The notes under the pieces: model-generated
The model's input: only the letters and a program-made list of their open reading frames with translations
Databases searched by the model: none
Told to the model about the DNA's origin: nothing
Program-made: the position numbers and the translations under genes
In this document: piece by piece, positions 1 through 64,000 of the stretch
Layout of the letters: the number at the start of each line of letters is the position of its first letter
Position numbering within the stretch: the stretch's first letter is position 1
Origin: Clostridia bacterium
GTDB lineage: Bacteria > Bacillota > Clostridia > UMGS1883
Length of the DNA stretch: 64,000 nt
NCBI GenBank assembly: GCA_045638945.1
Contig: JAZUCF010000024.1
Location: forward strand, 25,055-89,054
Direction: 5' to 3'

Positions 1-258
1 GACGAAACAGACCCGTTTAAAAATGCACTCACGCACTATAATCCCGATGGTTATCCGCACCCTTATCACGCGGGAGATATGCCGCCACTGTTCGGAGAAA
101 AGGGCGAGGCATTTTCAGCGTTTATGACAAAGCGGTTAAGTGTTGATGATATAATCGGCAAAACCGTAATAATTCACTCTATGCCCGATGATTTTACCAC
201 GCAGCCTGCGGGAAATTCAGGCGAAAAAATAGCGTGCGGAATAATACGAAAGAAGTAG
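1..258 (+). CDS. sodC: Cu/Zn superoxide dismutase, C-terminal fragment (5' end outside window)
   Basis: Frame-1 translation ...HAGDMPPLFGEKGEAF...IIHSMPDDFTTQPAGNSGEKIACGII matches the Cu/Zn-SOD C-terminal copper/zinc ligand region; stop TAG at 256-258 followed by a hairpin terminator. Confidence 0.6.
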   Translation, partial: DETDPFKNALTHYNPDGYPHPYHAGDMPPLFGEKGEAFSAFMTKRLSVDDIIGKTVIIHSMPDDFTTQPAGNSGEKIACGIIRKK

Positions 259-290
259 CCCGTTTGAGGCTACTTCTTTTGTAATGTTTA
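258..290 (+). terminator. Rho-independent terminator (GAAGTAGCC-N7-GGCTACTTC + T-run)
   Basis: Perfect 9-bp stem followed by TTTT, directly after the sodC stop. Confidence 0.6.
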
Positions 291-300
291 CCGTATAGGA

Positions 301-380
301 AATTGAGCAATTCAATCGTGAGCAACGCTTGTTTGTTTAAAATTTAGTTGTGGCACGAAATGGGTGAAGCGGCACGCTTC
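301..380 (-). repeat. ~80-bp intergenic repeat family, copy C; overlaps last 12 codons of metH
   Basis: Shares the 17-mer GTGAAGCGGCACGCTTC (364-380) and a diverged head (AATT..AATT.AATCG.GAG) with copies at 19803-19883 and 53702-53772. Confidence 0.6.
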
Positions 381-2773
381 TTATTTATTTCTTCAGCGTA
401 TCTTACTGCTTCCATTGCATCCTTTGCATATTTGTCAGCACCGATTGCGTCGGAGTATTCCTGTGTAAGCACTGCTCCGCCAACGATGATTTTACAGTCG
501 GGCAGTTCTTTTCTTGTGAGCTTAATAGTTTCCTCCATTGCGGGAACTGTTGTTGTCATCAATGCACTCAGCCCTATAATGGGTGCATTAACCTCGGATG
601 CCTTTTCTACAATAACTTCGGGTGCTACATCCTTTCCCAAATCGTAAACCCTGAAGCCATAATTTTCAAGAAGAAGCTTCACGATGTTTTTACCTATATC
701 GTGAACATCGCCCTTAACCGTTGCAATTACTATAGGGCATTTATCCGAAGCATTTGAAGAAGACATTGCTTTTTTTATTTCCTCAAATGCCGCCTTTGCC
801 GCCTCCGCACTCATAAGAAGCTGGGGAAGATACACCGTTTTATTTTCAAAACCCGTTCCTACAATATTAAGTGCAGGGATAATTTCCTCTTGTACGATTG
901 TAAGCGGCTTTGTGCTTTCAAGCATTTCGCGTGTTATTGCCGCTGCCTGCTCACACAGCCCTTTAATAACCGCCTTTTGAAGTGCACTTCCTTGCTCGGA
1001 GGGGGAAACGGATTCTTTTTTAACTTCGGAAACAGCTACAGTCTCTGTGAGCATTTCACAGAAAGCAATATATTCAGAAAAGTTTTCATCAAAAGAATTA
1101 AGTGCACGAAAAGCATAGTATGCTTTCATCATTTCGACGGAATAGGGATTCATAATTGCCGCCGAAAGTCCGCTTGCCATGGCATTTGCAAAAAATATGC
1201 TATTAACTGCATCACGGTGGGGAAGTCCGAATGAAACATTGGAAACGCCCAACGAAGTATGAACACCCATCTTATGCTTAATCATGCTGACAGCACTTAG
1301 CGTTTCCCTTGCTGCGTCAGGCTCTGCACTTACAGTGAGTGTCAGCGGGTCAAAAATTATATCCTTTTTATCAATTCCGTACTTTTTAGCCTCGATAAGA
1401 ATTTTTTCTGCAACGGCATATCTTTCCTCAGCAGTTTTCGGTATTCCGTTTTCATCAAGCGTAAGTGCCACAATAAGACCGCCGTATTTTGCCGCAAGGG
1501 GAAAGACGGCATCCATACTTTCTTTTTTGCCGTTTACGGAATTAATCATAGCCTTGCCGTTGTATCGGCGGAGTGCTTTTTCCATAGCGGAAGCATCGGC
1601 AGTATCTATCTGTAAGGGTAAATTGATAACCGCCTGAAGACGGCAAACGGCATCTGTAAGCATTTTTGCCTCATCAATTTCGGGCAGACCTACGTTGACA
1701 TCAATAATATGTACACCTTTTTCCTGCTGGGAAATGCCCTCGTTTAAGATATAATCCATATCACCGTTTTTAAGGGCTTCCTTAAATCTCTTTTTGCCTG
1801 TGGGATTTATCCTTTCACCTATAAGAATGGGGGAATCCTTAAATTCAACCGCATGGGTGTAAGAGGAAACGCAGGTAATATTCTTTTTGCTAATTGCCAC
1901 AGGAGAAAGCCCTGACGATTTTTTTACAAGGGCTGAAATATATTCTGGGGTAGTACCGCAGCAACCGCCTGCAATGCGTATTCCTTTTTCCATAAGAGCA
2001 GCAACGTCCTCTGAAAATTCCTCCGAGAGAACATCATACACAGTTTCACCGCCAGATACCTTGGGAAGCCCTGCATTTGGTTTTAGTATTACAGGGAGGG
2101 AGGACTTTTTAAGATATTCCTCCGCAACCTTTATAAGAGCTTTCGGACCAAGCGAACAGTTTATTCCGATAGCGTCGGCACGCATACCCTCAAGCATTGC
2201 AACCATGGCGGAGGGGGAGGCACCTGTCATCAGCTTTCCGTCCTCGCCGTAAGCATTGGACACAAATACGGGCAGGCCACAGTTTTCTTTTGCCGCAAGG
2301 AGGGCAGCCTTTGTTTCATAGCTGTCGTTCATTGTTTCAATAAAAATCAGGTCTACGCCATATTTTACACCGAGCTTTACAGTTTCGGCAAAAAGGGAAA
2401 CCGCGTACTCGAAATCAAAATCGCCGTAGGGGGCAAGCATCCTTCCCGAAGGACCTATGTCAAGGGCTATCCATTTTTCTCCCTTTGCATCGGATTCCTC
2501 TCTTGCACGCTTTGCGTTTGCCACTGCCGCTCTTACAATTTCATCAAGCTCTTCGGGACTGAATTTCAGAAGATTTGCACCAAAGGTGTTTGTATTTACC
2601 ACATTGCTTCCCGCATCGTAATAACTGCGGTGAATTTTTGTAATTATATCGGGATGGGATATGTTCCACCTTTCAGGCAGCTCTCCCGGTAAAAGCCCCT
2701 CTTTTTGCAGAAGTGTTCCCATACCTCCGTCAAGATATATGAAGTTATCCTTTAAGTATTCTTTTATATTCAT
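344..2773 (-). CDS. metH: Methionine synthase core (homocysteine S-methyltransferase + pterin-binding + B12-binding domains; no activation domain)
   Basis: N-term DGGMGTLLQ Hcy-binding fold, pterin-binding middle and C-terminal B12 motif DVHDIGKNIV. Start placed at MNIKEY (2773) because it forms an ATGA overlap with the upstream stop and has an AGGAG RBS. Confidence 0.85.
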   Translation of the reverse strand: MNIKEYLKDNFIYLDGGMGTLLQKEGLLPGELPERWNISHPDIITKIHRSYYDAGSNVVNTNTFGANLLKFSPEELDEIVRAAVANAKRAREESDAKGEKWIALDIGPSGRMLAPYGDFDFEYAVSLFAETVKLGVKYGVDLIFIETMNDSYETKAALLAAKENCGLPVFVSNAYGEDGKLMTGASPSAMVAMLEGMRADAIGINCSLGPKALIKVAEEYLKKSSLPVILKPNAGLPKVSGGETVYDVLSEEFSEDVAALMEKGIRIAGGCCGTTPEYISALVKKSSGLSPVAISKKNITCVSSYTHAVEFKDSPILIGERINPTGKKRFKEALKNGDMDYILNEGISQQEKGVHIIDVNVGLPEIDEAKMLTDAVCRLQAVINLPLQIDTADASAMEKALRRYNGKAMINSVNGKKESMDAVFPLAAKYGGLIVALTLDENGIPKTAEERYAVAEKILIEAKKYGIDKKDIIFDPLTLTVSAEPDAARETLSAVSMIKHKMGVHTSLGVSNVSFGLPHRDAVNSIFFANAMASGLSAAIMNPYSVEMMKAYYAFRALNSFDENFSEYIAFCEMLTETVAVSEVKKESVSPSEQGSALQKAVIKGLCEQAAAITREMLESTKPLTIVQEEIIPALNIVGTGFENKTVYLPQLLMSAEAAKAAFEEIKKAMSSSNASDKCPIVIATVKGDVHDIGKNIVKLLLENYGFRVYDLGKDVAPEVIVEKASEVNAPIIGLSALMTTTVPAMEETIKLTRKELPDCKIIVGGAVLTQEYSDAIGADKYAKDAMEAVRYAEEINKKRAASPISCHN

Positions 2774-3441
2774 AATGTTCTCCTGTAACTGCAATTCGTC
2801 TTAGTGCAAGCATTGCAGTTTTGTTTTTTGTTTTCACACTCCGTATCGGAAATTCCTATAATCGCCGTTACCGACTTGGAGGGAGTCATCAGCATACTTT
2901 CGTTAAGGGTAAGCCCTATTCTTCGGCTCGGCTCCAATACTCTGAAAAAGTCTTTTTGAAGCCCCATGGGTAAATCTCCATACCCCGGACTGAAGCGAGG
3001 CTTGGTATATCCATACCCCTCGGCAATATATTGGTTAAAAGCATTACATAGTCCCTCTATCCTCTCGGCACCTATCGCTTGAAGCATATGCCCTTTGGAA
3101 GGGGAGGTTTTGCCGTAAAGGGCAATCAACCGGTCAATTTCAAGCCCGATTGTTGCCGCAAAGAGAATAAAGCTTCTGCATGCGCTAAGATTAGCTTTAA
3201 GCTTTTCGCTTTTGGTCGTTGTAAAGGAAAGATTAATCTCATCCTCCGAAAATGCGAGAGGGAAATTTCCGTAGCAAACCTTGTACGTAAGCTTATCACT
3301 GATAAGTAAAAGACATTCGTCAATCAGGTTTTCTATTTCGGGAGCTAACTTTTCCACCCCTGCATACCTTAAAATTTCACTTCTGTCTATAGGCGGGGCA
3401 GGAAATGTTTTCGTTAAAATGACACTGTTTATCATAGGCAT
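2770..3441 (-). CDS. Stand-alone MetH activation (AdoMet-binding reactivation) domain protein
   Basis: 223 aa between metF and metH in the same operon. Size and position fit the separately encoded reactivation domain of split clostridial MetH; motif recognition is from memory. Confidence 0.5.
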   Translation of the reverse strand: MPMINSVILTKTFPAPPIDRSEILRYAGVEKLAPEIENLIDECLLLISDKLTYKVCYGNFPLAFSEDEINLSFTTTKSEKLKANLSACRSFILFAATIGLEIDRLIALYGKTSPSKGHMLQAIGAERIEGLCNAFNQYIAEGYGYTKPRFSPGYGDLPMGLQKDFFRVLEPSRRIGLTLNESMLMTPSKSVTAIIGISDTECENKKQNCNACTKTNCSYRRTL

Positions 3442-4307
3442 AATATATCCGACAGGTTACTTTGTATTTTTTCAGCCACGTCGGGCTTGTTCATTGAATA
3501 AACGTGAACATTTGTTATTCCGTTTGCAAAAAGGTCTATTATCTGGTCTGTCGCATAGGCAATCCCCGCTTGCTTCATTGCTTCGGGAGATGAGCCGAAT
3601 TTATCCACCAGACTCTTGAACCTCTGTGGCATAAAGGAGCCTGAAAGCTTTATTGCACGCTCCACCTGATTTGCATTCGTAATAGGCATAATTCCCGGAA
3701 TTATGGGAACAGTTATCCCTGCCTCGCGTATTTTATAGAGGAAATTATAGAGCAAGTTGTTATCGAAAAACATCTGGGTTGTAAGGAAAGAGCAGCCCGC
3801 ATCCACCTTTTCCTTAAGATACTTAATATCTTCTTTCTGATTAGTGCTTTCGGGATGGACTTCGGGATAGCATGCACCGCCTATACAAAAGTCGGCACCG
3901 CTTTCTTTGATATCACGAATAAGGTCTATTGCATGGGTATAGTCCCAGGTACTTCTGTCGCTTTCCATAAGCTCAGGCGTCAAATCTCCCCTGAGAGCCA
4001 TCACATTTTCAATACCTGCCTCTTTCATTTGCTCAATCTTACGGCGGACGGTTTCCTTTGTGGAGGAAACGCATGTAAGATGGGCGAGAGTGGGAACATT
4101 ATACTGCTCTTTTATGTTCTTCGCAATTTCAAGAGTGTATTTGCTTGTGCCGCCGCCTGCTCCGTATGTAACGCTCATAAAAGACGGTCTTAATTTTGCA
4201 ATTTCCTCCGTAGCAGTTTTTACGCTTTCAAAAGCTGTATCCGTTTTCGGTGGAAAAACCTCAAAGGAAAGTGAAAACCTTTCTGAAAAAAGCGTGCTTA
4301 GTTTCAT
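3432..4307 (-). CDS. metF: 5,10-methylenetetrahydrofolate reductase
   Basis: FSLSFEVFPPKT and TYGAGGGT motifs. Start at MKLSTLF (4307) has an AGGAA RBS; the longer ORF start at 4430 lacks one. Confidence 0.85.
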   Translation of the reverse strand: MKLSTLFSERFSLSFEVFPPKTDTAFESVKTATEEIAKLRPSFMSVTYGAGGGTSKYTLEIAKNIKEQYNVPTLAHLTCVSSTKETVRRKIEQMKEAGIENVMALRGDLTPELMESDRSTWDYTHAIDLIRDIKESGADFCIGGACYPEVHPESTNQKEDIKYLKEKVDAGCSFLTTQMFFDNNLLYNFLYKIREAGITVPIIPGIMPITNANQVERAIKLSGSFMPQRFKSLVDKFGSSPEAMKQAGIAYATDQIIDLFANGITNVHVYSMNKPDVAEKIQSNLSDILCL

Positions 4308-4469
4308 AAATATCATTCCTTGTAATAAGAATATCTGTATTTTATCATAAATATATAATGCAATCAATAAAAACAGCCGATTTTTTTGAAAATATTGTTG
4401 TAGGTTTGCCGATGATGTGTTAAAATACATTAGGTTGAAATATTAAAATAACAAAGGATAGAATCTTGA

Positions 4470-5837
4470 ATGAATACTAAACTAACAAAAGATTTCACAC
4501 AGGGAAATATAGCAAAGCAGCTTCTCAGGTTCATGATTCCGTTTATGCTGTCAAATGCACTGCAAGTACTCTACAGCACAATTGACATGATAATAGTGGG
4601 CGAATTTGTAGGTACGGCAGGGCTTTCCGCAGTATCGCAAAGCAGTCATATAATAAACTTTGCCGCAATGGTCTGTCTGGGATTTTCAAATGCAGGGCAG
4701 GTGCTTATCTCTCAGGCATTGGGTGCAGGTAAAAAAGAAAGGCTGAATCATATAATAGGAACTCTCTTTTCAATGCTGATGATTATTGCACTGATATTTA
4801 CGGCGGTGTTTATAAGCTTTAAGGATGCTATTCTAAATGCAATCAGCGTTCCCGAAGAATCGTATAAAATGGCGATTCATTACCTTGTTATCTGTGGCGG
4901 AGGAATGGTGTTTACGGCAGGGTATAATATGGTTTCCGCTGTGCTTCGCGGAATGGGAGATTCTAAAAGACCGCTCCTTTTCATTCTGATTGCATCGGTG
5001 GTTAATTTAGTGCTTGACTATTTATTTACAGGGCTTATGGACTTTGGTGTGGCAGGCGCCGCATGGGCCACCATAATAGGACAGGCAGTGTCATTTATAT
5101 TCTCTGTTTATTACTTGTATAAGCGTAAGCAGGAATTTGGTTTTGATTTTAAGATTAAAAGCTTTCGCATAAAGAAAAATTATGCACGTACTATAATAAG
5201 CCTCGGAACCCCTATGGCAGTACAGGCAGGATTTATAAATATTTCTATGCTCTTTGTAAATTCCCTTATAAACAAGGTGGGTGTAGTTGCATCTGCAACC
5301 TTTGGTGTAGGTGTGCGTATAGACGATATTGTAAATAAAATTTGTATGGGAATTCAGTATGCCGCAATTCCCATGATAAGCCAGAACATAGGTGCAGGCA
5401 AGCAGGAAAGAGCACAAAAGGTTGTTTACACTGCATGGCTGTTTTCAGGGGTTTTAACGCTTTTCTTCATGGCTCTTTATTTGGGGTGCGGTCAGTGGCT
5501 GTTTAAGATGTTCTCCGACGATGTCAAGGTTCACGAAATGTCACATATCTTTATTTCTGCAATACTGTGGATGTTCCCTGCCTTTGCGGTTATGAGGGGA
5601 AGCGGTGCATTTATCCAGGGAATAGGACACGCCAAGCTCAGCATGGTGCTTGCACTGCTCGACGGCGTATTCCTCCGAATAGGACTCAGCTATCTTTTCG
5701 GAGTGCTGCTGGGATGGGGATTCTACGGATTTGTATTAGGATATGCATTGGCCCCCTATGGATTTGCAGTTCCCAGTATGATATATTTCCTTTCAGGAAA
5801 ATGGAAAATGCGTAAAACTTTAGCCGAAGAATTATAA
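4470..5837 (+). CDS. MATE family efflux transporter
   Basis: 455 aa, 12 predicted TM segments; N-terminal motif typical of MATE/NorM proteins. Confidence 0.8.
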   Translation: MNTKLTKDFTQGNIAKQLLRFMIPFMLSNALQVLYSTIDMIIVGEFVGTAGLSAVSQSSHIINFAAMVCLGFSNAGQVLISQALGAGKKERLNHIIGTLFSMLMIIALIFTAVFISFKDAILNAISVPEESYKMAIHYLVICGGGMVFTAGYNMVSAVLRGMGDSKRPLLFILIASVVNLVLDYLFTGLMDFGVAGAAWATIIGQAVSFIFSVYYLYKRKQEFGFDFKIKSFRIKKNYARTIISLGTPMAVQAGFINISMLFVNSLINKVGVVASATFGVGVRIDDIVNKICMGIQYAAIPMISQNIGAGKQERAQKVVYTAWLFSGVLTLFFMALYLGCGQWLFKMFSDDVKVHEMSHIFISAILWMFPAFAVMRGSGAFIQGIGHAKLSMVLALLDGVFLRIGLSYLFGVLLGWGFYGFVLGYALAPYGFAVPSMIYFLSGKWKMRKTLAEEL

Positions 5838-5849
5838 AAGGTGTTACCT

Positions 5850-6563
5850 ATGAAAAGAAATGAATTTATTAATGGAATTAAAGATGGGATTCCCATTTGT
5901 CTGGGCTATTTTTCGGTGTCAATGGCATTTGGAATTGCCGCGGTCAAGGGCGGTATCCCTGCATGGGCGGCAACGCTTACCTCGCTTTCCAATGTGACAA
6001 GTGCAGGCCAGTTTGCAGGGATTAATATAATGCTGGCATTGGGAAGCCTTATCGAGCTTGCAATTACTACGCTTATTATAAACATGCGATATTTCCTTAT
6101 GTCGCTGTCTGTTTCGCAAAAGGTAGATTCTTCAATGAAATTGTGGCAAAGATTTTTAGTGTCATTTGGCATAACGGATGAAATCTTTGCAGTGTCAATG
6201 CGTCATTCCCGACCCCTTACGGCGGTGTATATGGCAGGGCTGATTATAACCCCCGTGATTGGGTGGACGGCAGGAACCCTGACCGGTGCCGTTGCAACTA
6301 AGGTTATGCCTCAGGTGCTTACTTCCGCAATGGGAATTGCCCTTTACGGAATGTTTATCGCAATAATAATTCCCCCTGCAAGGAAAAATATCAAGGTAAT
6401 GACGGCAGTAATTGCATCAATAGGAGCAAGCCTCGTATTTTCATACGCTCCCATTCTTAGGAATATATCAAGCGGATGGGCAATTATTATAATAACGATT
6501 ATTGTCAGTGCTTTTTGTGCTACATTTTTCCCCGTGGAGGAGAAAGGAGGCAGTGATATATGA
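5850..6563 (+). CDS. azlC: AzlC family branched-chain amino acid permease subunit
   Basis: Polytopic membrane protein with AzlC-like N-terminus GIKDGIPICLGYFSVSMAFG; ATG at 5850 preceded by AAAGGTG. Confidence 0.75.
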   Translation: MKRNEFINGIKDGIPICLGYFSVSMAFGIAAVKGGIPAWAATLTSLSNVTSAGQFAGINIMLALGSLIELAITTLIINMRYFLMSLSVSQKVDSSMKLWQRFLVSFGITDEIFAVSMRHSRPLTAVYMAGLIITPVIGWTAGTLTGAVATKVMPQVLTSAMGIALYGMFIAIIIPPARKNIKVMTAVIASIGASLVFSYAPILRNISSGWAIIIITIIVSAFCATFFPVEEKGGSDI

Positions 6564-6871
6564 ACACAACATATATTCTTTTATGTATTGCCGTTATGGC
6601 ATCTGTTACATATCTTATCCGTGCAATCCCCATGGTCGTGTTCCGCAAAAAAATACAAAACCGCTTTGTTGTGTCTTTTCTCTACTATGTGCCATATGTG
6701 GTTTTGGCGGCAATGACGTTCCCCGCCGTGTTTTCAAGTACTTCCTCACCTCTTTCCGCGACGGCAGGCTGCATAGCCGGACTGATTCTTGCGTTTTTTG
6801 ACAGAGGACTTTTAACCGTTGCCGTAGGTGCGGCACTTTCGGCATTTATCACGCAGATAGCAGGCTTTTGA
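6560..6871 (+). CDS. azlD: AzlD branched-chain amino acid transport protein
   Basis: 103-aa hydrophobic protein overlapping the azlC stop by 4 nt, the canonical azlCD arrangement. Confidence 0.7.
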   Translation: MNTTYILLCIAVMASVTYLIRAIPMVVFRKKIQNRFVVSFLYYVPYVVLAAMTFPAVFSSTSSPLSATAGCIAGLILAFFDRGLLTVAVGAALSAFITQIAGF

Positions 6872-6902
6872 TAAAAGAAAAAAGACCTCACTTCGTGAAG
6901 TC

Positions 6903-6990
6903 TTTTATCTTTCTGGTGCAGGTAACAGGACTTGAACCTGCATGAAATTGCTCTCATACGGACCTGAACCGTACGCGTCTGCCAATTCCG
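6903..6990 (-). tRNA. tRNA-Leu (anticodon CAG)
   Basis: Reverse complement reads GCAGGTA acceptor, D-arm, anticodon stem TACGG/CCGTA with loop TTCAGGT (CAG), long variable arm, T-arm CAGGTTCAAGTCCTG and a 3' CCA encoded; 88 nt. Confidence 0.85.
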
Positions 6991-7091
6991 CCATACCTGC
7001 ATATTTGATACTTTGATATTATACATCATAAATAATTGAAAATCAAGTGTTTTTTGGGAAAATATTTACCTGAAAGAGGGAGTAAAAACAT

Positions 7092-7120
7092 TTGACACAT
7101 TTTACAAGCTGTGGTATAAT
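7092..7120 (+). promoter_or_regulatory. SigA-type promoter of the pyr operon (TTGACA-17-TGgTATAAT)
   Basis: Consensus -35 and extended -10 with 17-bp spacing, 30 bp upstream of the pyrC start. Confidence 0.6.
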
Positions 7121-7149
7121 ACATAAGAATAAATTAACAGGAGGACACC

Positions 7150-8412
7150 ATGCGATACAGTATTAAAAATGCCACAGTTCTAACTGAAAACGGTTTTGTA
7201 AAAACTGATATCAATATTGACAACGGGATAGTTGTTTCTATCGGCGGCGGTGCTCTTTCTGACGCTATGGTTTTCGATTTTAATAATTGTTTTATTTTCC
7301 CCGGTTTTGCTGATGTACATGTGCATTTGCGAGAGCCGGGTTTTTCATATAAAGAAACAATTAAATCGGGAACAGCCGCTTGTGCACGTGGAGGATATAC
7401 GGATGTTTGCACCATGCCAAATCTTAACCCCGTTCCCGACAGTGTAGAAAATATGAAAGTGCAGACGGATATTATTTCCCGCGATGCCCTCATAGGCGTT
7501 CATCCTTTCGGGGCTTTGACCGTGGGAGAAAAAGGGGAGACTCTTTCTGATATTGAATCCCTTTCATCTGTAGCAGTCGGCTTTTCCGATGACGGACGTG
7601 GAGTGCAGAGCGATGATATGATGCGTCAGGCAATGGAGCTCGTCAAGAATAATAATAAGATAATATCTGCTCATTGCGAAGTGAATGAGCTTCTTTTAGG
7701 AGGATATATACGTGACGGTGTTTACAGCAAAAATCACGGTCATAAAGGAATCCCCCCCGAAAGTGAATGGAAAATGGTTGAGCGTGACCTTAAGCTTGCA
7801 GAAGAAATCGGCGTGAAGTATCACATCTGCCACGTTTCCACAAAAGAAAGCGTAAGGCTGATTGCCGAAGCTAAAAAACGCGGTGTTGATGTAACAGCAG
7901 AAACTGCACCTCACTACCTGATTCTTACGGAAAATGACCTTCAGGAACACGGACGCTTTAAAATGAATCCCCCCTTGGGAAGCGAGCTTGACAGGGAGGC
8001 ACTTATAGAAGCTGTTCTTGACGGAACAATTGAAATGATTGCCACAGACCACGCACCACACAGTGCAGAGGAAAAGGGTAAAGGTCTTGAAAAGAGTATG
8101 ATGGGTGTTGTCGGCATAGAATCGGCATTTGCACTGATGTATACTCATTTTGTAAAAACGGGAAAGATGACTCTTGAGCATCTTGTAAACCTTCTCGTAA
8201 AGAATCCCAGAGAGCGTTTTAACCTTGGAAAAGGCGTGATTAAAGAGGGAGAGAAAGCTGACTTTACGGTGTTTAACCTTGAGGAAAGCTATGATATAAA
8301 CCCCGACGAATTCCTGTCTATGGGAAGAAGTACTCCCTTTGAGGGAGAAAAGGTCTGGGGCAGATGTAAGATGACTGTGGCAAACGGCGAAATTGTATGG
8401 AAGGAGATATAA
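7150..8412 (+). CDS. pyrC: Dihydroorotase
   Basis: DVHVHLREPG metal-binding motif and amidohydrolase fold; first gene of the pyr operon. Confidence 0.9.
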   Translation: MRYSIKNATVLTENGFVKTDINIDNGIVVSIGGGALSDAMVFDFNNCFIFPGFADVHVHLREPGFSYKETIKSGTAACARGGYTDVCTMPNLNPVPDSVENMKVQTDIISRDALIGVHPFGALTVGEKGETLSDIESLSSVAVGFSDDGRGVQSDDMMRQAMELVKNNNKIISAHCEVNELLLGGYIRDGVYSKNHGHKGIPPESEWKMVERDLKLAEEIGVKYHICHVSTKESVRLIAEAKKRGVDVTAETAPHYLILTENDLQEHGRFKMNPPLGSELDREALIEAVLDGTIEMIATDHAPHSAEEKGKGLEKSMMGVVGIESAFALMYTHFVKTGKMTLEHLVNLLVKNPRERFNLGKGVIKEGEKADFTVFNLEESYDINPDEFLSMGRSTPFEGEKVWGRCKMTVANGEIVWKEI

Positions 8413-8413
8413 C

Positions 8414-9151
8414 ATGAAGCAAAGTATTTTTGAAATAGTTTCAAATAAAATGCTTGCAGACATCACATACGAAATGGTACTTCGCGGCGATTGCTCGGAT
8501 ATTACAAAGCCGGGGCAGTTTGTAAATATTAAGCTTGACGGATTTTTCCTTCGCCGTCCCATTTCGGTATGTAACAGCAAGGACAATCTTCTTACAATCA
8601 TCTACAAGGTTGTGGGAAAGGGAACAGAGGTTATGGCAGAAATGAAGGCAGGCGAAAAGCTTGATATTCTGACAGGCCTTGGTAATGGCTATGATATTGA
8701 TAAAAGCGGAGATAAGCCTCTTCTTGTAGGAGGCGGTGCAGGCGTACCCCCCATGTATATGCTGGCTATAGAGCTTTTATCACAGGGGAAGACTCCTACG
8801 GTAGTGCTTGGCTTTAACAAAAAGAGCGAGGTTTTCTATGAAGAAGAATTCAAGGCTCTCGGCATCAATACGGTGGTAACAACTGCCGACGGAAGCTACG
8901 GCATAAAGGGATTTGTTACCGATGCAATAAAGGATATTGAATATACATACTTTTTCACGTGCGGTCCGGAGCCTATGTTAAAGGCACTGTATGACAACAC
9001 AAACACAAGCGGTCAGCTCAGCTTTGAGGCACGAATGGGCTGTGGTTTTGGTGCTTGTATGGGCTGTACCTGTGAAACCCTTTACGGAAATAAGAGAATT
9101 TGTAAGGATGGACCTGTTCTTGTAAAGGAGGAAGTAAAATGGGCAAACTGA
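8414..9151 (+). CDS. pyrK: Dihydroorotate dehydrogenase electron-transfer subunit
   Basis: FAD/NAD-binding fold with C-terminal 2Fe-2S Cys cluster (CGFGACMGCTC); GGAG RBS before the ATG at 8414. Confidence 0.85.
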   Translation: MKQSIFEIVSNKMLADITYEMVLRGDCSDITKPGQFVNIKLDGFFLRRPISVCNSKDNLLTIIYKVVGKGTEVMAEMKAGEKLDILTGLGNGYDIDKSGDKPLLVGGGAGVPPMYMLAIELLSQGKTPTVVLGFNKKSEVFYEEEFKALGINTVVTTADGSYGIKGFVTDAIKDIEYTYFFTCGPEPMLKALYDNTNTSGQLSFEARMGCGFGACMGCTCETLYGNKRICKDGPVLVKEEVKWAN

Positions 9152-10050
9152 GCGTTAACTTAAGCGGACTTAACCTTGATAATCCGATTATCCCTGCAAG
9201 CGGTACATTCGGATTTGGTTACGAGTTTAGTGAGTATTATGATATAAATATATTGGGAAGTATTTCTCTTAAGGGAACAACACGTGACCCACGTTACGGA
9301 AATCCCCTCCCCAGAATAGCGGAATGCTCAAGCGGTATGCTTAATGCCGTGGGACTTCAGAATCCTGGGGTTGAAAAGGTTATTTCCGAAGAACTTCCCA
9401 AGCTTCGTAAGTGCTTTAATAAAAAAGCTGTTGCAAATGTCAGCGGATTTTCTCTTGAGGACTACGTTTATACCTGTGAAAAAATGGACAAGCAGGACGA
9501 GGTGGGAATCCTTGAGGTAAATATAAGCTGTCCCAATGTCAAGCATGGCGGAATGAGCTTTGGTACAAGCCCCGATAGTGCGGCGGAAATTACCCGTGCG
9601 GTAAAAAGCGTTACCACAAAGCCCGTTTACATAAAGCTTTCCCCCAATGTGACGGACATCGTTTCCATTGCAAAGGCGTGTGAGGAAGCAGGTGCGGACG
9701 GCATTTCGATGATTAATACGCTACTCGGTATGCGTATCAATCTTAAAAACAGAAAGCCCATACTCTTTAATAAATCAGGCGGATTTTCGGGCAGTGCGAT
9801 TTTCCCTGTTGCCCTCTCCATGGTTTACAGAGTGTATGAGGCAGTAAATATCCCCATCATCGGTATGGGCGGTGTAACAACTGCGGAGGATGTTATCGAA
9901 ATGATGCTTGCAGGTGCAACGGCTGTACAGGTCGGTGCGGCAAACCTCATAGAGCCGTACGCATGTAAGAACATTATCGAAGAACTGCCAAAGGCTATGG
10001 AAAAATATAATATAGAATCTTTAGAAAGTATAATCGGAGGTGCTCACTAA
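9139..10050 (+). CDS. pyrD: Dihydroorotate dehydrogenase (class 1B) catalytic subunit
   Basis: [15 protein letters not shown] and TIM-barrel DHOD motifs; overlaps the pyrK stop. Confidence 0.9.
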
Positions 10051-10748
10051 TGGGTAAGGATGTAATCGTAGCATGTGACTTTGCGTCAAAGCACGCACTT
10101 GTAGAATTTCTCGACAAGTTTTCGGGCAGAAAGCCTTTTGTAAAAATTGGTATGGAGCTTTTCTATGCGGAAGGACCCGAAATTGTAAAGGCAGTAAAGG
10201 AAAGAGGACATAAGATTTTCCTCGACCTTAAGCTTTGCGATATTCCCAACACCGTAAAAAAATCCATGAAGGTTCTCTCAAATCTTGATGTTGATATGAC
10301 AAACCTTCATGCATTCGGAACAAAGGAAATGATGAAAGCCGCAATAGAGGGCTTAACACGCGAAGACGGAACACGCCCCATTCTTATTGCTGTAACACAG
10401 CTTACTTCCACAAGCGAAGAAAGAATGAAAAACGACCTTCTTATAGATGCACCTTTGGCAGAGGTTGTTGAGCATTACGCAAAGTGTGCAGCAGAAAGCG
10501 GACTTGACGGCGTTGTATGCTCTCCTCACGAGGCATCAAGGGTTAAAGAGGTTTGCGGCAAGAACTTTGTGACAGTTACCCCCGGAATCCGCTTTGCAGA
10601 CAGTGCGGCAGACGATCAGGTAAGAATTATGACCCCTGAAAAAGCAAAGAGTGTAGGAAGTGACTATATCGTTGTAGGTAGACCCATCACAGCGGCAGAG
10701 GACCCTGTAGCCGCATATGAAAGATGCGTAAGAGAATTTGTCGACTAA
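10050..10748 (+). CDS. pyrF: Orotidine 5'-phosphate decarboxylase
   Basis: [10 protein letters not shown] motif (the catalytic DxKxxD). Confidence 0.9.
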
Positions 10749-10784
10749 TAGTAAGCCACAGGCTTAAAGAAAGGATAGATAAAA

Positions 10785-11417
10785 ATGAAAGAATTAATTG
10801 CAAAAGACTTACTTAAAATCAAAGCAGTATTTTTAAGCCCCGACGAGCCTTTTACATGGGCAAGCGGAATTAAAAGCCCTATTTATTGTGACAACCGTCT
10901 TACCCTTACAGCACCCGAAGTAAGAACAGACGTTGAAAAAAGCCTTGCCGAGGTTGTAAAGACACATTACCCCGAAGCACAGGTTCTTATGGGTACATCT
11001 ACAGCAGGTATTGCCCATGCGGCAATTACTGCGCATCTTCTTGATATGCCCATGGGTTATGTAAGAAGTGGCGCAAAAGACCACGGCAGACAGAATCAGA
11101 TTGAAGGAAAGCTTGAAAAGGGCGACAAGGTTGTAGTTATCGAAGACCTTATCTCCACAGGCGGAAGCGTTATCGAGGTTGTAGATGCGCTTAGAGAAGC
11201 AGGTGCAGAAGTTTTAGGCATTGCTTCAATCTTTACATACGGCATGCAGAAAGGTCTTGACAGACTCTCTGCGGCAAACGTAAAGAATATCAGCCTTACA
11301 GACTTTGACACAATTGTTGAGGTTGCGGCTAAGGAAAATTATATTAAGGCAGAGGACAAAGAGCGTCTTATCAAATTCCGCAATAACCCTTCCGATGAAA
11401 GCTGGATAAAAGCATAA
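10785..11417 (+). CDS. pyrE: Orotate phosphoribosyltransferase
   Basis: PRTase motif VVVIEDLISTGGS. Confidence 0.9.
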   Translation: MKELIAKDLLKIKAVFLSPDEPFTWASGIKSPIYCDNRLTLTAPEVRTDVEKSLAEVVKTHYPEAQVLMGTSTAGIAHAAITAHLLDMPMGYVRSGAKDHGRQNQIEGKLEKGDKVVVIEDLISTGGSVIEVVDALREAGAEVLGIASIFTYGMQKGLDRLSAANVKNISLTDFDTIVEVAAKENYIKAEDKERLIKFRNNPSDESWIKA

Positions 11418-11452
11418 AACTACAGCCTAATTTTACGGAAAGGATGATATAA

Positions 11453-12367
11453 ATGAAAGATTTAATCGACATTTTGGACCTTAGCCTCCCGGAAATAGAC
11501 AAGCTTATAGAGGTTGCAAACGACATTATCGAAAATCCCGAAAACTACAGGGAAAAGTGTAAATACAAAAAGCTTGCCACTCTTTTCTTTGAACCCTCTA
11601 CCCGTACAAGGCTCAGCTTTGAAGCGGCTATGTACGAGCTTGGAGGTAACGTTCTGGGATTTTCCGAAGCACAGTCAAGCTCTGCGGCAAAAGGGGAGAG
11701 TGTGTCCGATACTGTGCGTACTGTAGAGGCATATGCCGATATTATTGCTATGCGTCATCCTAAGGAGGGTGCTCCCACAGTTGCGGCGGAAAAGACGCAG
11801 ATTCCCATTATCAATGCAGGTGACGGCGGACATAATCATCCTACGCAGACACTTACCGACCTTCTTACAATTAAGAGGGAAGTGGGAAGGCTTGACAACC
11901 TCACAATCGGTCTTTGCGGTGACCTTAAGTTCGGTAGAACCGTTCATTCCCTCATTCAGGCAATGGTTCGTTACGATAATATCAAGTTTATTATGATTTC
12001 GCCCAAGGAGCTTAAGCTTCCTGAATATCTCATAAACGAGGTTCTTGTTAAGAAGAATATTGAATTTGTTGAAACTGAAAGCTTAGAAGAATCAATGCCG
12101 GAACTTGACATTTTGTATATGACCCGTGTACAGAGAGAACGATTCTTCAACGAAGCCGACTATGTTCGACTGAAGGACACATATATCCTTACTCCCGATA
12201 AGCTTGAACATGCAAAACCCACCATGCGAGTTCTTCATCCGCTTCCCAGAGTAAACGAAATTTCCGTTGAAGTGGATAAGGATGAGAGGGCATGCTATTT
12301 CAGGCAGGCGAAAAACGGAAAGTATATCAGAATGGCACTCATTCTGAAGCTTCTCGGAATTGAGTAA
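11453..12367 (+). CDS. pyrB: Aspartate carbamoyltransferase catalytic subunit
   Basis: STRTR carbamoyl-phosphate-binding motif and HPTQ. Confidence 0.9.
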
Positions 12368-12380
12368 AGGGGGCGTAGTT

Positions 12381-12800
12381 ATGCATATTGATGAAATTGT
12401 AAACGGTATTGTTATCGACCATATTGCGGCAGGAAAAAGCATGGAGATTTATAATCTTTTAAACCTTGACCAGCTTGAATGTTCTGTTGCAATTATAAAA
12501 AACGTACACAGCAAGAAAATGGGCAAAAAGGATATCATCAAAATCGATGAAGCCCTCGATGTTAATCTCGACGCATTGGGCTATATTGATAACGGTATCA
12601 CCATAAACACCATTGAAAACGGTGTTAAAACAAACAAACGCCACTGCGAGCTTCCCGAAAGGATAGTAAATGTGGTTAAATGTAAAAACCCCAGATGCAT
12701 CACATCTGTTGAGCAGGAAATTGACCACATCTTCAAGCTTACAGACCGCGAAAACAAGGTTTACAGATGTATCTATTGCGAAATGAAGGCAAAAAACTGA
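12381..12800 (+). CDS. pyrI: Aspartate carbamoyltransferase regulatory subunit
   Basis: C-terminal Zn-binding CxxC...CxxC (CKNPRC...CIYCE); ATG at 12381 after an AAAGGGGG RBS. Confidence 0.85.
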   Translation: MHIDEIVNGIVIDHIAAGKSMEIYNLLNLDQLECSVAIIKNVHSKKMGKKDIIKIDEALDVNLDALGYIDNGITINTIENGVKTNKRHCELPERIVNVVKCKNPRCITSVEQEIDHIFKLTDRENKVYRCIYCEMKAKN

Positions 12801-12815
12801 CAGGAGTGAAATGTT

Positions 12816-13778
12816 ATGGGTATGAGATTTATGAGGTTCCCCGGAGGCAGGGCAAAGGCACTGACCTTCAGCTATGATGACGGTGTGCATCCCGACAGAC
12901 GGCTTATTGAAATTTTTGATAAGCATGGAATGAAAGGTACATTCAATATTTGCAGCGGTCGTTTTGCCCCCGAAGGAACGGTGTATCCTCCCGAAGCAAT
13001 AAGCGGAGCCCTTCCGAAAAGCGAAGCATATGCACTTTATGCCAATAGTCCTCACGAGGTGGCGATTCACGGCTACACGCATCAGTATATGACAAATCTT
13101 CCCACCTCACAGATGGTGTCGGAAATTCTTGACGACAGAAAAAACTTAGAAGAAATGTTCGGCAGAAGAATCAACGGTGGTGCGTATCCCTACGGAAACT
13201 ATAATGACGATGTTGTAGAGGCACTTCGCCTTGCAGGCATTAAATATTGCAGAACGACACTTTCTACGGAGCAGTTTAATATTCCCACAGATTGGCTTAG
13301 ACTTCCTGCGACATGTCATCATAAAAATCCACGGCTTATGGAGCTGGCAGAGCAGTTTCTTGAACATAACATTGACAGACATCCGAGGCTTTTCTACGTG
13401 TGGGGACACAGCTATGAATTTAACCAAAAGCAAAACTGGAATGTGATTGAAGATTTCTGCGAAAAAATGTCCGACAATGAAGAAATCTGGTATGCTACAA
13501 ATATAGAAATATACGACTATATTGAAGCATATAACCGCCTTGAATATTATGCCGACGGCACAAAGGTATATAATCCTACTCTTTATGAGCTGTGGGTATA
13601 TCAGGACGGCGTTACATATAAAATCCCGTCGGGTGCCACAGTTGAAATTGTGGATAAGCTGATTGTAAGTGAAGACAGGAAAACTATAGAAAACCCATCC
13701 GATATGACAGTATGGTTTCACTATAATAAGAAACACCACGAAATCCCCGCAGGAAAAACAGTGCATATAGAAGAATAA
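12816..13778 (+). CDS. Polysaccharide deacetylase family protein (NodB-homology domain)
   Basis: FSYDDG...HGYTH motifs typical of carbohydrate esterase family 4. Confidence 0.6.
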   Translation: MGMRFMRFPGGRAKALTFSYDDGVHPDRRLIEIFDKHGMKGTFNICSGRFAPEGTVYPPEAISGALPKSEAYALYANSPHEVAIHGYTHQYMTNLPTSQMVSEILDDRKNLEEMFGRRINGGAYPYGNYNDDVVEALRLAGIKYCRTTLSTEQFNIPTDWLRLPATCHHKNPRLMELAEQFLEHNIDRHPRLFYVWGHSYEFNQKQNWNVIEDFCEKMSDNEEIWYATNIEIYDYIEAYNRLEYYADGTKVYNPTLYELWVYQDGVTYKIPSGATVEIVDKLIVSEDRKTIENPSDMTVWFHYNKKHHEIPAGKTVHIEE

Positions 13779-13783
13779 AATTT

Positions 13784-13816
13784 AAGGCTGAGTGATTTGT
13801 TTCGCTCAGCCTTTTA
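13784..13816 (+). terminator. Rho-independent terminator (GGCTGAG-N12-CTCAGCC + TTTT)
   Basis: Hairpin followed by a T-run after the deacetylase gene. Confidence 0.55.
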
Positions 13817-13910
13817 AAATTTGATGCGTTGAATATTGAAATGTCCGGCAAAGCTTGATATAATAAAAGTGCGGATTACCGCACTAAGATTATAAAGGAG
13901 GCGAAAGCAT

Positions 13911-16784
13911 ATGAAAAAACTTATAAGCTTGATTTTGGTATTGTGTATGGTGATGAGCTTTGAAAGCTTTGCCCTTGCCGATGAAACTGAAAAGACACAG
14001 GCATCGGCATTTACAACCGTTAAGATTCCGTTCCCCGACAGTATTGAAGACCGCAACTCGTGGATTACACATGCAAGGTATGTAGACAGCGGAGAAATCA
14101 TTCCGCTATCACTTGTATATGAGGGGAATGTGTACGCAACAGTCCCCGTGGAGAATAAGGACCGCGGAATTGAGGCTTTCGTTACCGAAGCAGTGGAATT
14201 TACCGATGTTGATGATTCGGATTTTGATTTTCATGACGTTAAAATGTTGTCACGTGTCGGTGTTGTTCGTGGAAATGACAAGGGCGAGGCAAATATTCAT
14301 GATAACGTAACCCGTGCCGAAGCGGTTGCTATGGTAATGCGTTTCATGGGGCTTGAAGGTCTGGCATGGGAATATACAGATGAAATTTCAGGTAGATATA
14401 CTCAAACCGTTACCTTTGAGGATGTTTCCAAAAAAGACTGGTTTTATTATGTGGTGAATTATGCCCGAGCCTGCGGAATTATTGAGGGCGACAGTCCGAC
14501 AGTCTTTTCTCCTTACAGAAATGTAACGAGGGAAGAAATTACGGCTATGGTTGCAAGAGCCTTGCAGTATGCAAATCTAAGGTGCTTTGTTCGTCAAAAC
14601 GAAAACTTTGCCGACAAAGAAAATATATCCGATTGGGCGAAAGAAGCGTACGATTATCTCGGATATAACTGCATAGTGGACTATCCGCAGAATACGGAAA
14701 ATATTGACTGGGATAACCCCGAACAGTTTCTATATCCGCAGAAAGCGGCTACAAGAGCAAACGTTGCATATATCTTAAATAATGTTCAGGACGAGTGCCA
14801 GATGTATGCATCGGAGCTTGCAAAGATGTTCGGCTTTGACAAAGAAATGCCCAAAATTGATGGCTCAACCTCAACATATCCTTTTACGCAGGTGGTTTAC
14901 AATACGCTTTTCCGTAACGGGCAGACACACCCCGATTATCCGCAAAAACATTCAAAGAGCCATGCTTCATATCAGCGGCTGATAAACGGAGAGGTTGATA
15001 TGCTTTTTGCCTCGGTTTATCCTGCGAGTGATATTCTGAAAATGGCAGAAGAAAAAGGCGTGGAGCTGGAGCTTATCCCAATTGCGTATGATGCGATGAT
15101 ATTCTTTACCAATAAGGATAATCCGATAACGGGGCTTACTAAGGAGCAGATAACTGATATCTATGTGAATGATGCCTATGATAACTGGTCGGAGGTAGGG
15201 GGAAGCGATGCACTTCTTTATCCTTATTGCAGAAATAACGACAGCGGCAGTCATGCACAGATGGAAAAGCATTTCCTTAAAGGAAATGAGATACATAAGG
15301 AAGTACAGAGAGAAACCTCCAGAACAATGTCGGATATTTTAACCGATGTTATAGCGGCAAAAACTGACAGTCCGTTAGGCTATGGACTTGGCTACAGCAT
15401 TTATTATTACTATCATAACGTAGATGCGGTGCTCGACACAAAGCGGCATCTAAAGCTTCTCGCAATCGATGGTGTGATGCCTACTGATGATACTATTGCA
15501 GACGACTCATATCCGCTTTCCAATAACACCTATGTAGTACTCCGAAAAGATACTCCTGCAGACGCACCTGCAAGGAAAATGGCAGAATTTATGCTCACAG
15601 AGGCAGGTCAGCAGTGCGTTGAAGGTGCAGGATTCGGACGACTTAAAAAGACTGTGAAAATTTCAGACGATATGCTCTTTGCGGATAAGATAAACGTACA
15701 GATGCCACAGGATAAAAACTACATGTTTTCCCCATTGTCGATTAAAATGGCTTTATCCCTTGCGGCAAACGGGGCATCGGGCGAAACACAGCAGCAGATA
15801 TTAAATGCGTTGGGAGTTACAAATCTTGATGAATTTAATACACTTTCAAAGGATTTGATAGAAAGATATTCCAAGGCGGATATTTTAAGCCTTAATATTG
15901 CAAATTCAATCTGGATAAACAAGGATAAAACCTCTCAGCAATTCAGCAATGATTTTAAGGGCATTGCTAAGGAGTTTTATAAGGCTGATGCAAATACAGT
16001 CGCCGATGCGTTGGCAGTAAGCGAAATCAATTCGTGGGTAAATGACAAAACGAATGGCAAAATCCCGACTATAATAGATAGCACAGACGATTTTTGGGCA
16101 ATGCTTATTAATGCCATTTACTTTAAAGGTGCATGGCTTGATGAGTTTAATGTAAATGCAACCAAGCCCGACGTATTTAATAATGCAGACGGAACAAAGA
16201 TTACAACCGATTTTATGAATACTACGGACTGGATACCCTATGCCGAAACAAAGTCGGTGCAGATGATAGAGCTTCCTTATCAAAACCGTGTGGAAAAATT
16301 CTCGGACAGCGGAGAATATCTTGATACAGAGGTTTATAAAGACCTTGATGTAAGTATGTATCTTATTATGGCAGATGGCGGCATTAATGCCCAGCAGGAA
16401 TTAACTGCTGCAATAAACGATGATGCTTTTAAGAGCACATACATCAAGCTGGCTATGCCTAAATTCAAGATTGAGTATTCTGCACAGATGAATGACATGC
16501 TTATGAATATGGGCATAACCACAGCATTTGATGAGGGAGAGGCAGACTTTACCAAGATGTTTTATAACGGAAATATGTTTTTTACCGATATGCTTCACAA
16601 AACCTTTATAAGTGTGGACGAAAAGGGAACCGAAGCAGCTGCAGTTACTTCAATCGGCATGGGAGGCTCATCACTTCCGCCCGAGCCTGTCGAGCTTAGG
16701 TTCAATAAACCGTTCTATTTTGCAATCCGTGACAACACAAGCGGCGAAACACTCTTTATGGGACGCTATGCCTTTGCAAATTAA
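13911..16784 (+). CDS. Secreted multidomain protein: signal peptide + 3 SLH domains + PstS-like periplasmic-binding domain + C-terminal serpin
   Basis: N-terminal hydrophobic leader. Three SLH-like repeats (FHDVKMLSRVGVVRG.., FEDVSKKDWFYYVVNYARACGII.., FADKENISDWAKEAYDYLG..). PBP-like-2 signature (GSTSTYP..IAYDAMIFFTNKDNPITGLTKEQITDIY..NDSGSHAQME). Serpin domain from MFSPLSIKMALSLAANGASGETQQQILNALG to the hinge/RCL EKGTEAAAVTSIGMGGSSLPPEP and FNKPFYFAIRD. Single uninterrupted reading frame. Confidence 0.7.
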   Translation: MKKLISLILVLCMVMSFESFALADETEKTQASAFTTVKIPFPDSIEDRNSWITHARYVDSGEIIPLSLVYEGNVYATVPVENKDRGIEAFVTEAVEFTDVDDSDFDFHDVKMLSRVGVVRGNDKGEANIHDNVTRAEAVAMVMRFMGLEGLAWEYTDEISGRYTQTVTFEDVSKKDWFYYVVNYARACGIIEGDSPTVFSPYRNVTREEITAMVARALQYANLRCFVRQNENFADKENISDWAKEAYDYLGYNCIVDYPQNTENIDWDNPEQFLYPQKAATRANVAYILNNVQDECQMYASELAKMFGFDKEMPKIDGSTSTYPFTQVVYNTLFRNGQTHPDYPQKHSKSHASYQRLINGEVDMLFASVYPASDILKMAEEKGVELELIPIAYDAMIFFTNKDNPITGLTKEQITDIYVNDAYDNWSEVGGSDALLYPYCRNNDSGSHAQMEKHFLKGNEIHKEVQRETSRTMSDILTDVIAAKTDSPLGYGLGYSIYYYYHNVDAVLDTKRHLKLLAIDGVMPTDDTIADDSYPLSNNTYVVLRKDTPADAPARKMAEFMLTEAGQQCVEGAGFGRLKKTVKISDDMLFADKINVQMPQDKNYMFSPLSIKMALSLAANGASGETQQQILNALGVTNLDEFNTLSKDLIERYSKADILSLNIANSIWINKDKTSQQFSNDFKGIAKEFYKADANTVADALAVSEINSWVNDKTNGKIPTIIDSTDDFWAMLINAIYFKGAWLDEFNVNATKPDVFNNADGTKITTDFMNTTDWIPYAETKSVQMIELPYQNRVEKFSDSGEYLDTEVYKDLDVSMYLIMADGGINAQQELTAAINDDAFKSTYIKLAMPKFKIEYSAQMNDMLMNMGITTAFDEGEADFTKMFYNGNMFFTDMLHKTFISVDEKGTEAAAVTSIGMGGSSLPPEPVELRFNKPFYFAIRDNTSGETLFMGRYAFAN

Positions 16785-16826
16785 TACGACTGAATATAGA
16801 AACATTATCTGAAAAATCAATGTATT

Positions 16827-16865
16827 ATTTCCTGCTCCTTTTCGGGGCAGGAAATATTTTTTTTG
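16827..16865 (+). terminator. Rho-independent terminator
   Basis: ATTTCCTGC-N12-GCAGGAAAT followed by a 9-nt T-run. Confidence 0.6.
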
Positions 16866-16873
16866 CAAAACTG

Positions 16874-16903
16874 TTGACAATCGCTTCTACACGGTGTATA
16901 ATA
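16874..16903 (+). promoter_or_regulatory. SigA-type promoter (TTGACA-18-TATAAT) with an embedded TACA-cgg-TGTA dyad (candidate BlaI/CopY-type operator)
   Basis: Consensus hexamers; the palindrome TACACGGTGTA (16888-16898) lies in the spacer overlapping -10, as in autoregulated blaI/mecI/copY promoters. Confidence 0.5.
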
Positions 16904-16937
16904 AAAACAAGATGTAGAAGCGAAGGAGGAAACTACT

Positions 16938-17306
16938 ATGAAAATATCAGAAACAGAAATGGAAATTATGAGGATAATCTGGGATAAGGGCGATAAGGTA
17001 ACTACAAGTGAGCTTGCCGAGAAAATGCCCGATAAGAAGCTTACGACTATTTCCACCCTTGCAGGAAGGCTTATTGATAAGGGCTGCCTTAAATCTGAAA
17101 AGATTGGTCGCAGTCATGTTCACGAATATGAGGCGATTATTTCCGAACAGGAATATCAGGCAATGCAAACAAAGGAATTTGTAAGGTCAATTCATCGTGG
17201 TAGTGCAAAAAGCCTTATTTCAGCACTTTTCCGTGATGAAGAATTTACCAAGGAGGATATTGATGAGCTTAGAAGGTTCATAGAAAAGCAGGGTGATGAA
17301 TTATGA
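16938..17306 (+). CDS. BlaI/MecI/CopY family transcriptional repressor
   Basis: 122 aa; winged-helix N-terminus MKISETEMEIMRIIWDKGDKVTTSEL typical of the penicillinase-repressor family. Confidence 0.8.
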   Translation: MKISETEMEIMRIIWDKGDKVTTSELAEKMPDKKLTTISTLAGRLIDKGCLKSEKIGRSHVHEYEAIISEQEYQAMQTKEFVRSIHRGSAKSLISALFRDEEFTKEDIDELRRFIEKQGDEL

Positions 17307-19717
17307 TGGAATCGGTAATTATATCAACCGTTGCAGGCTCTGTCGTTTGCAGTGCATTGCTGATATTTAAAAACAAAATATTATCGTTTTTTGGGGGTAA
17401 AGCACTATACTACATAAGCTTACTTGCAATGCTTATCTTTATTCTTCCCATAAATATCGGTGAATTATCACTTCCCAAAGCACCCATACATCAGGAAGTT
17501 AATGTAACAGAAGTAAATACAGAAGCTCCTGTTAAAAATACAGATAATGCTTTGGTGCAAACAACACAGAGGGCTCCGCAGGAGCCGCAGCATAAGGAAC
17601 TGCCAAAGCCGTCAAATATTGTAAGAAGGTCTAACCCCATTACTGTGCAGGAGATTTTAATATCGGTATGGCTTTTAGGTTTTGTTGCTTCAATATGCAG
17701 ATATTTTATATCATATTTCAGATTCAAGAAGAAAATCTGTGCTTTTGATACACACGAAAATATAAACGGTATAAAGGTAATTAAAAGCCCATTGATAACC
17801 TCTCCCATGATTTTCGGATTTTTCAGACCAACGCTTGCAATTCCCGAAATTGAAATGAACGAGGGCGATTACAACCTTGCAATTAAGCATGAAATGGTGC
17901 ATTATAAGCATCATGATTCATGGATTAAGCTTTTTGCAGTAATCGTTAATTCGATTCACTGGTTTAACCCCATTACATATTTTATGGTGAATTTAATAGG
18001 CGAGGCGTGCGAATATGCCTGTGATGAGCAAGTAACAAAGGAAATGGATTTGACAGACAAGAAGCAGTACAGCACTATGATACTCTCTATGGTATGCCAG
18101 TCTTCACCTGCTCTGTCAAGCAATATGGTTAAAAACAAAAAACAGCTTAAACGGAGGTTTGAGATGATTATGAAAAAGAAAAGCTTCAGCGTTTTTAGAA
18201 CAGCATTATGCACAGTGCTGATACTTACATTAACCTGTGGAAGTATCGTATTGGCAAATAAGGTTGCACCTTTAATTTCTTCCGCCTTGAAGGATGATTA
18301 TGTTTATATAACAACATGGGGAGATAACGGTTACGGTAAAGGCTACAATGAATTCGTCCCCGTAGAGAAGAACGGAGAATACTATCTGCCGCTGAGGGAG
18401 TTTCTGAATAAATCAGATGTTGAAAACGATAAAATCAAATATGACAATGGTGTAATCACGATTGACATCTGGACAAATGAAATGACTGTGGTTTCTGTAG
18501 CTGTTAGGCCAAGCGGCAGCGATCCCACTTTACATGAAAAAGAGAAAAGCAAGACACTCCCTGCCGAATATTCATGGTCAACAAGCTGCAAAATCGGCAG
18601 TAAAGAAGTAGAAATTGCAGGAGAAAAATACACATTATCCAATGCTCCTTATCTTGAGAACGGAATTACATATGTTCCCTACGAGTATCTGAAAAAATTA
18701 AAGCTGTACGAAAATAAGTACACAAGTGCAAATATAGCAAAGCACAGAGGAAGAACAACCTCAAAATTTGATTCAATGATGCTGTTCGGCTTTGACAGTA
18801 CAAACGCACAGTACTATACCGACTATATTCAAATGGAAAATTTGCTTGGCAGAGAGCCGTTTAATTCAGTTTCAAGCATGACATATAATGCCAACGCAAA
18901 AATATCAAAAACAGGCTACCGCACCGAATTTGAAGCTTCATATGATTATTTTGAACTGAATGATGTCGAAAAAGAAGGGCATGTGAAAATAAAGCTGAAC
19001 AAGGTAACCCGTATTTATAGCAAAGGCAGTGACATAGAGGGCTTGTTTACTGTAGTAATTGACGGCAAAACTGTTTACGATAACAAAAAAGGCAATATTA
19101 TACAGCTTCCCATTCCGGCAGGTGACGGAGTGCTGGATTTTTCAAATACCAAGGTCAAAATCGGTGACTTGAATATTGATATGTTCTTTACCGGCTTCAA
19201 TACTGTATCTGACGAATATGATGAAAGAGCAAGGGAAGTAGGCAAAATGAGTGAGCTTCCCGATACTGTCAAAAAATTTATCGTTCCGTCTGCCGTTAAG
19301 CTAAACGGCAAACAGGTTAGCCGTGGTAACAAGACACAAAGCAATTTCTGGTATAACAAGGAAAAGAAGCTTATTGATGTAAACATACAGTTTGACAACT
19401 ACAATGGCGGTAACGGTGCAGACATGGAATCTTACAGAATACACACCGAAGTAAATTCAAAAATGACGGTTATTGATGAAAATACCATCTCAGCAGAATT
19501 GTATTTTACACAGGGGAATAACAATCGTATTGACTCTTTTGATGCAATTGTTATGTTTTTACCCGACGGAGGGTTTGATCTGAAATCCACCGACGGCAAG
19601 TATATTATTATAGGAACGGCAAAGGAATTTGTTCCGCATTGGGAATGGTCGGAGGAAGAAAAGAACGCTCCTGTTCCATCGGTGTTCATGATTAAAGAGC
19701 AAAACGAAGCAGAATAA
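17303..19717 (+). CDS. BlaR1-like M56 family membrane metalloprotease/signal transducer with a large non-PBP extracellular domain
   Basis: TM segments plus HEMVHYKHHD (HExxH of peptidase M56). ~500-aa C-terminal region with copper-amine-oxidase-N-like repeats (YYLPLREFL.., ITYVPYEYLKKL) instead of a penicillin-binding sensor. Overlaps the blaI stop (ATGA). Confidence 0.7.
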   Translation: MMESVIISTVAGSVVCSALLIFKNKILSFFGGKALYYISLLAMLIFILPINIGELSLPKAPIHQEVNVTEVNTEAPVKNTDNALVQTTQRAPQEPQHKELPKPSNIVRRSNPITVQEILISVWLLGFVASICRYFISYFRFKKKICAFDTHENINGIKVIKSPLITSPMIFGFFRPTLAIPEIEMNEGDYNLAIKHEMVHYKHHDSWIKLFAVIVNSIHWFNPITYFMVNLIGEACEYACDEQVTKEMDLTDKKQYSTMILSMVCQSSPALSSNMVKNKKQLKRRFEMIMKKKSFSVFRTALCTVLILTLTCGSIVLANKVAPLISSALKDDYVYITTWGDNGYGKGYNEFVPVEKNGEYYLPLREFLNKSDVENDKIKYDNGVITIDIWTNEMTVVSVAVRPSGSDPTLHEKEKSKTLPAEYSWSTSCKIGSKEVEIAGEKYTLSNAPYLENGITYVPYEYLKKLKLYENKYTSANIAKHRGRTTSKFDSMMLFGFDSTNAQYYTDYIQMENLLGREPFNSVSSMTYNANAKISKTGYRTEFEASYDYFELNDVEKEGHVKIKLNKVTRIYSKGSDIEGLFTVVIDGKTVYDNKKGNIIQLPIPAGDGVLDFSNTKVKIGDLNIDMFFTGFNTVSDEYDERAREVGKMSELPDTVKKFIVPSAVKLNGKQVSRGNKTQSNFWYNKEKKLIDVNIQFDNYNGGNGADMESYRIHTEVNSKMTVIDENTISAELYFTQGNNNRIDSFDAIVMFLPDGGFDLKSTDGKYIIIGTAKEFVPHWEWSEEEKNAPVPSVFMIKEQNEAE

Positions 19718-19771
19718 ATTTATTGAAAAACCGTAACTCAAACAAAACACTTTTGTAAAATAATGCAATAA

Positions 19772-19796
19772 AAAAGAAGGCTATGCCTTCTTTTTT
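19772..19796. terminator. Rho-independent terminator (GAAGGC-tat-GCCTTC + T6)
   Basis: Hairpin with A-run upstream and T-run downstream, between convergent genes. Confidence 0.6.
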
Positions 19797-19802
19797 ACAG
19801 TA

Positions 19803-19883
19803 TAGGAATTTGCGTAAATTTAATTCGCATGAAACTGTGTTCGTGCAATGTTCGGGTGCGACGAGAGTGAAGCGGCACGCTTC
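19803..19883 (-). repeat. ~80-bp intergenic repeat family, copy A
   Basis: Ends with GTGAAGCGGCACGCTTC 4 nt from the stop codon of the minus-strand transporter gene; head AATTTGCGTAAATTTAATTCGC resembles copies B and C. Confidence 0.6.
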
Positions 19884-19887
19884 TTTT

Positions 19888-20997
19888 TTACTTAATTATA
19901 ATCATTTCTGAAAGGGTAAGCAGTATTAAAAATCCGAAATTAAACGCCGTAAACATTCCTATATACTGCATTGCCCTTTTGGGATTATACTTTGTGTATT
20001 CACGGAAAGTGATAAGACTTGCCAAGGAAGCAATCAGCGTTCCCACACCGCCGATATTCACCCCTAAAAGAAGCTCTCGGTAGTTGTTTGTGAACTGCGA
20101 CAGCAGTATTGCAGAGGGAACATTGCTTATAATCTGACAGGACAGAATACTAAAGAGCAGCGTGCTTTTACCTAATAGATATTCAAATAAATTCTGAACG
20201 ACTTCAATCCTTGCCATATTTCCTGCAAATATAAAGAAAAATACAAAGGTCAGAAGCAGGGGATAGTCCACCGCTTTAAGTGCTTTTCTGTCCATAAAGA
20301 AGAGTACGGGTGGGATAATAATAAGCCCCGTTATATAAGGAATTGTCCTGAAAACAATCGCGATTGAAAGAATAAAGAGAAGTAAATAGATGAAAGTTCT
20401 CTTTTTGCTAAGCTTGGGCGAAGCATCGTTTATTCTAAGCGGTTCGGGGTGAACAAATATGAAGCAGCAAATGGTTATGATGCTTATTGCAATAACAAAA
20501 GGTGGTGCCATTATTCCCATAAATTCATCGGTGGGAATATTGAATTTGGTGTAAAGAAAAAGATTCTGCGGATTTCCGAAAGGTGTGAGCATACCGCCTA
20601 AATTTGCGGCAATGTTCTGCATAATAAATGTAAAGCACATATACTTTTCTTTATGTGTTGAGCTTAGCACAAAGTAGCCCAGCGGAAGAAAGGTTAAAAG
20701 TGCCATATCATTTGCAATCAGCATTGAGCCGATAAAGGTTATGTATATAATTGCGGTGATTGCCGCACGTGCATTTTTAAAGCATTGTACAATTTTCTGT
20801 GCCAATATATAAAAGAAATTAATATTTTTAAGTGCACACACAACGGCAAGCACACAAAAAAGACAGGTAAGCGACTTAAAATCAAAATATCCGATATATT
20901 CTTTGTCTATTCCCACTATAATGCTTGTAATAAGAGCTGCAAAGAATGCAACAGATAAAACAGCATTGTTTTTCATAAAAGAGGCGATTTTACTCAT
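19888..20997 (-). CDS. Polytopic membrane transporter (ArsB/NhaD-like ion-transporter superfamily, putative)
   Basis: 369 aa, ~10-12 TM segments, PFGNPQNL motif; family assignment is tentative. Confidence 0.45.
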   Translation of the reverse strand: MSKIASFMKNNAVLSVAFFAALITSIIVGIDKEYIGYFDFKSLTCLFCVLAVVCALKNINFFYILAQKIVQCFKNARAAITAIIYITFIGSMLIANDMALLTFLPLGYFVLSSTHKEKYMCFTFIMQNIAANLGGMLTPFGNPQNLFLYTKFNIPTDEFMGIMAPPFVIAISIITICCFIFVHPEPLRINDASPKLSKKRTFIYLLLFILSIAIVFRTIPYITGLIIIPPVLFFMDRKALKAVDYPLLLTFVFFFIFAGNMARIEVVQNLFEYLLGKSTLLFSILSCQIISNVPSAILLSQFTNNYRELLLGVNIGGVGTLIASLASLITFREYTKYNPKRAMQYIGMFTAFNFGFLILLTLSEMIIIK

Positions 20998-21162
20998 AAT
21001 GCATCTCCCTTAAAAATTGCATAGCTCCGCTATTATAACATCCGAAGAAAATATTGTCAAATAAAAACTAAAAAAATAGAAAAAATTTGAAAAATACACT
21101 TTAATATTAAGAAAAATTGTGGTATACTAATTTCTGTATTATTAATTCGAGGTGAGAAGGGA

Positions 21163-22647
21163 ATGGGTAAAATCGGATTTGACAATCAAAAATATCTTTC
21201 CATGCAGTCGGAACAGATAAGAAAGCGTATTGCTCTTTTCGGAGGAAAGCTATATCTGGAATTCGGGGGAAAGCTTTTTGACGATTTCCATGCCTCACGC
21301 GTTCTTCCGGGCTTTGAGCCGGACAGTAAAATGCGTATGCTTCAGCAGCTTAGTGATGATGTTGAAATCGTCATGACTATTAATGCGGCAGATATTGAAA
21401 CGAATAAAATGCGTGCTGACCTCGGAATAACCTATGATGAAGATGTACTTCGGCTTATCGATACCTTCCGTGAGCTTAATTTATATGTAGGAAGTGTGGT
21501 GCTTACCCGTTACGACGGTCAGGCAAGTGCCAATGCATTTTTAAAGCAGCTTACCGCACTGGGAATCAAGTGCTACAAGCATTATCCCATTGCAGGCTAT
21601 CCCTCGGATATTAAGCATATCGTTAGCGATGAGGGTCTTGGTAAGAATGATTATATTGAAACTACCCGTTCGCTTGTGGTAATAACTGCCCCCGGTCCGG
21701 GAAGCGGTAAAATGGCAACCTGCTTAAGTCAGCTTTATCACGACCATAAAAGAGGGATTACGGCAGGGTACGCTAAGTTTGAAACATTTCCGATTTGGAA
21801 TCTTCCTTTGAAGCATCCCGTGAATCTTGCGTATGAAGCGGCGACGGCAGATTTAAATGACGTAAATATGATTGACCCGTTCCATCTGGAGGCATACGGG
21901 GAAACGGCTGTTAACTATAACCGTGACGTGGAAATCTTCCCTGTGCTTAATGCCATGTTTGAAAGAATTCAGGGAACATCTCCCTATAAATCCCCTACCG
22001 ATATGGGCGTAAATATGGCGGGCAACTGTATTATTGATGATAAGGTTTGCTGCGATGCTTCCAAAATGGAAATTATCCGCAGATATTACAGTGCAAGCGT
22101 GAACAAGCTTCGCTCTTTCAGCGACGATAACGATATAATGAAGCTTGAGCTTCTTATGAATCAGGCGGGAATGCGTCCCGAAAAATGCCCCGTAATCAAA
22201 GCGGCACTTAAAAAAGCCGAGGAAACGGGAGCACCTGCGGGGGCGATGGAGCTTCCTGACGGCAGAATTATTACGGGAAAAACCTCAAGCACTCTCGGTG
22301 CGGCATCGGCACTTCTCCTTAATGCACTGAAAGCATTGGGAGATATCGACGATGAACTTCTTCTTATTTCGGCGGACGTGCTTGAGCCTATATGTGCTCT
22401 TAAGACTAATTACCTTAAACACAAAAATCCCAGGCTTCATACCGACGAGGTTTTAATGTCGCTTACTATTTCAGCTCTTTCAAACCCCGTTGCAAATGCG
22501 GCGAAAGAGCAGCTCTCTAATCTTCACGGAAGCAATGCACATTTTTCTGTTATAATCAGCGAGGAAGACGAGAAAATTCTCAGAAGACTCGGCATTAATG
22601 TAAGCTGTGAAGCAAAATACGAAAACAAAAGTTTGTATCATAAATAA
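21163..22647 (+). CDS. DUF1846/UPF0371 family protein
   Basis: 494 aa; N-terminus MGKIGFDNQKYLSMQSEQIRKRI..DFHASRVLPGFEPD matches the conserved UPF0371 family of Firmicutes; extended -10 TGTGGTATACT upstream. Confidence 0.6.
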   Translation: MGKIGFDNQKYLSMQSEQIRKRIALFGGKLYLEFGGKLFDDFHASRVLPGFEPDSKMRMLQQLSDDVEIVMTINAADIETNKMRADLGITYDEDVLRLIDTFRELNLYVGSVVLTRYDGQASANAFLKQLTALGIKCYKHYPIAGYPSDIKHIVSDEGLGKNDYIETTRSLVVITAPGPGSGKMATCLSQLYHDHKRGITAGYAKFETFPIWNLPLKHPVNLAYEAATADLNDVNMIDPFHLEAYGETAVNYNRDVEIFPVLNAMFERIQGTSPYKSPTDMGVNMAGNCIIDDKVCCDASKMEIIRRYYSASVNKLRSFSDDNDIMKLELLMNQAGMRPEKCPVIKAALKKAEETGAPAGAMELPDGRIITGKTSSTLGAASALLLNALKALGDIDDELLLISADVLEPICALKTNYLKHKNPRLHTDEVLMSLTISALSNPVANAAKEQLSNLHGSNAHFSVIISEEDEKILRRLGINVSCEAKYENKSLYHK

Positions 22648-22682
22648 TAAAAATCCCGAAGAAATTTCTTCGGGATTTTTAT
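22648..22682. terminator. Bidirectional terminator (AAAATCCCGAAGAAATTTCTTCGGGATTTT)
   Basis: Perfect palindrome with A/T tracts on both sides between convergent genes. Confidence 0.65.
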
Positions 22683-22714
22683 TTCTCTAACAGGTAAAAA
22701 TATACTTGTTATGA

Positions 22715-22909
22715 TTACTTCATAGACTGCTCGTAAGCGGAAATCATCTTTTTAACCATCTGTCCGCCAACGCTTCCGTTTTCACGGCTTGTCTTGTCGC
22801 CGTTGTAACCCTGGTTAAGTGTTACGCCTACTTCGTTAGCAGCTTCCATTTTGAAACGGTTAAGTGCCTCTCTTGCTTCGGGTACGAGAACTCTTGATCT
22901 TCTACTCAT
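22715..22909 (-). CDS. Alpha/beta-type small acid-soluble spore protein
   Basis: 64 aa; MEAANEVGV..LNQGYNGDKTSRENGSVGG matches the SASP germination-protease site and DNA-binding region; GGAG RBS 9 nt before MSRRS. Confidence 0.8.
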   Translation of the reverse strand: MSRRSRVLVPEAREALNRFKMEAANEVGVTLNQGYNGDKTSRENGSVGGQMVKKMISAYEQSMK

Positions 22910-22967
22910 TTTCATTTTCTCCTTTTTTATTTTATATCTATATTTTCTGCAAGCTCAAAGCTTACGT

Positions 22968-23001
22968 TAGTATTGTTCGACAAACTAAGGTATTATATTC
23001 A
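22968..23001 (-). promoter_or_regulatory. Forespore sigma-G-like promoter candidate (TGAATA-N18-CAATACTA) for the SASP gene
   Basis: Minus-strand read resembles the sigma-G consensus GnATR-N18-CATnnTA with one insertion; SASP genes are classically sigma-G dependent. Confidence 0.3.
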
Positions 23002-23054
23002 GCCAATATTTTACATAGTAATAGAAAAAAATAGAAAATTTTTCAAAAAAAGTA

Positions 23055-23109
23055 TTGACACCGAACAAATGTTCTGTTATATTATAATCAGAAAGCGAAC
23101 AAACGTTTG
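23055..23109 (+). promoter_or_regulatory. Promoter (TTGACA-17-TATATT) with two LexA/Cheo boxes
   Basis: CGAACAAATGTTCT (23062-23075) between -35 and -10, and CGAACAAACGTTTG (23096-23109) just before the RBS. Both fit the Gram-positive LexA consensus CGAACNNNNGTTCG with one mismatch each. Confidence 0.55.
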
Positions 23110-23120
23110 GAGGTCTTATT

Positions 23121-23441
23121 ATGAAGACAAGCAGTAAATTAAGAAGATTACAGAGAATGAGAGAGTTAAAGCGTCAGCGCAGAAGATTCTTTTCCATATT
23201 AATGGTTGTATTTGTATTATTTGCACATTCCGCATTTTCTAAGCAGGAATCCGCAGATGATAAGGTGGAAGTTATTACCGTTACCGTTGAGCCGGGCGAT
23301 ACCCTTTGGGAAATTGCTCTCCGATATAAAGCCCCCGGGGAAGATACCCGCGACTTCATGTATGAGATAGCAGCAAATAACGGCGTAAAGGATTGTAACA
23401 TAGTAAGCGGTCAGATGCTTTATATTCCTGTAAGTAAATGA
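23121..23441 (+). CDS. LysM-domain membrane protein, candidate YneA-like SOS cell-division inhibitor
   Basis: 106 aa: basic N-terminus, one TM (FFSILMVVFVLFA), C-terminal LysM (TVEPGDTLWEIALRY..CNIVSGQMLYIPV). Same size and architecture as B. subtilis YneA, and preceded by LexA boxes. Confidence 0.5.
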   Translation: MKTSSKLRRLQRMRELKRQRRRFFSILMVVFVLFAHSAFSKQESADDKVEVITVTVEPGDTLWEIALRYKAPGEDTRDFMYEIAANNGVKDCNIVSGQMLYIPVSK

Positions 23442-23474
23442 TTTATTCAATTTCTTACTTGAAAAGATTCTGAT

Positions 23475-23503
23475 TATAGTATATAATATAGACATCTTTT
23501 TAA
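23475..23503 (+). promoter_or_regulatory. SigA-type promoter (TTGAAA-17-TATAAT) for the small Cys-rich ORF
   Basis: Consensus hexamers with 17-bp spacer, 15 nt upstream of the TTG start. Confidence 0.45.
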
Positions 23504-23517
23504 AAGGAATGATAAGG

Positions 23518-23682
23518 TTGAATAAGTGTATACTTGATGAAACTAAAATTTGCAGTGATTGCGGAGAATGTGACAAGTGTGATATTACTCCCGGAAAACT
23601 TTGTGACAATTGCGGAAAATGCATCGGTCTTGATGCCGACAGCCGCGCTATAGAAATAGAAGATGTTATTTTAAAACAGTGA
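23518..23682 (+). CDS. Small cysteine-rich protein (54 aa, 8 Cys as CxxCxxCxxC / CxxCxxC), TTG start, not in the ORF track
   Basis: TTG preceded by AAGGAA RBS. Translation LNKCILDETKICSDCGECDKCDITPGKLCDNCGKCIGLDADSRAIEIEDVILKQ; has its own promoter and a clean intergenic position. Confidence 0.4.
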   Translation: MNKCILDETKICSDCGECDKCDITPGKLCDNCGKCIGLDADSRAIEIEDVILKQ

Positions 23683-23792
23683 TTTTGGGCGGTTTTCCTT
23701 TTGGAGAATCGCCATATTTTTTTGTTGCACTGACGGGTATAGTATGGTATAATATATCTTGATATTATATGTGCTAAAAAGGGGCTTTTATA

Positions 23793-24518
23793 ATGGAAAC
23801 AGTAAATATTTTAGGCGTTCATGTAAATAAATATACTATGGATGAGGCGGTTGAAAAAGCACAGGAGCTTTTAACGACCGATTCTCTCAGTATGATATTT
23901 ACGCCTAATTCGGAAATAATACTTTACGCATCGAATAATCAGGAGTTTACCGATGTGCTTAACAGTGCTGATATGATAATCCCCGACGGAATCGGTGTGG
24001 TATACGGTGCTAAGATTTTAAAAAACCCTATAAAAGAACGTGTTGCAGGCTTCGACCTTGTATGCAATCTTTTTCCAAAAATGGCAGAGAAGAAGCAAAG
24101 CGTTTTCCTTTTGGGTGCAAAGCCGGGTGTGGCACTCTCTGCCGCAGAGAAGCTTAAAGAAAAATACCCGGGGCTTGTAATTGCCGGCACTCATGACGGT
24201 TATTTTAAAGAGGACGAGCCTGTAATTAAAGAAATCAACGAAGCATCACCCGATTTTCTAATGGTGTGCCTTGGTTTTCCCAAGCAGGAAAACTGGATTT
24301 ACAATAACCGTGAAAAGCTTAATGCACGCCTTGCCATCGGTGCAGGCGGTTGTCTTGATGTGTTTGCAGGGACTGTTCAGCGTGCTCCCGATTTTTATTG
24401 CAGACACGGAATTGAGTGGCTTTACCGCCTTGTAAAACAGCCATCAAGATTTGTGCGTATGTTGGCACTTCCCAAATTCGGTCTTAAGGTTCTTTTTAAG
24501 GGCAGACGATATAAATAA
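23793..24518 (+). CDS. tagA: WecB/TagA/CpsF family glycosyltransferase (N-acetylmannosaminyltransferase-like)
   Basis: 241 aa; ILGVHVN start, IPDGIGVV and FLLGAKPGV motifs of the TagA family. Confidence 0.75.
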   Translation: METVNILGVHVNKYTMDEAVEKAQELLTTDSLSMIFTPNSEIILYASNNQEFTDVLNSADMIIPDGIGVVYGAKILKNPIKERVAGFDLVCNLFPKMAEKKQSVFLLGAKPGVALSAAEKLKEKYPGLVIAGTHDGYFKEDEPVIKEINEASPDFLMVCLGFPKQENWIYNNREKLNARLAIGAGGCLDVFAGTVQRAPDFYCRHGIEWLYRLVKQPSRFVRMLALPKFGLKVLFKGRRYK

Positions 24519-24533
24519 GGATGTAAAGATTTT

Positions 24534-25418
24534 ATGCTTGAATTTTCACCTATATCGCCAAATGATTATGAGCGATATTATAAATACCGTGACAAAGACC
24601 CTTCCGTCGCATCGGAAGCGTCATTTACCACGATTTATATATGGAATAACTATTATAATCTTGAATGCAGCGAAAACGGAGAATTCTTTTTCCTGAGATT
24701 TAATATAAAGGGGAAAGAGCCGTCTTACTTTTTCCCGATAGGAAGCGGTAACATAGATAAGGCTCTTGCAGAGCTTTCGGATTATGCCGCATTAAAGGGA
24801 GAAAAGCTTTGCTTCCGCCTTGTATCAAAGGAAAATAAGGATAAGCTTATTGAAGCCTTTGGTGATAGATTGAAGGTGAAGGAGTCACGTGATTCCTTTG
24901 ATTATGTGTATCTTACACAAAGGATGATTTCCCTTTCAGGGAAGAAGCTTCACTCAAAAAGAAATCATTTGAACTATTTTATTGAAAATTACAATTACAG
25001 ATATGTAAAAGTAGAGGATAAAGCTACTTTGGAAAAATGTGCAGAGAAAGCCTATGAACTTGTCAGCTTAAAGAAAAAGAATAAGAATTCTTTCGAGCTT
25101 GGTGCAATGAAAAGTTATTTTGAGCATTATTTTGAATTTAACCAGACAGGTGCAATGCTTGAAATTGATGGAGAAACTGCGGCAATGAGCTTTGGCGAAA
25201 AAATTTCTGATGATACTGCACTTATCCAGATAGAGTTAGCAGACGATAACTACCGCGGAGCATATCAGGCAATTAATAAGCTTTTCTGCGAAAACGAATG
25301 GAAAAGCTTCACCTATGTCAACCGTGAAGAGGATATGGGAATAGAGGGGCTAAGAAAGGCAAAAATGAGCTATCAGCCTGAATTTTTAGTAGAAAAATAT
25401 TATCTTTGGGAGGAATAG
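24534..25418 (+). CDS. DUF2156 domain protein (GNAT-like fold related to the lysyl-PG synthase C-domain)
   Basis: 294 aa; N-terminal pattern LEFSPISPNDYERYYKY..SFTTIYIWNNYY typical of DUF2156. Confidence 0.5.
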   Translation: MLEFSPISPNDYERYYKYRDKDPSVASEASFTTIYIWNNYYNLECSENGEFFFLRFNIKGKEPSYFFPIGSGNIDKALAELSDYAALKGEKLCFRLVSKENKDKLIEAFGDRLKVKESRDSFDYVYLTQRMISLSGKKLHSKRNHLNYFIENYNYRYVKVEDKATLEKCAEKAYELVSLKKKNKNSFELGAMKSYFEHYFEFNQTGAMLEIDGETAAMSFGEKISDDTALIQIELADDNYRGAYQAINKLFCENEWKSFTYVNREEDMGIEGLRKAKMSYQPEFLVEKYYLWEE

Positions 25419-25420
25419 AT

Positions 25421-25957
25421 ATGGTTTACATTTTTCTTGCAGACGGATTTGAAGAGATAGAGGCACTTGCACCTCTTGATATTATGCGAAGAGCAAATAT
25501 AGACGTTTTGACGGTCGGCGTTACAGGTGAATATGTAAAAGGTTCGCACAATATTACCGTAAAGGCAGATATATTGCCGGAAAAAGTTGATTACTCTATT
25601 CTTGACTGCGTAATTCTTCCTGGCGGACTTCCCGGAACTACAAATCTTGAAAAGGATGAAAGAGTTCAAAACGCAATAGACTATGCAAGTGAAAATAATA
25701 AGCTTATCTGTGCAATCTGTGCTGCACCTTCAATTTTGGGGAATAAAGGGCTTCTTAATGGGAAAGAGGCTACCTGCTACCCGGGATTTGAAGATAGCTT
25801 TGAGGGCGGTAAATATGTAAAGCAGTCTGTTGTAAAGTGTGATAACTTTATAACCTCCGACGGAATGGGCAGTGCATATAAATTTGGTTTTGCGATTACT
25901 GCGGAGCTTACGTCAAAAGAAACAGCGGAGAAAATCAAAGAACAGATCCAGTACTAA
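25421..25957 (+). CDS. DJ-1/PfpI family protein
   Basis: MVYIFLADGFEE..AICAAP (nucleophile-elbow Cys); GGAGG RBS before the ATG at 25421. Confidence 0.8.
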   Translation: MVYIFLADGFEEIEALAPLDIMRRANIDVLTVGVTGEYVKGSHNITVKADILPEKVDYSILDCVILPGGLPGTTNLEKDERVQNAIDYASENNKLICAICAAPSILGNKGLLNGKEATCYPGFEDSFEGGKYVKQSVVKCDNFITSDGMGSAYKFGFAITAELTSKETAEKIKEQIQY

Positions 25958-25966
25958 GGTGATTAT

Positions 25967-26593
25967 ATGCAGAACTTTTTAGAAGAACTAATCCCCGACA
26001 GAGGGGCGTTTTTAACCGAGCTCAGGCAAAAATCGGCACTTCCCGAAAGCTATGCTCCTATTGTGCAAAAGGAGACGGAGCAGCTTATCATTACGCTTCT
26101 TCAGATGATTAAACCCAAAAGGGTGCTGGAAGTGGGAACGGCAGTTGGCTACAGTGCAATTCTGATGGCTGATAATCTCCCCGAGGATAGCTCAATCATC
26201 ACCATTGAACGCTATAAAAAACATGCCGATATTGCCGTTGATAATATTTTTGCTTCGGGGAATGAGAATAAAATAAGGGTTATAGAGGGTGAAGCGGCGG
26301 AGGTTCTCCACTGGCTTGACGGTGGATTTGATTTTATTTTTCTTGATGCGGCAAAAGGACAGTACATAGAATTTTTGCCCGATATTTTAAGGCTTCTCAA
26401 CCCGGGTGGTGTGCTTCTTTCCGATAATATCCTTTATCACGGAATGATTGAGGATGAGGAAAAGGTGGAAAGAAGGAAAATCACAATCGTAAAACGGCTT
26501 CATATGTATCTTGAAGAAATTATGTCAAATGAAAAGCTCACCACCTCTATAATTCCTATCGGGGACGGTGTGGCTCTCTCCGTAAAAAGATGA
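25967..26593 (+). CDS. Class I SAM-dependent O-methyltransferase (YrrM/TrmR-like)
   Basis: VLEVGTAVGYS SAM motif and DFIFLDAAK; sits upstream of a U32 peptidase as in B. subtilis yrrM-yrrN. Confidence 0.7.
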   Translation: MQNFLEELIPDRGAFLTELRQKSALPESYAPIVQKETEQLIITLLQMIKPKRVLEVGTAVGYSAILMADNLPEDSSIITIERYKKHADIAVDNIFASGNENKIRVIEGEAAEVLHWLDGGFDFIFLDAAKGQYIEFLPDILRLLNPGGVLLSDNILYHGMIEDEEKVERRKITIVKRLHMYLEEIMSNEKLTTSIIPIGDGVALSVKR

Positions 26594-26606
26594 AAGGGTA
26601 TTTATT

Positions 26607-27833
26607 ATGCAGAAAGTTGAACTTCTGGCACCTGCCGGAAATCTTTATAAACTGAAAATCGCACTGAAATATGGCGCCGATGCGGTGTATATAGGGGGAG
26701 AATGTTTTTCTCTGCGTACCGCCGCGGATAATTTTACTCCCGAAGAAATGCGTGAGGGAATAGAATTTGCACACAGCATGGGGAAAAAGGTTTATATCAC
26801 AGCCAATATTATTCCTCATAACCGTGACCTTGCCGAAATGGAAAGGTATTTCAAAGAAGTTGACGATATGGGTGCAGATGCGGTAATTATTTCTGATTTG
26901 GGAGCTTTCAATATTTGCAAAAGAGTTGCTCCGAAACTTGAAATACATATCAGCACTCAAGCTAACAATACAAACTATGCCACGGTACAGTCGTGGCATG
27001 AAATGGGTGCAAAGAGAGTTGTTCTTGCCCGTGAAATGACTCTTTCCGAGGTAAGGGAGATTCGTGATAATATAAGCTCCGATTGTGAACTTGAGGCATT
27101 TGTTCACGGGGCTATGTGCGTTTCCTATTCGGGAAGGTGTCTGCTCAGTAACTATATGACAGCCCGTGACAGTAACTGTGGTGCATGCTCTCATCCGTGC
27201 AGATGGAACTATGCTCTCATGGAAGAAAAACGCCCCGGGGAATATCTCCCCGTGTTTGAAAATGAACGCGGTACATTTATAATGAATTCCAAGGACCTAT
27301 GTATGATTGAGCATATTCCCGAAATAGTGGGAAGCGGTGTTTACTCGCTGAAAATTGAAGGCAGAGTAAAAAGTGAGTACTACGTTGCAACGATTATTGC
27401 CGCATACAGAAAAGCCATTGATTCTTATTATGAAAACCCTGCGGAGTATAAGTTTAATCCGGCATGGCTTGATGAAGTGAAAAAGGTAAGCCACCGTGAT
27501 TATTATACAGGCTTCTTTTTTGGAATCCCCGATACTGGAGCGCAGATTTACGGCTCAAGCTCTTACATACGCGAATATGATATTGCAGGAATAGTGCTTG
27601 ATTACGATCCTGAAACCTCGCTCGCTAAGGTAACGCAGAGAAACCGTTTTTTTAAAGGGGACGAAATTGAAATTATGCAGCCGGGTAAGGACTTTACCAT
27701 TCAAAAAGTAGAGGTTTTAAAAGACGAAAACCTGAATGATATAGACGTTGCAAACCATGCGGCAATGACGCTTTATATAAAGACCGATGTTCACGTGGTA
27801 AAGGATGCAATGATAAGAAAGAAAGCAGAGTGA
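26607..27833 (+). CDS. Peptidase U32 family protein (YrrN/TrhP/RlhA-like)
   Basis: ELLAPAGN..GADAVYIGG start and the U32 Cys cluster CVSYSGRCLLSNY..CGACSHPC. Confidence 0.8.
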   Translation: MQKVELLAPAGNLYKLKIALKYGADAVYIGGECFSLRTAADNFTPEEMREGIEFAHSMGKKVYITANIIPHNRDLAEMERYFKEVDDMGADAVIISDLGAFNICKRVAPKLEIHISTQANNTNYATVQSWHEMGAKRVVLAREMTLSEVREIRDNISSDCELEAFVHGAMCVSYSGRCLLSNYMTARDSNCGACSHPCRWNYALMEEKRPGEYLPVFENERGTFIMNSKDLCMIEHIPEIVGSGVYSLKIEGRVKSEYYVATIIAAYRKAIDSYYENPAEYKFNPAWLDEVKKVSHRDYYTGFFFGIPDTGAQIYGSSSYIREYDIAGIVLDYDPETSLAKVTQRNRFFKGDEIEIMQPGKDFTIQKVEVLKDENLNDIDVANHAAMTLYIKTDVHVVKDAMIRKKAE

Positions 27834-27837
27834 TAGA

Positions 27838-28344
27838 ATGCGTATATTGGGAATAGACCCCGGTATTGCAATTGTGGGATACGGCGTAGTTGATAAAGAG
27901 GGGAACCGCTACAAAACTATTGCCTACGATGCTATTACAACAAAGGCACATACCCCTCTTGAGGACAGGCTCGCCAGGGTGTATATGGGAATAAACCAAG
28001 TTATTCAGGAATACAAACCCGATGCAATGAGCATTGAGGAACTGTTTTTCAACAATAACGCAAAGACGGCACTTACGGTAGGACAGGCAAGAGGTGTTAT
28101 AATCCTTGCGGCGTATCAGAATCATGTGCCGATTTTTGAATATACACCTCTACAGGTAAAACAGGCACTTACAGGCTACGGTCGGGCAAGCAAAATGCAA
28201 ATTCAGCAGATGATGAAGTCAATGCTGGGACTTACCGAAATTCCAAAGCCCGATGATGTGGCAGATGCCCTTGCCATAGCCGTGTGCCACGGGAACAGTA
28301 TGCGTTTTAACTCAATCAAACAGTTTGGAGGATTAATGTTATGA
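27838..28344 (+). CDS. ruvC: Crossover junction endodeoxyribonuclease RuvC
   Basis: MRILGIDPG...GYG RNase-H-like motif; followed by ruvA and ruvB. Confidence 0.9.
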   Translation: MRILGIDPGIAIVGYGVVDKEGNRYKTIAYDAITTKAHTPLEDRLARVYMGINQVIQEYKPDAMSIEELFFNNNAKTALTVGQARGVIILAAYQNHVPIFEYTPLQVKQALTGYGRASKMQIQQMMKSMLGLTEIPKPDDVADALAIAVCHGNSMRFNSIKQFGGLML

Positions 28345-28946
28345 TATCTTTCTTGAAAGGTGCTTTGGCAGGAAAAAGCGAAAGCGGCGTCATAATTGAC
28401 GTGGGCGGTGTGGGCTACAGTGTCAGTATGCCTGCAAGCGATATTGCAAAAATAGGAGATATCGGAGAAAGAGTGACTGTATACACTCATTTTCATATGA
28501 GTGAAAATGCAGTAGGACTGTTTGGTTTCCTTACAAACGAGCAGATAGATTATTTTAATAAGCTTATTTCAATTTCCGGAATAGGTCCTAAAGCCGCAAT
28601 TTCCGTTCTGGGAACGCTCTCGGTACAGGACCTTGCCTTTGCAATTATTGCAGAAGATGTTAAGGCAATCACCCGCGCCCCCGGCGTGGGACCCAAGGCG
28701 GCACAGAGGATAATTTTAGAGCTTAAAGGTAAAATTGATACCCAGGATGCTGTGTCCGTTCCTGATAGGGGAGCTTCAGCTCCGATTTCTTCGGTGCGTG
28801 CCGATACAGGTGCGGTAAATGCTCTTATTGCATTGGGTGCATCCCCGTCTGAGGCACAGAAAACCGTTATGCAGATAGATGCTACAGGACTTACTACGGA
28901 GGAAGTTATTAAAGAAGCTTTAAGGAGAATGTCAAATGGAATTTGA
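28341..28946 (+). CDS. ruvA: Holliday junction DNA helicase RuvA
   Basis: MISFLKG..GVGY start and HhH GIGPK motifs. Confidence 0.9.
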
Positions 28947-29958
28947 TGAACGCATTATTTCAAGTAGACAGCTTGACGGTGACAGCGATGCCGAATATTC
29001 CATCCGCCCGAAAACCATGGAAGAATACATCGGACAGGATAAGGTTAAAGATAGTCTGAAAATTTATATTGATGCAGCCTTGCAGCGGCACGAGGCACTT
29101 GACCATTGCCTGCTTTACGGTCCTCCGGGACTGGGTAAAACCACTTTAGCATCAATTATTGCTAATGAGATGGGCGTTAATATCCGTGTGACAAGCGGCC
29201 CTGCTATTGAAAAACCTATGGATTTGGCGGCAATTCTTACGAATTTAGGACCACAGGACGTTTTGTTTATTGACGAAATCCACCGCCTCTCCCGTGCAGT
29301 TGAGGAAATTCTGTATCCTGCAATGGAGGACTATTCTCTCGATATAATCATCGGTAAAGGTCCCAGTGCACAGTCAGTACGGCTAAGCCTGCCTCCCTTT
29401 ACATTAGTTGGTGCTACCACCCGTGCAGGGCTTCTTTCAGCACCTCTCAGGGACAGATTCGGTGTAATTTCAAGGTTAGAGCTGTATACAAAAGAAGACC
29501 TTACAACGATTGTGTCCCGAAGTGCACAGATAATGAATGTGGACATTGCACCCGAGGGTGCGGCAGAGATTGCCTCACGCTCACGAGGTACTCCCAGAAT
29601 TGCAAACAGACTGCTTCGCAGAGTGCGTGATTTTGCACAGGTTTGTGCTGACGGAAGAATTACAAAAGAGGTTGCGGATAAGGCACTTTTGATGCTTGAA
29701 ATTGATTCTTTAGGGCTTGATGCAACGGATAAGAAAATGATTACCTCCATAATTTACAGCTTTGGAGGAGGTCCGGTCGGTCTTGATACCCTTGCCGCAA
29801 CAATAGGGGAGGATTCCTCAGCGATTGAGGATGTGTATGAGCCGTACCTTCTTCAGCTTGGTTTTATTAACAGAACACCAAGGGGAAGATGTGTTACTCC
29901 GCTTGCATATAAGCATTACGGGATAGAACTTCCAAAAGGACAGATTTCCTGGGAATAA
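28936..29958 (+). CDS. ruvB: Holliday junction DNA helicase RuvB
   Basis: Walker [18 protein letters not shown], sensor motifs. Confidence 0.95.
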
Positions 29959-30086
29959 TTAGGAAGCGAAAAACGTGGTTCGGATAATACTTCAATGACT
30001 AATGTTACAAATTTGTTACGAATGATGAATCGAAACAGGAATTACGGCGTTTTGTGTCGAATATTGTTTCGAAAAGGGGTGAAACC

Positions 30087-31817
30087 GTGAAAAAGACAGC
30101 ATTTATAATATTTTTTGTTATGATTATGATGTTTGCCGCTTTCAGCGTCAATGCGGCAAAGATTTATTATAATGATGAGTACCATAATTACTATGCAGGT
30201 GATATACATTTAGCGGTAAACGGTAAGAGGGTAGAAAATCTCCCCATGCAGCCCGTTGTTATTAATGACTATACGATGGTTCCTGTCCGTGAGGTTTTCG
30301 AGGCGTTAGGCTGCGAAGTTATCTGGCATGACGATACCTGCCGAGTGGAAATTAAAAATAACGGCACTTCCGTATTTGTAAAAATCGGTGACAGAAACAC
30401 TGTGATAAATGATGAAATTGTACCTATTTCAGAGCCTCAACCCCTCCCGATGCTTATAGGAAACAGTCCTGAGCTTCTTAAATCCATGGTGCCTATCCGC
30501 TTTGTTGCGGAAAAATTGGGATATGATGTGTCGTGGGAAGATTCTTCGCGTACAGTCTTTGTTTCATCTCCAAATTCCCCCGATGATGAGCTTATAATTG
30601 GAGGAAGCGACGGGGAAAATAATCAGAAACCCGACGATGAAGCAGTAATGCCCGAAAAACAGGGCGAGTTTGGCACAATCAGCGTAGAGAGCGATGCTAC
30701 CTTTGATTATATCTACATTGCAACACGCTACGGCATTTCACCCACCGTTACACGCTACACTAATCCCGAGCGGATAGTTTTTGACTTTGAAAATGCCGCT
30801 TTCCCCCAAATGGGAGGAACAATAGAGGCAGACGGAAACTGCGTTGACTCCGTACGCTATGCAAACAGGGAGGGTTTTGCAAGGGTAGTTCTTGATGTGT
30901 CCTGCAAAACACAGGCGGTGATACTTTCCCACGAAAAGGGTATTCTTATAAGGGTACAAAAATCCGACAATACTCAGCTTATATACGATGCTTTCAAGCA
31001 GCAGGTTTATTTCGATAAAACATATGTCGGTACCGGGAAAAAGGTTGATAACGGCTACAGTGTGACCTTCACCAGCCTTAAGCTTCAGAATCAGAAAATA
31101 AAAATTGACGACGGAATAATCTATGAGATTATAATTACAAATTCTCCGCTCGGCTGTAACATTACAGTTGACGGAAGCAATAAGCTTTATTACACAGCGG
31201 AAAAAGGTTTTCATAAAACGGACAAGCCTGTGGAGGACAGTAAACCTACTATCGATAAGGACGGAAAGAAGGTTGTTGTAATCGATGCAGGTCACGGAGG
31301 AACAGACCCCGGTGCAGTAGGTTATGACAAAAACGGCAAGGCAGTGGCGTATGAAAGTCATATTAACCTTGCGATTGCACTTATGGTGGGAGAAAAGCTT
31401 GAGGCAAATGGGATAAACGTAATTTACACAAGAAGTAAGGACACCTATATTTCACTGGCAGAAAGGTCAGAGCTTGCAAATACGAGCGAGTGCGCCTTTT
31501 TTGTAAGCATTCATTGTAATTCCATAGAAAACGGCGAGATAAACGGAACGCAGGTGTATTATCACCCTGCTTCCGAAACGGGCACGGCTTTGGCGGAGAG
31601 TATATACGATAATATTGTTGATATGACAAATCTTGCTCCGAAAAAAACGCAGAACGGCTCGCATCTTTACGTTATCCGCACAACCACGAGCCCTGCGGTG
31701 TTGGTGGAAACTGCCTTTATCAGTAATGAAAGCGACCGTAAGTTCCTTACGAGCAAGGACGGACAGGCAAAGCTCGCCGAAGCGATAACAAAGGGTATAC
31801 TTGAAACGATAAATTAA
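30087..31817 (+). CDS. N-acetylmuramoyl-L-alanine amidase (Amidase_3) with N-terminal copper-amine-oxidase-N-like domains
   Basis: VVIDAGHGGTDPGA Zn-site motif and SIHCNS; two cuAO-N repeats (MVPVREVFEALGCEVIWHDD.., MVPIRFVAEKLGYDVSWEDS..); GTG at 30087 follows AAAGGGG. Confidence 0.8.
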   Translation: MKKTAFIIFFVMIMMFAAFSVNAAKIYYNDEYHNYYAGDIHLAVNGKRVENLPMQPVVINDYTMVPVREVFEALGCEVIWHDDTCRVEIKNNGTSVFVKIGDRNTVINDEIVPISEPQPLPMLIGNSPELLKSMVPIRFVAEKLGYDVSWEDSSRTVFVSSPNSPDDELIIGGSDGENNQKPDDEAVMPEKQGEFGTISVESDATFDYIYIATRYGISPTVTRYTNPERIVFDFENAAFPQMGGTIEADGNCVDSVRYANREGFARVVLDVSCKTQAVILSHEKGILIRVQKSDNTQLIYDAFKQQVYFDKTYVGTGKKVDNGYSVTFTSLKLQNQKIKIDDGIIYEIIITNSPLGCNITVDGSNKLYYTAEKGFHKTDKPVEDSKPTIDKDGKKVVVIDAGHGGTDPGAVGYDKNGKAVAYESHINLAIALMVGEKLEANGINVIYTRSKDTYISLAERSELANTSECAFFVSIHCNSIENGEINGTQVYYHPASETGTALAESIYDNIVDMTNLAPKKTQNGSHLYVIRTTTSPAVLVETAFISNESDRKFLTSKDGQAKLAEAITKGILETIN

Positions 31818-31831
31818 GGTTAAAAAACTAC

Positions 31832-31879
31832 AGGATATAAAAAGTGGTTGCAATTTTTCGCAACCACTTTTTATATCCT
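31832..31879. terminator. Bidirectional terminator (19-bp-arm perfect palindrome GGATATAAAAAGTGGTTGC/GCAACCACTTTTTATATCC)
   Basis: Long perfect inverted repeat between convergent genes. Confidence 0.65.
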
Positions 31880-31881
31880 TT

Positions 31882-32730
31882 TCATATTTCCGTATGTATC
31901 TGCAAATGCCTGTATTCCTTGGGGGTCATGCCGATGTTTTCTCTGAATATCTTGATGAAATATGCCGAGGAACAAAAACCGCTTCTCCATGCAATCTGAG
32001 AAATATCATATTTTGTGGTGAGCAGATAATCCTTTGCAATCTGAAGCCTGTAATAAATCAAATATTTATGAAGTGTTTTCCCTGTTTCCTCTTTGAAAAT
32101 TCTGCTTAAATGGTAAGGATGATAGTTGAAATTTTCTGCAATATCTTCATTTGTAAGATTACTGTTGGAGAAATTGTCGTGTATGTAGGAAAGAACCTCC
32201 TCGCACAGCTCCGACTGCGAATGTGAGGCGTTTTGCTTTATAAACTCCAAAAGGCACAGCTTTAGAAGTGCAGAGGAATTTTCTCTGTAGAATTGATTTT
32301 TAAAAATGAAGTTTTCCGTGCATTGTGTAAGCATCCTTTCAATTTGCGGAATTATTCGGACAATGGGCTTTGAGAGTTCTTCTAATGTATCGTAGGGAGG
32401 GAGAATACTTTTATCAAAATTTGATACAGTGGCAGTACCCATGGAGGCCTTAAGATTTTCATTTCTGTTGTCAAGGTCAAAATCCATTACAACTGCACTG
32501 CCGTTTTCCTTGAACGTGACATTGAATTTATACTCAGTTTCGGGAGGGAAGAACACGGCGGTTTTATTGAGAATGTTATGTTTTTTCCCGTTTACCGTGA
32601 CACTGCCTGTAACATTGTTAAAGAAAAATATTCGAGAGTCATAGCATTTGCTGATATCCTTCTTCGTACGAAAATACGCCTTATGTACTCTTGCATATCG
32701 TATGTGGGGATTAATATCCGAAATTTTCAT
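31882..32730 (-). CDS. AraC family transcriptional regulator
   Basis: 282 aa; cupin-like N-terminus and C-terminal AraC HTH (..ISQIAWRSGFCSSAYFIKIFRENIGMTPKEYR). Confidence 0.85.
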   Translation of the reverse strand: MKISDINPHIRYARVHKAYFRTKKDISKCYDSRIFFFNNVTGSVTVNGKKHNILNKTAVFFPPETEYKFNVTFKENGSAVVMDFDLDNRNENLKASMGTATVSNFDKSILPPYDTLEELSKPIVRIIPQIERMLTQCTENFIFKNQFYRENSSALLKLCLLEFIKQNASHSQSELCEEVLSYIHDNFSNSNLTNEDIAENFNYHPYHLSRIFKEETGKTLHKYLIYYRLQIAKDYLLTTKYDISQIAWRSGFCSSAYFIKIFRENIGMTPKEYRHLQIHTEI

Positions 32731-32841
32731 AAAAAAAGCCGCCTTTGTTTGTTTTGTTATATTTTTTGTTGTTTCTGTTATACATTATAGCAGGAAAATA
32801 TGGTATAGTCAATATGAAATATGATATCGGAGGTGGGAAGA

Positions 32842-33846
32842 ATGAAATTTGCGGTCGGGTATCAACTGTGTCAGGACAAGAGTTTTCTTGACAATATCAT
32901 ACAAAGAAAGGAATCTGTTTCCGAGGTTTATTTTTCATGGGGGGATTTTCCCAACGGAAGAAATAATCAGCTCAGAAATTCCTCTATGACACCATGGGAG
33001 GCTCAGGCTAAGCAGATTTCAGACCTTGAGGGGCTTACCAAGGAAGGAATATCACTCAATCTTCTTCTCAATGCCACCTGCTACGGAAAGGACAGCCAGT
33101 CCCGTGCTTTTTTTGAAAAGGTAGGGGAGTGCGTCGATTTCATACAGAATAAATACATATTAAATTCAGTAACCACCACATCACCTTTGATTGCTAAATT
33201 TATCAAGGAGAATTTCAAAGGCGTTGACGTGCGTGCCTCCGTCAACATGTGTATAGGAACAATTGAAGGGATGGAGTATATAGCTCACCTCTTTGACAGT
33301 TTTTATTTAAAAAGGGAGCTGAATCGCAATTTTGAAGCAATCCGCAAGCTTAAGAAATGGTGCGATAATCACGGCAAAGTACTTTATGCACTGGCTAACA
33401 GCGGATGCCTTAATAACTGCTCGGCACATACCTTTCACGATAACCTTGTATCACATGAAAGTGAAATTTCACAAATGGATAACGGATATTCTTTTAAGGG
33501 AATTTGCCACTCTTTTCTTTCCAAGGAAGAAAATATTAAGAAAATAGTAGATTACACAGGGTTTATACGTCCCGAAGATATTTATTTGTATGAGGAGTTA
33601 TTTCCTGCAATGAAGCTTGCCACAAGGGTTAATCAAGACCCAGTAAAAATCCTTCGGGCATACATAGACGATAAAAAATTTATCGGAAGCACCCTGTCCC
33701 TCTTAGAACCAAATCACACGGGAACAATAGCCCCGTATTTGCTTGAAAACAGCTTAATTAAGGCTGAAGTAACAGAAAATAATTTAAAGTATAACATAGA
33801 AAACGCATTGATAAAACTAAAGGAGGATGTATATGTTAACGAGTGA
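32842..33846 (+). CDS. Hypothetical protein, possibly a divergent peptidase-U32-family (TIM-barrel Fe-S) protein
   Basis: Weak motif parallels with the U32 protein at 26607 (EVYFSWGDFPNGRNN vs AVYIGGECFSLRTAADN; ALANSGCLNNCSAH vs GAMCVSYSGRC); GGAGGTGGG RBS; divergent from the AraC gene. Confidence 0.3.
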   Translation: MKFAVGYQLCQDKSFLDNIIQRKESVSEVYFSWGDFPNGRNNQLRNSSMTPWEAQAKQISDLEGLTKEGISLNLLLNATCYGKDSQSRAFFEKVGECVDFIQNKYILNSVTTTSPLIAKFIKENFKGVDVRASVNMCIGTIEGMEYIAHLFDSFYLKRELNRNFEAIRKLKKWCDNHGKVLYALANSGCLNNCSAHTFHDNLVSHESEISQMDNGYSFKGICHSFLSKEENIKKIVDYTGFIRPEDIYLYEELFPAMKLATRVNQDPVKILRAYIDDKKFIGSTLSLLEPNHTGTIAPYLLENSLIKAEVTENNLKYNIENALIKLKEDVYVNE

Positions 33847-34912
33847 GATGATAAAAAGAGCCGCGCTTGAAGCAGGTGCAGATGCGTGCGGTATCGGTCC
33901 TATGTCACGCTTTGAAGGTGCGCCCAAGGAAATGGACCCCAGGTATCTTTTCCCCAATGCAAAGAGTGTAATAGGCTTTGTATTCAGAATTCCAAGAGGC
34001 GTGCAGAGAGGTATTGAGGAGGGAACGCAGTTCTACCAGTACCCCTCTATGGCATATGGCGGAATCAACGAAATTTTCGCTCCCGCAGTACTCCATCATG
34101 TAGGAAGAGTCATTGAGGATGAAGGCTATGAAGCTGTTATTTACAGAAATACGGGTGCGCGAGGTGTTGTTTCAGATATGGACGGAAGCCCCGGAAACAG
34201 CCTTTCTCCCGAGGAACAGATTGAAGTTAGCAAGCACGCAAAGGGAAAGACAGCTCACCACAGAAGCGTGCAGTTTACTCGCGAAGTATCGGAGGGTAAG
34301 GTTCCCCCGGATTTGCAGTTCCAGTTCAGAATTGCGGCGGTTGCCTGCGGCCTTGGTGAAATAGGATGGAGTAAGATGCTTCTCACACCCGATTTTGGTC
34401 CTCTCCAGCGTGTGGCATTCATTTTTACCGATGCAGAGCTTGAATATGACGAAATGTACAGCGGAGAACCGCTTTGCAGAAAGTGCGGTGCCTGCGTAAG
34501 GGAATGTCCGGGAGGATGTATTCCGCCTCTTAATTCAGACAAAAAGGTAACTGTTAATCTCGCAGGAAAAATTCTTGAATGGGGCGACATTGATATGTGG
34601 CGTTGCTATGCATTTTATACACATGGCGGCAGATATTATAATCCTTTTGTTCCCAAAGAGGTTTTCGATAAAAATGAGAATGGTGCTCTTGACCTTCTTG
34701 AAGGTATCACAAATGAGGCAAACGAGAAAGAAATTATGAAGGTATACACCGCTCTTGAAAAATATTTTCCAAGTTGGGTTGGTTACAATATGGCAAAATG
34801 CGGTGGCTGTATACGAGCTTGCGTAAGCGTGCTTGAGAAGAAGGGCGGATGTATGGAAGGCAGATTCAAACAGCCCCTCAGAACCAAAAAAGCATGGAAA
34901 ATGGACAGATAA
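33833..34912 (+). CDS. QueG/reductive-dehalogenase superfamily Fe-S protein, paralog 1
   Basis: Architecture parallels epoxyqueuosine reductase: N-term A.EAGADACGIG, NAKSVIGF.., GLGEIGWSKMLLTPDFGPLQRVAFIFTDAELEYDE, 4Fe-4S motif CRKCGACVRECPGGCI, WRCYAFY, and a distal Cys cluster CGGCIRAC. Confidence 0.55.
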   Translation: MLTSEMIKRAALEAGADACGIGPMSRFEGAPKEMDPRYLFPNAKSVIGFVFRIPRGVQRGIEEGTQFYQYPSMAYGGINEIFAPAVLHHVGRVIEDEGYEAVIYRNTGARGVVSDMDGSPGNSLSPEEQIEVSKHAKGKTAHHRSVQFTREVSEGKVPPDLQFQFRIAAVACGLGEIGWSKMLLTPDFGPLQRVAFIFTDAELEYDEMYSGEPLCRKCGACVRECPGGCIPPLNSDKKVTVNLAGKILEWGDIDMWRCYAFYTHGGRYYNPFVPKEVFDKNENGALDLLEGITNEANEKEIMKVYTALEKYFPSWVGYNMAKCGGCIRACVSVLEKKGGCMEGRFKQPLRTKKAWKMDR

Positions 34913-34925
34913 GGGGGTATAGAAA

Positions 34926-35828
34926 ATGAATGCAGAATTTATAAAACAAAAGGCAAAGGAATACGGTGCTACAGTTTGTGGTATAGGTAATATTGAGCTT
35001 CTGAGAAATGAAGATAAGCATCGTAACCCTTTTTATATTCTTCCAAATGCAAAAAGTATAATCGGCTTTGGAATCAAGGTGCCGAAAGGACTTTATAATG
35101 CAATGGAAAACGAGCGTCAGTATTACAATTATACTAATTTGGGAGTTAAATATATTGATGAAACCTTTGCTGAGATTTTCCTTTTGAAAATGGGTGCTCT
35201 CATTGAAAATGAAGGATATGATGCGTGCCTTCAAAGATATATTCCCGGCTTTAAAATCAAGGGTGATAAAAGTACAAACCCTGAAGTTAACAGGATTTAT
35301 GAACTGGCACTTGCCGAAGCTGTCAAGGAGGGGAAACCCGAACCTGATGTTATTATAGACTATAACAAGGCGGCAGTTATCTGCGGTCTCGGAAGCATCG
35401 GGCTTCATAATAAGGTGATTGTTCCCAAGTATGGTACATATATGCGATTCGTTTTCATAATTACGGATATGGAGCTTGAATTTGATGAGCCTTTTAAGGA
35501 AGAGCTTTGTGACGGATGCGGAGAATGTATAAAGGCATGTCCCGGAAAGGCTGTTTCAAAAGATGGCGTTGATTCATGGCAGTGCAGCGTATACTACAGA
35601 GGTGCTCATAAATCCAATCCTTTTATTACAGACGAATTTCTGAAAGACCATCCCGAGAGAGAGGCAATTTTAAACGGAGAAAAGAGATTTGACAAGGAAA
35701 GCGCCCTTGAAATTTACGACGACCTTAAAATACTCCCCAATACACATTTCGGATACGTTCCCTGTCTTTGCGGAAAGAAATGCGAAACTGTGTGCTACAA
35801 GCATCTTAAGGAGGTGGGCAGAATATGA
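34926..35828 (+). CDS. QueG/reductive-dehalogenase superfamily Fe-S protein, paralog 2
   Basis: AKEYGATVCGIG, NAKSIIGFGIKVP, GLGSIGLHNKVIVPKYGTYMRFVFIITDMELEFDEP, CDGCGECIKACPGKAV, WQCSVYY, CLCGKKCETVCY. Confidence 0.55.
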   Translation: MNAEFIKQKAKEYGATVCGIGNIELLRNEDKHRNPFYILPNAKSIIGFGIKVPKGLYNAMENERQYYNYTNLGVKYIDETFAEIFLLKMGALIENEGYDACLQRYIPGFKIKGDKSTNPEVNRIYELALAEAVKEGKPEPDVIIDYNKAAVICGLGSIGLHNKVIVPKYGTYMRFVFIITDMELEFDEPFKEELCDGCGECIKACPGKAVSKDGVDSWQCSVYYRGAHKSNPFITDEFLKDHPEREAILNGEKRFDKESALEIYDDLKILPNTHFGYVPCLCGKKCETVCYKHLKEVGRI

Positions 35829-36805
35829 AAAACAAGATTATAGAAATTGCAAAAAAATATGATGCCGACATCGTCGGATTTGCTCCTGCGGACAGATTTT
35901 CAAAGGATGACGCAATTTTTAAAGTGTTCCCCGAAACAAAAACTGTAATCGGGCTTGGATTCAGAGTTCTTCGCGGTATTTATCGCGGAGTTGAAGAAGG
36001 AACTACATATTATCAGTATACAACAATGGGTGTTGAAAATCTTGAAGAAACAGTAATGCCTCTTGCTCTTATCAATGTAAGCAATTTTATCGAGGAGGAA
36101 GGATTTGAAGCAATTCCTCAGAGAAGAAATCAGCTTATTATGAATGAGGAAAACAGCACCAATCCCGAGGTAGATTATACAGATATCGTCCGCGGTGTCA
36201 CTGCCGAGAATCAGATTGATTTTACAGATTGTGCAGTAAAGTGCGGCCTTGGTGAAAGAAGTATGATTAATACTGTCCTCACCCCCGAATATGGACCATT
36301 CATAAGATACTGCTTTATTCTTACCGATGCCGAGATTGAGGCAACCGACATGCTTGAGCCTTCATTGTGCGATAAATGCGGAGAATGTATAAAGGCATGT
36401 CCCGGCAAGGCAATTAATGAGGAAGGATATCTTGATCCGTGGAGATGTGCCGTGTATTATAACGGCGCGAATGGAAGTAAAAATCCTTTCATGCCTCCCG
36501 AAGCGTATATAGATTTTGAAAACAGATTGGAAATAATAGCAGGTGAGGCTGATTTTGATGTAGAGCTTGCAAAAAAGATTCTTGACGCAACCTTCTTTTA
36601 TCCGCCCGCAAAGCATTTCTACCGTACATCTATTTGTGGCAGAGCCTGCGACAGAGCGTGCTATATTCATCTTGAAGAAAAGGGCGTCCTTAAAAAGAGC
36701 TTCAAGAAAAAATTCCGTGAGGGCGAGGACTGGAAATTAGATACCAAGCAGTTTGAAACTTTGAAAAGAGAAAAGCCTTGGGTTTTCACACAGGACGAAA
36801 AATAA
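35825..36805 (+). CDS. QueG/reductive-dehalogenase superfamily Fe-S protein, paralog 3
   Basis: AKKYDADIVGFAP, TKTVIGLGFRV, GLGERSMINTVLTPEYGPFIRYCFILTDAEIE, CDKCGECIKACPGKAI, WRCAVYY, CGRACDRACY; overlaps paralog 2 by 4 nt. Confidence 0.55.
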   Translation: MKNKIIEIAKKYDADIVGFAPADRFSKDDAIFKVFPETKTVIGLGFRVLRGIYRGVEEGTTYYQYTTMGVENLEETVMPLALINVSNFIEEEGFEAIPQRRNQLIMNEENSTNPEVDYTDIVRGVTAENQIDFTDCAVKCGLGERSMINTVLTPEYGPFIRYCFILTDAEIEATDMLEPSLCDKCGECIKACPGKAINEEGYLDPWRCAVYYNGANGSKNPFMPPEAYIDFENRLEIIAGEADFDVELAKKILDATFFYPPAKHFYRTSICGRACDRACYIHLEEKGVLKKSFKKKFREGEDWKLDTKQFETLKREKPWVFTQDEK

Positions 36806-36822
36806 AATAAGGAGGCATAGTT

Positions 36823-38292
36823 ATGTTTGAAAAAGTAACCCCCGAATCAGTGGGAGTGTCTTCCGAAAAAGTTCTTGAATTTATAAAAATCCTTGATGAC
36901 TGTCGGCTCAGAAATCACAGCATAATTATGGCAAAGGGAGATAAAATTTTTGCAGAATGTTATTACAAGCCCTTTAATAAAAAGTTTCTCCACAGAATGT
37001 ACAGCGTTTCAAAGAGCTTTGTTGCCATGGCGGTAGGCGTTGCTGTAACGGAAGGACTTATAAAACTTGACGATGTGATCGTAGATTATTTCCCTGAATT
37101 CAGAAACGAAAATGTTGATTCCTATCATGATGAGTGTACTATCCGTGATATGCTTTGTATGAGCAGTAACATTGGCGACCACGTAATCTGGTGGGGGAAA
37201 TATAAAAGCCGTGTAGAAGCATATTACACAAAGAAAACCAACAAAATTCCGGGTACGTTATTCTTTTATGACAGCGTAGGTTCATTCCTTTTGGGCTGTA
37301 TTATTGAGAAGCTTACGGGAAAGCCTTTCCTTGAGTATCTGAAAGAAAAAGTGCTTCTTGAAATCGGCTTTTCAAAGGAAAGCTATACCCTTACAGAACC
37401 GGGTGGATTTACAGTAGGCGACAGCGGCGTAATGTGCACCGCCCGCGACCTGCTTATATTTGCCAGATTTATTATGAAAAAGGGCGAGTGGAACGGAAAA
37501 CAGTATATCGACCGCAACTTTATGGAGGAAGCGATTAAAATTCAAACGACTAACAACCTTGCAGGCATGGCAAAGTACTATGGAAATCAGGGGTATGGAT
37601 ATCTTATATGGAAAACGCATCCCGATGGATTTTCACTTGTTGGAATGGGCGACCAGCTTGCAATATGCGACATGAAGAAGGATATTTGCTTTATAATAAC
37701 CTCCGACAATCAGGCAGATAAACCTGCAAGGCGTGTCACATATCACGAGTATTATTATCATTTTCTTCCATCGGTAAAAGATATACCCCTTGAGGAAAAT
37801 CCCACGGCACAAAGAGAACTTAAAGAATATCTTGAAAACACTACCCTGATTTGTCAATATGGGAAAAAAACTTCTCCCATTGCAGACAAGGTAAATGGCG
37901 TAAAGTATTTAATGGATGAAAATCCCCTTAACATTTCATATTTCAGGCTTGACCTTAATAAAAATGTGCTTGAGTTTGAAAAGGAAGGCAGGATTCTTAA
38001 TCTCGAATTTTCCATTAGTGAGAATAAGCTTACAAAATTTTCGTTAGGAGACCGTGCAACGGCAGATAAAATGGGATTTCGTGAAGAGGGCGAATATGAC
38101 TGTGCCAACAGCGGTGCATGGGTAGAGGAAAATCAGTTTTCCATAATGACACAGGTAATAGACACCTATTTCGGAGGACTTTACATTTCAATTGGTTTCA
38201 AGGATGACCGCGCATCCTTTGTTATGAGAAACAGCGGACAGTATGTATTTAATAATGCCGATGGATTTGCAATCGGCAAATCGGAAAAATAA
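36823..38292 (+). CDS. Beta-lactamase-fold serine hydrolase (class C/esterase-like)
   Basis: 489 aa; SxxK nucleophile motif in MYSVSKSF, no signal peptide (cytoplasmic), long C-terminal extension. Confidence 0.6.
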   Translation: MFEKVTPESVGVSSEKVLEFIKILDDCRLRNHSIIMAKGDKIFAECYYKPFNKKFLHRMYSVSKSFVAMAVGVAVTEGLIKLDDVIVDYFPEFRNENVDSYHDECTIRDMLCMSSNIGDHVIWWGKYKSRVEAYYTKKTNKIPGTLFFYDSVGSFLLGCIIEKLTGKPFLEYLKEKVLLEIGFSKESYTLTEPGGFTVGDSGVMCTARDLLIFARFIMKKGEWNGKQYIDRNFMEEAIKIQTTNNLAGMAKYYGNQGYGYLIWKTHPDGFSLVGMGDQLAICDMKKDICFIITSDNQADKPARRVTYHEYYYHFLPSVKDIPLEENPTAQRELKEYLENTTLICQYGKKTSPIADKVNGVKYLMDENPLNISYFRLDLNKNVLEFEKEGRILNLEFSISENKLTKFSLGDRATADKMGFREEGEYDCANSGAWVEENQFSIMTQVIDTYFGGLYISIGFKDDRASFVMRNSGQYVFNNADGFAIGKSEK

Positions 38293-38301
38293 GAAAGGTA
38301 G

Positions 38302-39582
38302 ATGAGTATTATGTCAGTAAAGAAAGAGAAAATCACCATCGCAGTTATTGGCTGCGGCAGATTCGCAAAAAATTTCGTACCTCTTTTTAAGGCACACCCC
38401 GAAGTAAAAAAGGTTTACGTGTGTGACCTTATCCCCGAAAGAGCGAAGGACTATTCTGAGAGATTTGGCGTAGAGATTATCGGAAGCTTTGAGGAGGCTC
38501 TTGAATCAAAGGAGGTTAACTCCATTGCAATCTTCACCCAGCGTTTCAAGCACGCTCCTATGGCTATTGCATCTCTTAAAGCAGGTAAGCATGTTTACAG
38601 TGCGGTTCCCTGCTCACTCAAAATAGAAGAAATTAAGGAAATTATTGAACTTGTAACAAAAACACGCCTTACATATACTATGGGCGAAACAGGCTTCTAC
38701 AGAGCACCTGCAATATTCTGTCGTGAAGAATATGCAAAGGGAACCTTTGGTAAATTCACATATGGTGAAGCTCATTACAATCACGATATCAGAAATATGG
38801 AGGACAGCTTCAGAAGCTCTGGCGGAGATAGATGGAAAGAATTTGCAGGAATTCCTCCCATGTATTATCCTACACATTCAACCGCAATGGTTCTTAGCTC
38901 AATGCCCGGAGTATATGCTAAAAAGGTTGTGGCACTCGGTTATGCAGGAAGCCCCAGAACCGATATTTACGGAACCGAGGGACAGAATCTTTACAATAAT
39001 CCCTTCTCAAATACCACAATGCTTCTTGAGCTTTCAAACGGTGGTATAGCCAGAATCAGTGAAAACCGCTGCGTAGGCTGGAAAGCTCCCGAAACATATA
39101 TCTCACAGTTCTATGGAACAGACGGCGGATATGAATTTTCAGTTGCAAAACACCATGTTGCACACTGGAAAGAGGAGGATCCCAAGAGCGTAAACATGAA
39201 GGACGTAACAGCTAAGCTTCAGCCCGTGCATGTTAACGAGCTTATAAATACAGATTATGATGAAGCAATTCAGAAAATTGCCGACGGCGAAGGCTTTTAC
39301 GATGTATCTCCCATCCAGCCTGTGGAAAGACTTCCCAAGGAATATGAGGGAATTCATAACGGACACAACGGAACACATCACTTCCTGATTGACGACTTCT
39401 GCCGTGCATATGCAACAGGAAAGCTTTCTCCCACAAATATCTGGGAGGTGGCACGCTGGAACATTCCCGGACTTATGGCACATGAATCTGCCCTTGCAGG
39501 AGGAAAGGTTATGGATGTAATCGATTTTGGTGAACCTCCGGCAGACTGGGAAGTACTTGACTGGAAAACAAAAGGATATTAA
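38302..39582 (+). CDS. Gfo/Idh/MocA family oxidoreductase
   Basis: N-terminal Rossmann ITIAVIGCGRFAKNFVPLF and EKP-like region; 426 aa. Confidence 0.7.
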   Translation: MSIMSVKKEKITIAVIGCGRFAKNFVPLFKAHPEVKKVYVCDLIPERAKDYSERFGVEIIGSFEEALESKEVNSIAIFTQRFKHAPMAIASLKAGKHVYSAVPCSLKIEEIKEIIELVTKTRLTYTMGETGFYRAPAIFCREEYAKGTFGKFTYGEAHYNHDIRNMEDSFRSSGGDRWKEFAGIPPMYYPTHSTAMVLSSMPGVYAKKVVALGYAGSPRTDIYGTEGQNLYNNPFSNTTMLLELSNGGIARISENRCVGWKAPETYISQFYGTDGGYEFSVAKHHVAHWKEEDPKSVNMKDVTAKLQPVHVNELINTDYDEAIQKIADGEGFYDVSPIQPVERLPKEYEGIHNGHNGTHHFLIDDFCRAYATGKLSPTNIWEVARWNIPGLMAHESALAGGKVMDVIDFGEPPADWEVLDWKTKGY

Positions 39583-39591
39583 TATCTTTAA

Positions 39592-39632
39592 ACAAAAAAA
39601 GAAACGAAACTTATGTTTCGTTTCTTTTTTTG
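39592..39632. terminator. Bidirectional terminator (AAAAAAAGAAACGAAAC-ttat-GTTTCGTTTCTTTTTTT)
   Basis: Perfect palindrome incorporating A/T tracts. Confidence 0.65.
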
Positions 39633-39646
39633 TTTTGTTAATAAAT

Positions 39647-40549
39647 TTATTTAAAATATTCTTCTTTCAAATTTACTATGATGGAATCATTTGAATCATA
39701 GAGAGAAATTCCTTTTGGAAGCGACAGCTTTGTTTCAATGTCGCTACCAGCCTCATAGGGAGTAATGTCAAGTGGTTTTGTTTCAATTTGTTCAACCTTG
39801 TCAAGGTCGGATTTTTCACCAAAAATTCTGATGTTTGAGCTTTCGGGAAGCTTATGCTCCGTGCCGCCTTTCAGCTTTAATACCACGGGAACTGTTTTGG
39901 AATTGTAAAAAGAAAAGGAAACTTCAGTTGATGCAGGGATGCATTCTACTCTTTCCAGTACAACTCCGTTTTTATCATAGGCAATAAGCTTTACACTCTG
40001 CTTTCCTTTAGAAGGGGAAATTACCTCTGTTTTTACGGAGTCAACGAGGTTAAGTATGCTTTCTGGTGCTTTCAAAGTAGCTTTTTTATCTGATGCAGTG
40101 TGTGATTTTACTTTAAAATCCGAACCTTCCTTTTGCTCAAATGAGACATCAATATTAAATGATTTTGTTTCTATAGGTTCAATTACCACTGAAATATTTT
40201 TTCCCTTCGCCGTGAAAACGGGATCTGAGGTAACATTTGATGACACTGCAACGTGAACAGAATATTTACCCGGCTTTCTGAAAGAGGAAACGTTTATTAC
40301 GCCGGTGGTGTTCTTGTTGGTAAGTCTTGCCAGTGTCAATCTTTTTGCATTTGCTATTACCGAGATACTGTTGTCGGAAACGGAATAAACTGAAAGTCCG
40401 TTTTCATTAAGTGCCTGTTCTCCCGAGAGCGTAATCGGGACATCATCGATTGTTTTTGTCATGGTGGGGTTTTCCTGATAGGAAACATAAATCCAAAGCA
40501 CCACGGCAAGTAATGTACAAATAATTTTAAGAGCAAGCTTATTTTGCAT
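39647..40549 (-). CDS. cdaR: YbbR-domain protein CdaR (regulator of diadenylate cyclase CdaA)
   Basis: N-terminal TM then YbbR repeats; start ATG at 40549 overlaps the cdaA stop (TAATG). Confidence 0.75.
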   Translation of the reverse strand: MQNKLALKIICTLLAVVLWIYVSYQENPTMTKTIDDVPITLSGEQALNENGLSVYSVSDNSISVIANAKRLTLARLTNKNTTGVINVSSFRKPGKYSVHVAVSSNVTSDPVFTAKGKNISVVIEPIETKSFNIDVSFEQKEGSDFKVKSHTASDKKATLKAPESILNLVDSVKTEVISPSKGKQSVKLIAYDKNGVVLERVECIPASTEVSFSFYNSKTVPVVLKLKGGTEHKLPESSNIRIFGEKSDLDKVEQIETKPLDITPYEAGSDIETKLSLPKGISLYDSNDSIIVNLKEEYFK

Positions 40550-41397
40550 TATTTTTTCCATTTTAAGCGCTCCTTCCACTTTGACAAAGAATTGTCTTTG
40601 TTATCTGAAGAATCGGATGCTAAAACTTTCATAATTACCTTTTTCAAAGAATCTTCAGTATAGTTGCGGCTCATATTTCCGCCCAGTGTAAAACTGATTT
40701 TACCCGTTTCCTCACTGACAACAATAACTGCCGCATCCGAGCTTTCTGAAAGCCCCAGGGCGGCTCTGTGCCTTGTTCCCAGTTCGCGGCTCAATGTTTC
40801 ATTCGGTGTAAGGGGAAGAATACAGCGTGCCGCTATAATTTTATTATCTCTGATTATAACTGCACCGTCGTGCAGAGGTGTGTTTGGAATAAAAATGTTT
40901 ATGAGTAGTTCACTGGAGACATCTGCGTTAAGCTCGCAGCCCGTTCTTACGATATCGCCGATTTTGGTTTCTCTCTCAATTACCATGAGCGCACCTATTC
41001 TTCGGCTGGACATAGCCACGGCGGCAGATGCAATTTCCGAGGCAAGAAGCTCGGTATCATTCTTTTCATCCTGTGTAAACAGGGAGGAGAAGTTTACTCT
41101 GCCCACCTGCTCAAGAGCACGCCTCAGCTCCGGCTGGAAAATTACGATAAAGGCGATAAGTGCAAATTGCATCAGGTTGCGAAGAAGGTAATTTATCGTA
41201 GTGAGTTCAAAAACGTCACTTATCCATGTGAAAATTAAAAGAAGTATAATTCCCTTGATAAGTGTTCCCGCTCTCGTTTCGCGGACCAGAGAAGACAATT
41301 TGTAAAAAACAAATGCGACAATTGCAATATCAATTATATCTGTCAGCCGCAGAAATGATAATGTAAGTGCAATGTCGCTCATCAATGCTTCAAACAA
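40549..41397 (-). CDS. cdaA: Diadenylate cyclase CdaA
   Basis: Three N-terminal TM helices and a DAC domain (DGAVIIRDNKIIAARCILPL, RHRAALGLSE); TTG at 41397 has the best RBS spacing (AAGGTGG + 9 nt), ATG at 41382 is the alternative. Confidence 0.8.
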   Translation of the reverse strand: MFEALMSDIALTLSFLRLTDIIDIAIVAFVFYKLSSLVRETRAGTLIKGIILLLIFTWISDVFELTTINYLLRNLMQFALIAFIVIFQPELRRALEQVGRVNFSSLFTQDEKNDTELLASEIASAAVAMSSRRIGALMVIERETKIGDIVRTGCELNADVSSELLINIFIPNTPLHDGAVIIRDNKIIAARCILPLTPNETLSRELGTRHRAALGLSESSDAAVIVVSEETGKISFTLGGNMSRNYTEDSLKKVIMKVLASDSSDNKDNSLSKWKERLKWKK

Positions 41398-41490
41398 TAA
41401 CTCCAACCACCTTTACGTATAATATAATATTATACAATAAAAATTGGGTTAATGAAAGTATTTTTTTCATAATTTAATTTAATTGTAAAA

Positions 41491-42606
41491 TTACTTTTCC
41501 GATATTATATTTTCAAGCGCCTGTACAGCAGTTGTTATTTCGTCCTTTGTATTAAAATAACCTGCTGAAAACCTGAGAAGTCCGCTTGAAATTGTTCCCA
41601 GAGTCCTGTGTGCCATCGGACAACAATGAAGCCCCGCGCGTGTTGCTATATTATGTTCAAGGTCCAGTCTTCCTGCCACCTCAACGCAATCATGATTTTT
41701 AAGAAGAACCCCCATAACGGCGGTGTCGCTTTTTCCCAATAGCTTTATTCCTTTTACAGTGGAAAGCTGTTCTTTGAAAAATGCACCAAGCTCTGCTTCT
41801 TTCTCAGCGACTCCTTCACGCATTACAAATTTGATACCCTCGCACAGACCTGCAATTGCACATGTATTAATTGTGCCTGCCTCAAAGCGTTCGGGAAGGC
41901 TTTCGGGCATAAAGGCACTTTCGGACAAGCTTCCCGTACCGCCTTCGATTAAAGTGTCAAGCTTTAAACCTTTACGGATGTATAAAACACCTGTGCCAAA
42001 AGGACCGTACAGCCCTTTATGCCCTGCAAATGCAATTAAGTCTCCGCAGGAGGTATCAATGGGCAGTATTCCGCCGCTTTGTGCCGCATCTATCAGAGTA
42101 AGCACATTTTTCTCGCGTGCACGTTTGCAAATCTCTCTTACGGGGTTAACGCTGCCCACAACATTTGAAGCATGAACAATACAAATCAGCTTTGTTTGGG
42201 GAGTAATTGCAGATATAACATCGTCTGCATTAACAATACCCTCATGGTTTGCACGCACAATTTTTACCTTAGCCCCACGCTTTTCCATACTTATGCAGCT
42301 TCTTAAAACACTGTTATGCTCCATGGAAGAAATAATAATTTCATCGCCGCTTTTAATAATCCCCTTAACAGCAAGATTAATTGCTTCGGTGGTGTTTTTT
42401 GTGAAAATTATCTGCTCGGGACTGTCAGCTTTGATGAAATCAGCCATTGTCTCACGGCATTCATAAACCTTTTCAAAGCTTTTCCTTGCAAGATAATGTC
42501 CTCCCCGTCCCGCATTTCCTCCGTAGCTTTTCATGCAATCGGCGACGCAGTCAATCACACTTTGGGGTTTGGGAAAAGTTGTGGCGGCATTGTCAAGATA
42601 AATCAT
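41491..42606 (-). CDS. Cysteine desulfurase family (aminotransferase class V) protein
   Basis: PLP-lysine region AFAGHKGLYGPFGTGVLYI and catalytic-loop Cys near the C-terminus (..GLHCCPMAH). Confidence 0.8.
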   Translation of the reverse strand: MIYLDNAATTFPKPQSVIDCVADCMKSYGGNAGRGGHYLARKSFEKVYECRETMADFIKADSPEQIIFTKNTTEAINLAVKGIIKSGDEIIISSMEHNSVLRSCISMEKRGAKVKIVRANHEGIVNADDVISAITPQTKLICIVHASNVVGSVNPVREICKRAREKNVLTLIDAAQSGGILPIDTSCGDLIAFAGHKGLYGPFGTGVLYIRKGLKLDTLIEGGTGSLSESAFMPESLPERFEAGTINTCAIAGLCEGIKFVMREGVAEKEAELGAFFKEQLSTVKGIKLLGKSDTAVMGVLLKNHDCVEVAGRLDLEHNIATRAGLHCCPMAHRTLGTISSGLLRFSAGYFNTKDEITTAVQALENIISEK

Positions 42607-42617
42607 CGCGTTCCTCC

Positions 42618-42872
42618 TTATTCTACCACTTTTGAATAGGTTTTTTTGCCTTCGGATTCACTTTCATAGTAGAAAGAGCGTATTCTTACACCAAGCTCCT
42701 TGGCGGCATTTAATATTATGTTTTTTGCACTGTCGTCAAAACGCAGACTATATCCACATCCCTCTCTTGCTATTGCCTGCGGCGTCTGAATAACAGAGGA
42801 ATACACCCCGAATTCGTAGGCGTGCCGTTTCAGCCGTGTTGCTGATGTAATTGAAGCCATTGTTGCAAGCAT
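42618..42872 (-). CDS. DUF3343-like small protein (putative S/Se carrier partner of the cysteine desulfurase)
   Basis: 84 aa, immediately upstream of the desulfurase, with a conserved internal Cys (..AIAREGCGYS..). Confidence 0.4.
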   Translation of the reverse strand: MLATMASITSATRLKRHAYEFGVYSSVIQTPQAIAREGCGYSLRFDDSAKNIILNAAKELGVRIRSFYYESESEGKKTYSKVVE

Positions 42873-43068
42873 TGAAATCTCTCCATTCCTTTATTGCACA
42901 TACTTTATTTTATGCTGAACGCACTTCTTTGGTTATAGCGGAAGTATGAATTATTAAAAATGTAACAAATTCGTAAAGAATAACAAAAATATGTTGAAAT
43001 AAAGAAAGAAAAGTGTTATTATAACTATATATGGCTATTTTGTGATTAAAAATTGGGAGGGAATTAAA

Positions 43069-44157
43069 TTGGTTAATAAATACCTAAACAATATCCTTAT
43101 ACAGACAAGCAAAATACTCGGATGCGAGGTTGGCATAATCGAGGGTAACGGAGCTGTGGTTACAGCATCGGGAATTAATGAAATTTCCATGAATGCGTCA
43201 GATGTGATTGATGCCTGCCAGACCTCAGGTTCAAGGTTGTTACAAGCAGGGGGATATACGTTCTTTGCCGTGAGTTCACGTGGACGTGTGGAGTATATCA
43301 CCTTTATTAAAAACGACGATCCCCTTATGGTTAAGCAGGCTGAGCTTCTTTCTTCCTACATCGGAACGCTCAGGCAGATGCATAACGATAAATATGATAA
43401 AACCAACTTTATTAAAAACATGCTTGCAGACAGCGTTCTTCCCGGAGATATTTTCCTAAAGAGCAAGGAGCTGCATCTTGCATTTGATGTTGACAGAGCA
43501 GTGTTTGCCCTTCGTTATGATGAAATCCGCGGAGTGGATGTTTTTGATATCATCAGCAAAATTTTTCCCGATAACGGAAAAGATTTTGTTATAGACCTTG
43601 ATAACAATATGATTGCCATTGTAGCGGAAGTGAAAATGGGAACAACCACTGCAGAGCTTGAAAAGCTCGCTTCCAAAATTGTCGATACGGTTACAAGCGA
43701 GGCGATGGTTGATGTTAATTTAGGCATAGGAACAGTAGCTTCCAGCATAAAGGATATAGCCAAAAGCTATAAAGAGGCGAGAATTGCATTGGAAGTAGGT
43801 AAGGTGTTTGATGGGGACAAGTTTATCATGAACTATGATAATCTCGGAATCGCCCGTCTTATCTATCAGCTTCCCACTACTCTTTGCGAGCTTTTCCTTT
43901 CTGAAGTATTCAAGAAGGATTCCATTGATTCTCTGGATTCGGAAACATTACATACAATACAGAAATTCTTTGAAAACAATCTGAATGTATCCGAAACCTC
44001 CCGTCAGCTTTATGTTCACAGAAACACCCTCGTTTACAGACTTGACAAGGTGAGGAAGATTACAGGTCTTGATTTAAGAATTTTTGACCATGCTATCGTA
44101 TTCAAAGTAGCTCTTATGGTTAAAAAGTATCTGGTATCAAAACCGATGCGTATTTGA
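43069..44157 (+). CDS. PucR/CdaR family transcriptional regulator
   Basis: C-terminal PucR-type HTH (SETSRQLYVHRNTLVYRLDKVRKITGLDLR); TTG start after a GGGAGGG RBS. Confidence 0.75.
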   Translation: MVNKYLNNILIQTSKILGCEVGIIEGNGAVVTASGINEISMNASDVIDACQTSGSRLLQAGGYTFFAVSSRGRVEYITFIKNDDPLMVKQAELLSSYIGTLRQMHNDKYDKTNFIKNMLADSVLPGDIFLKSKELHLAFDVDRAVFALRYDEIRGVDVFDIISKIFPDNGKDFVIDLDNNMIAIVAEVKMGTTTAELEKLASKIVDTVTSEAMVDVNLGIGTVASSIKDIAKSYKEARIALEVGKVFDGDKFIMNYDNLGIARLIYQLPTTLCELFLSEVFKKDSIDSLDSETLHTIQKFFENNLNVSETSRQLYVHRNTLVYRLDKVRKITGLDLRIFDHAIVFKVALMVKKYLVSKPMRI

Positions 44158-44169
44158 TGGAAGGGTGAT

Positions 44170-44859
44170 TTGATGATAGAATTCAAAGAGGTTAGTGTTG
44201 TTTACGACAAAGATATTGTCGGGCTTGACAATGTATCTTTTAAAATAGAAGAGGGGGAATTTGTTTTCCTCGTTGGTAAAACAGGTGCGGGAAAAAGCTC
44301 TGCAATTAAACTGCTCACAGGTGAGATAAAACCCACAAGCGGTGATGTTATAGTAGACGGAATCGTGGTTAACAGGCTTAAAAGAAGAAAAATACCTTAT
44401 TTAAGAAGAGCACAGGGAGTGGTTTTCCAGGATTTCAGACTTCTTCCCAATAAGACCGTGTATGAAAACGTTGCCTTTGCGATGGAAATAACGGGGAAGA
44501 AAAAGAAAGATATTCAGAGAAAAGTTCCCAAGATACTCAGTCTTGTAGGACTTTCCGAGCGTGCAAATAACTATCCCAACGAAATTTCGGGCGGAGAGCA
44601 GCAGCGTGTAAGTATAGCAAGAGCACTTGTGAACAGTCCCTCTCTCATAATTGCGGACGAGCCTACGGGAAATCTTGACGTGGAAACATCTGCCGAGGTT
44701 ATGAATCTTTTTGAAGAAATTAATAAGATGGGCACAACTATTGTTATGGTTACTCATTCCGAAAAAATAGTTAACGATATGCAAAGGCGTGTAATACAGC
44801 TTGAAAACGGTGTGCTAGTACGCGATGAAGAAAACGGGGTGTATAACATTGGTGCTTAG
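44170..44859 (+). CDS. ftsE: Cell-division ATP-binding protein FtsE
   Basis: Walker A GKTGAGKSS, ABC signature LSGGEQQR, Walker B IIADEPTGNLD. Confidence 0.9.
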   Translation: MMIEFKEVSVVYDKDIVGLDNVSFKIEEGEFVFLVGKTGAGKSSAIKLLTGEIKPTSGDVIVDGIVVNRLKRRKIPYLRRAQGVVFQDFRLLPNKTVYENVAFAMEITGKKKKDIQRKVPKILSLVGLSERANNYPNEISGGEQQRVSIARALVNSPSLIIADEPTGNLDVETSAEVMNLFEEINKMGTTIVMVTHSEKIVNDMQRRVIQLENGVLVRDEENGVYNIGA

Positions 44860-45736
44860 AAATTTGAAATACTATATTAAAAGTGCCGCAAGCTCTTTTA
44901 AGAGAAACGGCATTATGACAATCGCATCTTTTATCACTGTTACATGCTGTTTATTCCTTTTTGGTGTGTTTGTGATATTTTCCATGAATATGAACTACAT
45001 AGGAAAGCAGCTTGAACAGCAGTGTGAGCTTCAGGCATATATGTATCTGGAAACCGACGAGCCGCAGCAGCGTGCGGTTTATGAAAAGGTACTGCAGCTT
45101 GATAATGTTTATGATGCAACTCTGGAAACTGAAAGACAGGCTTTTGAAAACTTTAAAAAACAGCTTGGCGAGGACGGTGACCTTTTAGACGGTCTTGAGG
45201 ATAAGGATTTCCTCAGAAGCTCCATAAAGATTACACTTAATGACATCAGAAAATCAAATGATACGAAAAAAGCTGTAGAGAAAATTTCAGGTATTGAAAA
45301 AGTGGAAAATTATCAGGACACTGTGGGAAAGGTTCTCAGTCTTACCGGTGCGGTAAACAAGGGAAGCACAGTGGGTATGATTGTGCTTATGATAATAGCG
45401 GTGTTTATTATCCAGAACACCATCAAGCTCAGCGTTTTCGCACGTGAGAAGGAAATACATATTATGAAATTTGTAGGTGCTACCGACAGATTCATAAGGA
45501 CTCCCTTTGTAATAGAGGGAATTATGATAGGTGCTTTGGGCTTTATTGTGTCGTATACGGTAATACTCTTTAGCTATACTCCTGCAATTAGCACGGTTAA
45601 AGACCTTATAAAAATGTTTGATTTTCTTCCGCTTCAGTCGTGTGCTTTGCAGCTTGGTGTCATGATGGCACTTTTCGGCACAATGATGGGAGCAATAGGC
45701 AGTGCAGTGTCGATAAAGAGACACCTTAAGGTGTGA
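44849..45736 (+). CDS. ftsX: Cell-division permease FtsX
   Basis: N-terminus LVLRNLKYYIKSAASSFKRNGIMT parallels FtsX (..LSRNGWMT..), 4 TM segments; TTG start overlaps the ftsE stop. Confidence 0.85.
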   Translation: MVLRNLKYYIKSAASSFKRNGIMTIASFITVTCCLFLFGVFVIFSMNMNYIGKQLEQQCELQAYMYLETDEPQQRAVYEKVLQLDNVYDATLETERQAFENFKKQLGEDGDLLDGLEDKDFLRSSIKITLNDIRKSNDTKKAVEKISGIEKVENYQDTVGKVLSLTGAVNKGSTVGMIVLMIIAVFIIQNTIKLSVFAREKEIHIMKFVGATDRFIRTPFVIEGIMIGALGFIVSYTVILFSYTPAISTVKDLIKMFDFLPLQSCALQLGVMMALFGTMMGAIGSAVSIKRHLKV

Positions 45737-45768
45737 CGTTTTTACGTAGCAGAAAGGAATTTTACGCT

Positions 45769-46929
45769 ATGAACAAAAGAACAAGGGAAATTTTGAAAAA
45801 AACATTTGCCGCCCTTTGCGCAAGTGTTGTTGTAATAGCTCTTGTAGCTTCGGTGTTTTTGCCCGTGGTAAGAGCCGCAACTCAAAAACAGCTTGATGAT
45901 GCGAAAAATAAAACACAGCAGGCAAAGACTGCCGCACAGAAAGCAGAAGCTGAGAAAAAGGCGGCTATCAACTCATATAATGCACTTGATGCACAGATAC
46001 AAAGTACAGAAAATGAGATTGATACTCTTGAAAAACAAATAGAGCAGACTAAAAAGGACATAGAGCTTAAAGAAGAAGAGCTAAAACTTGCCGAGGAGCA
46101 ACTTGAAAGCCACGAAAAGGCTTTTATGGCACGGGCAGGAGCTATGTATGAGCATAACGACATAAAATATGTCGAATTACTCTTTAAGGCTGACAGTTTA
46201 AGTGATTTTCTCACCAAAATAGACATGATTACGCAAATTATGGAATATGATGATAAGGTTCTGACGGATTTAAAAGAAACCCGTGAGAAAATTAACCTTG
46301 CCAAAAAACAGCTTGAGGACATTCTTGTAAGACAAGAGGAGGATTCAAAGAAGCTTGAAACTAAAAGGGCGTCGCTTTCTCTTGCCTTGGCAGAAAAAGA
46401 AAAACTGATGAAGGAAGCCATCAGGAATGCAGACAGATATAAGGCTATATATGAAGCCGCAGAACAGGCAGAACAGGCATTAATCAGAGAAAACAGAAAC
46501 GCATTTTCTCAAAGCGGATATAATGTTAAATATACCGGCGGAAGATTTGCATGGCCGGTTCCGGGAAGCCATAGAATTACCAGCCAGTACGGCGAGAGAA
46601 TACACCCCGTATATAAGACCCGTAAGTTCCATTCGGGAATTGATATTGGTGCAGGCTACGGACTTGACATAATCGCCGCTGCGGATGGTAAGGTAACTCT
46701 TGCCACAACCAACGGAGGCTACGGCAAATGCGTAGTTATCAACCACGGAAGCGGAATAACTACGCTTTATGGGCATTGCAGCACTATGCTTGTTTCCGCA
46801 GGCGATACTGTAACCAAGGGTCAGGTAATTGCTAAAGTAGGCTCTACAGGAGTTTCTACGGGTCCTCATCTTCATTTTGAAGTTCGTATAAACGGTGCAA
46901 CCACAAACCCCTTAAACTATCTTTCATAA
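45769..46929 (+). CDS. Coiled-coil M23 family metallopeptidase (EnvC/PcsB-like FtsEX-coupled hydrolase or activator)
   Basis: Signal/TM, long coiled-coil region, C-terminal LytM/M23 domain with HSGIDIGA and HLHFEV. Confidence 0.85.
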   Translation: MNKRTREILKKTFAALCASVVVIALVASVFLPVVRAATQKQLDDAKNKTQQAKTAAQKAEAEKKAAINSYNALDAQIQSTENEIDTLEKQIEQTKKDIELKEEELKLAEEQLESHEKAFMARAGAMYEHNDIKYVELLFKADSLSDFLTKIDMITQIMEYDDKVLTDLKETREKINLAKKQLEDILVRQEEDSKKLETKRASLSLALAEKEKLMKEAIRNADRYKAIYEAAEQAEQALIRENRNAFSQSGYNVKYTGGRFAWPVPGSHRITSQYGERIHPVYKTRKFHSGIDIGAGYGLDIIAAADGKVTLATTNGGYGKCVVINHGSGITTLYGHCSTMLVSAGDTVTKGQVIAKVGSTGVSTGPHLHFEVRINGATTNPLNYLS

Positions 46930-46943
46930 AGGGAGTCTTTCAG

Positions 46944-48098
46944 GTGAATAAAATCTCAAAGAAGACACTATTTACCATTTTAATTACTTTTGCAGTGACG
47001 TATCTTCTTACAAGTGCGTTTCGTCCGCAATTTGCTGATTTTAAACGTCTTGAACGCATTATGCAGATTATAGACGAGCAGTATGTGGGTGATTACAGCC
47101 GCGAGAAATGCGAAGAAGCGGCAATAAATGCAGTGCTTGGAAGCATAGACGATAAGTATGCGGTTTATTATGATGAGGAAAATGCAAAAGAAACCATGCA
47201 GAATATCGAGGGATACTACTACGGCATAGGAGTAGAGGTGTTTGCAAATACACAAAAGAACGCTATTGAGATTCTCTCGGTGCATGCATCTTCTCCTGCG
47301 GAAAAGGCGGGAATAATGCAAGGCGATTTGCTGCTTTCAATAGATGGTAAGGATTATGGTGCCGATGGGCTTGCTGATGCGGTAAGCTATATAAAAGGTG
47401 ACGGAACGAAAGCTTCTCTGGGTAAGACTATTGATATTGTACTTAGTCGTGGCAGTGAGAAAATTCCTGTTACGCTTAAGCGTGCAAAGCTCGGTTTATA
47501 TGCAGTCAAAAGCGAAATGCTTGATGATATTTGCTATATACGCTATGACGGGTTTACCCAGAAGTCCCTCAGTGATTTTAAGAAAATTGTAAATTCCCTT
47601 GATGAGAAAAAGGTTAAGGGTCTTGTAATTGATATAAGATACAATCCAGGAGGGGAGTTTTCAAGCGTTATTGAAATGTGCGACCTTTTCCTGGACGAAG
47701 AGCCGATAATGTACACTATTGACAAAAAAGGTGATAAAACCGTGTACACAGGTACAAAAGGAAAAAAATCTTTTCCCATGGCAGTTATAGTAAGCGGTTC
47801 ATCGGCAAGTGCCTCGGAGGTTTTTGCAGGTGCTATGCAGGCTAATAAGCGTGCTGTAATAATAGGGGAGGAGACCTTTGGGAAAGGTGTTACCCAGTCA
47901 GTTATGTATCTTGACAGGGTTGATAAATCCATGGGTGCAGTTAAATTAACAACCTACAAAAACTATACACCCGACGGCAGATGGATTAACGAAAAGATTA
48001 TTCCCGATATAAAGGTGGAAATTGATAAAATTGGCTCAAATATCAGGGAAGATGCCGCTTTTAAAGCTGCTGTAGATTATTTTAACAAGGAAAATTAG
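46944..48098 (+). CDS. ctpA: S41 family C-terminal processing peptidase
   Basis: PDZ domain plus catalytic region GSSASASEVFAGAMQ .. TFGKG (Ser/Lys dyad). Confidence 0.85.
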   Translation: MNKISKKTLFTILITFAVTYLLTSAFRPQFADFKRLERIMQIIDEQYVGDYSREKCEEAAINAVLGSIDDKYAVYYDEENAKETMQNIEGYYYGIGVEVFANTQKNAIEILSVHASSPAEKAGIMQGDLLLSIDGKDYGADGLADAVSYIKGDGTKASLGKTIDIVLSRGSEKIPVTLKRAKLGLYAVKSEMLDDICYIRYDGFTQKSLSDFKKIVNSLDEKKVKGLVIDIRYNPGGEFSSVIEMCDLFLDEEPIMYTIDKKGDKTVYTGTKGKKSFPMAVIVSGSSASASEVFAGAMQANKRAVIIGEETFGKGVTQSVMYLDRVDKSMGAVKLTTYKNYTPDGRWINEKIIPDIKVEIDKIGSNIREDAAFKAAVDYFNKEN

Positions 48099-48102
48099 TA
48101 AA

Positions 48103-49485
48103 ATGAAAAAGCATCAAAGAATTACAAGTCTAATAATTATTTTGATACTCTTGTGTTCGTTTTCCTGCACTTCATATGCTGAAAATGAAAATAAAAAAGT
48201 GAATAATTCTTCTGAAACCTCGCAGGAGACCCCTGAAAAAAATACAATTGAGGCAAAGTCGCCCCATGCCGTTTTGATGGACTTAAAAACAGGTTCGATT
48301 ATATATGAGAAAAATTCCAGTGATGCGGTTTATCCCGCGGGGTTAACTAATATAATGACCGCAGTCCTTGTCCTTGAAAACTCTAATATGGAGGAGCTTG
48401 CCACTGCAAGCGAAACGGCTCTTTCCAATGTCTTGCCCGGGGACAACAAAATGGGTATTTTAAAGGAAGAGAAGCTGTCGGTGCGTCAGCTTGTTTACGG
48501 GATGCTTTTAGAGTCTGCCTCCGATGCAGCAAACGTTCTTGCAGAAAAAACAGCAGGCAGTATAGAAGCCTTTGTAAATATGATGAATGCCAGAGCCAAG
48601 GAGCTTGGCATGGAGAAAACAAGCTTCACCAATCCTGCGGGAAACCATGATGACAGACATTATACAACTCCAATGGATATGGCGATTTTAGCAAAGCACG
48701 CTATGTCAATCCCTGAGTTTTGCGATATTGTAAAATGTGATTCCTACACTATTCCTCCAACGGAAAAGAATCCCAATTCAAGAAAGCTTACAAACAGAAA
48801 TCATCTTGTAAGCAGACTTATACGAAATGATTATTATTACGCAAATGCCACAGGGCTTAAAACAGGCTACAGTGCAGAAGCAAAGAGCTGTGTGGCGGCA
48901 TCGGCACAAAAAGGCTCAATGTCACTTTTAGCGTTGGTTTTTGAAGCCGACACAAGCAATAATGTACTGCAAAGCTATGATGACTGCAGAAAGATGTTTG
49001 ATTTTGTGTTTTCAAATTATGTGTCGCAAACTATTGTCAGCGAGGGAGATATAGTAGCACAAACCAATATTATAAATACAAGGCGTGACAATAAAATTAT
49101 TTTAACGGCAGAGAGACCATTATCCGTTATTCGTGAAAAAGATTCCGAGCCTGTGGAGGTCACATATAAGGATTTCGTGAAAAAATCCGTAAGTGCTCCC
49201 GTGAAAAAAGGTGAAAAAATCGGAACGAGAGAGTATTTTGTAAACGGGCAGTCTATAGGAACGCTAAATCTTTTAGCAGAGAAAAATTATAAGCTCGACC
49301 CCGTGACATTCTTTATAAATAAGCTTAAGGCATTTTTTACTTCGCCATGGCTTTATGCGGTCATAGTTTTATTGATAATATTCTTTATTTTAGCGGAAAG
49401 AAGACGAAGAAGAATCCTCCGCAAAAAACGGCGTGACGCCCGCAAAAAAAGAAATCTGGAACTGATTCACAGTATAGACAGCTAA
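48103..49485 (+). CDS. PBP5/D-Ala-D-Ala carboxypeptidase (S11) homolog with degenerate active-site motifs (predicted inactive)
   Basis: Signal peptide; S11 fold. SxxK reads PAGLTNIMT (Ser->Gly, Lys->Asn), SxN reads ESASD (Asn->Ser), KTG retained (LKTGYS). C-terminal TM plus polybasic tail. Confidence 0.7.
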   Translation: MKKHQRITSLIIILILLCSFSCTSYAENENKKVNNSSETSQETPEKNTIEAKSPHAVLMDLKTGSIIYEKNSSDAVYPAGLTNIMTAVLVLENSNMEELATASETALSNVLPGDNKMGILKEEKLSVRQLVYGMLLESASDAANVLAEKTAGSIEAFVNMMNARAKELGMEKTSFTNPAGNHDDRHYTTPMDMAILAKHAMSIPEFCDIVKCDSYTIPPTEKNPNSRKLTNRNHLVSRLIRNDYYYANATGLKTGYSAEAKSCVAASAQKGSMSLLALVFEADTSNNVLQSYDDCRKMFDFVFSNYVSQTIVSEGDIVAQTNIINTRRDNKIILTAERPLSVIREKDSEPVEVTYKDFVKKSVSAPVKKGEKIGTREYFVNGQSIGTLNLLAEKNYKLDPVTFFINKLKAFFTSPWLYAVIVLLIIFFILAERRRRRILRKKRRDARKKRNLELIHSIDS

Positions 49486-49520
49486 CAAAAAACGGCTCAA
49501 TCGAGCCGTTTTTTGTTAGC
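49481..49520. repeat. 40-bp perfect palindrome/terminator; left boundary repeat of the low-GC cassette
   Basis: GCTAACAAAAAACGGCTC-aatc-GAGCCGTTTTTTGTTAGC; its 30-nt core is repeated at 53667-53701. Confidence 0.7.
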
Positions 49521-49546
49521 TTTATGGAGAACTTTCATCTCCCAAA

Positions 49547-50461
49547 TCATATTTTTTCGGCAGAAATCATAGCTCCGTTAAGCATATCAATTTTTATAAT
49601 AAAATGCTCTTTAGCTGTCCGGCAAATTATAGCAAAGTACCTACCGTCAAATAACGGAGTGTGCTCAATATAATCATAAGAATTATATAAATCCGGAGCT
49701 TTTTGAGAGCCTAAAGTTGTAATCCCTAAAGAATATAATTCATTTTTCAAATTAAATCTTACTTCTGATTCTTCGCTTTTATAAACAAAATCCACGACCT
49801 CTCCGAATGTCGTTCCGGGGTATTGAATATAAAAGTTTTTGCCATATAAGAATTTGCCTTTTATACCACCATGAGGAGAAGTACTCCAAAGAGCCATATA
49901 ATCGAGCTTGGGGCGAACAGCTTTTTCGGTGTTTATCACATATACTTTTCCATCAAAAAAATACTCCCAATCTAATAATTTTACCGCAATATCCCATACC
50001 AAAGGAATATATGTTACACCACGGAAATTGACAACGGGATATCTCTTTTCACTATTATACTTTTGGTTTTGAATGTATACATCATATTGAACAGTATATG
50101 TTTTATGAAAATCTCCGGAAACATTTTGTTGATTTGAAACAACCTCTGAAAAGTTTTCCTCTCTCTGGTCACTTTTTCCGACATAAAAAAGATAGGGAGA
50201 GTTTTCATTATATCCTTTTTTTCCATAATGCGTTTCCAGTCCTGCGAAGTTGCACATATTATGTGTCAATGGAAAATATAATATATTATTATACTCTAAA
50301 AATGGATATTCTCTATAGGTATTTTCTATAATTTGTCCGTTTACTTTAATTTCATATTTAGGAACAGATACATTTAAAGTTTTCGCACTGACTTTCATTC
50401 CTAGGAACAAGGTAATGAATGTGGAAATTATTATAAAAATTGATTTTTTCACTTTTTTCAC
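49547..50461 (-). CDS. Secreted protein of unknown function
   Basis: Signal peptide MKKVKKSIFIIISTFITLFLGMKVSA; no recognisable domain; low GC. Confidence 0.5.
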   Translation of the reverse strand: MKKVKKSIFIIISTFITLFLGMKVSAKTLNVSVPKYEIKVNGQIIENTYREYPFLEYNNILYFPLTHNMCNFAGLETHYGKKGYNENSPYLFYVGKSDQREENFSEVVSNQQNVSGDFHKTYTVQYDVYIQNQKYNSEKRYPVVNFRGVTYIPLVWDIAVKLLDWEYFFDGKVYVINTEKAVRPKLDYMALWSTSPHGGIKGKFLYGKNFYIQYPGTTFGEVVDFVYKSEESEVRFNLKNELYSLGITTLGSQKAPDLYNSYDYIEHTPLFDGRYFAIICRTAKEHFIIKIDMLNGAMISAEKI

Positions 50462-50467
50462 TCCTGT

Positions 50468-51622
50468 TTAAGGCATTTGCTGAAAATATATAGATATGTT
50501 TTCTTCATGCCAGTTGGTACCACTATTTTTTATTACCTGCCTTGCATTATCTGAATTTGTTCCAAAAGCTCCGCAACGATCCGGTTCATAGTTGTTTCCG
50601 CTTATATGTTCGCCGTCAGCACAATTTTCGGGTAACATTTTAGTGGTTATTCCGTTTGGTGTTGAATATATGTAAGAATTATCAAAGGCAGCATTCAATA
50701 AACGTGTTCCCGTCAAATAATTATGGTTGGAATTGCACAATGTAATTTGCTTGTTGAATGATGTGTTTGTATCGTAAATTCCATAGCTTCCCACATGAAA
50801 ATGATAGTCTACAAATACTCTATCAAAATTTGTTCCATCAACTATTTTAAAGCTCATAAATCCGGGGTTTTCTGACAAATGTTCAACCCTAAAATATAAC
50901 CTATTTGTGTCAATATATATATCATCGAAAGGCTCATACATGTCCTCTTCAAGAACAAATTCAGGGTCTGTTCTTAATTGAAAAACTCTCCACCTAACAA
51001 GCCCATCTCCACCAAGTTCATACGCAACTCCAAAATCCATATAAAAATCTTGTACCCCAGGATAAGAAGCCGATGTATCAATAGTATAAAACATGTAACC
51101 AGCGGTATCATTAGTTTTGTTTTGAATTGTGGGCAAGGTAACAAAAGTAGTTGCTCCGGAATATTCAGACAAAGACATAACCTCCCAGCCTATCCCTTCA
51201 TCACCTGGTCGGTTAATCGCCCTGCTTGAACTGTTTTCACTGCTGATTGCAAGCTTTTTATTACGATTATCTTCAATAATGGGGACTGTTGACATGGATG
51301 CTTTAATATAGTTTTTTACTTGTTCTTTGCTGAATCCATATGTTTCTGCATCCCTTTTAATAGATTTTATAATATCCTTGTAAGCTCCTTTTGCAGACAT
51401 TCCATTATTTTCATATTCCTTTTGAACGAAAGATGACATTTCTATCTCTTCTAAGTCTATTTCATTGTTTTTCAAAAACGTTACAGTTTCAGTTCCCAAC
51501 AGAGTTGTTTTTTCTTTTGCAGAAAAAACAGATAAATCCTTTTCTATACCTTCATCTGCATTTGCGATGCTTATGCTTGATAACATAAAAATCGTTACGA
51601 AAAAAAATAATTTCTTTTTCAT
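50468..51622 (-). CDS. Secreted protein of unknown function
   Basis: Signal peptide MKKKLFFFVTIFMLSSISIANA; 384 aa; no recognisable domain; low GC. Confidence 0.5.
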   Translation of the reverse strand: MKKKLFFFVTIFMLSSISIANADEGIEKDLSVFSAKEKTTLLGTETVTFLKNNEIDLEEIEMSSFVQKEYENNGMSAKGAYKDIIKSIKRDAETYGFSKEQVKNYIKASMSTVPIIEDNRNKKLAISSENSSSRAINRPGDEGIGWEVMSLSEYSGATTFVTLPTIQNKTNDTAGYMFYTIDTSASYPGVQDFYMDFGVAYELGGDGLVRWRVFQLRTDPEFVLEEDMYEPFDDIYIDTNRLYFRVEHLSENPGFMSFKIVDGTNFDRVFVDYHFHVGSYGIYDTNTSFNKQITLCNSNHNYLTGTRLLNAAFDNSYIYSTPNGITTKMLPENCADGEHISGNNYEPDRCGAFGTNSDNARQVIKNSGTNWHEENISIYFQQMP

Positions 51623-51752
51623 GACATTTTTTCTCCTTTACTTTATCATAAAATTTTGTTTTTTTCAACTGCTTTACAGTTGTTTTTGACGTTTGTCCGT
51701 TTTTTCATATGTAGTCCAACGGAATCACCTCGCATATAGGTAAAGAACAAAA

Positions 51753-52202
51753 TTAATAATTAATTACATCACTGTATTTGGTTATTGTCTCAATCAAGTT
51801 GCCGCTGCTGTCATACGCTTTGTGAGTAAGCTTTAGACGATAGGAATAGCCTTTTGCAACGGCGTATTTTTCATCTACAAATGCATTGGAGCCTCCTTTA
51901 TCGCTCCAGGTTTTAATTGAACTCCAACTACTTCCTTTTTGCTGTAATGCAACTGATACATATGCGGTATATCCTACAGGTACATTTGTTTCTCCGTAGC
52001 ACTCAAATATTCCTCCGGATTTAAGTACGAAATCGTTTTCGGTGGAGGTAATAATAATATTTGCAGGTGCTACAATACTTGCATTACTTACCGGAGTAGC
52101 AGCAAAGGTGTTTAAAGCAGTTATTGACATTGATGCACAGCCTACTGTTGCAACAATAAGGGAAGTAATGCGTTTAACATAGTTTTTGTTTGATTTTTTC
52201 AT
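51753..52202 (-). CDS. Small secreted protein of unknown function
   Basis: Signal peptide ..ATVGCASMSITALNTFAA; 149 aa. Confidence 0.45.
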   Translation of the reverse strand: MKKSNKNYVKRITSLIVATVGCASMSITALNTFAATPVSNASIVAPANIIITSTENDFVLKSGGIFECYGETNVPVGYTAYVSVALQQKGSSWSSIKTWSDKGGSNAFVDEKYAVAKGYSYRLKLTHKAYDSSGNLIETITKYSDVINY

Positions 52203-52334
52203 GGAAAAAATCCCCTTTCATTTTAGATTTCATATATAATAATCCTCGAAAAGCTAAAAAGGGGACAAAATTTCTAAAATTTTTGTAAAAAAATAAAACG
52301 CATACCGTTTACCGGTTTGCGCTTTACTATGTTA

Positions 52335-53045
52335 CTATTTAACTATAATATTTTCAGCAATTTTAATTATTTCGTCTTTTTCAATGTTTGCTGTAATTCG
52401 ATAAGTATATGAACTATTATGCCATATCAGCATATTTCTATCCGTCTTTGATATATAGATGCCATCATAGCCATTTATCGTAATGTTTTCCACAACGGCA
52501 TTTTCAGTATCTACTGCGGAATTTACATCAAGTTTACCAAGTCTAAATTGAAAATATTTATCCTTGTTTAAGAAAGATAAGCTCACCATCCTGCTGGAAA
52601 CACTGCTTTCCTCTGAAACAAATCCCTCCGGAATATACTTAAGGTCTACCATACCATCGTATATTTCTCCTTGCTTTTTATCTGTGAAGCGTATTTCTGT
52701 ATCAGGGGCATCGGCATCAAAAATAAAATTCATGAATTTTATTCTCCAAGCTTCTACGGAAAAAACAGCCACTGTCATTATCGCGGCGAATATCAGGAGG
52801 AAACAGGCCGCTCTTTTAGTATAAACCATAGCCTTGAGCAATTTTTGCTTACGCCGTTCGCGACTGAAAAGTGCCTTCATTTTTTTTGTGTGCTCCTGTG
52901 AAAATTCTACCTGTGATTTCTTTAAATCATATTCAACACAGATTCTTTCATCAGCTAAAATTGTCGCTTCATCAATTACGGCTTCAAAAGCTTTGTCAAT
53001 AGAATTTTCTACCGCATTGTTATACGAATTATCAGTACTTTTCAT
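52335..53045 (-). CDS. Anti-sigma factor (single TM, C-terminal DUF4367-like domain)
   Basis: Overlaps the ECF sigma gene stop; cytoplasmic N-term, TM ACFLLIFAAIMTVAVF, extracellular C-domain. Confidence 0.55.
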   Translation of the reverse strand: MKSTDNSYNNAVENSIDKAFEAVIDEATILADERICVEYDLKKSQVEFSQEHTKKMKALFSRERRKQKLLKAMVYTKRAACFLLIFAAIMTVAVFSVEAWRIKFMNFIFDADAPDTEIRFTDKKQGEIYDGMVDLKYIPEGFVSEESSVSSRMVSLSFLNKDKYFQFRLGKLDVNSAVDTENAVVENITINGYDGIYISKTDRNMLIWHNSSYTYRITANIEKDEIIKIAENIIVK

Positions 53046-53580
53046 TTGCAATTTTCCTCCTTTCCAATTCTTTTTTTAGTATGTGCTTAGCTCGTTGTAA
53101 ACGCTTTTTGACAGTTTCGGATTGTAACCCTGTAATTTCGGAAATTTCAGTTATGCTCAATTTATGTACTCTTGAAAGCAAAAGAACCTCTCTGTATTTA
53201 ATATCCATATGATATATAGCATCCGAAACATTTTTTACAGCCTCCTTATTCAGCACCAGCTCTTCCGGAGTAAACACGTTTTTGGGGGAAAGCTCAATTT
53301 CGTCTGTATTATTCAAATCATGCCTTTTTTGTTTATTATAAAGTTTAAGGGCAACGTTACGGCATATTGTGCACAGGTAGTTTCGTGTTGCAATAGACTC
53401 TGGTTGGGCAATTTTTTCTAAATTGCCCCTAAGTAATATTTCAAAGGTTTCATGTATGGCATCTTCTGCCGCATGTTGATTTTCAAGTATTTCAAATGCC
53501 ACGACAAACAACAGTTTTCCGTATGAATGATATAGAGATTCAATTTTATCAACTTTATTAACCGGTTTTTTGAAGAACAT
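53032..53580 (-). CDS. ECF-type sigma-70 family RNA polymerase sigma factor
   Basis: Region 2 (..LLFVVAFEILENQHAAEDAIHETF) and region 4 HTH (LSITEISEITGLQSETVKKRLQRAK). Confidence 0.8.
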   Translation of the reverse strand: MFFKKPVNKVDKIESLYHSYGKLLFVVAFEILENQHAAEDAIHETFEILLRGNLEKIAQPESIATRNYLCTICRNVALKLYNKQKRHDLNNTDEIELSPKNVFTPEELVLNKEAVKNVSDAIYHMDIKYREVLLLSRVHKLSITEISEITGLQSETVKKRLQRAKHILKKELERRKIANEKY

Positions 53581-53662
53581 ATTTTGTCATCTCCCTTCGG
53601 TGACTTCTGCCTAATTCTATCACAAACAACACCTGTTTTCAATAGCTTGAGGTAAAAAAGCC

Positions 53663-53704
53663 CAAGTAAAAAACGGCTCAAATTGAGCCGTTTTTTGTTT
53701 GGAA
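53663..53704. repeat. Palindromic terminator; right boundary repeat of the cassette
   Basis: CCAAGTAAAAAACGGCTCAAATTGAGCCGTTTTTTGTTTGG shares AAAAAACGGCTCAA..GAGCCGTTTTTTGTT with 49481-49520. Confidence 0.7.
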
Positions 53705-53772
53705 ATTTGTGTAATTAAATCGCGAGTAGCTTTTGTCTTAGCCGGTAAGCGACGAGGCTGAAGCGGCACGCC
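53702..53772 (-). repeat. ~80-bp intergenic repeat family, copy B
   Basis: CTGAAGCGGCACGCC abuts the rubrerythrin stop codon; head AAATTTGTGTAATTAAATCGCGAGTAGC resembles copies A and C; shares GCGACGAG with copy A. Confidence 0.6.
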
Positions 53773-54306
53773 TTAATAATTCTCTTTTCTGATTTCAAAG
53801 TATGCCTGAGGATGAGCGCATACGGGGCAAACCTGAGGAGCCTTTTTACCCATTACAAGGTGACCGCAGTTTCTGCATTCCCAGATTGCTTCTTCTGCCT
53901 TTTCAAATACCTTCTGCATTTCCACATTATTAAGAAGTGCACGGTATCTTTCCTCATGTGTCTTTTCGATTGCGGCAACAGCACGAAACTGTGCTGCAAG
54001 AGCGGTAAAGCCTTCTTCCTCAGCTTCTTCAGCAAAGGTCTTATACATATCTGTCCATTCGTAGTTTTCGCCCTCTGCTGCTGCAAGTAGGTTTTCCTTT
54101 GTGCCGCCGAGAAGCTCAAGAGCCTTGAACCAAAGCTTTGCATGCTCCTTTTCATTGTTTGCTGTGTCTTCAAAAATTGCGGCTATCTGCTGGTAGCCTT
54201 CTTTTTTTGCAACGGATGCAAAATAAGTGTACTTGTTTCTTGCCTGTGATTCGCCTGCAAATGCGGCAAGAAGATTTTTTTCGGTTTTTGTTCCTTCAAA
54301 TTTCAT
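53773..54306 (-). CDS. Rubrerythrin
   Basis: Ferritin-like diiron domain (E..H pairs) plus C-terminal rubredoxin-like CRNCGH...CPVCAHP. Confidence 0.9.
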
Positions 54307-54342
54307 TTAAAACACCTCGTTTAATATTATTTTTTAAAAATG

Positions 54343-54363
54343 TAAAATTATTCATTTTACATA
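54343..54363. promoter_or_regulatory. Perfect 8-5-8 palindrome TGTAAAAT-tattc-ATTTTACA upstream of rubrerythrin (candidate operator)
   Basis: Exact inverted repeat 37-57 nt upstream of the rubrerythrin start codon. Confidence 0.45.
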
Positions 54364-54377
54364 ATAAAATCAATTGT

Positions 54378-54656
54378 GTAGTGCAGTAAGACTTGAACAC
54401 CTGTTGTCTCAAACGAATTATTTTTGAAGCCTTTCAACTTGTCGGTTTTGAAGGGCGACAGCCCATCTGCAACCTCCGCATTAAAATCCTTCTAAAAATA
54501 GTTCGTTTGAGATGCGAGCAGTTTTAACAGTGACAATTTTTCTTAAAACAAGGAAAAGGTCGCAGGTAATACTTCCGTATTATCAAGAGCTTTGACACAG
54601 TTTTATGGGAAATTGTCCTGTTAAAACCAATAGGGGTTCAGGTCTTACTGCACTAA
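54378..54656. other. ~275-bp element with terminal inverted repeats and nested long-range complementarity (MITE-like insertion or structured ncRNA), unclassified
   Basis: AGTGCAGTAAGACTTGAAC (54380-54398) vs reverse complement of GTTCAGGTCTTACTGCACT (54636-54654). Inner pairing TCTCAAACGAA (54406-54416) / TTCGTTTGAGA (54502-54512). Right TIR overlaps the engB stop codon. Confidence 0.45.
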
Positions 54657-55238
54657 TTCACAAACTTCATAAATGGCTTCCCAGATATCCTCGCTTCCCA
54701 TACCCGTTTCCGCACTGAATGGCATCATAATGTCATCATCCTCAAGCTCGAGGGTATAGTAAATTTCATCAAGATGATCATTTAGCTTTGTTTTCGGTAT
54801 CTTGTCGCACTTGGTTGCAACCACAAAGGCGAAGCCGTGCCTTTCGCGAATATAATTAAGCATAATCAAATCGTCATTGGTAGGCTTGTGCCTTGCATCA
54901 ACAAGAAGCACTGTGCAGGCAAGGGTTTCACGGCAGTCAAGATATGTTTCAATCATATTGCCCCATTTTTTCTTTTCATCCTTGCTTACCTTTGCATAAC
55001 CGTAGCCGGGTAAATCGACGAAATTTAATGTGTCGTCAATATTGTAGAAATTAATCGTCGCAGTCTTTCCGGGCTTTGAACTGGTTCTTGCAAGGCTTTT
55101 GCGGTTAAGCATCTTGTTAATAAATGAACTTTTTCCCACATTGCTTCGCCCTGCAAATGCAATATCGGGAAAGGGTGTATCGGGATATTGCTTAGGCGAA
55201 ACGGCGGATATTGTAAGGCTTACATTATGAATATTCAT
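54645..55238 (-). CDS. engB: Ribosome biogenesis GTP-binding protein YihA/EngB
   Basis: G1 [10 protein letters not shown]3 DLPGYG, G4 TKCDK. Confidence 0.9.
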
Positions 55239-57606
55239 GCAGCGTGCTCCTTTCTTTTCTCAGCGGGGGAGGAGTTTGCCCTGCCTTTTTGGTATCGGTT
55301 TTGTTAAGCAGTGCAAGCTTTAAAACCTCATCACAGCTTTTAACGGGCACAAAGTTAATTTCACTGCGGATGTGCGGGGGAATTTCTTCAAGGTCTTTGA
55401 TATTCTCATACGGAATAACTATATTTGTAATTTTATTTCTGTATGCCGCAAGGGCTTTTTCCTTAAGTCCGCCGATGGGGAGAACTCTTCCTGTAAGGGA
55501 TATTTCACCTGTCATGGCAATATCACTGCGTACAGGAACTGAGGAAAGGGTACTTGCCACGGCAGTTGCTATTGTGATGCCTGCACTGGGACCGTCCTTA
55601 GGAACTGCTCCCTCTGGGAAATGGATATGTATATCCCTTTTCTCATAAAAGTCAGACTGTATACCGAGAGTGTCAGAAATGGAGCGGATGAAAGAAACCG
55701 CCGCCTGAACTGACTCTTTCATAACATCTCCAAGCTTGCCTGTAATCTGAATTTTTCCGCTTCCGGGAAGAGAAATTGCCTCACACTGAAGTATTTCACC
55801 GCCCACCTGCGTCCATGCAAGTCCGTTAACCACACCTATAGCGGGTTTTGTATCTACTGCATTTTCTACATATTTTTTCTCACCGATAAAATCGGAGAGA
55901 TTCTTTTCGGTGACAGATACGCAGATATCTTTCTTTGTTTGTGCCATGATAGCTTTTCTGCAAATTTTTTCTATTTCACGCTCAAGCTTTCTTACACCCG
56001 ATTCCTTTGTGTAGCACGCAATTATAGTTTTTATTGCCTTATCGGAAACCTTAAGGTCTTTTTTATCAAGGCAGTGCCTCTGCATCTGTTTTGGGAATAG
56101 GTGCAGCTTTGCTATGTTGTACTTTTCATCATCAGTATAGCTTGAAAGCTCCAGTACCTCCATCCTGTCAAGAAGCGGACGGGGGATTGTAGAGGTATCG
56201 TTGGCAGTTGCTATGAAAAGCACCTTTGATAAATCAAGCCCAAGCTCAAGATAGTTATCTCTGAATGAAGAATTTTGCTCCCTGTCGAGGATTTCCAGCA
56301 GGGCAGAGGAGGGGTCTCCCTTGTAATCTGAACCGACCTTGTCAATTTCATCAAGAAGAATCAGGGGGTTTGCGGATTTTGCTTTTTTAAGAGCATTTAC
56401 AATTCTTCCGGGCATTGCTCCCACATAGGTCTTTCTGTGTCCGCGAAGCTCGGATTCATCCTTCATTCCGCCAAGACTGATTCGTACATAATTTCTTCCC
56501 GTAGCTTCTGCAATAGACTTTGCAATTGAAGTTTTTCCCACACCGGGCGCTCCGTGAAGGCAAAGTATACTTCCCGTGGGGTTCTGTGTGCGGTTTATAA
56601 CTGCGAGCTGTTCAAGGACTCTTTCCTTTACCTTTTCCATTCCGTAATGGTCACGCTCAAGGATTTTCCTTGCACAGTCAAGGTCTTTATTTTCTTCAGT
56701 ATAGGTTTCCCACGGAAGGTCGCAGATAAGATCTAAATAATTTCTTGAAATACTGCTTTCGGGAGATGTCGGGGGGAGCTTTTCATAGTTATTAAGCTCA
56801 CGCATTGCTTTTTGATACACTTCTTCAGGGAGCGGTGTGCTTTCAATCCTGTTTCTGAGTTCCAGAAACTCATCTTCTTTATCATCACCAAGCTCTTCCT
56901 TTATTGCACGAAGCTGTTCACGAAGATAATACTCATGATTATGGTCATCCATCTGCTGTTTAACCTTTGCGGCAATAATGCTTTCAACATCAAGGATTTT
57001 AACCTCTTTTGTCATAACGTCAATGAGCTTTAAAAGCCTCTTTTTGACATTTGTGGTTTGAAGAAGCTCCTGTTTATCCTCATTGCCACGCAAAAGATTA
57101 AAAGCAATGGTATCGCAAAAATCCGACGGGTTTGTTTCGGGTAAATCCTTTATAAAGCTTTCGGTAGAAAGCTTGGGATTAAGCTCGATATAATCATTAA
57201 TAAGGTAGTGTATCTGATTAAGGAAAGCGGAATATTCTTCCACGGATAAATCCCTGTCGGAAGAATTTTTATACACAATTTCACCCTCGTAAAGATTCTC
57301 GCAGACAAAGGCACCGCTCAGCTTTCCGCGTGATTCTCCCTCGACAAGTATTCGAAGACAACCGTCGGGAAGCTTTAGAATTTGTTTTATTTTAGCAATC
57401 ATACCAAAGGAGTTTACATCACTTTCGGTGGGCTCTTCGATTGCATCATTTTTCTGTGATGCAAGGAATATAAGTCCGTTTGATGCAACTGCTTTGAGCA
57501 CTGCATTTTTGCTTTTTTCCCTTGCCACGTCAAAGTGAAACACCGTTTTAGGAAAAATCACAAATCCGCGTACGGGAATAATGGGTAATATTTCTTTTTT
57601 TGCCAT
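55225..57606 (-). CDS. lon: ATP-dependent Lon protease (LonA)
   Basis: LON N-domain, AAA+ Walker [10 protein letters not shown], protease domain with catalytic Ser in [10 protein letters not shown]. Confidence 0.95.
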
Positions 57607-57618
57607 GATATTTTGTCC

Positions 57619-59025
57619 TTACTTAATTGTTTTAATATAGTTTTCGTAATCGGTTGTATGCTCAACCTTTGCGTTTTTAATTATTGTGTTGATTTCCTCC
57701 TGTGCGGCATTCTGTGCCAGAATACTCATCCAATAATTTTTTGCAGCGGTAAGCTCTTTCTCGCTTAAGGGAAGTCGCATAATTATATGATAACCGTAAT
57801 CAGTTTTAATTGGTGCTTTTGTAAGTTCGTTTTCTTTTAATGCAAACGCCGCCTTTTCAAAAGGCTCCACCATTTCCCCTTTGGTAAAGGTATACCCCTC
57901 CTCGGTAGAACCGGGGTCAATGTTATGCTCTTTCATAAGCGTGTCAAAGCTTTCGCCCTTTTTAATGCGGGAAATAAGCTCCTTCGCAAGTGCTTCATCC
58001 TCTACAAGAATATGCTTTGCAGTGATATAACTTGTACGGAACATATTTTCGTATTCGGAAACGTCATAATCCCTCTTTGCCGCATCCTCCTGAATAGTCT
58101 GAGCTGTTATCATATAAATCAGGAATTTGTTTGCAAAATCCTGAAAATCTTCCTTGCTTATAATCCCTACCTCAATAGCTTTATCGGCATTGTACTGCAT
58201 GGTTAGTTCCTGCTCTATATAACCAAGCAGTTCACCGGAGATTTTTGTAAATTCCTCATCAAATGTCAAGTTAATTTTCTCCGCATGGGCACACAGAGCG
58301 TAAATCTGCATAATGGTATTTTCAATTTCGGAAGTAAGAAGCTGTGCGGCAGGCACAGAATCAATGGTAAGGGTTTGCAGTGTGCCGCCCGCAGTGTAAT
58401 TATCGCAAGTCTCTTTCATGAATTCATCCGTTGTGAAATTATAAAGGAGCATATTGAAAAGACCGGCGTTTACCGCTTGTGAGTCAACTTTAATCAATGC
58501 TTTGTCGGAAAAACCTTTTAACGTGTCAAGGTCAACCTTATAAAAATCCCCTGTTATATAAATTGTTTTTGTTTCGCTGTCCCAATCAATTTTTCTGCCC
58601 AGAGCCTCGGTAATTGCACGAACGGGAACATAGGTAGTGCCGTCAATAAGGAACGGATTCACAACTTTTCCGTTCACGTCCTTAGGCTCTATTAAAGTGC
58701 CGTTTATTACAATCCTTATAACCTCGGAGCTTTCAAATGCAGTTGATGTCTTTTCTCCGATATAGACAATGCGGCTATGTCCGTCCCATTCTACTTTCTG
58801 TCCCAGTGCCTCAGACACGGCACGTGCGGGAAGATAAGTGGTGCCCTCCAAAAGAAACGGAGGTACGATTTTACCGTTGACGTCTTTAGGGGTAAGCTTT
58901 TCACCGTCAATAACAATCTGAATATCCGCATTGTTATTTTCGGGGATTGCAGTATCTTCAGCAAAAACGGCAGATGTAAAAAACATGGTTAAGCATGTAA
59001 CTAACGCTATCAATTTCTTTATCAT
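57619..59025 (-). CDS. Secreted parvulin-type peptidyl-prolyl isomerase (PrsA-like) with two N-terminal copper-amine-oxidase-N-like domains
   Basis: Signal peptide; repeats TTYLPARAVSEALGQKVEWD and TTYVPVRAITEALGRKIDWD; C-terminal PpiC domain (ITAKHILV..GYHIIMRL). Confidence 0.75.
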   Translation of the reverse strand: MIKKLIALVTCLTMFFTSAVFAEDTAIPENNNADIQIVIDGEKLTPKDVNGKIVPPFLLEGTTYLPARAVSEALGQKVEWDGHSRIVYIGEKTSTAFESSEVIRIVINGTLIEPKDVNGKVVNPFLIDGTTYVPVRAITEALGRKIDWDSETKTIYITGDFYKVDLDTLKGFSDKALIKVDSQAVNAGLFNMLLYNFTTDEFMKETCDNYTAGGTLQTLTIDSVPAAQLLTSEIENTIMQIYALCAHAEKINLTFDEEFTKISGELLGYIEQELTMQYNADKAIEVGIISKEDFQDFANKFLIYMITAQTIQEDAAKRDYDVSEYENMFRTSYITAKHILVEDEALAKELISRIKKGESFDTLMKEHNIDPGSTEEGYTFTKGEMVEPFEKAAFALKENELTKAPIKTDYGYHIIMRLPLSEKELTAAKNYWMSILAQNAAQEEINTIIKNAKVEHTTDYENYIKTIK

Positions 59026-59208
59026 AATTCACACCTCGCAACTGTATTTTTTAACTATTATATAATAACATACAAACGAATAAATTGCAACAGGGCGAAA
59101 ATGAAAAAGAATGAAAAAATGTCGAAATTCATAAATAATTAACATATTATCTGTTGACCGCACATACAAAATTTGGTATATTATAATTAGAGAATACATA
59201 AGGAGGAA

Positions 59209-59463
59209 ATGGCTATGAAAGAGACTGGTATTGTCAGAAAAGTTGATGAGCTTGGAAGAATAGTGCTTCCCATTGAACTGAGGCGTACTTTGGACATTGC
59301 AATACGCGACCCTCTTGAAATCTACGTTGAGGGAGAGAATATTATTTTAAGAAAATATAATCCATCCTGCATTTTCTGTGCGTCTAAGGAAAACATTTTC
59401 ATATATCAGGGAAAGAATGTTTGCGGGAATTGTATTGATGACATCAAAAAAAAGACAATTTGA
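59209..59463 (+). CDS. abrB: AbrB/SpoVT-domain transcriptional regulator with Cys-rich C-terminus
   Basis: TGIVRKVDELGRIVLPIELRRTLDI swapped-hairpin motif; C-terminal CIFC...CGNC; promoter TTGACC-17-TGgTATATT upstream. Confidence 0.8.
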   Translation: MAMKETGIVRKVDELGRIVLPIELRRTLDIAIRDPLEIYVEGENIILRKYNPSCIFCASKENIFIYQGKNVCGNCIDDIKKKTI

Positions 59464-59528
59464 CTTGAATTTAAAACTATGCAGTGTTATAATAACTGCA
59501 TGGTTTTAATTTTTAAGGAGGAATCATT

Positions 59529-59798
59529 TTGAAATCGGTTATCACAGTTATGGGTAAGGACAGCGTGGGCATTATTGCAAAAGTAAGTGCGCTCCTTGCC
59601 AAAAATGAAATTAATATAATTGACATTTCACAGACTACATATGAAAATCAGTTTTTAATGGTAATGATTGTAGATATGAAAAATGCCAATGTATCATTTG
59701 CCGAAACTGTAAATGAATTAAAAGCTTTGGGCGAAGCACTTGGTCAGAAAATCCAGGTTCGTAATAAAAAAGTTTTTGATTCAATGCATAGAATTTAA
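59529..59798 (+). CDS. ACT domain protein (UPF0237 family)
   Basis: 89 aa; [37 protein letters not shown] fold; TTG start after GGAGG. Confidence 0.7.
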
Positions 59799-59811
59799 GG
59801 GGGGGACAAGA

Positions 59812-61164
59812 ATGATAGATCCTTTTGAAATAATGGAAACCATTAATATGGTGGACAATGAACATCTTGATATAAGAACAATCACTATGGGAATTTCTCT
59901 CCTTGACTGCATTGGACAGGATTCTGATATTGCGGCGGAGAAGGTTTATGACAAGGTAACACGTCTTGCAGAAAATCTTGTTCCGGTAGGTGAGCAGCTT
60001 GAAAGGGAACTGGGTATACCGATTATAAATAAAAGAATTTCGGTGACGCCTATTTCAATTGTAGGCTCTGCATGCGGAGATTATATTAAGTTCGCAAAGG
60101 CGCTTGACCGTGCGGCGGATGCTACGGGAGTCAATTTTATCGGCGGTTATTCCGCACTGGTACAGAAGGGATATACCAAAGGGGAATATGACTTTATTGA
60201 AACTATTCCCGAAGCCCTTTGCACAACAAACAAAATTTGTTCCAGTGTAAATGTAGGCTCAACAAAGGCAGGTATTTCCATGGATGCCGTGGCACACATG
60301 GGAAGAATTATCAAGAGGACAGCGGAGCTTTCAAAAGACCGTGACGGTTTCGGCTGTGCAAAGCTTGTAGTTTTTGCAAATGCTGTTGAGGATAATCCCT
60401 TTATGGCAGGTGCCTTTCACGGAACGGGCGAGGGCGAATGTGTAATAAACGTTGGTGTAAGCGGACCCGGAGTTGTTAAGAAGGCGCTTGAAAAAGTAAA
60501 GGGTGCAGATTTTGGAGTTGTGGCGGATACTATTAAGAAAACCGCATTTAAAATCACCCGTATGGGTCAGCTTGTTGCAGGCGAAGCGGCAAAGAGACTT
60601 GGTGCACAATCGGGAATTGTCGATCTTTCCTTGGCACCTACTCCGGCAATCGGTGACAGTGTTGCACATATTCTTGAAGAAATGGGCGTTGAAAAATGCG
60701 GTGCGCCGGGAACTACGGCGGCTCTTGCCCTGCTTAACGATGCCGTGAAAAAAGGCGGCGTAATGGCTTCCTCCTATGTAGGCGGTCTTAGCGGTGCGTT
60801 TATTCCTGTCAGCGAGGATGCAGGTATGATTGATGCGGTAAGATGCGGAGCTCTTTCTCTTGAAAAGCTTGAAGCAATGACATGTGTTTGCTCGGTTGGT
60901 ATAGATATGGTTGTTGTTCCCGGAGATACTTCGGCGGAAACAATATCGGGAATTTTGGCAGATGAGGTTGCAATCGGTGTTATAAATACAAAAACAACAG
61001 CCCTCAGAATTATTCCCGCACCCGGAAAAAAGGTAGGAGATACCGTGGAATTCGGCGGGCTTTTAGGTACAGGTCCCGTAATGCCTGTAAATCCATATGG
61101 CTGTGTGGATTTCATCAGCCGCGGAGGAAGAATCCCTGCCCCCATGCACAGCTTGAAAAATTAA
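59812..61164 (+). CDS. UPF0210/DUF711 family protein
   Basis: [33 protein letters not shown] is the conserved N-terminus of the UPF0210 family, which typically follows the UPF0237 ACT protein; GGGGGG RBS. Confidence 0.7.
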
Positions 61165-61200
61165 ACATAAATTTCATAAAAAAAGTGTCGGAATTTGAAT

Positions 61201-61252
61201 CGACCTCCCAAAAGTTAGACCAACAATCTAACTATTGGGAGGTCGGTTTTTT
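61201..61252 (+). terminator. Rho-independent terminator (19-bp interrupted stem CGACCTCCCAA..AGTTAGA / TCTAACT..TTGGGAGGTCG + T6)
   Basis: Long hairpin followed by TTTTTT after the UPF0210 gene. Confidence 0.65.
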
Positions 61253-61263
61253 CGTGGGAAAAT

Positions 61264-62490
61264 TTATCTTCCCGCACTTTTAAGCACATTTGCCTGATGT
61301 GTGGAGTTTTCCACTCCGCTGCTGTGACCTATTGATTTATAAAAATGCAGGTCAAAATGTCCGTGTGCATTATTTCCTTTTACATAGTCATAATTTATTC
61401 CTTCACCGTAATTATCGCTTCTCCAACTTGTCCATTCACCGCCGGGAGCACCTTCATTTCCTGCGTGCATCATTCCTGCTGCACTTGCGGCAATAGTTCT
61501 TCCGTTTACGATGATGAGAACGCTTCTCTTATTCCAGCTAAAATTCCCACCCCAGATTTCTTTCATAATGGCAGTATCATTAGCCGTCAGTGTTTCGCAG
61601 TCTGCGTGTCCACTTCCTACTGTTCTTCTGGCGTTAAAGCTCTTTCCCGTGGCAAGGTCAACAACCTTGAAATCTGTATTTATCGGCACTACATACTGTG
61701 CTTCGCTAAACCATTCAAGGAGTTCCCCGTATCCGGGAGGTGCGTATTTTACAGGAACGTGATGCACGGGAATAGTGAGCTTCATTCCTGCATATATTTT
61801 AGAGGACTCCGAAAGGGAGTTCACCTGAAGAAGCTCCGCATATGGGATTCCATGCTTTATGGCAATGTTCCAGAAAGTGTCACCGCTTTTTACAGTATAT
61901 GTGTCATAGGTTACATAGGGGCCGCTTGATGTGCTTCCCGAAGAACCCGAATTTGAATTACCTGAACTATTTCCTCCCGATGATGACGGAATTTTAACCT
62001 TATCACCAATGTTTAAGAGCGTGTTATCAGTTGCGTTATTGGCACTCAGCAGTGCATTAAGGCTCACGCCGTATTTTTGTGATATTATCCAGTATGTGTC
62101 ACCTTTTTGTACTGTGTAGGTTGTGTAACCATTTCCGCTATCGGGGATTGTGACTGTCTGACCGGGGTACAGGACAGAGCTTGCCGAAGCCTCGTTTTCA
62201 CTCAGAAGTGAGCTAAGAGAAACGCCACACTTTTTTGCTATCAGATAATATGTATCGCCTTTTTGCACTGTGTAGGTGTTTGAGGGAATCTTAATTATCT
62301 GTCCCGTGATAAGATAAGAAGAAGCACTTTCAGGGTTGGCATCCATAACAGCTTGCATGCTTGTGTTAAACCTTTTTGCTATATTCCAATAGGAATCCCC
62401 TTTCTGAACAGTATAGCTTACATCTGCCATTGCACTTGTAGATAAAAGTGCAAATGCCGTAAGTGCGGAAGTAATCTTTTTACCTCTCAT
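61264..62490 (-). CDS. Secreted protein with four LysM repeats and an unassigned C-terminal domain
   Basis: Signal peptide; four repeats of YTVQKGDTYW.IA.KYGVSL..L...N; Gly/Ser linker; ~200-aa C-domain of unknown family. Confidence 0.7.
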   Translation of the reverse strand: MRGKKITSALTAFALLSTSAMADVSYTVQKGDSYWNIAKRFNTSMQAVMDANPESASSYLITGQIIKIPSNTYTVQKGDTYYLIAKKCGVSLSSLLSENEASASSVLYPGQTVTIPDSGNGYTTYTVQKGDTYWIISQKYGVSLNALLSANNATDNTLLNIGDKVKIPSSSGGNSSGNSNSGSSGSTSSGPYVTYDTYTVKSGDTFWNIAIKHGIPYAELLQVNSLSESSKIYAGMKLTIPVHHVPVKYAPPGYGELLEWFSEAQYVVPINTDFKVVDLATGKSFNARRTVGSGHADCETLTANDTAIMKEIWGGNFSWNKRSVLIIVNGRTIAASAAGMMHAGNEGAPGGEWTSWRSDNYGEGINYDYVKGNNAHGHFDLHFYKSIGHSSGVENSTHQANVLKSAGR

Positions 62491-62638
62491 GAATTTTCAT
62501 AACCTTTCCGTCCGCAGATTTTAGTTATTGCTTCTTGTGCGGACAAACAAGAAGCCCGACACAACAATATTCGACAAAAAGGCGATAAATCATTTATGTA
62601 AATATTGGGAAAATATCAAAAAAACAGTTGACAAACAG

Positions 62639-62660
62639 CGGTTAGTTATGCTAAACTAAC
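62639..62660. promoter_or_regulatory. Dyad GTTAGTT-atgcta-AACTAAC overlapping the feoA promoter (-35 TTGACA at 62629)
   Basis: Perfect 7-bp inverted repeat immediately downstream of a consensus -35; a related GTTAG-N6-CTAAC sits at 62938-62958. Confidence 0.4.
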
Positions 62661-62696
62661 TTAAGAAAATGAAACAAATCATCAGGGGTGAGAGAA

Positions 62697-62909
62697 ATGA
62701 CTTTGAAAGATGCTATTGAAGGAAAAGAATATATTGTAAAAAGCATAAAAACCGATGACGAGGAACTGAATTCATTCCTTTTCTCCCTTGGCTGTTACAG
62801 TGGTGAGCCGATTACAGTTATTTCTCATTTGAAAGGCGGTTGTGTCGTTTCAATTAAGGATGGGAGATATAATATTGACAACGAGCTTGCCGATGCCATT
62901 GAGATATAA
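62697..62909 (+). CDS. feoA: Ferrous iron transport protein A
   Basis: 70-aa SH3-like FeoA (..IVKSIKTDDEELNSFLFSLGCYSGEPITVIS); ATG at 62697 after GGGGTGAG. Confidence 0.8.
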   Translation: MTLKDAIEGKEYIVKSIKTDDEELNSFLFSLGCYSGEPITVISHLKGGCVVSIKDGRYNIDNELADAIEI

Positions 62910-62937
62910 GCCTGTATGGCTTTATATTTTTGATAAC

Positions 62938-62958
62938 AGGTTAGCTTCAACTAACTAA
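62938..62958. promoter_or_regulatory. Dyad GTTAG-cttcaa-CTAAC(TAAC) between feoA and feoB
   Basis: Same half-sites as the 62639 dyad. Confidence 0.35.
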
Positions 62959-62992
62959 CAATTAATTTTACTTTACATAAGGGGGAATTACC

Positions 62993-64000
62993 ATGAGAAT
63001 TGCTTTTGCAGGCAATCCGAACAGCGGTAAAACGACTATGTACAACGCACTCACAGGCAGAAATGAGCGTGTTGGTAACTGGGCAGGCGTAACCGTTGAA
63101 AAGAAAGAAGCTTCAATCAAGAAGAGCTTTTGTGAAGGAAAGGAGCTTATTGCTGTCGACCTTCCCGGTGCATATTCAATGTCACCATTTACATCGGAGG
63201 AAAGTATCACCAGTGAATACATAAAAAAGGAAAATCCGGACGTTATTATAAACATTGTTGATGCTACGAATCTGGGAAGAAGCCTTTTTTTCACTACACA
63301 GCTTCTTGAATTGGGTGTTCCCGTTGTGGTTGCACTTAATAAGAGTGACGTTAACGAAAAAAAGAAAACTGTAATTGACGCATCCAGACTTTCGGTGCTT
63401 CTTAAATGTCCTGTTGTTGAAACTGTTTCCACAACCTCCAAAAATGAAGGCTTGAAAAAAGTGGTAAAAAAGGCAGTTGCACTTGTTGGAAAAACCCAAA
63501 TTTCTCCCTATACCCACGATAATATAGACCTGACGAATAAGCTTTCGGCTCAGGCCGCAGACAGAAATCGCTTTGATTTTGTAAACGGTATTGTAAAACA
63601 GGTGGAAAAGAGGAAAATACATACAAATGAGAGAAATTTCCAGGATAAAATTGATTCATTAATTACGAATAAGTGGCTTGGAATTCCGATTTTTGCGATT
63701 GTAATGTTTCTTGTTTTCCATATATCGCAGGCAGAGTCAAAAATCGGTCTGGGTGTAGCACTTGCAGGCGTACTTGAAGGCTGGATAGGAGCATTTACAG
63801 AGCTCGTATCAGTCTGGATGGAGGGAAGCTCAGACATACTTCAGGCTATTGTTCTGGACGGAATCATCGGCGGTGTTGGTGCCGTGCTTGGATTTTTGCC
63901 CCTTGTAATGGTAATGTATTTCCTTATCGCTCTTTTGGAGGATTGCGGATATATGGCGCGTGTCAGCGTCGTGCTTGACCCGATTTTCAAAAAGGTGGGA
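62993..64000 (+). CDS. feoB: Ferrous iron transporter B (N-terminal G-domain and start of permease; continues beyond window)
   Basis: MRIAFAGNPNSGKTTMYNALTG G1 motif, DLPG, NKSD; open frame to the window end; AAGGGGG RBS. Confidence 0.9.
   Translation, partial: MRIAFAGNPNSGKTTMYNALTGRNERVGNWAGVTVEKKEASIKKSFCEGKELIAVDLPGAYSMSPFTSEESITSEYIKKENPDVIINIVDATNLGRSLFFTTQLLELGVPVVVALNKSDVNEKKKTVIDASRLSVLLKCPVVETVSTTSKNEGLKKVVKKAVALVGKTQISPYTHDNIDLTNKLSAQAADRNRFDFVNGIVKQVEKRKIHTNERNFQDKIDSLITNKWLGIPIFAIVMFLVFHISQAESKIGLGVALAGVLEGWIGAFTELVSVWMEGSSDILQAIVLDGIIGGVGAVLGFLPLVMVMYFLIALLEDCGYMARVSVVLDPIFKKVG

Follow-up and report, generated by a model that had tools for sequence, protein, structure and literature searches.

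Tengpin, the serpin of Thermoanaerobacter tengcongensis, has a short N-terminal extension without any other domain, and it needs an N-terminal segment to stay native. Miropin, from Tannerella forsythia, is a single-domain lipoprotein of a Gram-negative; it is broad-spectrum, using several bonds of a loop different from the one described here, and it is reported to be surface-located and to inhibit proteases of the host. Serpins can be regulated by cofactors, as in the case of antithrombin, and in those that are non-inhibitory the hinge residues are usually bulky or charged. The Clostridium thermocellum serpins PinA and PinB bear dockerins and are proposed protectors of the cellulosome (Kang et al. 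2006, as cited in PMC8201313 and PMC4788478). Several serpins of gut bacteria, the siropins (Eubacterium siraeum), the B. longum serpin and BMG-1 (Flavonifractor plautii), inhibit neutrophil and/or pancreatic elastase (PMC5127057, PMC13376542).

The window, that is, the whole stretch of DNA analysed (64,000 nts), includes a gene in which a signal peptide, a beta-sandwich, three SLH repeats, a PstS-like domain and a serpin follow each other in one frame. Table 1 reports the coordinates of all features. The sequence-only reading had proposed this 957-aa chimera without the beta-sandwich; the limits it gave for the ORF are exact, and Serpin, PBP_like_2 and SLH all give strong Pfam matches. Its worry about a mis-join is answered by the recurrence of the fusion in many independent assemblies. 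An identical protein (P0122) comes from an independent 178-kb NCBI contig, another MAG has a 98% identical one, and the combination SLH + PBP_like_2 + Serpin is shared by at least 58 clusters (51-98% identity; NCBI, ENA, JGI and Logan), some of them represented on 14-15 separate contigs. The fusion is therefore genuine and not an assembly chimera: uncultured gut Clostridia do carry such a gene, and it recurs among them.

Table 1. Features of the fusion gene and its surroundings, in window positions.
Feature	Position	Strand	Basis or remark
Terminator hairpin of upstream deacetylase gene	13784-13813		precedes fusion-gene promoter
Predicted sigma-70-type promoter of fusion gene	13836..13864	+	TTGAAA, 17 nt, TG-extended TATAAT; consensus match 11/12
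7-bp inverted repeat AGTGCGG-atta-CCGCACT	13868..13885	+	between -10 box and ribosome-binding site
Ribosome-binding site AAGGAGG	13895
Coding sequence of fusion gene	13911..16784	+	single ORF, ATG to TAA; 957 aa
Sec-type signal peptide, aa 1-23	13911..13979	+	sequence reading: MKK + hydrophobic core + ALA, then DE
Beta-sandwich, aa ~31-95	14001..14195	+	AlphaFold: five strands, pLDDT 88-94
Three SLH repeats, aa 97-295	14199..14795	+	Pfam SLH E 2.9e-13, two significant stretches
PstS-like type-II solute-binding domain, aa 312-579	14844..15647	+	Pfam, PDB sequence search, Foldseek
Linker KTVKISDDM, aa 580-588	15648..15674	+	first codon AAG (K580) is the end of homology to the serpin-less allele
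Serpin domain, aa 589-957	15675..16781	+	Pfam Serpin aa 599-953, E 8.3e-86
Hinge and reactive-centre loop, P17 to P6', E904-P926	16620..16688	+	hinge counting vs alpha1-antitrypsin
Strong intrinsic terminator	16826..16864	+	13-bp stem, 6 GC pairs, T8 tail
Variable segment	15648..19755	+	serpin-coding 3' part, blaI-like and blaR1/M56-like genes
Promoter of blaI-like/blaR1/M56-like genes	16874-16902
10-bp inverted repeat near that promoter	16882-16891 / 16913-16922
blaI-like gene	16938-17306		within variable segment
blaR1/M56-like gene	17303-19717		within variable segment

By its predicted signals the fusion gene is a stand-alone unit. A putative promoter of its own is proposed by consensus match, and the terminator that follows it suggests that the gene is monocistronic. 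The 7-bp inverted repeat could be either a 5'-UTR stem or an operator. No neighbour gene is conserved, as the surroundings differ in every more distant context examined, and none of the inspected loci has a protease gene as a conserved neighbour.

The signal peptide, read from the sequence with its predicted cleavage site (MKKLISLILVLCMVMSFESFALA/DE, where here and below a slash marks a cleavage site), corresponds in the AlphaFold model to a helix (residues 2-26) and a disordered stretch (19-30). The beta-sandwich, which separates the signal peptide from the SLH repeats, has no Pfam match, and it is kept across the family in serpin-bearing and serpin-less members alike. The third SLH repeat, recognised by eye outside the two significant Pfam stretches, is backed by the three helix pairs of the model (107-146, 179-220 and 241-295) and by the motifs TRAE, TREE and TRAN, which follow the pattern TRAE/TREE/TRA(N/D) amongst 56 aligned fusion proteins; the count of three repeats thus holds. 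The region matches the SLH domains of Sap (6bt4/3pyw) in a PDB sequence search, and by analogy we infer a cell-wall anchor that would bind the secondary cell-wall polymer. No pyruvyl-transferase (csaB) was seen amongst the scanned ORFs of at least 150 aa in the 64-kb window.

The serpin is, as had been claimed, complete, and apparently inhibitory by sequence and model prediction. The AlphaFold model has the serpin fold (Foldseek against PDB, E 1e-31, target-normalised TM-score ~0.8), and the nearest solved structures by sequence are tengpin (2pef/2pee/2vh4, E ~3e-49) and miropin (5ncs, E 1e-44). The three motifs singled out by the sequence-only reading are located at residues 906-913 (hinge, GTEAAAVT), 914-926 (SIGMGGS/SLPPEP) and 931-937 (FNKPFYF), and the loop reads EKGTEAAAVTSIGMGGS/SLPPEP. 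We placed the scissile bond by hinge counting against alpha1-antitrypsin (E342 as P17, M358 as P1), whose sequence was checked against a PDB entry in which the cleaved chain B begins at S359. The same counting makes E904 the P17 residue and predicts Ser920-Ser921 (nt 16668-16673) as P1-P1', in agreement with the small P1 residue suggested earlier. A serine at P1 is unusual among known elastase inhibitors. From P17 to P1 the spacing is the same as in alpha1-antitrypsin, whose P1'-P5' residues are S-I-P-P-E where this serpin has S-L-P-P-E. Siropins are cleaved several residues away from the predicted P1 (PMC5127057), so the actual reactive bond could differ from Ser920-Ser921, for example lying after Met917. 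Amongst the 56 aligned fusion proteins the loop consensus GTEAAAVTAIGMAGS/ALPPEP is near-invariant, with a column conservation of 0.88 compared to 0.75 for the whole serpin domain; the loop hardly changes between members that are only 51% identical overall.

We propose, with a probability of about 0.7, that the protein is a secreted, surface-held suicide-substrate inhibitor of extracellular serine proteases. The Sec signal peptide would export it, and three SLH repeats with TRAE-type motifs would bind the secondary cell-wall polymer non-covalently. A surface scaffold that comparison shows to be conserved (beta-sandwich, SLH repeats and PstS-like domain) would then present, on a linker of ~9 residues, a serpin head whose hinge is of the canonical inhibitory type and whose reactive loop is as long as that of alpha1-antitrypsin. 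By the general serpin mechanism, cleavage at or near Ser920-Ser921 would send the loop into sheet A and trap the protease as an acyl-enzyme, and the dead protease would stay tethered to the wall. The predicted subsites (small P1 Ser, P4 Met and a primed side (S/A)-L-P-P-E as in alpha1-antitrypsin), the invariance of the loop, the gut sources and the lack of a conserved protease neighbour make exogenous gut proteases the most likely targets. These would be conserved enzymes such as pancreatic or neutrophil elastase-like or chymotrypsin-like proteases, and possibly microbial subtilisins. The likely purpose would be to protect exposed surface proteins, the binding domain of the scaffold included, so that the most likely role is that of a surface-displayed shield against gut proteases.

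The PstS-like domain bears on a different reading. Its PBP_like_2 match (aa 315-560, E 3.2e-22) bears out a phosphate-binding-protein-type domain, at family level only, since the NCBIfam TIGR02136 score is 100 bits against a cut-off of 206.6. The PDB sequence matches are 4n13, 4q8r, 4gd5 and 1twy, and a domain-only AlphaFold model (pLDDT 84, pTM 0.81) finds phosphate-binding proteins in all of its top 21 Foldseek PDB matches. This is the most conserved domain of the fusion protein (column conservation 0.85). The candidate anion ligands T322, Y323, R441, S445, G446 and S447 are invariant, and T10, F11, R135, S139, G140 and T141 of E. coli PstS align with them, so that six of the eight ligand positions are conserved and the other two have no unambiguous alignment. 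Because these helix-N-terminus anion-binding residues of phosphate-binding proteins are retained, the domain has probably kept the ability to bind phosphate or a related oxyanion. Given the score below the cut-off, the two ambiguous positions and the lack of an adjoining pstCAB, it may also be a structural spacer only, or bind a ligand other than phosphate. If capture of phosphate or an oxyanion at the surface for an ABC transporter were primary, the serpin could be a cis-acting bodyguard; or else the PstS-like domain could regulate the serpin via phosphate or a polyanion. We regard such readings as improbable. They would explain the conservation of the domain and its ligand residues, the short linker implies a fixed geometry, and in L007 and P0174 a serpin has been independently joined to another type of solute-binding protein (SBP_bac_3-SLH-serpin). 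A bacterial serpin accelerated by a polyanion, chloropin, is also on record (PMC10090351). However, pstCAB never adjoins the fusion gene, nor are other transporter genes nearby, in eight distinct loci, and the TIGR02136 score again argues against these readings. Moreover, the scaffold of close relatives works without a serpin, and SLH-serpins that lack a binding domain altogether are far commoner. The binding and inhibitor functions therefore look separable and not coupled.

A little less probable still is that the serpin is a non-inhibitory head with a binding, chaperone or structural role, as in ovalbumin, Hsp47 and the hormone carriers, or that it is constitutively latent on the surface. 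The AlphaFold model is in a loop-inserted, latent-like state in which P15-P5 form a strand of sheet A, the loop tip (918-928) is its least confident segment, and in PDB it is matched best by latent tengpin and by cleaved serpins; a relaxed state is, however, a common AlphaFold bias, frequent even for genuine inhibitory serpins. The dependence of tengpin on an N-terminal segment may bear on how stable the native state is in this fusion. The loop is bland, with Ser at P1 and Gly/Ala at P2-P3, and its very high conservation is unlike that of the fast-evolving loops of arms-race serpins. Against this, the hinge (P15 Gly, P14 Thr, P12-P10 Ala-Ala-Ala) is the inhibitory consensus and is invariant, the loop is as long as that of alpha1-antitrypsin, and the nearest relatives with structures, tengpin and miropin, are both inhibitors.

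The gene also occurs without its serpin. At the syntenic locus of a genome ~89% identical (L085), a stop codon closes the gene right where the PBP domain would pass into the serpin. Comparing the window with L085, L081 and others, the blastn breakpoint puts window position 15647 at L085 position 11737, and the K580 codon, AAG in the window, is TAA at that point in the serpin-less allele. An unrelated 1.6-kb gene in L085 takes the place of the variable segment of the window; the alternative downstream genes have no protein homology, and no serpin remnant is found within 21 kb in L085. L085 already gives one syntenic counter-example to the idea that the 565-aa and the 945-aa forms are always separate paralogues. 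Lacking a downstream serpin ORF or remnant, the 579-aa forms are a different allele, and not the same sequence plus a stop. The suggestion that adjacent SLH-PstS-like and serpin genes were merely joined by mis-assembly, a stop-codon error or a frameshift has next to no credibility: the 90%-identity cluster does include 579-aa proteins (P0121, P0123-P0125) that terminate exactly where the serpin starts and that, taken alone, could hint at a missed stop codon in the window, but the same junction, found in the independent contig, in the 98% identical MAG protein and in clusters from four data sources, refutes it, the serpin-less allele has an unrelated gene downstream, and base composition is continuous across the domain junctions.

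The serpin head is thus an accessory, present or absent at the same locus between close genomes. The SLH-PstS-like core is also found alone (~565-579 aa) or bearing other add-on modules, with variants that include an N-terminal SBP_bac_3, and P0033 has the same scaffold with a serpin of different origin. In the tree of the SLH+PBP part, serpin-bearing and serpin-less forms are interleaved. These comparisons favour a view of the protein as a widespread SLH-PstS-like scaffold with an added serpin head over that of a one-off chimera. Homologous recombination appears to carry the whole gene from strain to strain.

Bacterial serpins had been called rare, a view that does not survive, as at least 586 loci in GTDB species genomes were confirmed to encode serpins. 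An SLH-anchored serpin with a binding-protein domain had also seemed unfamiliar. As to the anchor, that impression fails, as SLH-serpins are common in MAGs of gut Clostridia/Oscillospiraceae and SLH+serpin proteins of 550-600 aa make up most of the best 150 matches from 1.84 billion representatives searched; what is lineage-specific, by sequence comparison, is the inserted PstS-like domain alone. The triple fusion forms one sub-lineage and has a single full-length representative, 50% identical. In Ca. Monoglobus merdigallinarum (L010), two adjacent genes encode an SLH-serpin and an SLH-PstS-like protein separately. Sample names (human MetaHIT, Hadza, chicken, sheep and other ruminants) place the family in the gut. 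Frequent as wall-anchored serpins are in metagenomes, our literature search gave no study of one, and no published description of an SLH-anchored serpin.

Compared to known systems, the PstS-like domain has the same fold as the PstS proteins (E. coli 1IXH, C. perfringens 4gd5/4q8r, B. burgdorferi 4n13, Synechocystis Sll0540 9l8j), and has in common with them an N-terminal GSTST motif and the anion-binding motif R-x3-S-G-(S/T). PstS is a free periplasmic protein or lipoprotein, whereas the window domain is embedded in a wall-anchored multidomain protein, scores below the TIGR02136 cut-off without a nearby pstCAB, and has an invariant HSKSH in its family where PstS has the GSGxG loop. For the serpin, the closest solved relative, by sequence as well as by fold (Foldseek E ~1e-31), is tengpin, also from Clostridia-class Firmicutes, with which it shares the hinge GT(K/E)A(G/A)AVTS and a C-terminal NxPFxFxI. 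The crystallised tengpin chains have 373-387 aa, while in the window protein ~590 residues of anchor and binding domains precede the serpin, and the loops differ (IGMGGS/SLPPEP versus VDITAA/GIPVNF in tengpin). Miropin (5ncs-5ncw), from a host-associated bacterium, is in the second-closest solved group. PinA and PinB embody the same concept: a fused module brings the serpin into an assembly at the cell surface, with a proposed role in shielding exposed proteins there from proteolysis. They attach by a type-I dockerin to a cohesin scaffold, whereas SLH would bind the wall polymer directly; they have no solute-binding domain, and they belong to a soil/thermophilic cellulolytic niche, with subtilisin-like proteases as the known target. 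The siropins, the B. longum serpin and BMG-1, from gut Firmicutes and Actinobacteria, share the ecological setting and likely the target class. They are single-domain proteins of about 44-48 kDa with no SLH or binding domain reported, and BMG-1 is less than 30% identical to other serpins, with a loop (APTDY region) unrelated to that of the window serpin. The nearest serpin relatives, at 48-57% identity, are the SLH+serpin proteins of gut Clostridia/Oscillospiraceae MAGs (e.g. L002-L010, P0132, P0138). These have neither the PstS-like domain nor the N-terminal beta-sandwich, but like the window protein they combine a signal peptide, SLH repeats and a C-terminal serpin, and their loop, GMAGSA(L/A)PPEP, is nearly its own.

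The fusion gene is one open reading frame on the forward strand that runs from ATG to TAA (13911..16784) and encodes 957 aa, exactly where the sequence-only reading had placed it. The motifs named by that reading are in the protein: the hinge GTEAAAVT at aa 906-913, the reactive loop SIGMGGS/SLPPEP (bond at the slash) at aa 914-926, and FNKPFYF at aa 931-937. The Pfam models Serpin, PBP_like_2 and SLH, which it had proposed as a check, all match, and NCBIfam contributes a single further model, TIGR02136 (PstS family). The domains follow in the order signal peptide, beta-sandwich, SLH repeats, PstS-like domain and serpin. The full-length AlphaFold model, built from an alignment of 47 homologues, has a mean pLDDT of 82 and a pTM of 0.57; its only long low-confidence segments are the linker after the signal peptide, the loop between the first and second SLH repeats, and the tip of the reactive loop (918-928).

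Features of the fusion protein (aa) and of the fusion gene and its 3' neighbours (nucleotide positions in the window)
Feature	Position	Basis or remark
Signal helix	aa 2-26	AlphaFold model
Beta-sandwich, five strands, confident	aa 34-91	AlphaFold model; overlooked in the sequence-only reading
SLH (PF00395)	two significant stretches	Pfam, 50 bits
SLH helix pairs, three	aa 107-146, 179-220, 241-295	AlphaFold model
TRAE, TREE, TRAN	aa 134-137, 206-209, 281-284	one motif per SLH repeat
PBP_like_2 (PF12849)	aa 315-560	Pfam, 80 bits, E 3.2e-22
Two-lobe alpha/beta domain	aa 316-572	AlphaFold model
Serpin (PF00079)	aa 599-953	Pfam, 288.9 bits (cut-off 27), E 8.3e-86
Serpin	aa 590-953	AlphaFold model
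Terminator hairpin upstream of fusion gene	13784-13813	
Predicted fusion-gene promoter	13836-13864	TTGAAA-17-TGnTATAAT
Inverted repeat, 7 bp	13868-13885	AGTGCGG atta CCGCACT; between -10 box and ribosome-binding site of fusion gene
Ribosome-binding site of fusion gene	13895	AAGGAGG
Strong intrinsic terminator of fusion gene	16826-16856	followed by T8 tail
blaI promoter	within the segment 16874-19717	perfect TTGACA-17-TATAAT
Perfect inverted repeat, 10 bp	16882-16891 / 16913-16922	CGCTTCTACA...TGTAGAAGCG, TACA/TGTA cores; overlaps blaI promoter
blaI-like repressor gene	16938-17306	
blaR1-like M56 sensor gene	17303-19717	804 aa

Judged by its sequence signals, the fusion gene is a self-contained transcription unit with its own predicted promoter and terminator; the 7-bp inverted repeat may serve as the binding site of a regulator or form a stem in the 5' UTR. 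An assembly chimera or a missed stop codon is ruled out as the origin of the fusion by recurrence on independent contigs and by comparison of the junction with a syntenic serpin-less locus (L085). The earlier worry about a mis-join is answered by an identical protein (P0122) on an independent 178-kb NCBI contig. Another protein, 98% identical to the window protein (P0001), is in the MAG GCA_045545055.1, and a word-indexed search finds at least 58 fusion clusters (P0001-P0058) with 51-98% identity from NCBI, ENA, JGI and Logan. All three Pfam domains are in 57 of those 58 clusters, the other one being P0040, a truncated product with PBP_like_2 and Serpin only. Single members are found on up to 14-15 separate contigs, and base composition is continuous over the domain borders of the fusion gene.

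The match to the Serpin model covers profile positions 18-367 of 370, and 142 PDB serpins match the window serpin at E <= 1e-20. The nearest solved structures by sequence are those of tengpin (2pef, 2pee, 2vh4; E ~3e-49), followed by miropin (5ncs) and conserpin. AlphaFold, also proposed as a check, returns a serpin fold (Foldseek E ~1e-31 against the PDB), with a target-normalised TM-score of ~0.8 to tengpin, CBG and antithrombin. For the numbering of the reactive loop we checked the C-terminal sequence of alpha1-antitrypsin against the PDB, where the cleaved chain B begins at S359, so that E342 is P17 and M358 is P1. By this count E904 is P17, G906 is P15, T907 is P14, A909-A911 are P12-P10, V912 is P9, M917 is P4, S920 is P1 and S921 is P1'; P1 is thus a small residue, Ser920, as had been suggested. 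The primed side continues after S921 with L-P-P-E, where alpha1-antitrypsin has I-P-P-E. The distance from P17 to P1 is 16 residues, equal to that in alpha1-antitrypsin and compatible with full translocation of a protease. Inhibitory serpins have a hinge with Glu at P17, Gly at P15, Thr or Ser at P14 and small residues at P12-P9. The hinge of the window serpin fits this consensus, in agreement with the proposal of a core predicted to be inhibitory-competent. Amongst the 47 aligned homologues, E904, E908, A909-A911 and T913 never vary and G906 rarely does; the Val at P9 is common to tengpin and the window serpin. In the deep-branching fusions P0053, P0054 and P0056-P0058, P14 is Cys and not Thr (G-C-E-A-A-A-V-T), and a Cys in that position is unusual among inhibitory serpins. 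The loop is almost invariant over 56 aligned fusion proteins, with consensus GTEAAAVTAIGMAGS/ALPPEP (bond again at the slash), and its column conservation is 0.88 versus a serpin average of 0.75, which argues for a conserved target and not for an arms race. In the AlphaFold model, P15-P5 are inserted as a strand beside s5A, and its closest structures in the PDB are serpins in the latent or the cleaved state. Structure prediction tends to return the relaxed serpin state, and we set the latent-like conformation aside as a likely modelling bias; the model would neither prove nor disprove metastability of the native state.

The second domain is of the PstS type in its fold. All its PDB matches by sequence are phosphate-binding proteins (4n13 with E 1e-17, then 4q8r/4gd5, 1twy and 9l8j), and all of the top 21 Foldseek PDB matches of a domain-only AlphaFold model (pLDDT 84, pTM 0.81) are PstS-type, with target-normalised TM-scores of 0.57-0.76. 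Since TIGR02136 scores 100.2 bits, below its cut-off of 206.6, while PBP_like_2 passes its cut-off of 27, we regard the domain as a member of the superfamily and do not call it PstS. The phosphate ligands of E. coli PstS (1IXH) we take to be T10, F11, S38, D56, R135, S139, G140 and T141. A global pairwise alignment to the E. coli sequence (321/321 identical to 1IXH) places six of the eight: T10 on T322, F11 on Y323, R135 on R441, S139 on S445, G140 on G446 and T141 on S447. These six window residues are invariant in the family, and each is at a helix N-terminus or a strand end in the model. The alignment around S38 and D56 is rich in indels, and the candidates there are S348/S350 and D374, at helix N-termini in the model; a local hhalign profile alignment to E. 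coli PstS covers the C-terminal lobe only and does not place the equivalents of S38 and D56. No part of the protein is more conserved than the PstS-like domain (column conservation 0.85), which has 68-98% pairwise identity to the window protein. No pstC, pstA or pstB is found within 6-10 kb at eight distinct loci, nor in the scanned window ORFs. The domain probably binds phosphate or a similar oxyanion.

Two of the three SLH repeats originally claimed are the stretches significant by Pfam, and the third comes from inspection and from the third helix pair in the model. The PDB matches of this part are the Sap SLH domain structures 6bt4 and 3pyw. In studied SLH proteins, a TRAE-type motif is required for binding to pyruvylated wall polymer. 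TRAE is present in 51/56 and TREE in 49/56 of the aligned fusion proteins, and the third repeat has TRA(D/N) or TRY(D/E). CsaB pyruvyl-transferase has no Pfam match in the scanned window ORFs of >=150 aa (64 kb) nor in the gene tables.

The serpin is present or absent at otherwise corresponding loci. The locus L085 (GCA_017451505.1) has synteny to the window, at ~89-90% nucleotide identity, with the pyr operon, a deacetylase and the SLH-PstS-like gene, then CitMHS and DUF1846. The L085 gene ends R-L-K-TAA where the window reads on R-L-K-K-T-V. Window positions 15648-19755 are replaced in L085 by 1.6 kb coding for an unrelated secreted protein of 535 aa (11777-13384) with a faint Cu_amine_oxidN1 match, to which the BlaR1-like protein of the window has no detectable similarity, and there is no serpin remnant in L085 within 21 kb. 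An unrelated gene in the serpin-less slot indicates that the locus is a hotspot for the swapping of surface-protein genes. Two other loci (L089 and L090, with the 85% identical fusion P0002) have the fusion gene in the same slot, and neither blaI-like nor blaR1-like genes. The locus L081 (GCA_045545055.1, JAZQAB010000090.1) combines the fusion gene with both blaI and blaR1 and has an upstream insert of 2.7 kb. Between the window and L081, a 5.9-kb block with the three genes (13896-19797), whose left edge is at the ribosome-binding site of the fusion gene, is 97.9% identical, versus 89.5-92% for the flanks (pyr operon, CitMHS/DUF1846), which suggests a recent recombinational transfer or a gene-specific sweep. 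More distant fusions have wholly different neighbours.

An operon with blaI and blaR1, for example a protease-sensing circuit that drives the serpin, is rejected as a conserved feature. Transcription of the fusion gene would start from its own predicted promoter and stop at a strong terminator. The TACA/TGTA repeat, which is likely an autoregulatory operator, occurs at the blaI promoter only with nothing like it at the fusion-gene promoter, the P0002 locus lacks the pair, and the distant fusions have unrelated neighbours; blaI and blaR1 are therefore neighbours and not partners, and the pair is an indel independent of the serpin. The extracellular part of the BlaR1-like sensor has no penicillin-binding domain and only a faint Cu_amine_oxidN1 signal. 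Cu-amine-oxidase N-terminal-like domains are on an Amidase_3 autolysin (30054-31817), a PrsA-like PPIase (57619-59025) and the BlaR1-like sensor (17303-19717), and seem to be a general cell-envelope module beside SLH in this organism. No gene for a cognate protease is found at eight distinct loci or in the window, where the peptidases are housekeeping ones only (CtpA S41, S11 carboxypeptidase, Lon, M23 and U32). Rfam and tRNA scans of the window find only a tRNA-Leu. Two groups of consecutive ORFs have no Pfam match at E <= 1e-5: three on the forward strand (32821-35828; 341, 361 and 300 aa) and two on the reverse strand (49547-51622; 304 and 384 aa).

The part of the protein without the serpin, which we call the scaffold, also occurs alone. 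Our first search finds many SLH and PBP_like_2-only proteins of ~565 aa that share 66-78% identity with the N-terminal 61% of the query. Others have an extra N-terminal SBP_bac_3 (P0061, P0068, P0098 and P0101) or an N-terminal domain without a name (P0115), and P0072 has a different C-terminus, on one contig only, that may be read-through. In a neighbour-joining tree of the SLH and PBP part, serpin-bearing and serpin-less forms are thoroughly interleaved; the tree is drawn from the best 120 matches, a list biased towards serpin-bearing forms among distant members. The divergences of serpin and scaffold are correlated among fusions (Spearman rho ~0.7), which indicates that most fusions are inherited as one unit. 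P0033 is an exception: relative to P0004/P0008/P0009 its scaffold is ~80% identical and its serpin only ~52%, which is evidence for replacement of the serpin head by recombination, and its loop and C-terminus resemble those of a two-domain SLH-serpin (L002).

We also searched 1.84 billion representatives at 50% identity exhaustively with HMMER and examined the best 150 matches. These include a single full-length representative with SLH, PBP_like_2 and Serpin in one protein (P0053) and one fragment. Among the best 150, the majority are 550-600 aa long, with the serpin at the C-terminus and a second matched stretch for which an SLH repeat is the simplest explanation. The others include longer proteins with an additional domain before SLH and serpin, SBP_bac_3-SLH-serpin (P0174), Cu_amine_oxidN1-serpin (P0265) and proteins with several serpin domains. 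In a genome scan, the nearest relatives of the serpin domain among the matches listed are SLH-serpins from MAGs of gut Clostridia/Oscillospiraceae with 43-57% identity, and the nearest named ones are labelled Oscillospiraceae or Ca. Monoglobus. Nine of these loci (L002-L010) have SLH and serpin by Pfam, with loops nearly the same as that of the window serpin. The agreement of both searches indicates that SLH-anchored serpins are common. The PstS-like insertion marks out one sub-lineage of them. In Ca. Monoglobus merdigallinarum (L010, DXIJ01000055.1, 7323-10731), an SLH-serpin gene comes immediately before a separate SLH-PstS-like gene, and the binding domain of the latter has 53% identity to that of the window. 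Such adjacent genes could be raw material for the triple fusion; their order is opposite to that of the domains in the fusion. The SBP_bac_3-SLH-serpin proteins (L007, 6939-9113, and P0174) are an independent fusion of another type of solute-binding protein, so serpins have been combined with binding-protein domains on at least two occasions. Tandem arrangements also occur: a sheep duodenum MAG (L017, JAFWFI010000101.1, 4741-10520) has three tandem serpin genes, the first with three SLH repeats, and P0201, P0257 and P0263 have two or three serpin domains per polypeptide (837-1375 aa).

The protein would be exported by Sec and then anchored non-covalently to the wall polymer by its SLH repeats, and a rigid scaffold would carry the serpin at its end. 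There an extracellular serine protease that cuts at S920-S921 or close by would be inhibited by the suicide mechanism, and the trapped protease would be kept on the wall. A small residue at P1, Met at P4, a primed side like that of alpha1-antitrypsin and the gut origin of the samples, together with the precedent of siropins and BMG-1 (PMC5127057, PMC13376542), suggest that the targets are likely conserved gut proteases, either elastase- or chymotrypsin-like ones or microbial subtilisins. Siropins are cleaved away from the predicted P1 (PMC5127057), so the exact bond in the window serpin is uncertain. We give a probability of only about 0.15 to a joint reading in which the scaffold is a general surface-display platform with exchanged heads, and serpin and PstS-like domain are possibly coupled. 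Alleles and paralogues would recombine and thereby swap heads such as the serpin or amino-acid-type binding domains, and the serpin could guard an exposed phosphate receptor in cis; alternatively, binding of anions or polyanions by the PstS-like domain could gate serpin activity. Such coupling, if true, would give the first serpin to contain a ligand-sensing cofactor domain of its own.

To our knowledge, all characterised gut bacterial serpins are free, single-domain proteins. Gut bacterial serpins are pursued as modulators of host proteases in inflammatory bowel disease, amongst them the siropins, the B. longum serpin and BMG-1 (2026). The wall-anchored serpins of gut Clostridia form a large unstudied class, to which the majority of the best 150 matches (representatives at 50% identity) belong. 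If they inhibit pancreatic or neutrophil proteases at the bacterial surface, this would be a self-protection strategy of commensals, and also a cell-bound anti-protease activity that is missed by assays of supernatants. The near-invariant reactive loop makes the conserved target a precise, testable prediction, and the presence or absence of the serpin at a syntenic locus is a natural experiment on its fitness value.

Public databases name such proteins 'S-layer homology domain-containing protein' or 'substrate-binding domain-containing protein', and in the literature we found papers on dockerin-serpins only, with no description of an SLH-borne serpin or an SLH-PstS protein. The components and the principle of a tethered serpin are already known; what is undescribed is tethering through SLH and a PstS-like domain embedded in such a protein. 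The most likely mechanism is conventional; for serpin or microbiome specialists it would be noteworthy how large the anchored-serpin class is and that a serpin is fused to a binding domain. By sequence, the closest to the window serpin are uncharacterised SLH-serpins. By concept, the closest are the dockerin-borne serpins of cellulosomes, which are tethered via a different module and are proposed to protect a surface complex, and miropin, a surface lipoprotein.

Follow-up and report, generated by a model that had tools for sequence, protein, structure and literature searches.

The 64,000-nt stretch of DNA analysed here (the window) contains a two-gene unit of the BlaI/BlaR type, in which a membrane protease and a repressor are encoded side by side and no penicillin sensor is present. 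It is a system of a known kind. The two genes form an operon under one promoter which matches the consensus at 12 of 12 positions, with a terminator on either side (Table 1). We consider it likely that the pair constitutes a self-contained, negatively autoregulated signalling module of the non-beta-lactam class.

An earlier note on this DNA had described a proteolytic switch with a non-beta-lactam sensor and a TACA-N3-TGTA operator in a consensus promoter, and homology, catalytic residues, gene order and phylogenetic footprinting all support that description. The idea is less novel than the note implied, because a penicillin-binding domain is carried by only about 6% of some 15,000 M56 proteins (PMC13492132, 2026). 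The other 94% or so are non-beta-lactam proteins, 96% of which adjoin a BlaI-like gene (PMC13492132). Our understanding of this class of switch is left unchanged by the finding. BlaI/BlaR-like pairs are abundant in Firmicutes, and outside beta-lactam resistance almost none has a known signal or regulon.

The operon and its two products

The promoter had been given as TTGACA-18-TATAAT. Both consensus boxes are present (-35 at 16874-16879, -10 at 16897-16902), separated by 17 nt and not by 18, and in an alignment of 15 loci both are unchanged or nearly so. The ATG of the protease gene overlaps the stop codon of the repressor gene (ATGA), and the two genes are translationally coupled. The same arrangement was found in every related locus which reaches upstream of the protease gene. 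Fifty nucleotides past the stop codon of the operon lies a bidirectional terminator which also serves a convergent gene for a CitMHS transporter. The pair, with its overlapping genes, belongs to the non-canonical BlaIR systems, that is, M56 proteases lacking a TP domain and encoded no more than five genes from a BlaI-like repressor. By Pfam annotation the immediate neighbours are transporters, housekeeping and assorted genes, none of them conserved among loci, and annotation of every called gene in further loci gave the same picture. In none of the loci examined did the immediate neighbourhood show a beta-lactamase or PBP gene.

Table 1. Features of the module and its boundaries (positions in the window)
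Feature	Position	Strand	Remarks
Serpin-gene intrinsic terminator	16826..16856	+	13-bp stem and T-run; upstream boundary of the module (terminator scan, inverted repeat)
SigA/sigma-70-type promoter	16874..16902	+	TTGACA, 17 nt, TATAAT; 12/12 matches
Putative 43-bp operator	16881..16923		Near-palindrome centred at 16902; inverted repeat and conservation
Dyad 1, TTCTACA-cgg-TGTATAA	16885..16901		Centre 16893; in promoter spacer, overlaps -10 box
Dyad 2, AAAAACA-aga-TGTAGAA	16903..16919		Centre 16911; 18 bp from dyad 1
Ribosome-binding site AAGGAGG	16923..16929	+	8 nt before ATG; largely conserved among aligned loci
BlaI/MecI-family winged-helix repressor, 122 aa	16938..17306	+	PF03965 match
M56 metalloprotease ORF, 804 aa	17303-19717	+	PF05569 and Cu_amine_oxidN1 matches
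M56 transducer/protease half	17303..18265	+	TM1-TM3, disordered outer loop (residues 56-112), cytoplasmic gluzincin domain, TM4
HEMVH zinc/catalytic motif (H196, E197, H200)	17888..17902	+	Followed by D205; aligned to BlaR1 H201EYAH205
E237-Y-A-C-D241, ExxxD third zinc-ligand motif	18011..18025	+	Equivalent to BlaR1 E242xxxD246
Candidate autocleavage loop L271-S-S-N274/M275-VKNKKQLK-R284-R285	18113..18157	+	Aligned to BlaR1, counted back from KRR
Outer domain 1, residues 322-485, copper-amine-oxidase-N1-like "stalk"	18266..18757	+	Two half-repeats, variable insert, linker helix
Outer domains 2 and 3, residues 486-804, beta-rich	18758..19714	+	Without Pfam family; presumed signal-binding module
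Bidirectional intrinsic terminator	19768..19798		A-run, 14-bp stem, T-run

The repressor was correctly assigned to the BlaI family from the outset: it matches PF03965 (1e-25, 90.7 bits against a cut-off of 22.6) over positions 1-114 of the 115 in the profile. Its residues 2-117 align with MecI (1sd6, 1okr) and BlaI (1sd4) through both the DNA-binding and the dimerisation domains. A T-I-x-T-L-x-x-R-L stretch is common to all of these proteins and is presumably the recognition helix of MecI/BlaI. The scissile pair N101|F102 of BlaI/MecI is not conserved; it aligns with A96|L97 of the repressor, directly followed by F98, giving A-L-F in place of N/F. The P1' phenylalanine has been described as almost invariant (PMC9834060).

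By E-value the best NCBIfam match of the repressor is to CopY/TcrY (TIGR02698, 4.8e-21), and CopY operators also have a TACA/TGTA core (PMC7253601). One might suggest on these grounds a metal sensor of the CopY type, released by copper and not by proteolysis, with the M56 gene incidental. We regard this as extremely improbable. The match scores 75.4 bits, far under the equivalog cut-off of 121.95, and the only cysteine in the repressor sequence is C50; its C-terminal tail is free of cysteine and of the CxC...CxC motif. Furthermore, no copA or copZ was seen in the annotated immediate neighbourhoods, and the repressor gene is translationally coupled to the M56 protease gene in every locus.

The 804-aa product is an M56 metalloprotease, as had been proposed (PF05569, 1.9e-38), and Foldseek relates its protease half to the cryo-EM structures of Staphylococcus aureus BlaR1 (8exs/8exp) with a probability of 1.00. 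Its BlaR-type membership rests on these profile and fold matches, since its sequence, when compared directly with that of S. aureus BlaR1, gives a match of little statistical weight (E ~7). Four hydrophobic segments in this half predict four membrane spans, corresponding to the four-helix transducer of BlaR1 and MecR1. The HEMVH motif (residues 196-200) is invariant in 48 homologues, as are D205, E237xxxD241, Y256 and R285, and R284 is conserved in at least 90% of them. These residues align with H201ExxH205, D210 (the equivalent of D205), E242xxxD246, Y261 and R293/R294 of BlaR1, the roles of which have been described (PMC9834060).

The loop LSSN/MVKNKKQLKRR lies in register with LSHS/FNGKKSLLKRR of BlaR1 (L280-S-H-S283/F284 ... 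R293-R294). Residues L271, S272, S273, N274, M275, R284 and R285 are all invariant in 17 sequences; in the set of 48 they are mostly invariant, with S272 and R284 at 90% or above. Judging from this alignment, it is a candidate autocleavage loop.

Unlike BlaR1 and MecR1, the 804-aa protein has no penicillin-binding sensor domain: we found neither PF00905 nor any match to a transpeptidase or class D beta-lactamase-like family (Pfam) or fold. The NCBIfam model blaR1_generic is matched at positions 2-339 of 585 only, with 92 bits against a cut-off of 400. Apart from the family name, only the homologous transducer half speaks for a true beta-lactam sensor with an unconventional binding domain. We give this reading next to no credence, in view of an outer part which is predicted to be mostly beta-strand and matches no penicillin-binding fold, and of neighbourhoods which, as mentioned, hold no beta-lactamase or PBP gene.

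The putative double operator

The palindrome TACACGGTGTA (16888-16898), with its TACA-N3-TGTA core, had been picked out earlier in the promoter spacer as resembling blaI/mecI/copY operators. It is real, but it is only half of a 43-bp double dyad. The outer arms of this larger element form a perfect 11-nt inverted repeat, TCGCTTCTACA at 16881-16891 and TGTAGAAGCGA at 16913-16923 (100% complementary), and the whole extends over the -10 box and the probable start of transcription. The palindrome sits inside dyad 1, its TGTA running two bases into the -10 box. Dyad 2 covers the transcription start expected from the position of the -10 box (about 16909) together with the first bases of the transcript. 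TACA/TGTA-type cores, resembling those of BlaI/MecI operators, lie at the promoter spacer, the -10 box and the start site, with a spacing of 3 nt versus the canonical 2 nt (TACA-NN-TGTA; PMC1935004).

The 11-nt motif alone is within chance, having two matches in the window against 0.72 expected, a number reached by 16 of 100 shuffles. The significance of the operator lies instead in the perfect 11-nt inverted repeat and in its conservation. Between the -35 box and the ribosome-binding site the 15 aligned loci are invariant or nearly so, except in the two 3-nt spacers and at a few scattered positions, and their upstream flanks are unalignable. The operator is retained down to a protease identity of 36%, and among loci with protease identities of 36-78% the repressor remains 79-96% identical. 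Four further loci which were read have this layout too; three of them keep the dyads, and the fourth (L021) has three half-site substitutions and fell below the threshold of the scan.

From these features we infer that the operon shuts off its own promoter via a deeply conserved double operator. Dimers of the repressor would occupy the two adjacent dyads, each with a CTACA-N3-TGTA core, at four half-sites in all; with dyad 1 over the spacer and -10 box and dyad 2 over the transcription start, RNA polymerase would be blocked. The BlaI paralogues BlaI_0696 and BlaI_1845 of Clostridium thermocellum, studied by DAP-seq, offer a parallel for such autoregulated BlaI-BlaR1 operons in Clostridia: they bind two inverted-repeat pairs upstream of their own operons as four protomers, and their regulons are very small, comprising one to three operons (PMC8457756). 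Their half-sites are GTCTAT/GACTAT with a 5-nt spacing, and binding to them is experimental (PMC8457756), whereas binding to TTCTACA-N3-TGTAGAA is a prediction.

The half-site scan found one operator-like site per locus. Neither the 64-kb window nor some 240 kb of sequence from related loci yielded a second operator, and therefore no regulated output gene is known beyond the operon. The purpose of a switch which controls only itself is not obvious. With the operator defined at base resolution by phylogenetic footprinting, a regulon can be predicted in complete genomes of uncultured gut and rumen Oscillospiraceae.

The outer part and its possible signal

The outer part of the protease comprises some 480 aa, predicted to be mostly beta-strand and confidently folded in the model (pLDDT 84). 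It had been described as cuAO-N-like repeats in place of a PBP sensor. The lack of a PBP domain stands, but there is one cuAO-N1-like domain (approximately residues 333-475) and then some 320 orphan beta-rich residues. Cu_amine_oxidN1 (PF07833) was matched with 7.5e-8 and 32.7 bits against a cut-off of 24.2, over profile positions 52-90 of 108, and in a second Pfam search with 1.6e-9 and 38.1 bits in two stretches; the domain covers only residues 322-485 of the outer part, where pLDDT is mostly 85-95. The residues which follow this stalk match no Pfam family at E<=10. Among solved structures the sensor region gave no convincing relative, the weak matches being to TbpB/LbpB, DUF1849 and lipocalin-like proteins with TM-scores on the query not exceeding 0.17; what the cue might be is therefore guesswork. 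It may be mentioned that TbpB/LbpB lobes and lipocalins, to which the beta-rich module bears a weak likeness, are ligand-binding beta-barrels.

The beta-rich region has only 27 matches among 1.84 billion cluster representatives. M56 is present in eight of the nine full-length-sized distant matches that were tested, and in every one of these to which a family could be assigned. One more match tested, P0133, was hit on a short motif only and is a cadherin-repeat protein. Those recovered relatives which have a taxonomic label all belong to uncultured Clostridia of the animal gut.

If the protein works as BlaR1 does, its four spans would hold the zinc gluzincin domain in the cytoplasm and about 480 residues outside. 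A cue from outside, other than a beta-lactam and most plausibly a cell-envelope- or gut-derived ligand, would act on the beta-rich module; the transmembrane helices would shift, and autocleavage would follow at about N274/M275. The activated protease might then cut the repressor within its dimerisation helix, at about A96-L97-F98. This would derepress the operon, a positive feedback, along with any unlinked targets which carry the same operator.

More speculatively, and with rather small probability in our estimation, the beta-rich module may be a dedicated receptor for a gut- or host-derived molecule, the M56-linked family would then represent a previously unrecognised sensory input, and an unlinked regulon common to uncultured Oscillospiraceae would be under the invariant double operator. 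In the subclade which bears a serpin gene (see below) such a regulon might include surface-protein genes.

Alternatively, there may be no ligand-gated signalling at all. The M56 protein would then be the product that matters, its outer part serving at the surface in structure, wall association or dimerisation; the repressor would hold the level of the protein constant by negative autoregulation, and the protease would turn the repressor over constitutively or cut other substrates. Several observations agree with this: the scanned loci contain no target besides the operon, in Firmicutes PF07833 is described as a domain often met in cell-wall hydrolases (PMC4137172) and was in one instance examined for a contribution to homodimerisation (PMC10432803), a paralogue in the related locus L022 combines M56, cuAO-N1 and an M23 peptidoglycan-hydrolase domain, and BlaR homologues lacking a sensor exist in mycobacteria and Pseudomonas aeruginosa. 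We nevertheless think it unlikely. Conservation is much higher in the repressor and operator than in the outer part, which suits an operator common to several targets more than a purely private feedback. Strict conservation of the autocleavage loop and of every catalytic residue is what one expects of a regulated switch, and the operator scan covered only about 300 kb, so that there may be unlinked targets.

The serpin gene and related systems

The earlier note had also raised, as a speculation, an envelope-stress circuit linking protease and inhibitor. The module would then sense extracellular proteolysis, or the status of the serpin, and act jointly with the adjacent S-layer-anchored serpin. 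This was the most intriguing aspect of the module, and it was not upheld. The serpin gene lies directly upstream of the module in the window and in L001, which is of the same species; it adjoins the module in L002/L003 though the surrounding genes differ, and in L022 it is found 1.6 kb upstream. Proximity is thus seen in the species of the window and two other lineages, all three within the closer subclade, out of about 16 lineages examined. No serpin gene is nearby in L004-L007, L009-L015, L021, L023 or L024, which include lineages as close as 77-78% protease identity. In the window a strong terminator separates the serpin gene from the module, and in L022 an ECF sigma/anti-sigma pair lies between them. 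The serpin gene has its own promoter (13836-13864), where, as the earlier note had stated, reading shows no TACA/TGTA dyad, and the half-site scan gave no operator-like site there. Nor does such a site precede the serpin gene in L022, and in L003 the only one is that of the blaI promoter. The serpin gene is a separate transcription unit which shows no real tie to the module, and we judge the circuit very unlikely.

Like BlaI/BlaR1 and MecI/MecR1 of Staphylococcus aureus and Bacillus licheniformis, the module places a repressor gene beside a sensor-protease gene and is predicted to be autoregulated. Unlike these canonical systems, it has the order blaI then blaR in a two-gene operon between terminators, and it lacks a nearby target gene for a beta-lactamase or PBP2a.

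CenIR of Clostridioides difficile and other non-canonical BlaIR pairs share with it an M56 protein lacking the transpeptidase domain, a BlaI-like repressor and a Clostridia genome (PMC13492132). The outer tail of CenR (residues 334-460) is short and mostly unstructured (PMC13492132), and the large, confidently folded outer domain described here is better suited to ligand screening and structural work. The CenIR regulon has about 12 genes, including that of a neighbouring exported protein (PMC13492132), whereas here no target beyond the operon and no small downstream gene were found. The combination of M56 with Cu_amine_oxidN1 is not among the architectures with at least 100 entries in PMC13492132. 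The sensor-less BlaIR systems of Mycobacterium tuberculosis and M. abscessus, and PvmSR of Pseudomonas aeruginosa, likewise have intact HExxH/ExxxD motifs and no link to beta-lactam resistance (bioRxiv 10.64898/2026.08.03.742534). They are without any outer sensor domain, in contrast to the large, conserved and structured one seen here.

Locus L022 also carries two paralogous BlaIR modules, a further precedent, in which CTACA/TGTAG-type elements recur about the promoters of the modules themselves; one module has two clear CTACA-N2-TGTAG dyads. The N2 spacing of this co-resident module versus the N3 of the present operator is a possible insulation rule, and hints at how several BlaIR systems might avoid cross-talk within one cell.

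Organization of the repressor–protease operon

The module forms a compact transcription unit spanning 16826–19798. As the earlier note had it, the operon is preceded by a consensus SigA promoter (12/12 match), the spacer of which counts to 17 nt and not to 18 nt. A leader RNA element was considered and set aside: Rfam matched no RNA family in the module region, and the inverted repeat described below has its left arm upstream of the -10 box, and therefore outside the transcript.

Features of the module and its surroundings (window coordinates)
Feature	Position	Strand	Remarks
tRNA gene	6917–7000	-	only hit in the 64-kb window when Rfam is searched at gathering threshold
Consensus-like promoter TTGACA-17-TATAAT	7091–7119	+	upstream of dihydroorotase-like gene 7150–8412
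Serpin promoter	13836–13864		no dyad on reading
Serpin gene	13911–16784	+	
Serpin-gene intrinsic terminator	16826–16856	+	13-bp stem then T-run, strong (terminator and inverted-repeat scans)
Module promoter, sigma-70 type	TTGACA at 16874, 17 nt, TATAAT ending 16902	+	18 bases after serpin terminator
Dyad 1, TTCTACA-N3-TGTATAA	16885–16901		overlaps -10 box
Dyad 2, AAAAACA-N3-TGTAGAA	16903–16919		over inferred transcription start
Ribosome-binding site AAGGAGG	16923–16929	+	precedes 122-aa ORF
Repressor ORF, 122 aa	16938–17306	+	
M56 protease ORF, 804 aa	17303–19717	+	ATG overlaps repressor-ORF stop codon (ATGA)
Bidirectional terminator	19768–19798		50 bases past 804-aa ORF; common to convergent CitMHS-family transporter gene
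CitMHS-family transporter gene	19888–20997	-	converges on module
Promoter upstream of CitMHS-family transporter gene	21032–21060	-	12/12 consensus with TG extension
Alpha/beta-type small acid-soluble spore protein gene	22715–22915	-	PF00269, 2.6e-30

The first gene product belongs, as previously proposed, to the BlaI family: the penicillinase-repressor profile matches it throughout [PF03965, 1e-25], and it can be aligned over its full length to the known structures of MecI and BlaI. At the position of the BlaI scissile pair N101|F102 it has A96|L97, with F98 next, so that at the residue level the cleavage site is not conserved. Repressor identity is 79–96% across loci whose proteases are 36–78% identical. 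A CopY-type metal sensor was rejected: TIGR02698 gives the protein 75 bits (cut-off 122), and the protein possesses a single cysteine with no C-terminal cysteine motif.

The 804-aa protein has four hydrophobic segments and matches Peptidase_M56 over residues 6–289 [1.9e-38]; Foldseek pairs its AlphaFold model (pLDDT 76.8) with the cryo-EM structures of S. aureus BlaR1 at a probability of 1.00. Every residue singled out in the BlaR1 structure paper (PMC9834060) has an in-register counterpart: H196EMVH200 for H201ExxH205 of S. aureus BlaR1, D205 for D210, E237YACD241 for E242xxxD246, Y256 for Y261 and R284/R285 for R293/R294, while the autocleavage site L280-S-H-S283|F284 aligns with a candidate site at L271-S-S-N274|M275. 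These residues and the autocleavage-loop motif are invariant across a 17-sequence protease alignment; in one of 48 sequences, with identities as low as 51%, all of them are still either invariant or conserved to at least 90%. The M56 metalloprotease with an HEMVH motif recognized earlier thus stands, HEMVH and E237 being kept in both alignments as an intact HExxH...E site. Direct comparison of the N-terminal half, as a single sequence, with BlaR1 is statistically weak (phmmer, E about 7) and the full-length family profile found only a chance RNase H match among PDB sequences; BlaR-type membership is therefore based on the Pfam, NCBIfam and Foldseek results. The assembly index contained no exact record of the 804-aa protein, and the comparisons below use related loci.

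The operator and its targets

The motif TACAcggTGTA to which the earlier note drew attention is present at 16888–16898, but TACA-N3-TGTA alone does not exceed chance (the window has 2 matches, with 0.72 expected). The significant feature is a larger inverted repeat, with perfect 11-nt arms TCGCTTCTACA (16881–16891) and TGTAGAAGCGA (16913–16923) and 21 nt between them. The comparison drew on 15 related Clostridia/Oscillospiraceae loci, mainly from animal-gut metagenome-assembled genomes, and on four more from metagenome assemblies. The 15 promoters could not be aligned upstream of the -35 box; from there to the ribosome-binding site nearly all bases are invariant. Variation falls mainly in two stretches of 3 nt (cgg and aga in the window), apart from a few substitutions dispersed over the rest; the two stretches form the spacers of a pair of dyads whose centres lie 18 bp apart. 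Double-dyad conservation persists in two loci (L013 and L014) with a protease identity of only 36%.

The innermost base of the half-site is altered in some lineages, CGTA replacing TGTA in the promoters of L013/L014 and L015 and in the related locus L021 (5561–5638), where dyad 1 also has TGCA for TACA. This position thus tolerates change, and the strictly conserved core is therefore, L021 aside, CTAC-N5-GTA and not TACA-N3-TGTA. The canonical BlaI/MecI operator is TACA-NN-TGTA (PMC1935004), from which the spacing in the window-module family differs by one base (N3 versus N2). In C. thermocellum, DAP-seq and EMSA placed BlaI paralogues, as four protomers, on two inverted-repeat pairs that precede their own operons, and their regulons comprise one to three operons (PMC8457756).

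Three BlaI/M56 modules occur in tandem on one metagenomic contig (L022, 5636–14390). The second protease there combines M56, cuAO-N1 (Cu_amine_oxidN1, PF07833) and Peptidase_M23, its module's promoter carries two CTACA-N2-TGTAG dyads, and the paralogous repressors are 35% and 27% identical to that of the window. We infer that different dyad spacing (N2 versus N3) may keep paralogous BlaIR systems from cross-reacting.

The earlier note had proposed to define a regulon by scanning the genome for further TACA-N3-TGTA sites. Run as a half-site scan on the window and ~240 kb of related loci, this returned the autoregulatory site only, which each locus has once, at the promoter of its module, and no second operator. 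Two weak 11/14 look-alikes in the window were discarded. That at 7100–7116 (TACAagcTGTG, in a promoter spacer) is accounted for by the extended -10 box TGTGgTATAAT, and that at 34967 falls just within the start of a 300-aa ORF (34926–35828), near the end of the preceding ORF. A metagenome-wide scan with the perfect-palindrome operator CGNTTCTACANNNTGTAGAANCG gave five loci, three of them terminator-type hairpins; the other two lie on contigs of 54% and 65% G+C, as against 41% for the window, and are unlike the module promoter. Flanking genes vary by lineage and include an MFS transporter, FAD oxidoreductase, Rex-like regulator, response regulator, rhamnosidase, KAP NTPase, YchF, SNF transporter and glycoside hydrolases. 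Since there is one site per locus, no credible second site and no constant neighbour, the only supported target is the operon itself.

The outer part and the proposed switch

Searches of Pfam and NCBIfam found no transpeptidase or penicillin-binding domain in the protease, in agreement with the non-beta-lactam, non-PBP sensor suggested previously; NCBIfam blaR1_generic matched over only its first 339 of 585 model positions (92 bits, cut-off 400). Modelled alone, the outer part (residues 322–804) gave a pLDDT of 84.3 and a pTM of 0.76. The description of this part as cuAO-N-like repeats holds for its first third, residues 322–485, which form one Cu_amine_oxidN1-like domain of two half-repeats, but not for the beta-rich remainder (residues 486–804), which remains without a Pfam match when the threshold is relaxed to E≤10. 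Foldseek of the outer part against the PDB gave weak matches only (query TM-scores ≤0.17), among them TbpB/LbpB [E about 1e-3], DUF1849 and lipocalin-like proteins. A profile of residues 486–804 recovered only 27 proteins at E≤0.001 from 1.84 billion cluster representatives, and eight of nine tested distant matches of full-length size carry an M56 domain. Repeated matches of this profile to a 25–40-residue stretch of giant cadherin-repeat proteins (the database protein P0133 and similar) were dismissed as not meaningful. Residues 486–804 are thus an orphan module, found, as far as tested, fused to M56.

According to PMC4137172, PF07833 is common in cell-wall hydrolases of other Firmicutes, and one such domain has been examined for a role in homodimerisation (PMC10432803). 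Together with the M56, cuAO-N1 and M23 paralogue of L022, this suggests that the cuAO-N1-like domain might be a stalk or dimerising spacer and the distal module the signal-binding part.

The first outer loop of the protease (residues 56–112, window 17468–17638) is long, predicted to be disordered (pLDDT < 50) and strongly variable between lineages (14–72% identity), its last ~12 residues being more conserved (P101, R108, N111, P112). The corresponding loop of BlaR1 docks in the BlaR1 sensor domain.

The most likely mechanism is modelled on BlaR1/BlaI biology (PMC9834060) and on the description of the class (PMC13492132). Repressor dimers on both dyads would block the promoter until the outer module is acted on by a cue other than a beta-lactam; the cytoplasmic gluzincin domain would autocleave at about N274|M275 and then cut the repressor near A96-L97-F98, derepressing the operon and any unlinked targets.

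Unlike true BlaR1/MecR1, the window module has neither their sensor domain nor a linked resistance gene and for that reason falls outside them; it fits the non-canonical BlaIR class. According to the 2026 C. difficile CenIR paper (PMC13492132), only ~6% of roughly 15,000 M56 proteins have a transpeptidase domain, 96% of M56 proteins have a BlaI-like repressor gene no more than five genes away, and the commonest of 254 domain architectures consists of M56 and, C-terminal to it, an unannotated region. Sensor-less BlaIR versions have been described in mycobacteria and P. aeruginosa (bioRxiv 10.64898/2026.08.03.742534), so that this kind of system is already known. What distinguishes the present module is its large folded orphan ectodomain and N3 double-dyad operator; it occurs, well conserved, only in uncultured Clostridia, most of them from animal guts.

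The serpin and other neighbours

Serpin and module are neighbours in three lineages. These are the window's own species; L002/L003, whose serpin is joined to another kind of solute-binding domain; and L022, whose serpin lies 1.6 kb upstream of the module, separated from it by an ECF sigma/anti-sigma pair. From this proximity the earlier note had raised a serpin-linked envelope-stress circuit, which we consider very improbable. The serpin gene is a separate transcription unit with its own promoter and terminator; neither reading nor the half-site scan revealed an operator-like site upstream of it, as had been observed before; and no serpin lies near the module in the other ~13 lineages, some at 77–78% protease identity. 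The adjacency looks like residual synteny in one subclade rather than a functional unit.

The window serpin is unusual in that its serpin domain is fused to a signal peptide, an SLH cell-wall anchor and a PstS-like phosphate-binding-protein domain. Judged by eye, its hinge, EKGTEAAAVTS, is of the inhibitory type. In the L003 relative (4506–7130) SBP_bac_3 replaces the solute-binding domain, and that of L022 is split over two adjacent genes (349–2271 and 2297–4069). In L021 the module is preceded at a distance of a few kb by an HtrA-like protease (Trypsin and PDZ) and a two-component system (1–2422), and immediately by an SLH protein with no serpin domain; this neighbourhood is probably coincidental. 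Given its small acid-soluble spore protein gene, the window organism is presumably a spore former.

Follow-up and report, generated by a model that had tools for sequence, protein, structure and literature searches.

A family of short repeats beside intrinsic terminators in uncultured gut Clostridia looks like a small mobile element

What are the three short repeats that lie behind three minus-strand genes in a 64,000-nucleotide stretch of a Clostridia bacterium genome (contig JAZUCF010000024.1; the whole stretch is referred to here as the window), and what determines where they sit? The first-pass annotation had described three copies in the same orientation, and all of them were recovered on the minus strand, at or near the positions it gave, when the window was searched with an nhmmer profile: copy A at 285-385 (76 bits, E 1.3e-22), copy B at 19790-19888 (95 bits, E 1.4e-28) and copy C at 53691-53775 (54 bits, E 8.7e-16). 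The covariance model R1 matched A at 291-380 (99.1 bits), B at 19798-19883 (59 bits) and C at 53695-53774 (70.9 bits). The 13-mer TGAAGCGGCACGC has exactly three exact occurrences in the window and, with up to two mismatches, 7 matches against 0.79 expected, a number reached in none of 100 shuffles. The similarity is not confined to the 17-mer at the hairpin, as it might have been for a stem shared by chance, but spans the whole ~90 nt, and further copies were found in many Clostridia MAGs and metagenome contigs. A likeness at 42818-42893 to a Se_S_carrier (DUF3343) gene was weak (15 bits, E 0.0011) and was treated as chance; since the encoded N-terminus is part of the Pfam domain itself and the similarity is weak, the idea that the copies are 5' fragments or antisense regulators of Se_S_carrier was dismissed.

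Some details of the earlier description had to be revised. The genes next to A, B and C, given there as a transporter gene, rubrerythrin and metH, are metH, a CitMHS-type transporter gene and rubrerythrin, respectively, and the motif GCGACGAG, ascribed to A and B, is common to B and C. The copies had also been held to be distinct from ordinary terminators, which is borne out by a separate intrinsic terminator following each of the three. Exact-protein look-ups for MetH, the transporter, MTHFR and a 223-aa protein returned no record. Against Rfam 15, the only match in the window at the gathering score was a tRNA (6917-7000), with none for the repeat, and a literature search with the sequence of the terminal hairpin described below (P1) gave no match.

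Copy A, a member of a long subfamily, lies between the metH coding sequence and its intrinsic terminator, predicted at 249-279 on the minus strand. Its P1 hairpin, GAAGCG-TGC-CGCTTC on the minus strand, folds at 366-380. A hairpin next to the stop codon had been reported for every copy; this does not hold for copy A, as the metH ORF (344-2794) reads 10 codons into the element. These last 10 codons and the stop (344-376, minus strand) are element-encoded and give a protein ending in KK followed by RAASPISCHN, while MetH orthologues end in AEEIN plus 0-7 residues. Copy A appears to have replaced the metH stop codon, giving the 10-residue tail, and the original stop was probably a TAG within the terminator stem, at about 270-272. 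The KRAASPISC tail is also found on an AraC-type ORF at locus L099, and ORFs run into the repeat at no fewer than five loci. A short direct repeat flanks copy A, CTTCTT at 273-278 recurring at 377-382.

Copy B, of the short "type 1" subfamily, is placed on the minus strand between the transporter stop codon (19888-19890) and a bidirectional-looking intrinsic terminator at 19768-19798, on the same strand, with 14 pairs followed by a T tail. In MAG JAZQAB01, near-identical copies occur at about 15 further loci. Its flanks carry the 12-nt direct repeat CTTCTTTTTTAC, once on the gene side (19880-19891), where it contains the transporter stop codon, and once on the terminator side (19787-19798), where it overlaps the terminator stem and T-run. 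The P1 hairpin of copy B (19869-19883, minus strand) reads on the plus strand as GAAGCGGCACGCTTC followed by TTTTTT, and that of copy A as a hairpin followed by a T-rich tail; in both copies P1 with its T-run scores as terminator-like on this opposite strand.

Copy C is old and partly decayed. It begins at the rubrerythrin stop codon (53773-53775), adjoins a predicted terminator hairpin at 53662-53702 and has an 11-nt internal deletion with respect to its orthologues. By sequence comparison its P1 is weakened to AAGGCG-TGC-CGCTTC (53760-53774, minus strand); other strains have TGAAGCG at this position, so that a TGA stop codon overlaps P1. The orthologous versions at loci L001-L010 and L080 differ by indels and substitutions, and decay differs between strains whose flanks are 99% identical, which shows a relaxed constraint on copy C in situ. 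A second copy of the copy C terminator, at about 49485-49515, borders a strain-variable island of 4.2 kb. Copy C was considered as the att site of this island and rejected, since the island is bounded by the duplicated terminator instead and the element is present with or without it.

Across the family the unit is 85-97 bp long and non-coding. One end consists of P1, GAAGCG-TGC-CGCTTC, followed by ACCC, and the opposite end of the tail AAATTCCTATAC. Both of these ends are conserved and the middle is variable, yet a second hairpin in the middle, P2, is kept by compensatory changes: 92% of cells are paired, against 26-59% in slid controls, seven pairs have changed on both sides, and double-change cells number 74 against 26.9 +/- 3.9 in shuffles. 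In P1 neither the stem nor the loop varies. No terminal inverted repeats were found, the ends GAAGCGTGCCGCTTCACCC and CAAATTCCTATAC being non-complementary, and no long inverted repeat spans the unit in either alignments or folds. Two coding readings were discarded. A selenocysteine/SECIS interpretation of G-TGA-AGCGG plus hairpin fails because the stops at the junction vary between TAA, TAG and TGA, the reading frames are not the same and no ORF carries on, and the short plus-strand ORFs that might have encoded a small peptide or toxin are not conserved between subfamilies.

The family is large. The covariance model gave 94 matches in the fetched loci, which total 570 kb and come from about 10 MAGs of uncultured Clostridia and from gut metagenomes; about 45 copies came from the genome scan and about 40 more from the metagenome scan, and MAG JAZQAB01 has at least 29 copies in 20 sampled 8-kb blocks. 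All loci were retrieved with patterns containing P1, and the statistics on structure, truncation and context are biased towards P1-bearing copies. Besides metH, the transporter gene and rubrerythrin, copies follow the trigger factor gene and others. Some are directly repeated in tandem with a 97-bp period. Neighbours in heterogeneous arrays are 59-76% identical, and these arrays show independent insertions next to P1; homogeneous arrays (L099, L176, L184) have 93-97% identity. In this P1-biased set, some copies (L023, L101, L190) are truncated at the end opposite the homopolymer run. The P1 16-mer also occurs exactly 13 times in viral contigs, but none of the 13 matches the family profile, and a phage association was discarded. 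As a separate observation, other low-GC bacteria have unrelated repeats behind adhE and ffh, in units of 62-63 nt, that are headed by the P1 19-mer.

The annotation had described the repeat as always abutting the 3' end of a gene, which is true within the window; family-wide, the constant neighbour is an intrinsic terminator and not a gene end. Nearly every solitary or array-last copy has a strong hairpin with a T-run within a few nucleotides downstream, the unit always lying on the A-run side of this GC-rich hairpin with P1 distal to it. About one third of the solitary or array-first copies have no co-oriented upstream gene. Two loci have copies that run antisense between co-directional genes: L166, where the rplT terminator is on one side and a SpoU methylase gene on the other, and L034, where the copies separate a terminator from the RBS of an ACT-domain gene. 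The position between stop codon and terminator would be a by-product of terminators lying close to stop codons.

Comparison of related genomes points to insertion. In the window, flank BLAST identified an empty target site at 59470-59528, a hairpin (CTATGCAGT and ACTGCATGG) with TTTTAATTTTT that immediately precedes the RBS of an ACT-domain gene (59529-59798, plus strand); the orthologous site in MAG JAZQAB01, locus L034, holds two copies. A second pair consists of an empty site at L149 (4581-4626) and its occupied counterpart at L092. In both pairs the adjacent terminator sequence differs too and the genomes are only about 80-90% identical, and neither comparison gave a clean recent before/after pair. 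Duplicates of the A/T run flank the unit at either end, 12 of 12 nt around copy B, and TTAGAAAG (8 nt) flanks both sides of the first L034 copy, with locus-specific bases included; TAACAAAG and ATAAAAAAGG are further examples of these variable flanks. The direct repeats are 6-12 nt long, variable in length and confined to the A/T run. Over 57 solitary copies the longest common flank word averaged 6.35 nt against 5.79 +/- 0.13 in permuted controls, a mean reached in 0 of 3000 permutations, although the duplications are A-rich and short, so that single cases are weak and the family-wide effect is modest.

Taken together, we consider it probable that the three repeats are members of a family of small non-autonomous mobile elements with intrinsic-terminator-like sites as their homing targets. 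The dispersed-repeat and mobile-element options raised initially are supported by the dozens of copies that one MAG contains, by the orthologous sites that are empty, by the flank duplications and by the mixed tandem arrays built through independent insertions. The further suggestion of an element that targets gene ends stands as to the element, while the target is a terminator-like hairpin with an A/T run. In appearance the repeat is a small parasite, a mobile element of a type not described before, and not a regulatory signal. Insertion would proceed by copying in, with priming or a stagger over the ~6-12-nt A/T run beside a DNA or RNA hairpin and with catalysis in trans by a putative enzyme; RNA or single-stranded DNA could serve as the template. 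The run-shaped duplication, the lack of inverted repeats and an end that is itself a termination signal fit a target-primed event better than a cut-and-paste DDE MITE. On the opposite strand the end of the unit, P1 with the duplicated T-run, is a copy of its own target, and new units, including those of other subfamilies, insert there and build tandem arrays. Effects on the host, such as the C-terminal tail of MetH, a terminator-like hairpin facing convergent transcription and rearrangement breakpoints, would be side effects. No autonomous partner or long composite element with the same ends (P1 and the 3' end around an ORF) was found in the ~1.3 Mb of fetched loci. A further point against mobility is that an RNA function, or one in protein binding, could lie behind the invariant P1 and the covarying P2.

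A bolder form of the proposal, which we regard as rather improbable, is that the repeats are products of an undescribed terminator-homing mobilisation system, possibly RNA-mediated. A transcript of the opposite strand would end in its own intrinsic terminator, P1 and a U-run; the U-tail would anneal to the A-run of another terminator-like site, and reverse transcription of the annealed transcript would start at a nick or at the end of nascent DNA. The outcome would be a bacterial SINE-like element with run duplications, no inverted repeats and self-renewing targets. The P1-ACCC hairpin heading unrelated repeats in other gut Firmicutes suggests that the machinery is widespread.

Several known systems share part of these features. 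Bacterial MITEs and small repeats have been reviewed (PMC2229807, PMC10969869) and include Correia/NEMIS of Neisseria, RUP and BOX of pneumococcus and bcr1 of the Bacillus cereus group. Like them, the present repeat is ~100 bp long, non-coding, intergenic, often at gene ends and present in tens of copies per genome, with flank duplications, stable secondary structure, ORF extension and terminator-like hairpins. Unlike MITEs, it lacks terminal inverted repeats and has two unrelated ends, the duplication is the terminator A/T run, of variable length, and insertion is oriented to the hairpin; moreover, we know of no related IS. The homing site of class C group II introns is the T-run directly downstream of the hairpin of an intrinsic terminator. 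The resemblance to them is one of behaviour only, namely a hairpin plus T-run target, a fixed orientation and the use of many different terminators, whereas the repeat has neither a ribozyme nor an RT ORF, is only ~90 nt long and makes target duplications. No Rfam match to Intron_gpII or group-II-D1D4 was found at gathering or at E <= 10, and the GUGYG 5' end of group II introns is absent, the opposite-strand 5' end of the unit being ACNGTATAGG. Target-primed reverse transcription of eukaryotic SINEs and LINEs likewise gives elements with no inverted repeats, with variable homopolymer-rich target duplications and with one end in a homopolymer run, some copies being truncated at the other end (here in a P1-biased retrieval); the present repeat differs in being bacterial, in that its run would be a U-tail from intrinsic termination and not poly(A), and in that no RT is linked to it. 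Integron attC features, that is, an end-to-end inverted repeat and a GTTRRRY core, were absent, and the copies are scattered among housekeeping genes, unlike attC cassette arrays by intI.

The first alternative, which we consider unlikely, is that the repeat is a functional RNA module, either as a structured element of the 3' UTR or as an sRNA that derives from this UTR and extends from P1 as far as the terminator, with P1-ACCC as a putative protein-binding site; in one version it would mimic the operator helix of ribosomal protein L20 in the Firmicutes infC leader and tune termination or mRNA stability. All three window copies lie within the 3' UTR, upstream of the terminator, and the invariant P1, the covarying P2 and the recurrence of the P1 19-mer at the head of the adhE and ffh units are in keeping with such a role. 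In a 181-nt search, copy B with its terminator gave a full-length match to Rfam L20_leader (RF00558), which is laid out like the repeat: an A-rich lead is followed by a GAAGC/GCUUC hairpin, then by another hairpin of irregular shape, and an AU-rich linker leads to a terminator. In its aligned part, AAAAAGAAGC..GCUUC.C.CCU, the match is similar to the conserved domain of 25 nt from which the L20-bound upper helix is formed (PMC1865079), with about 20 of 26 conserved-domain positions matching P1 and its flanks. The match, however, reaches only 26.8 bits (E 0.0012), far below the gathering threshold (58.7), and the central part that binds L20 cannot be aligned; 12 other copies and the L099 array gave no L20_leader match at E <= 10. 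A genuine infC leader (L060) scores 40.1 bits with the same model and has a different P1. The copies do not lie in the infC-rpmI-rplT 5' leader, the one at L166 being downstream of rplT and on the other strand. The L20 operator mimic, sub-threshold and not family-wide, was therefore kept only as a minor rival. Counts of G-U against A-C pairs (20 vs 16) favour neither strand as the transcribed one, and no promoter was predicted inside the unit in the three window copies. An obligatory 3'-UTR function, one of the options first proposed, is not supported, being hard to square with the copies at L166 and L034, antisense to their neighbour genes, and with the strain-specific decay of copy C.

A second alternative, also quite unlikely in our judgement, is a REP/RAYT-type or IS200/IS605-derived (PATE-like) element, which would move in the form of single-stranded DNA through a Y1 HUH transposase with P1 as its recognition hairpin. 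An invariant hairpin at one end, a fixed insertion orientation beside hairpins, the lack of terminal inverted repeats and the high number of extragenic copies would all be expected of it, and a Y1_Tnp gene of IS200 type sits exactly at the position of copy B in other strains of the species. The end hairpins of that IS200 (strains L124-126), CCACGCGA..TCGCGTGG and CCACCCGC..GCGGGTGG, are unrelated to P1, though, and tblastn found no Y1 transposase in the 8-kb blocks around ~45 MAG copies; the link was consequently rejected. Y1 transposition, as in IS608 and ISDra2, inserts 3' of a fixed 4-5-nt target and makes no duplication, unlike the variable duplicated runs with locus-specific bases found here. 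REP and REPIN sequences are imperfect palindromes of 20-40 nt with a conserved GTAG-type tetranucleotide, often in inverted pairs. The REP/BOX proposal of the annotation holds as an analogy only, given extragenic hairpin repeats near gene 3' ends or terminators, a hairpin conserved species-wide and presumed mobilisation in trans (REP/BIME/REPIN-RAYT), but no defining REP/RAYT feature was found: the unit is ~90 nt long, with one short invariant hairpin (15 nt) and a longer non-palindromic body, the GTAG-type signature is missing, arrays are direct tandems (97-nt period) and not alternating, flank duplications are present, and no RAYT was found in the sampled loci.

Transposase-free spread is more doubtful still. 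Here, replication template switching or recombination between hairpin-flanking A/T runs would copy the unit, driven by polymerase stalling at terminators, and local slippage would then produce arrays. Every junction falls in A/T-run microhomology beside a hairpin and often matches the first bases of the terminator stem (e.g., GAAG in A and B, AGCG in L025); the homogeneous arrays fit slippage, and no enzyme was found in the fetched loci. This process leaves unexplained the strict conservation of P1 and of the AAATTCCTATAC end beside a drifting middle, as well as the presence of P1 at the head of other repeat families, and it needs repeated inter-locus events at one spot for the heterogeneous arrays. 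Lastly, chance resemblance of terminator stems has practically no likelihood, being ruled out by E-values of 1e-15 to 1e-28 over ~90 nt, by 94 family members and by a unit that is distinct from, and additional to, the real terminators.

If the repeat is mobile, as we think probable, it combines an unusual set of features: no inverted repeats, duplication of an A/T run, oriented homing to terminator-like hairpins and renewal of the site that it targets. This mix is not explained by the DDE MITE, Y1/REP or group II intron models and may indicate a new way in which small DNA spreads. For the annotation of gut Clostridia, the repeat alters protein C-termini (MetH, AraC-type regulators and others), adds terminator-like hairpins and is located at synteny breakpoints, and it offers a strain-level typing marker for an uncultured lineage. 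It also calls for caution in RNA-motif discovery, as a hairpin that covaries within a 3' UTR need not be a regulatory RNA.

Three repeat copies in the window were borne out, all on the minus strand and aligning along their entire length: copy A (285-385, E = 1.3e-22), copy B (19790-19888, E = 1.4e-28) and copy C (53691-53775, E = 8.7e-16), with E values from a profile of family members. They follow metH, a CitMHS-type transporter gene and a rubrerythrin gene respectively, which corrects the gene assignments of the first-pass annotation, and the word GCGACGAG, which had been ascribed to A and B, is common to copies B and C. The window contains just three exact copies of the core 13-mer and, with up to two mismatches allowed, 7 matches against 0.79 expected, a count reached in 0 of 100 shuffles. 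As had been proposed, the repeat is separate from the ordinary terminators, each copy standing after a minus-strand gene and ahead of a separate intrinsic terminator. A weak full-length similarity at 42818-42893 (+) (15 bits, E 0.0011 within the window) overlaps the start of a Se_S_carrier (DUF3343) gene (42618..42872, -), antisense to its RBS and first 18 codons, with a class-V aminotransferase gene next; it is probably a chance match, since the Pfam domain spans residues 2-68 of the DUF3343 product. The window also carries a 957-aa ORF (13911-16784, +) with S-layer homology, PBP-like and C-terminal serpin domains, followed downstream by a BlaI/BlaR1-like pair (16938..19717), and its only Rfam match at the gathering threshold is a tRNA gene (6917-7000, -).

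On the strand of the window gene that it adjoins, the unit consists of an A-rich run (consensus TAAAAAAG), the hairpin P1 (GAAGCG-TGC-CGCTTC, stem and loop both invariant) followed by ACCC, a variable middle that folds into a second hairpin, P2 (TCGYR..YRCGA with a 4-bp helix inside it), the tail ..ACGCAAATTCCTATACNG, which is conserved, another A-rich run and the terminator hairpin. At least two subfamilies occur, 86 and 90 nt long. Among 93 distinct sequences 92% of P2 cells were paired (26-59% in slid controls), with both-sided changes in 7 of 15 pairs. Double-change cells numbered 74 against 26.9 +/- 3.9 in shuffles, the observed value being reached in 0 of 500, which supports the view that P2 is kept by compensatory change. 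All these counts lean towards the model, to which the alignment had been fitted. The folding strand was not indicated by G-U versus A-C counts (20 vs 16). No promoter was predicted inside copies A, B and C; on the opposite strand P1 and its T-run score as terminator-like. Derivatives of about 40-48 nt (L074, 3729-3776; L187, about 55-95) retain just P1-ACCC and the ..TATACGGTAAAAAA end, so that the unit ends persist when the middle is lost. In the three-copy array of locus L099, the third unit is interrupted at 2480-2600 by a ~100-nt insertion, placed between ..CACGATAAAA and CGCAAATTCCTATA...

The first-pass annotation had the repeat always at the 3' end of a gene, which is true of the three window copies and fails family-wide, where the constant neighbour is a terminator, not a gene end. 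A strong hairpin and T-run stand within a few bases after nearly every solitary or array-last copy, and orientation to this hairpin is identical in all cases, the other strand reading hairpin, T-run, unit, P1, T-run. A co-oriented upstream ORF of 100 aa or more terminates between -31 and +34 nt from P1 in 26 of the 55 copies listed, and TAA lies exactly 7 nt ahead of P1 in 13 copies. Such an upstream gene is lacking for about a third of the solitary or array-first copies; one copy (L166), flanked by the rplT terminator and a SpoU methylase gene, is antisense to both, and two copies (L034) separate a terminator from the RBS of an ACT-domain gene. The hairpin had also been placed beside the stop codon, and here copy A is the exception: the metH frame, with no stop ahead of the hairpin, enters the copy for 10 codons and ends ..AEEINKK-RAASPISCHN*, and MetH orthologues end at ..AEEIN plus 0-7 residues. 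Eight ORFs enter the unit in this way with a stop at +34, and the five of at least 200 aa, such as MetH of the window and, in L099, an AraC-type regulator, gain a KRAASPISC.. tail.

Of the origins first suggested, a mobile element was graded most likely, on the basis of orthologous presence/absence, flank duplications and mixed arrays. The occupied locus L034 is orthologous to window 59320-59733 (flanks 84-92% identical), where the unit is absent and only the hairpin plus TTTTAATTTTT is found; L092 (occupied) and L149 (empty) form a second pair, neither being a pristine before/after case since the genomes are not closely related and the neighbouring terminators differ in sequence too. Copy B is flanked by an identical 12-mer, CTTCTTTTTTAC, at 19787-19798 and 19880-19891, which includes the transporter stop codon, copy A by CTTCTT on both sides, and the first L034 copy by TTAGAAAG, locus-specific bases included. 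The reconstructed empty A site ends metH at ..EEINKK-TAG, with the stop within the terminator stem. Across 57 solitary, non-redundant copies the flank word shared within a copy averaged 6.35 nt against 5.79 +/- 0.13 between copies, with 0 of 3000 permutations reaching the within-copy mean. Mixed-subfamily arrays with units 59-76% identical (L029, L031, L034, L038, L054) are independent insertions beside an existing P1 and run, a mimic of the target, while homogeneous arrays of 93-97% identity (L099, L176, L184) may have grown by duplication. Also counted towards insertion is the relaxed constraint on copy C, of which every strain and L080 has an orthologue: the versions differ in an 11-nt indel, in changes beside P1 and in the stop-codon/P1 overlap, even where strains have 99% identical flanks.

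Repeat copies are also markers of structural change. In strains L124-126 an IS200-type element (Y1_Tnp, 156 aa; 2020-2725) occupies the copy-B position, and the transporter stop codon is the exact point from which these strains are syntenic with the window. Their copy-B terminator is present inverted after a Metallophos gene, pointing to the repeat as the site of a rearrangement breakpoint. A further feature of the window is a 4.2-kb strain-variable island (49486-53690; bounds about 49485-49515 and 53669-53697), which encodes a sigma-70 factor (53032..53580) and a DUF4367 protein (52335..53051) and has three other ORFs with no Pfam match; it is flanked by two copies of one terminator, AAAAAACGGCTCAAnTTGAGCCGTTTTTT, and is missing from strains L001, L004, L005 and L010.

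That the repeat is instead a functional RNA module, L20-leader-like or protein-binding, appears improbable. Copy B with its terminator matched the Firmicutes L20 leader over its full length in a 181-nt search (26.8 bits, E 0.0012, below the gathering score of 58.7), and P1 with its flanks is similar to the 25-nt conserved domain that forms the L20-bound helix (PMC1865079). However, the central part of the leader was unaligned, twelve other copies and the L099 array gave no match and a genuine infC leader has a different P1. Two further points speak against a required RNA role, namely the antisense placement of some copies and the decay seen in copy C. We retain this reading in part because, in other low-GC metagenome contigs, the 19-mer GAAGCGTGCCGCTTCACCC opens tandem units of 62-63 nt, otherwise unrelated, that directly follow adhE(-like) and ffh stop codons (L140 6876-7110, with four units and then a terminator; L150 166-310; also L136, L156, L157, L160 and L178), their resemblance to the repeat being limited to the 19-mer. 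Such sharing fits either the recognition hairpin of a mobilising enzyme or a protein-binding RNA motif. A transposase-free template-switch route is possible, but leaves the strictly conserved unit ends unexplained.

Most likely the repeat is a mobile element that is non-autonomous and inserts with an atypical signature: it resides in one orientation at hairpin-plus-run sites, makes run-shaped duplications, renews its own target and is present or absent at orthologous sites. Classical DDE MITEs require inverted ends, whereas the unit has no terminal inverted repeats; Y1/HUH elements (REP-RAYT, IS200/IS605) use a fixed short target without making a duplication, unlike the repeat with its run-shaped flank duplications; and with site-specific recombinases a constant core would be expected in place of copied target-specific bases. 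Group IIC introns are alike in target logic, but not in structure. A trans-acting enzyme may copy the unit into an A/T run, and target-primed copying would produce a pattern of this kind. On the opposite strand the unit ends exactly like an intrinsically terminated transcript, with P1 and a U-run, and this tail could pair with the A-run at another terminator. We consider such RNA-mediated, target-primed spread quite unlikely; no RT is linked to the repeat, and, as P1 served to fish out every locus, the apparent far-end truncations (L023, L101, L190) are confounded. The family is not counted among MITE, REP/RAYT, PATE, attC, group II intron or Rfam families, and is a new variant among known small bacterial interspersed repeats.

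The dispersed family extends beyond the window, with 94 copies found by a covariance model in 570 kb of fetched sequence, at least 29 of them in 20 sampled blocks of the MAG JAZQAB01. A strict-pattern scan of the genome collection returned 90 stretches, about half of them chance matches in high-GC genomes and the remainder concentrated in uncultured "Clostridia bacterium" MAGs (JAZQAB01, JAZPYX01, JAZQAO01, JAZORN01, JAZRPN01 and JAZUOX01; from ruminant gut, JAFTOF01, JAFQQD01 and JAFSBF01). JAFTOF01 is nearest to the species of the window, the rubrerythrin flank being 93-95% identical to L080. The metagenome scan added about 40 copies, while viral contigs held chance 16-mers only. Neither Rfam 15 nor a literature search for the P1 sequence returned a match. 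This terminator-associated miniature repeat family of an uncultured gut Clostridia lineage is real, abundant and so far undescribed, and would be of much greater interest if an RNA-mediated or new enzymatic mechanism were demonstrated.
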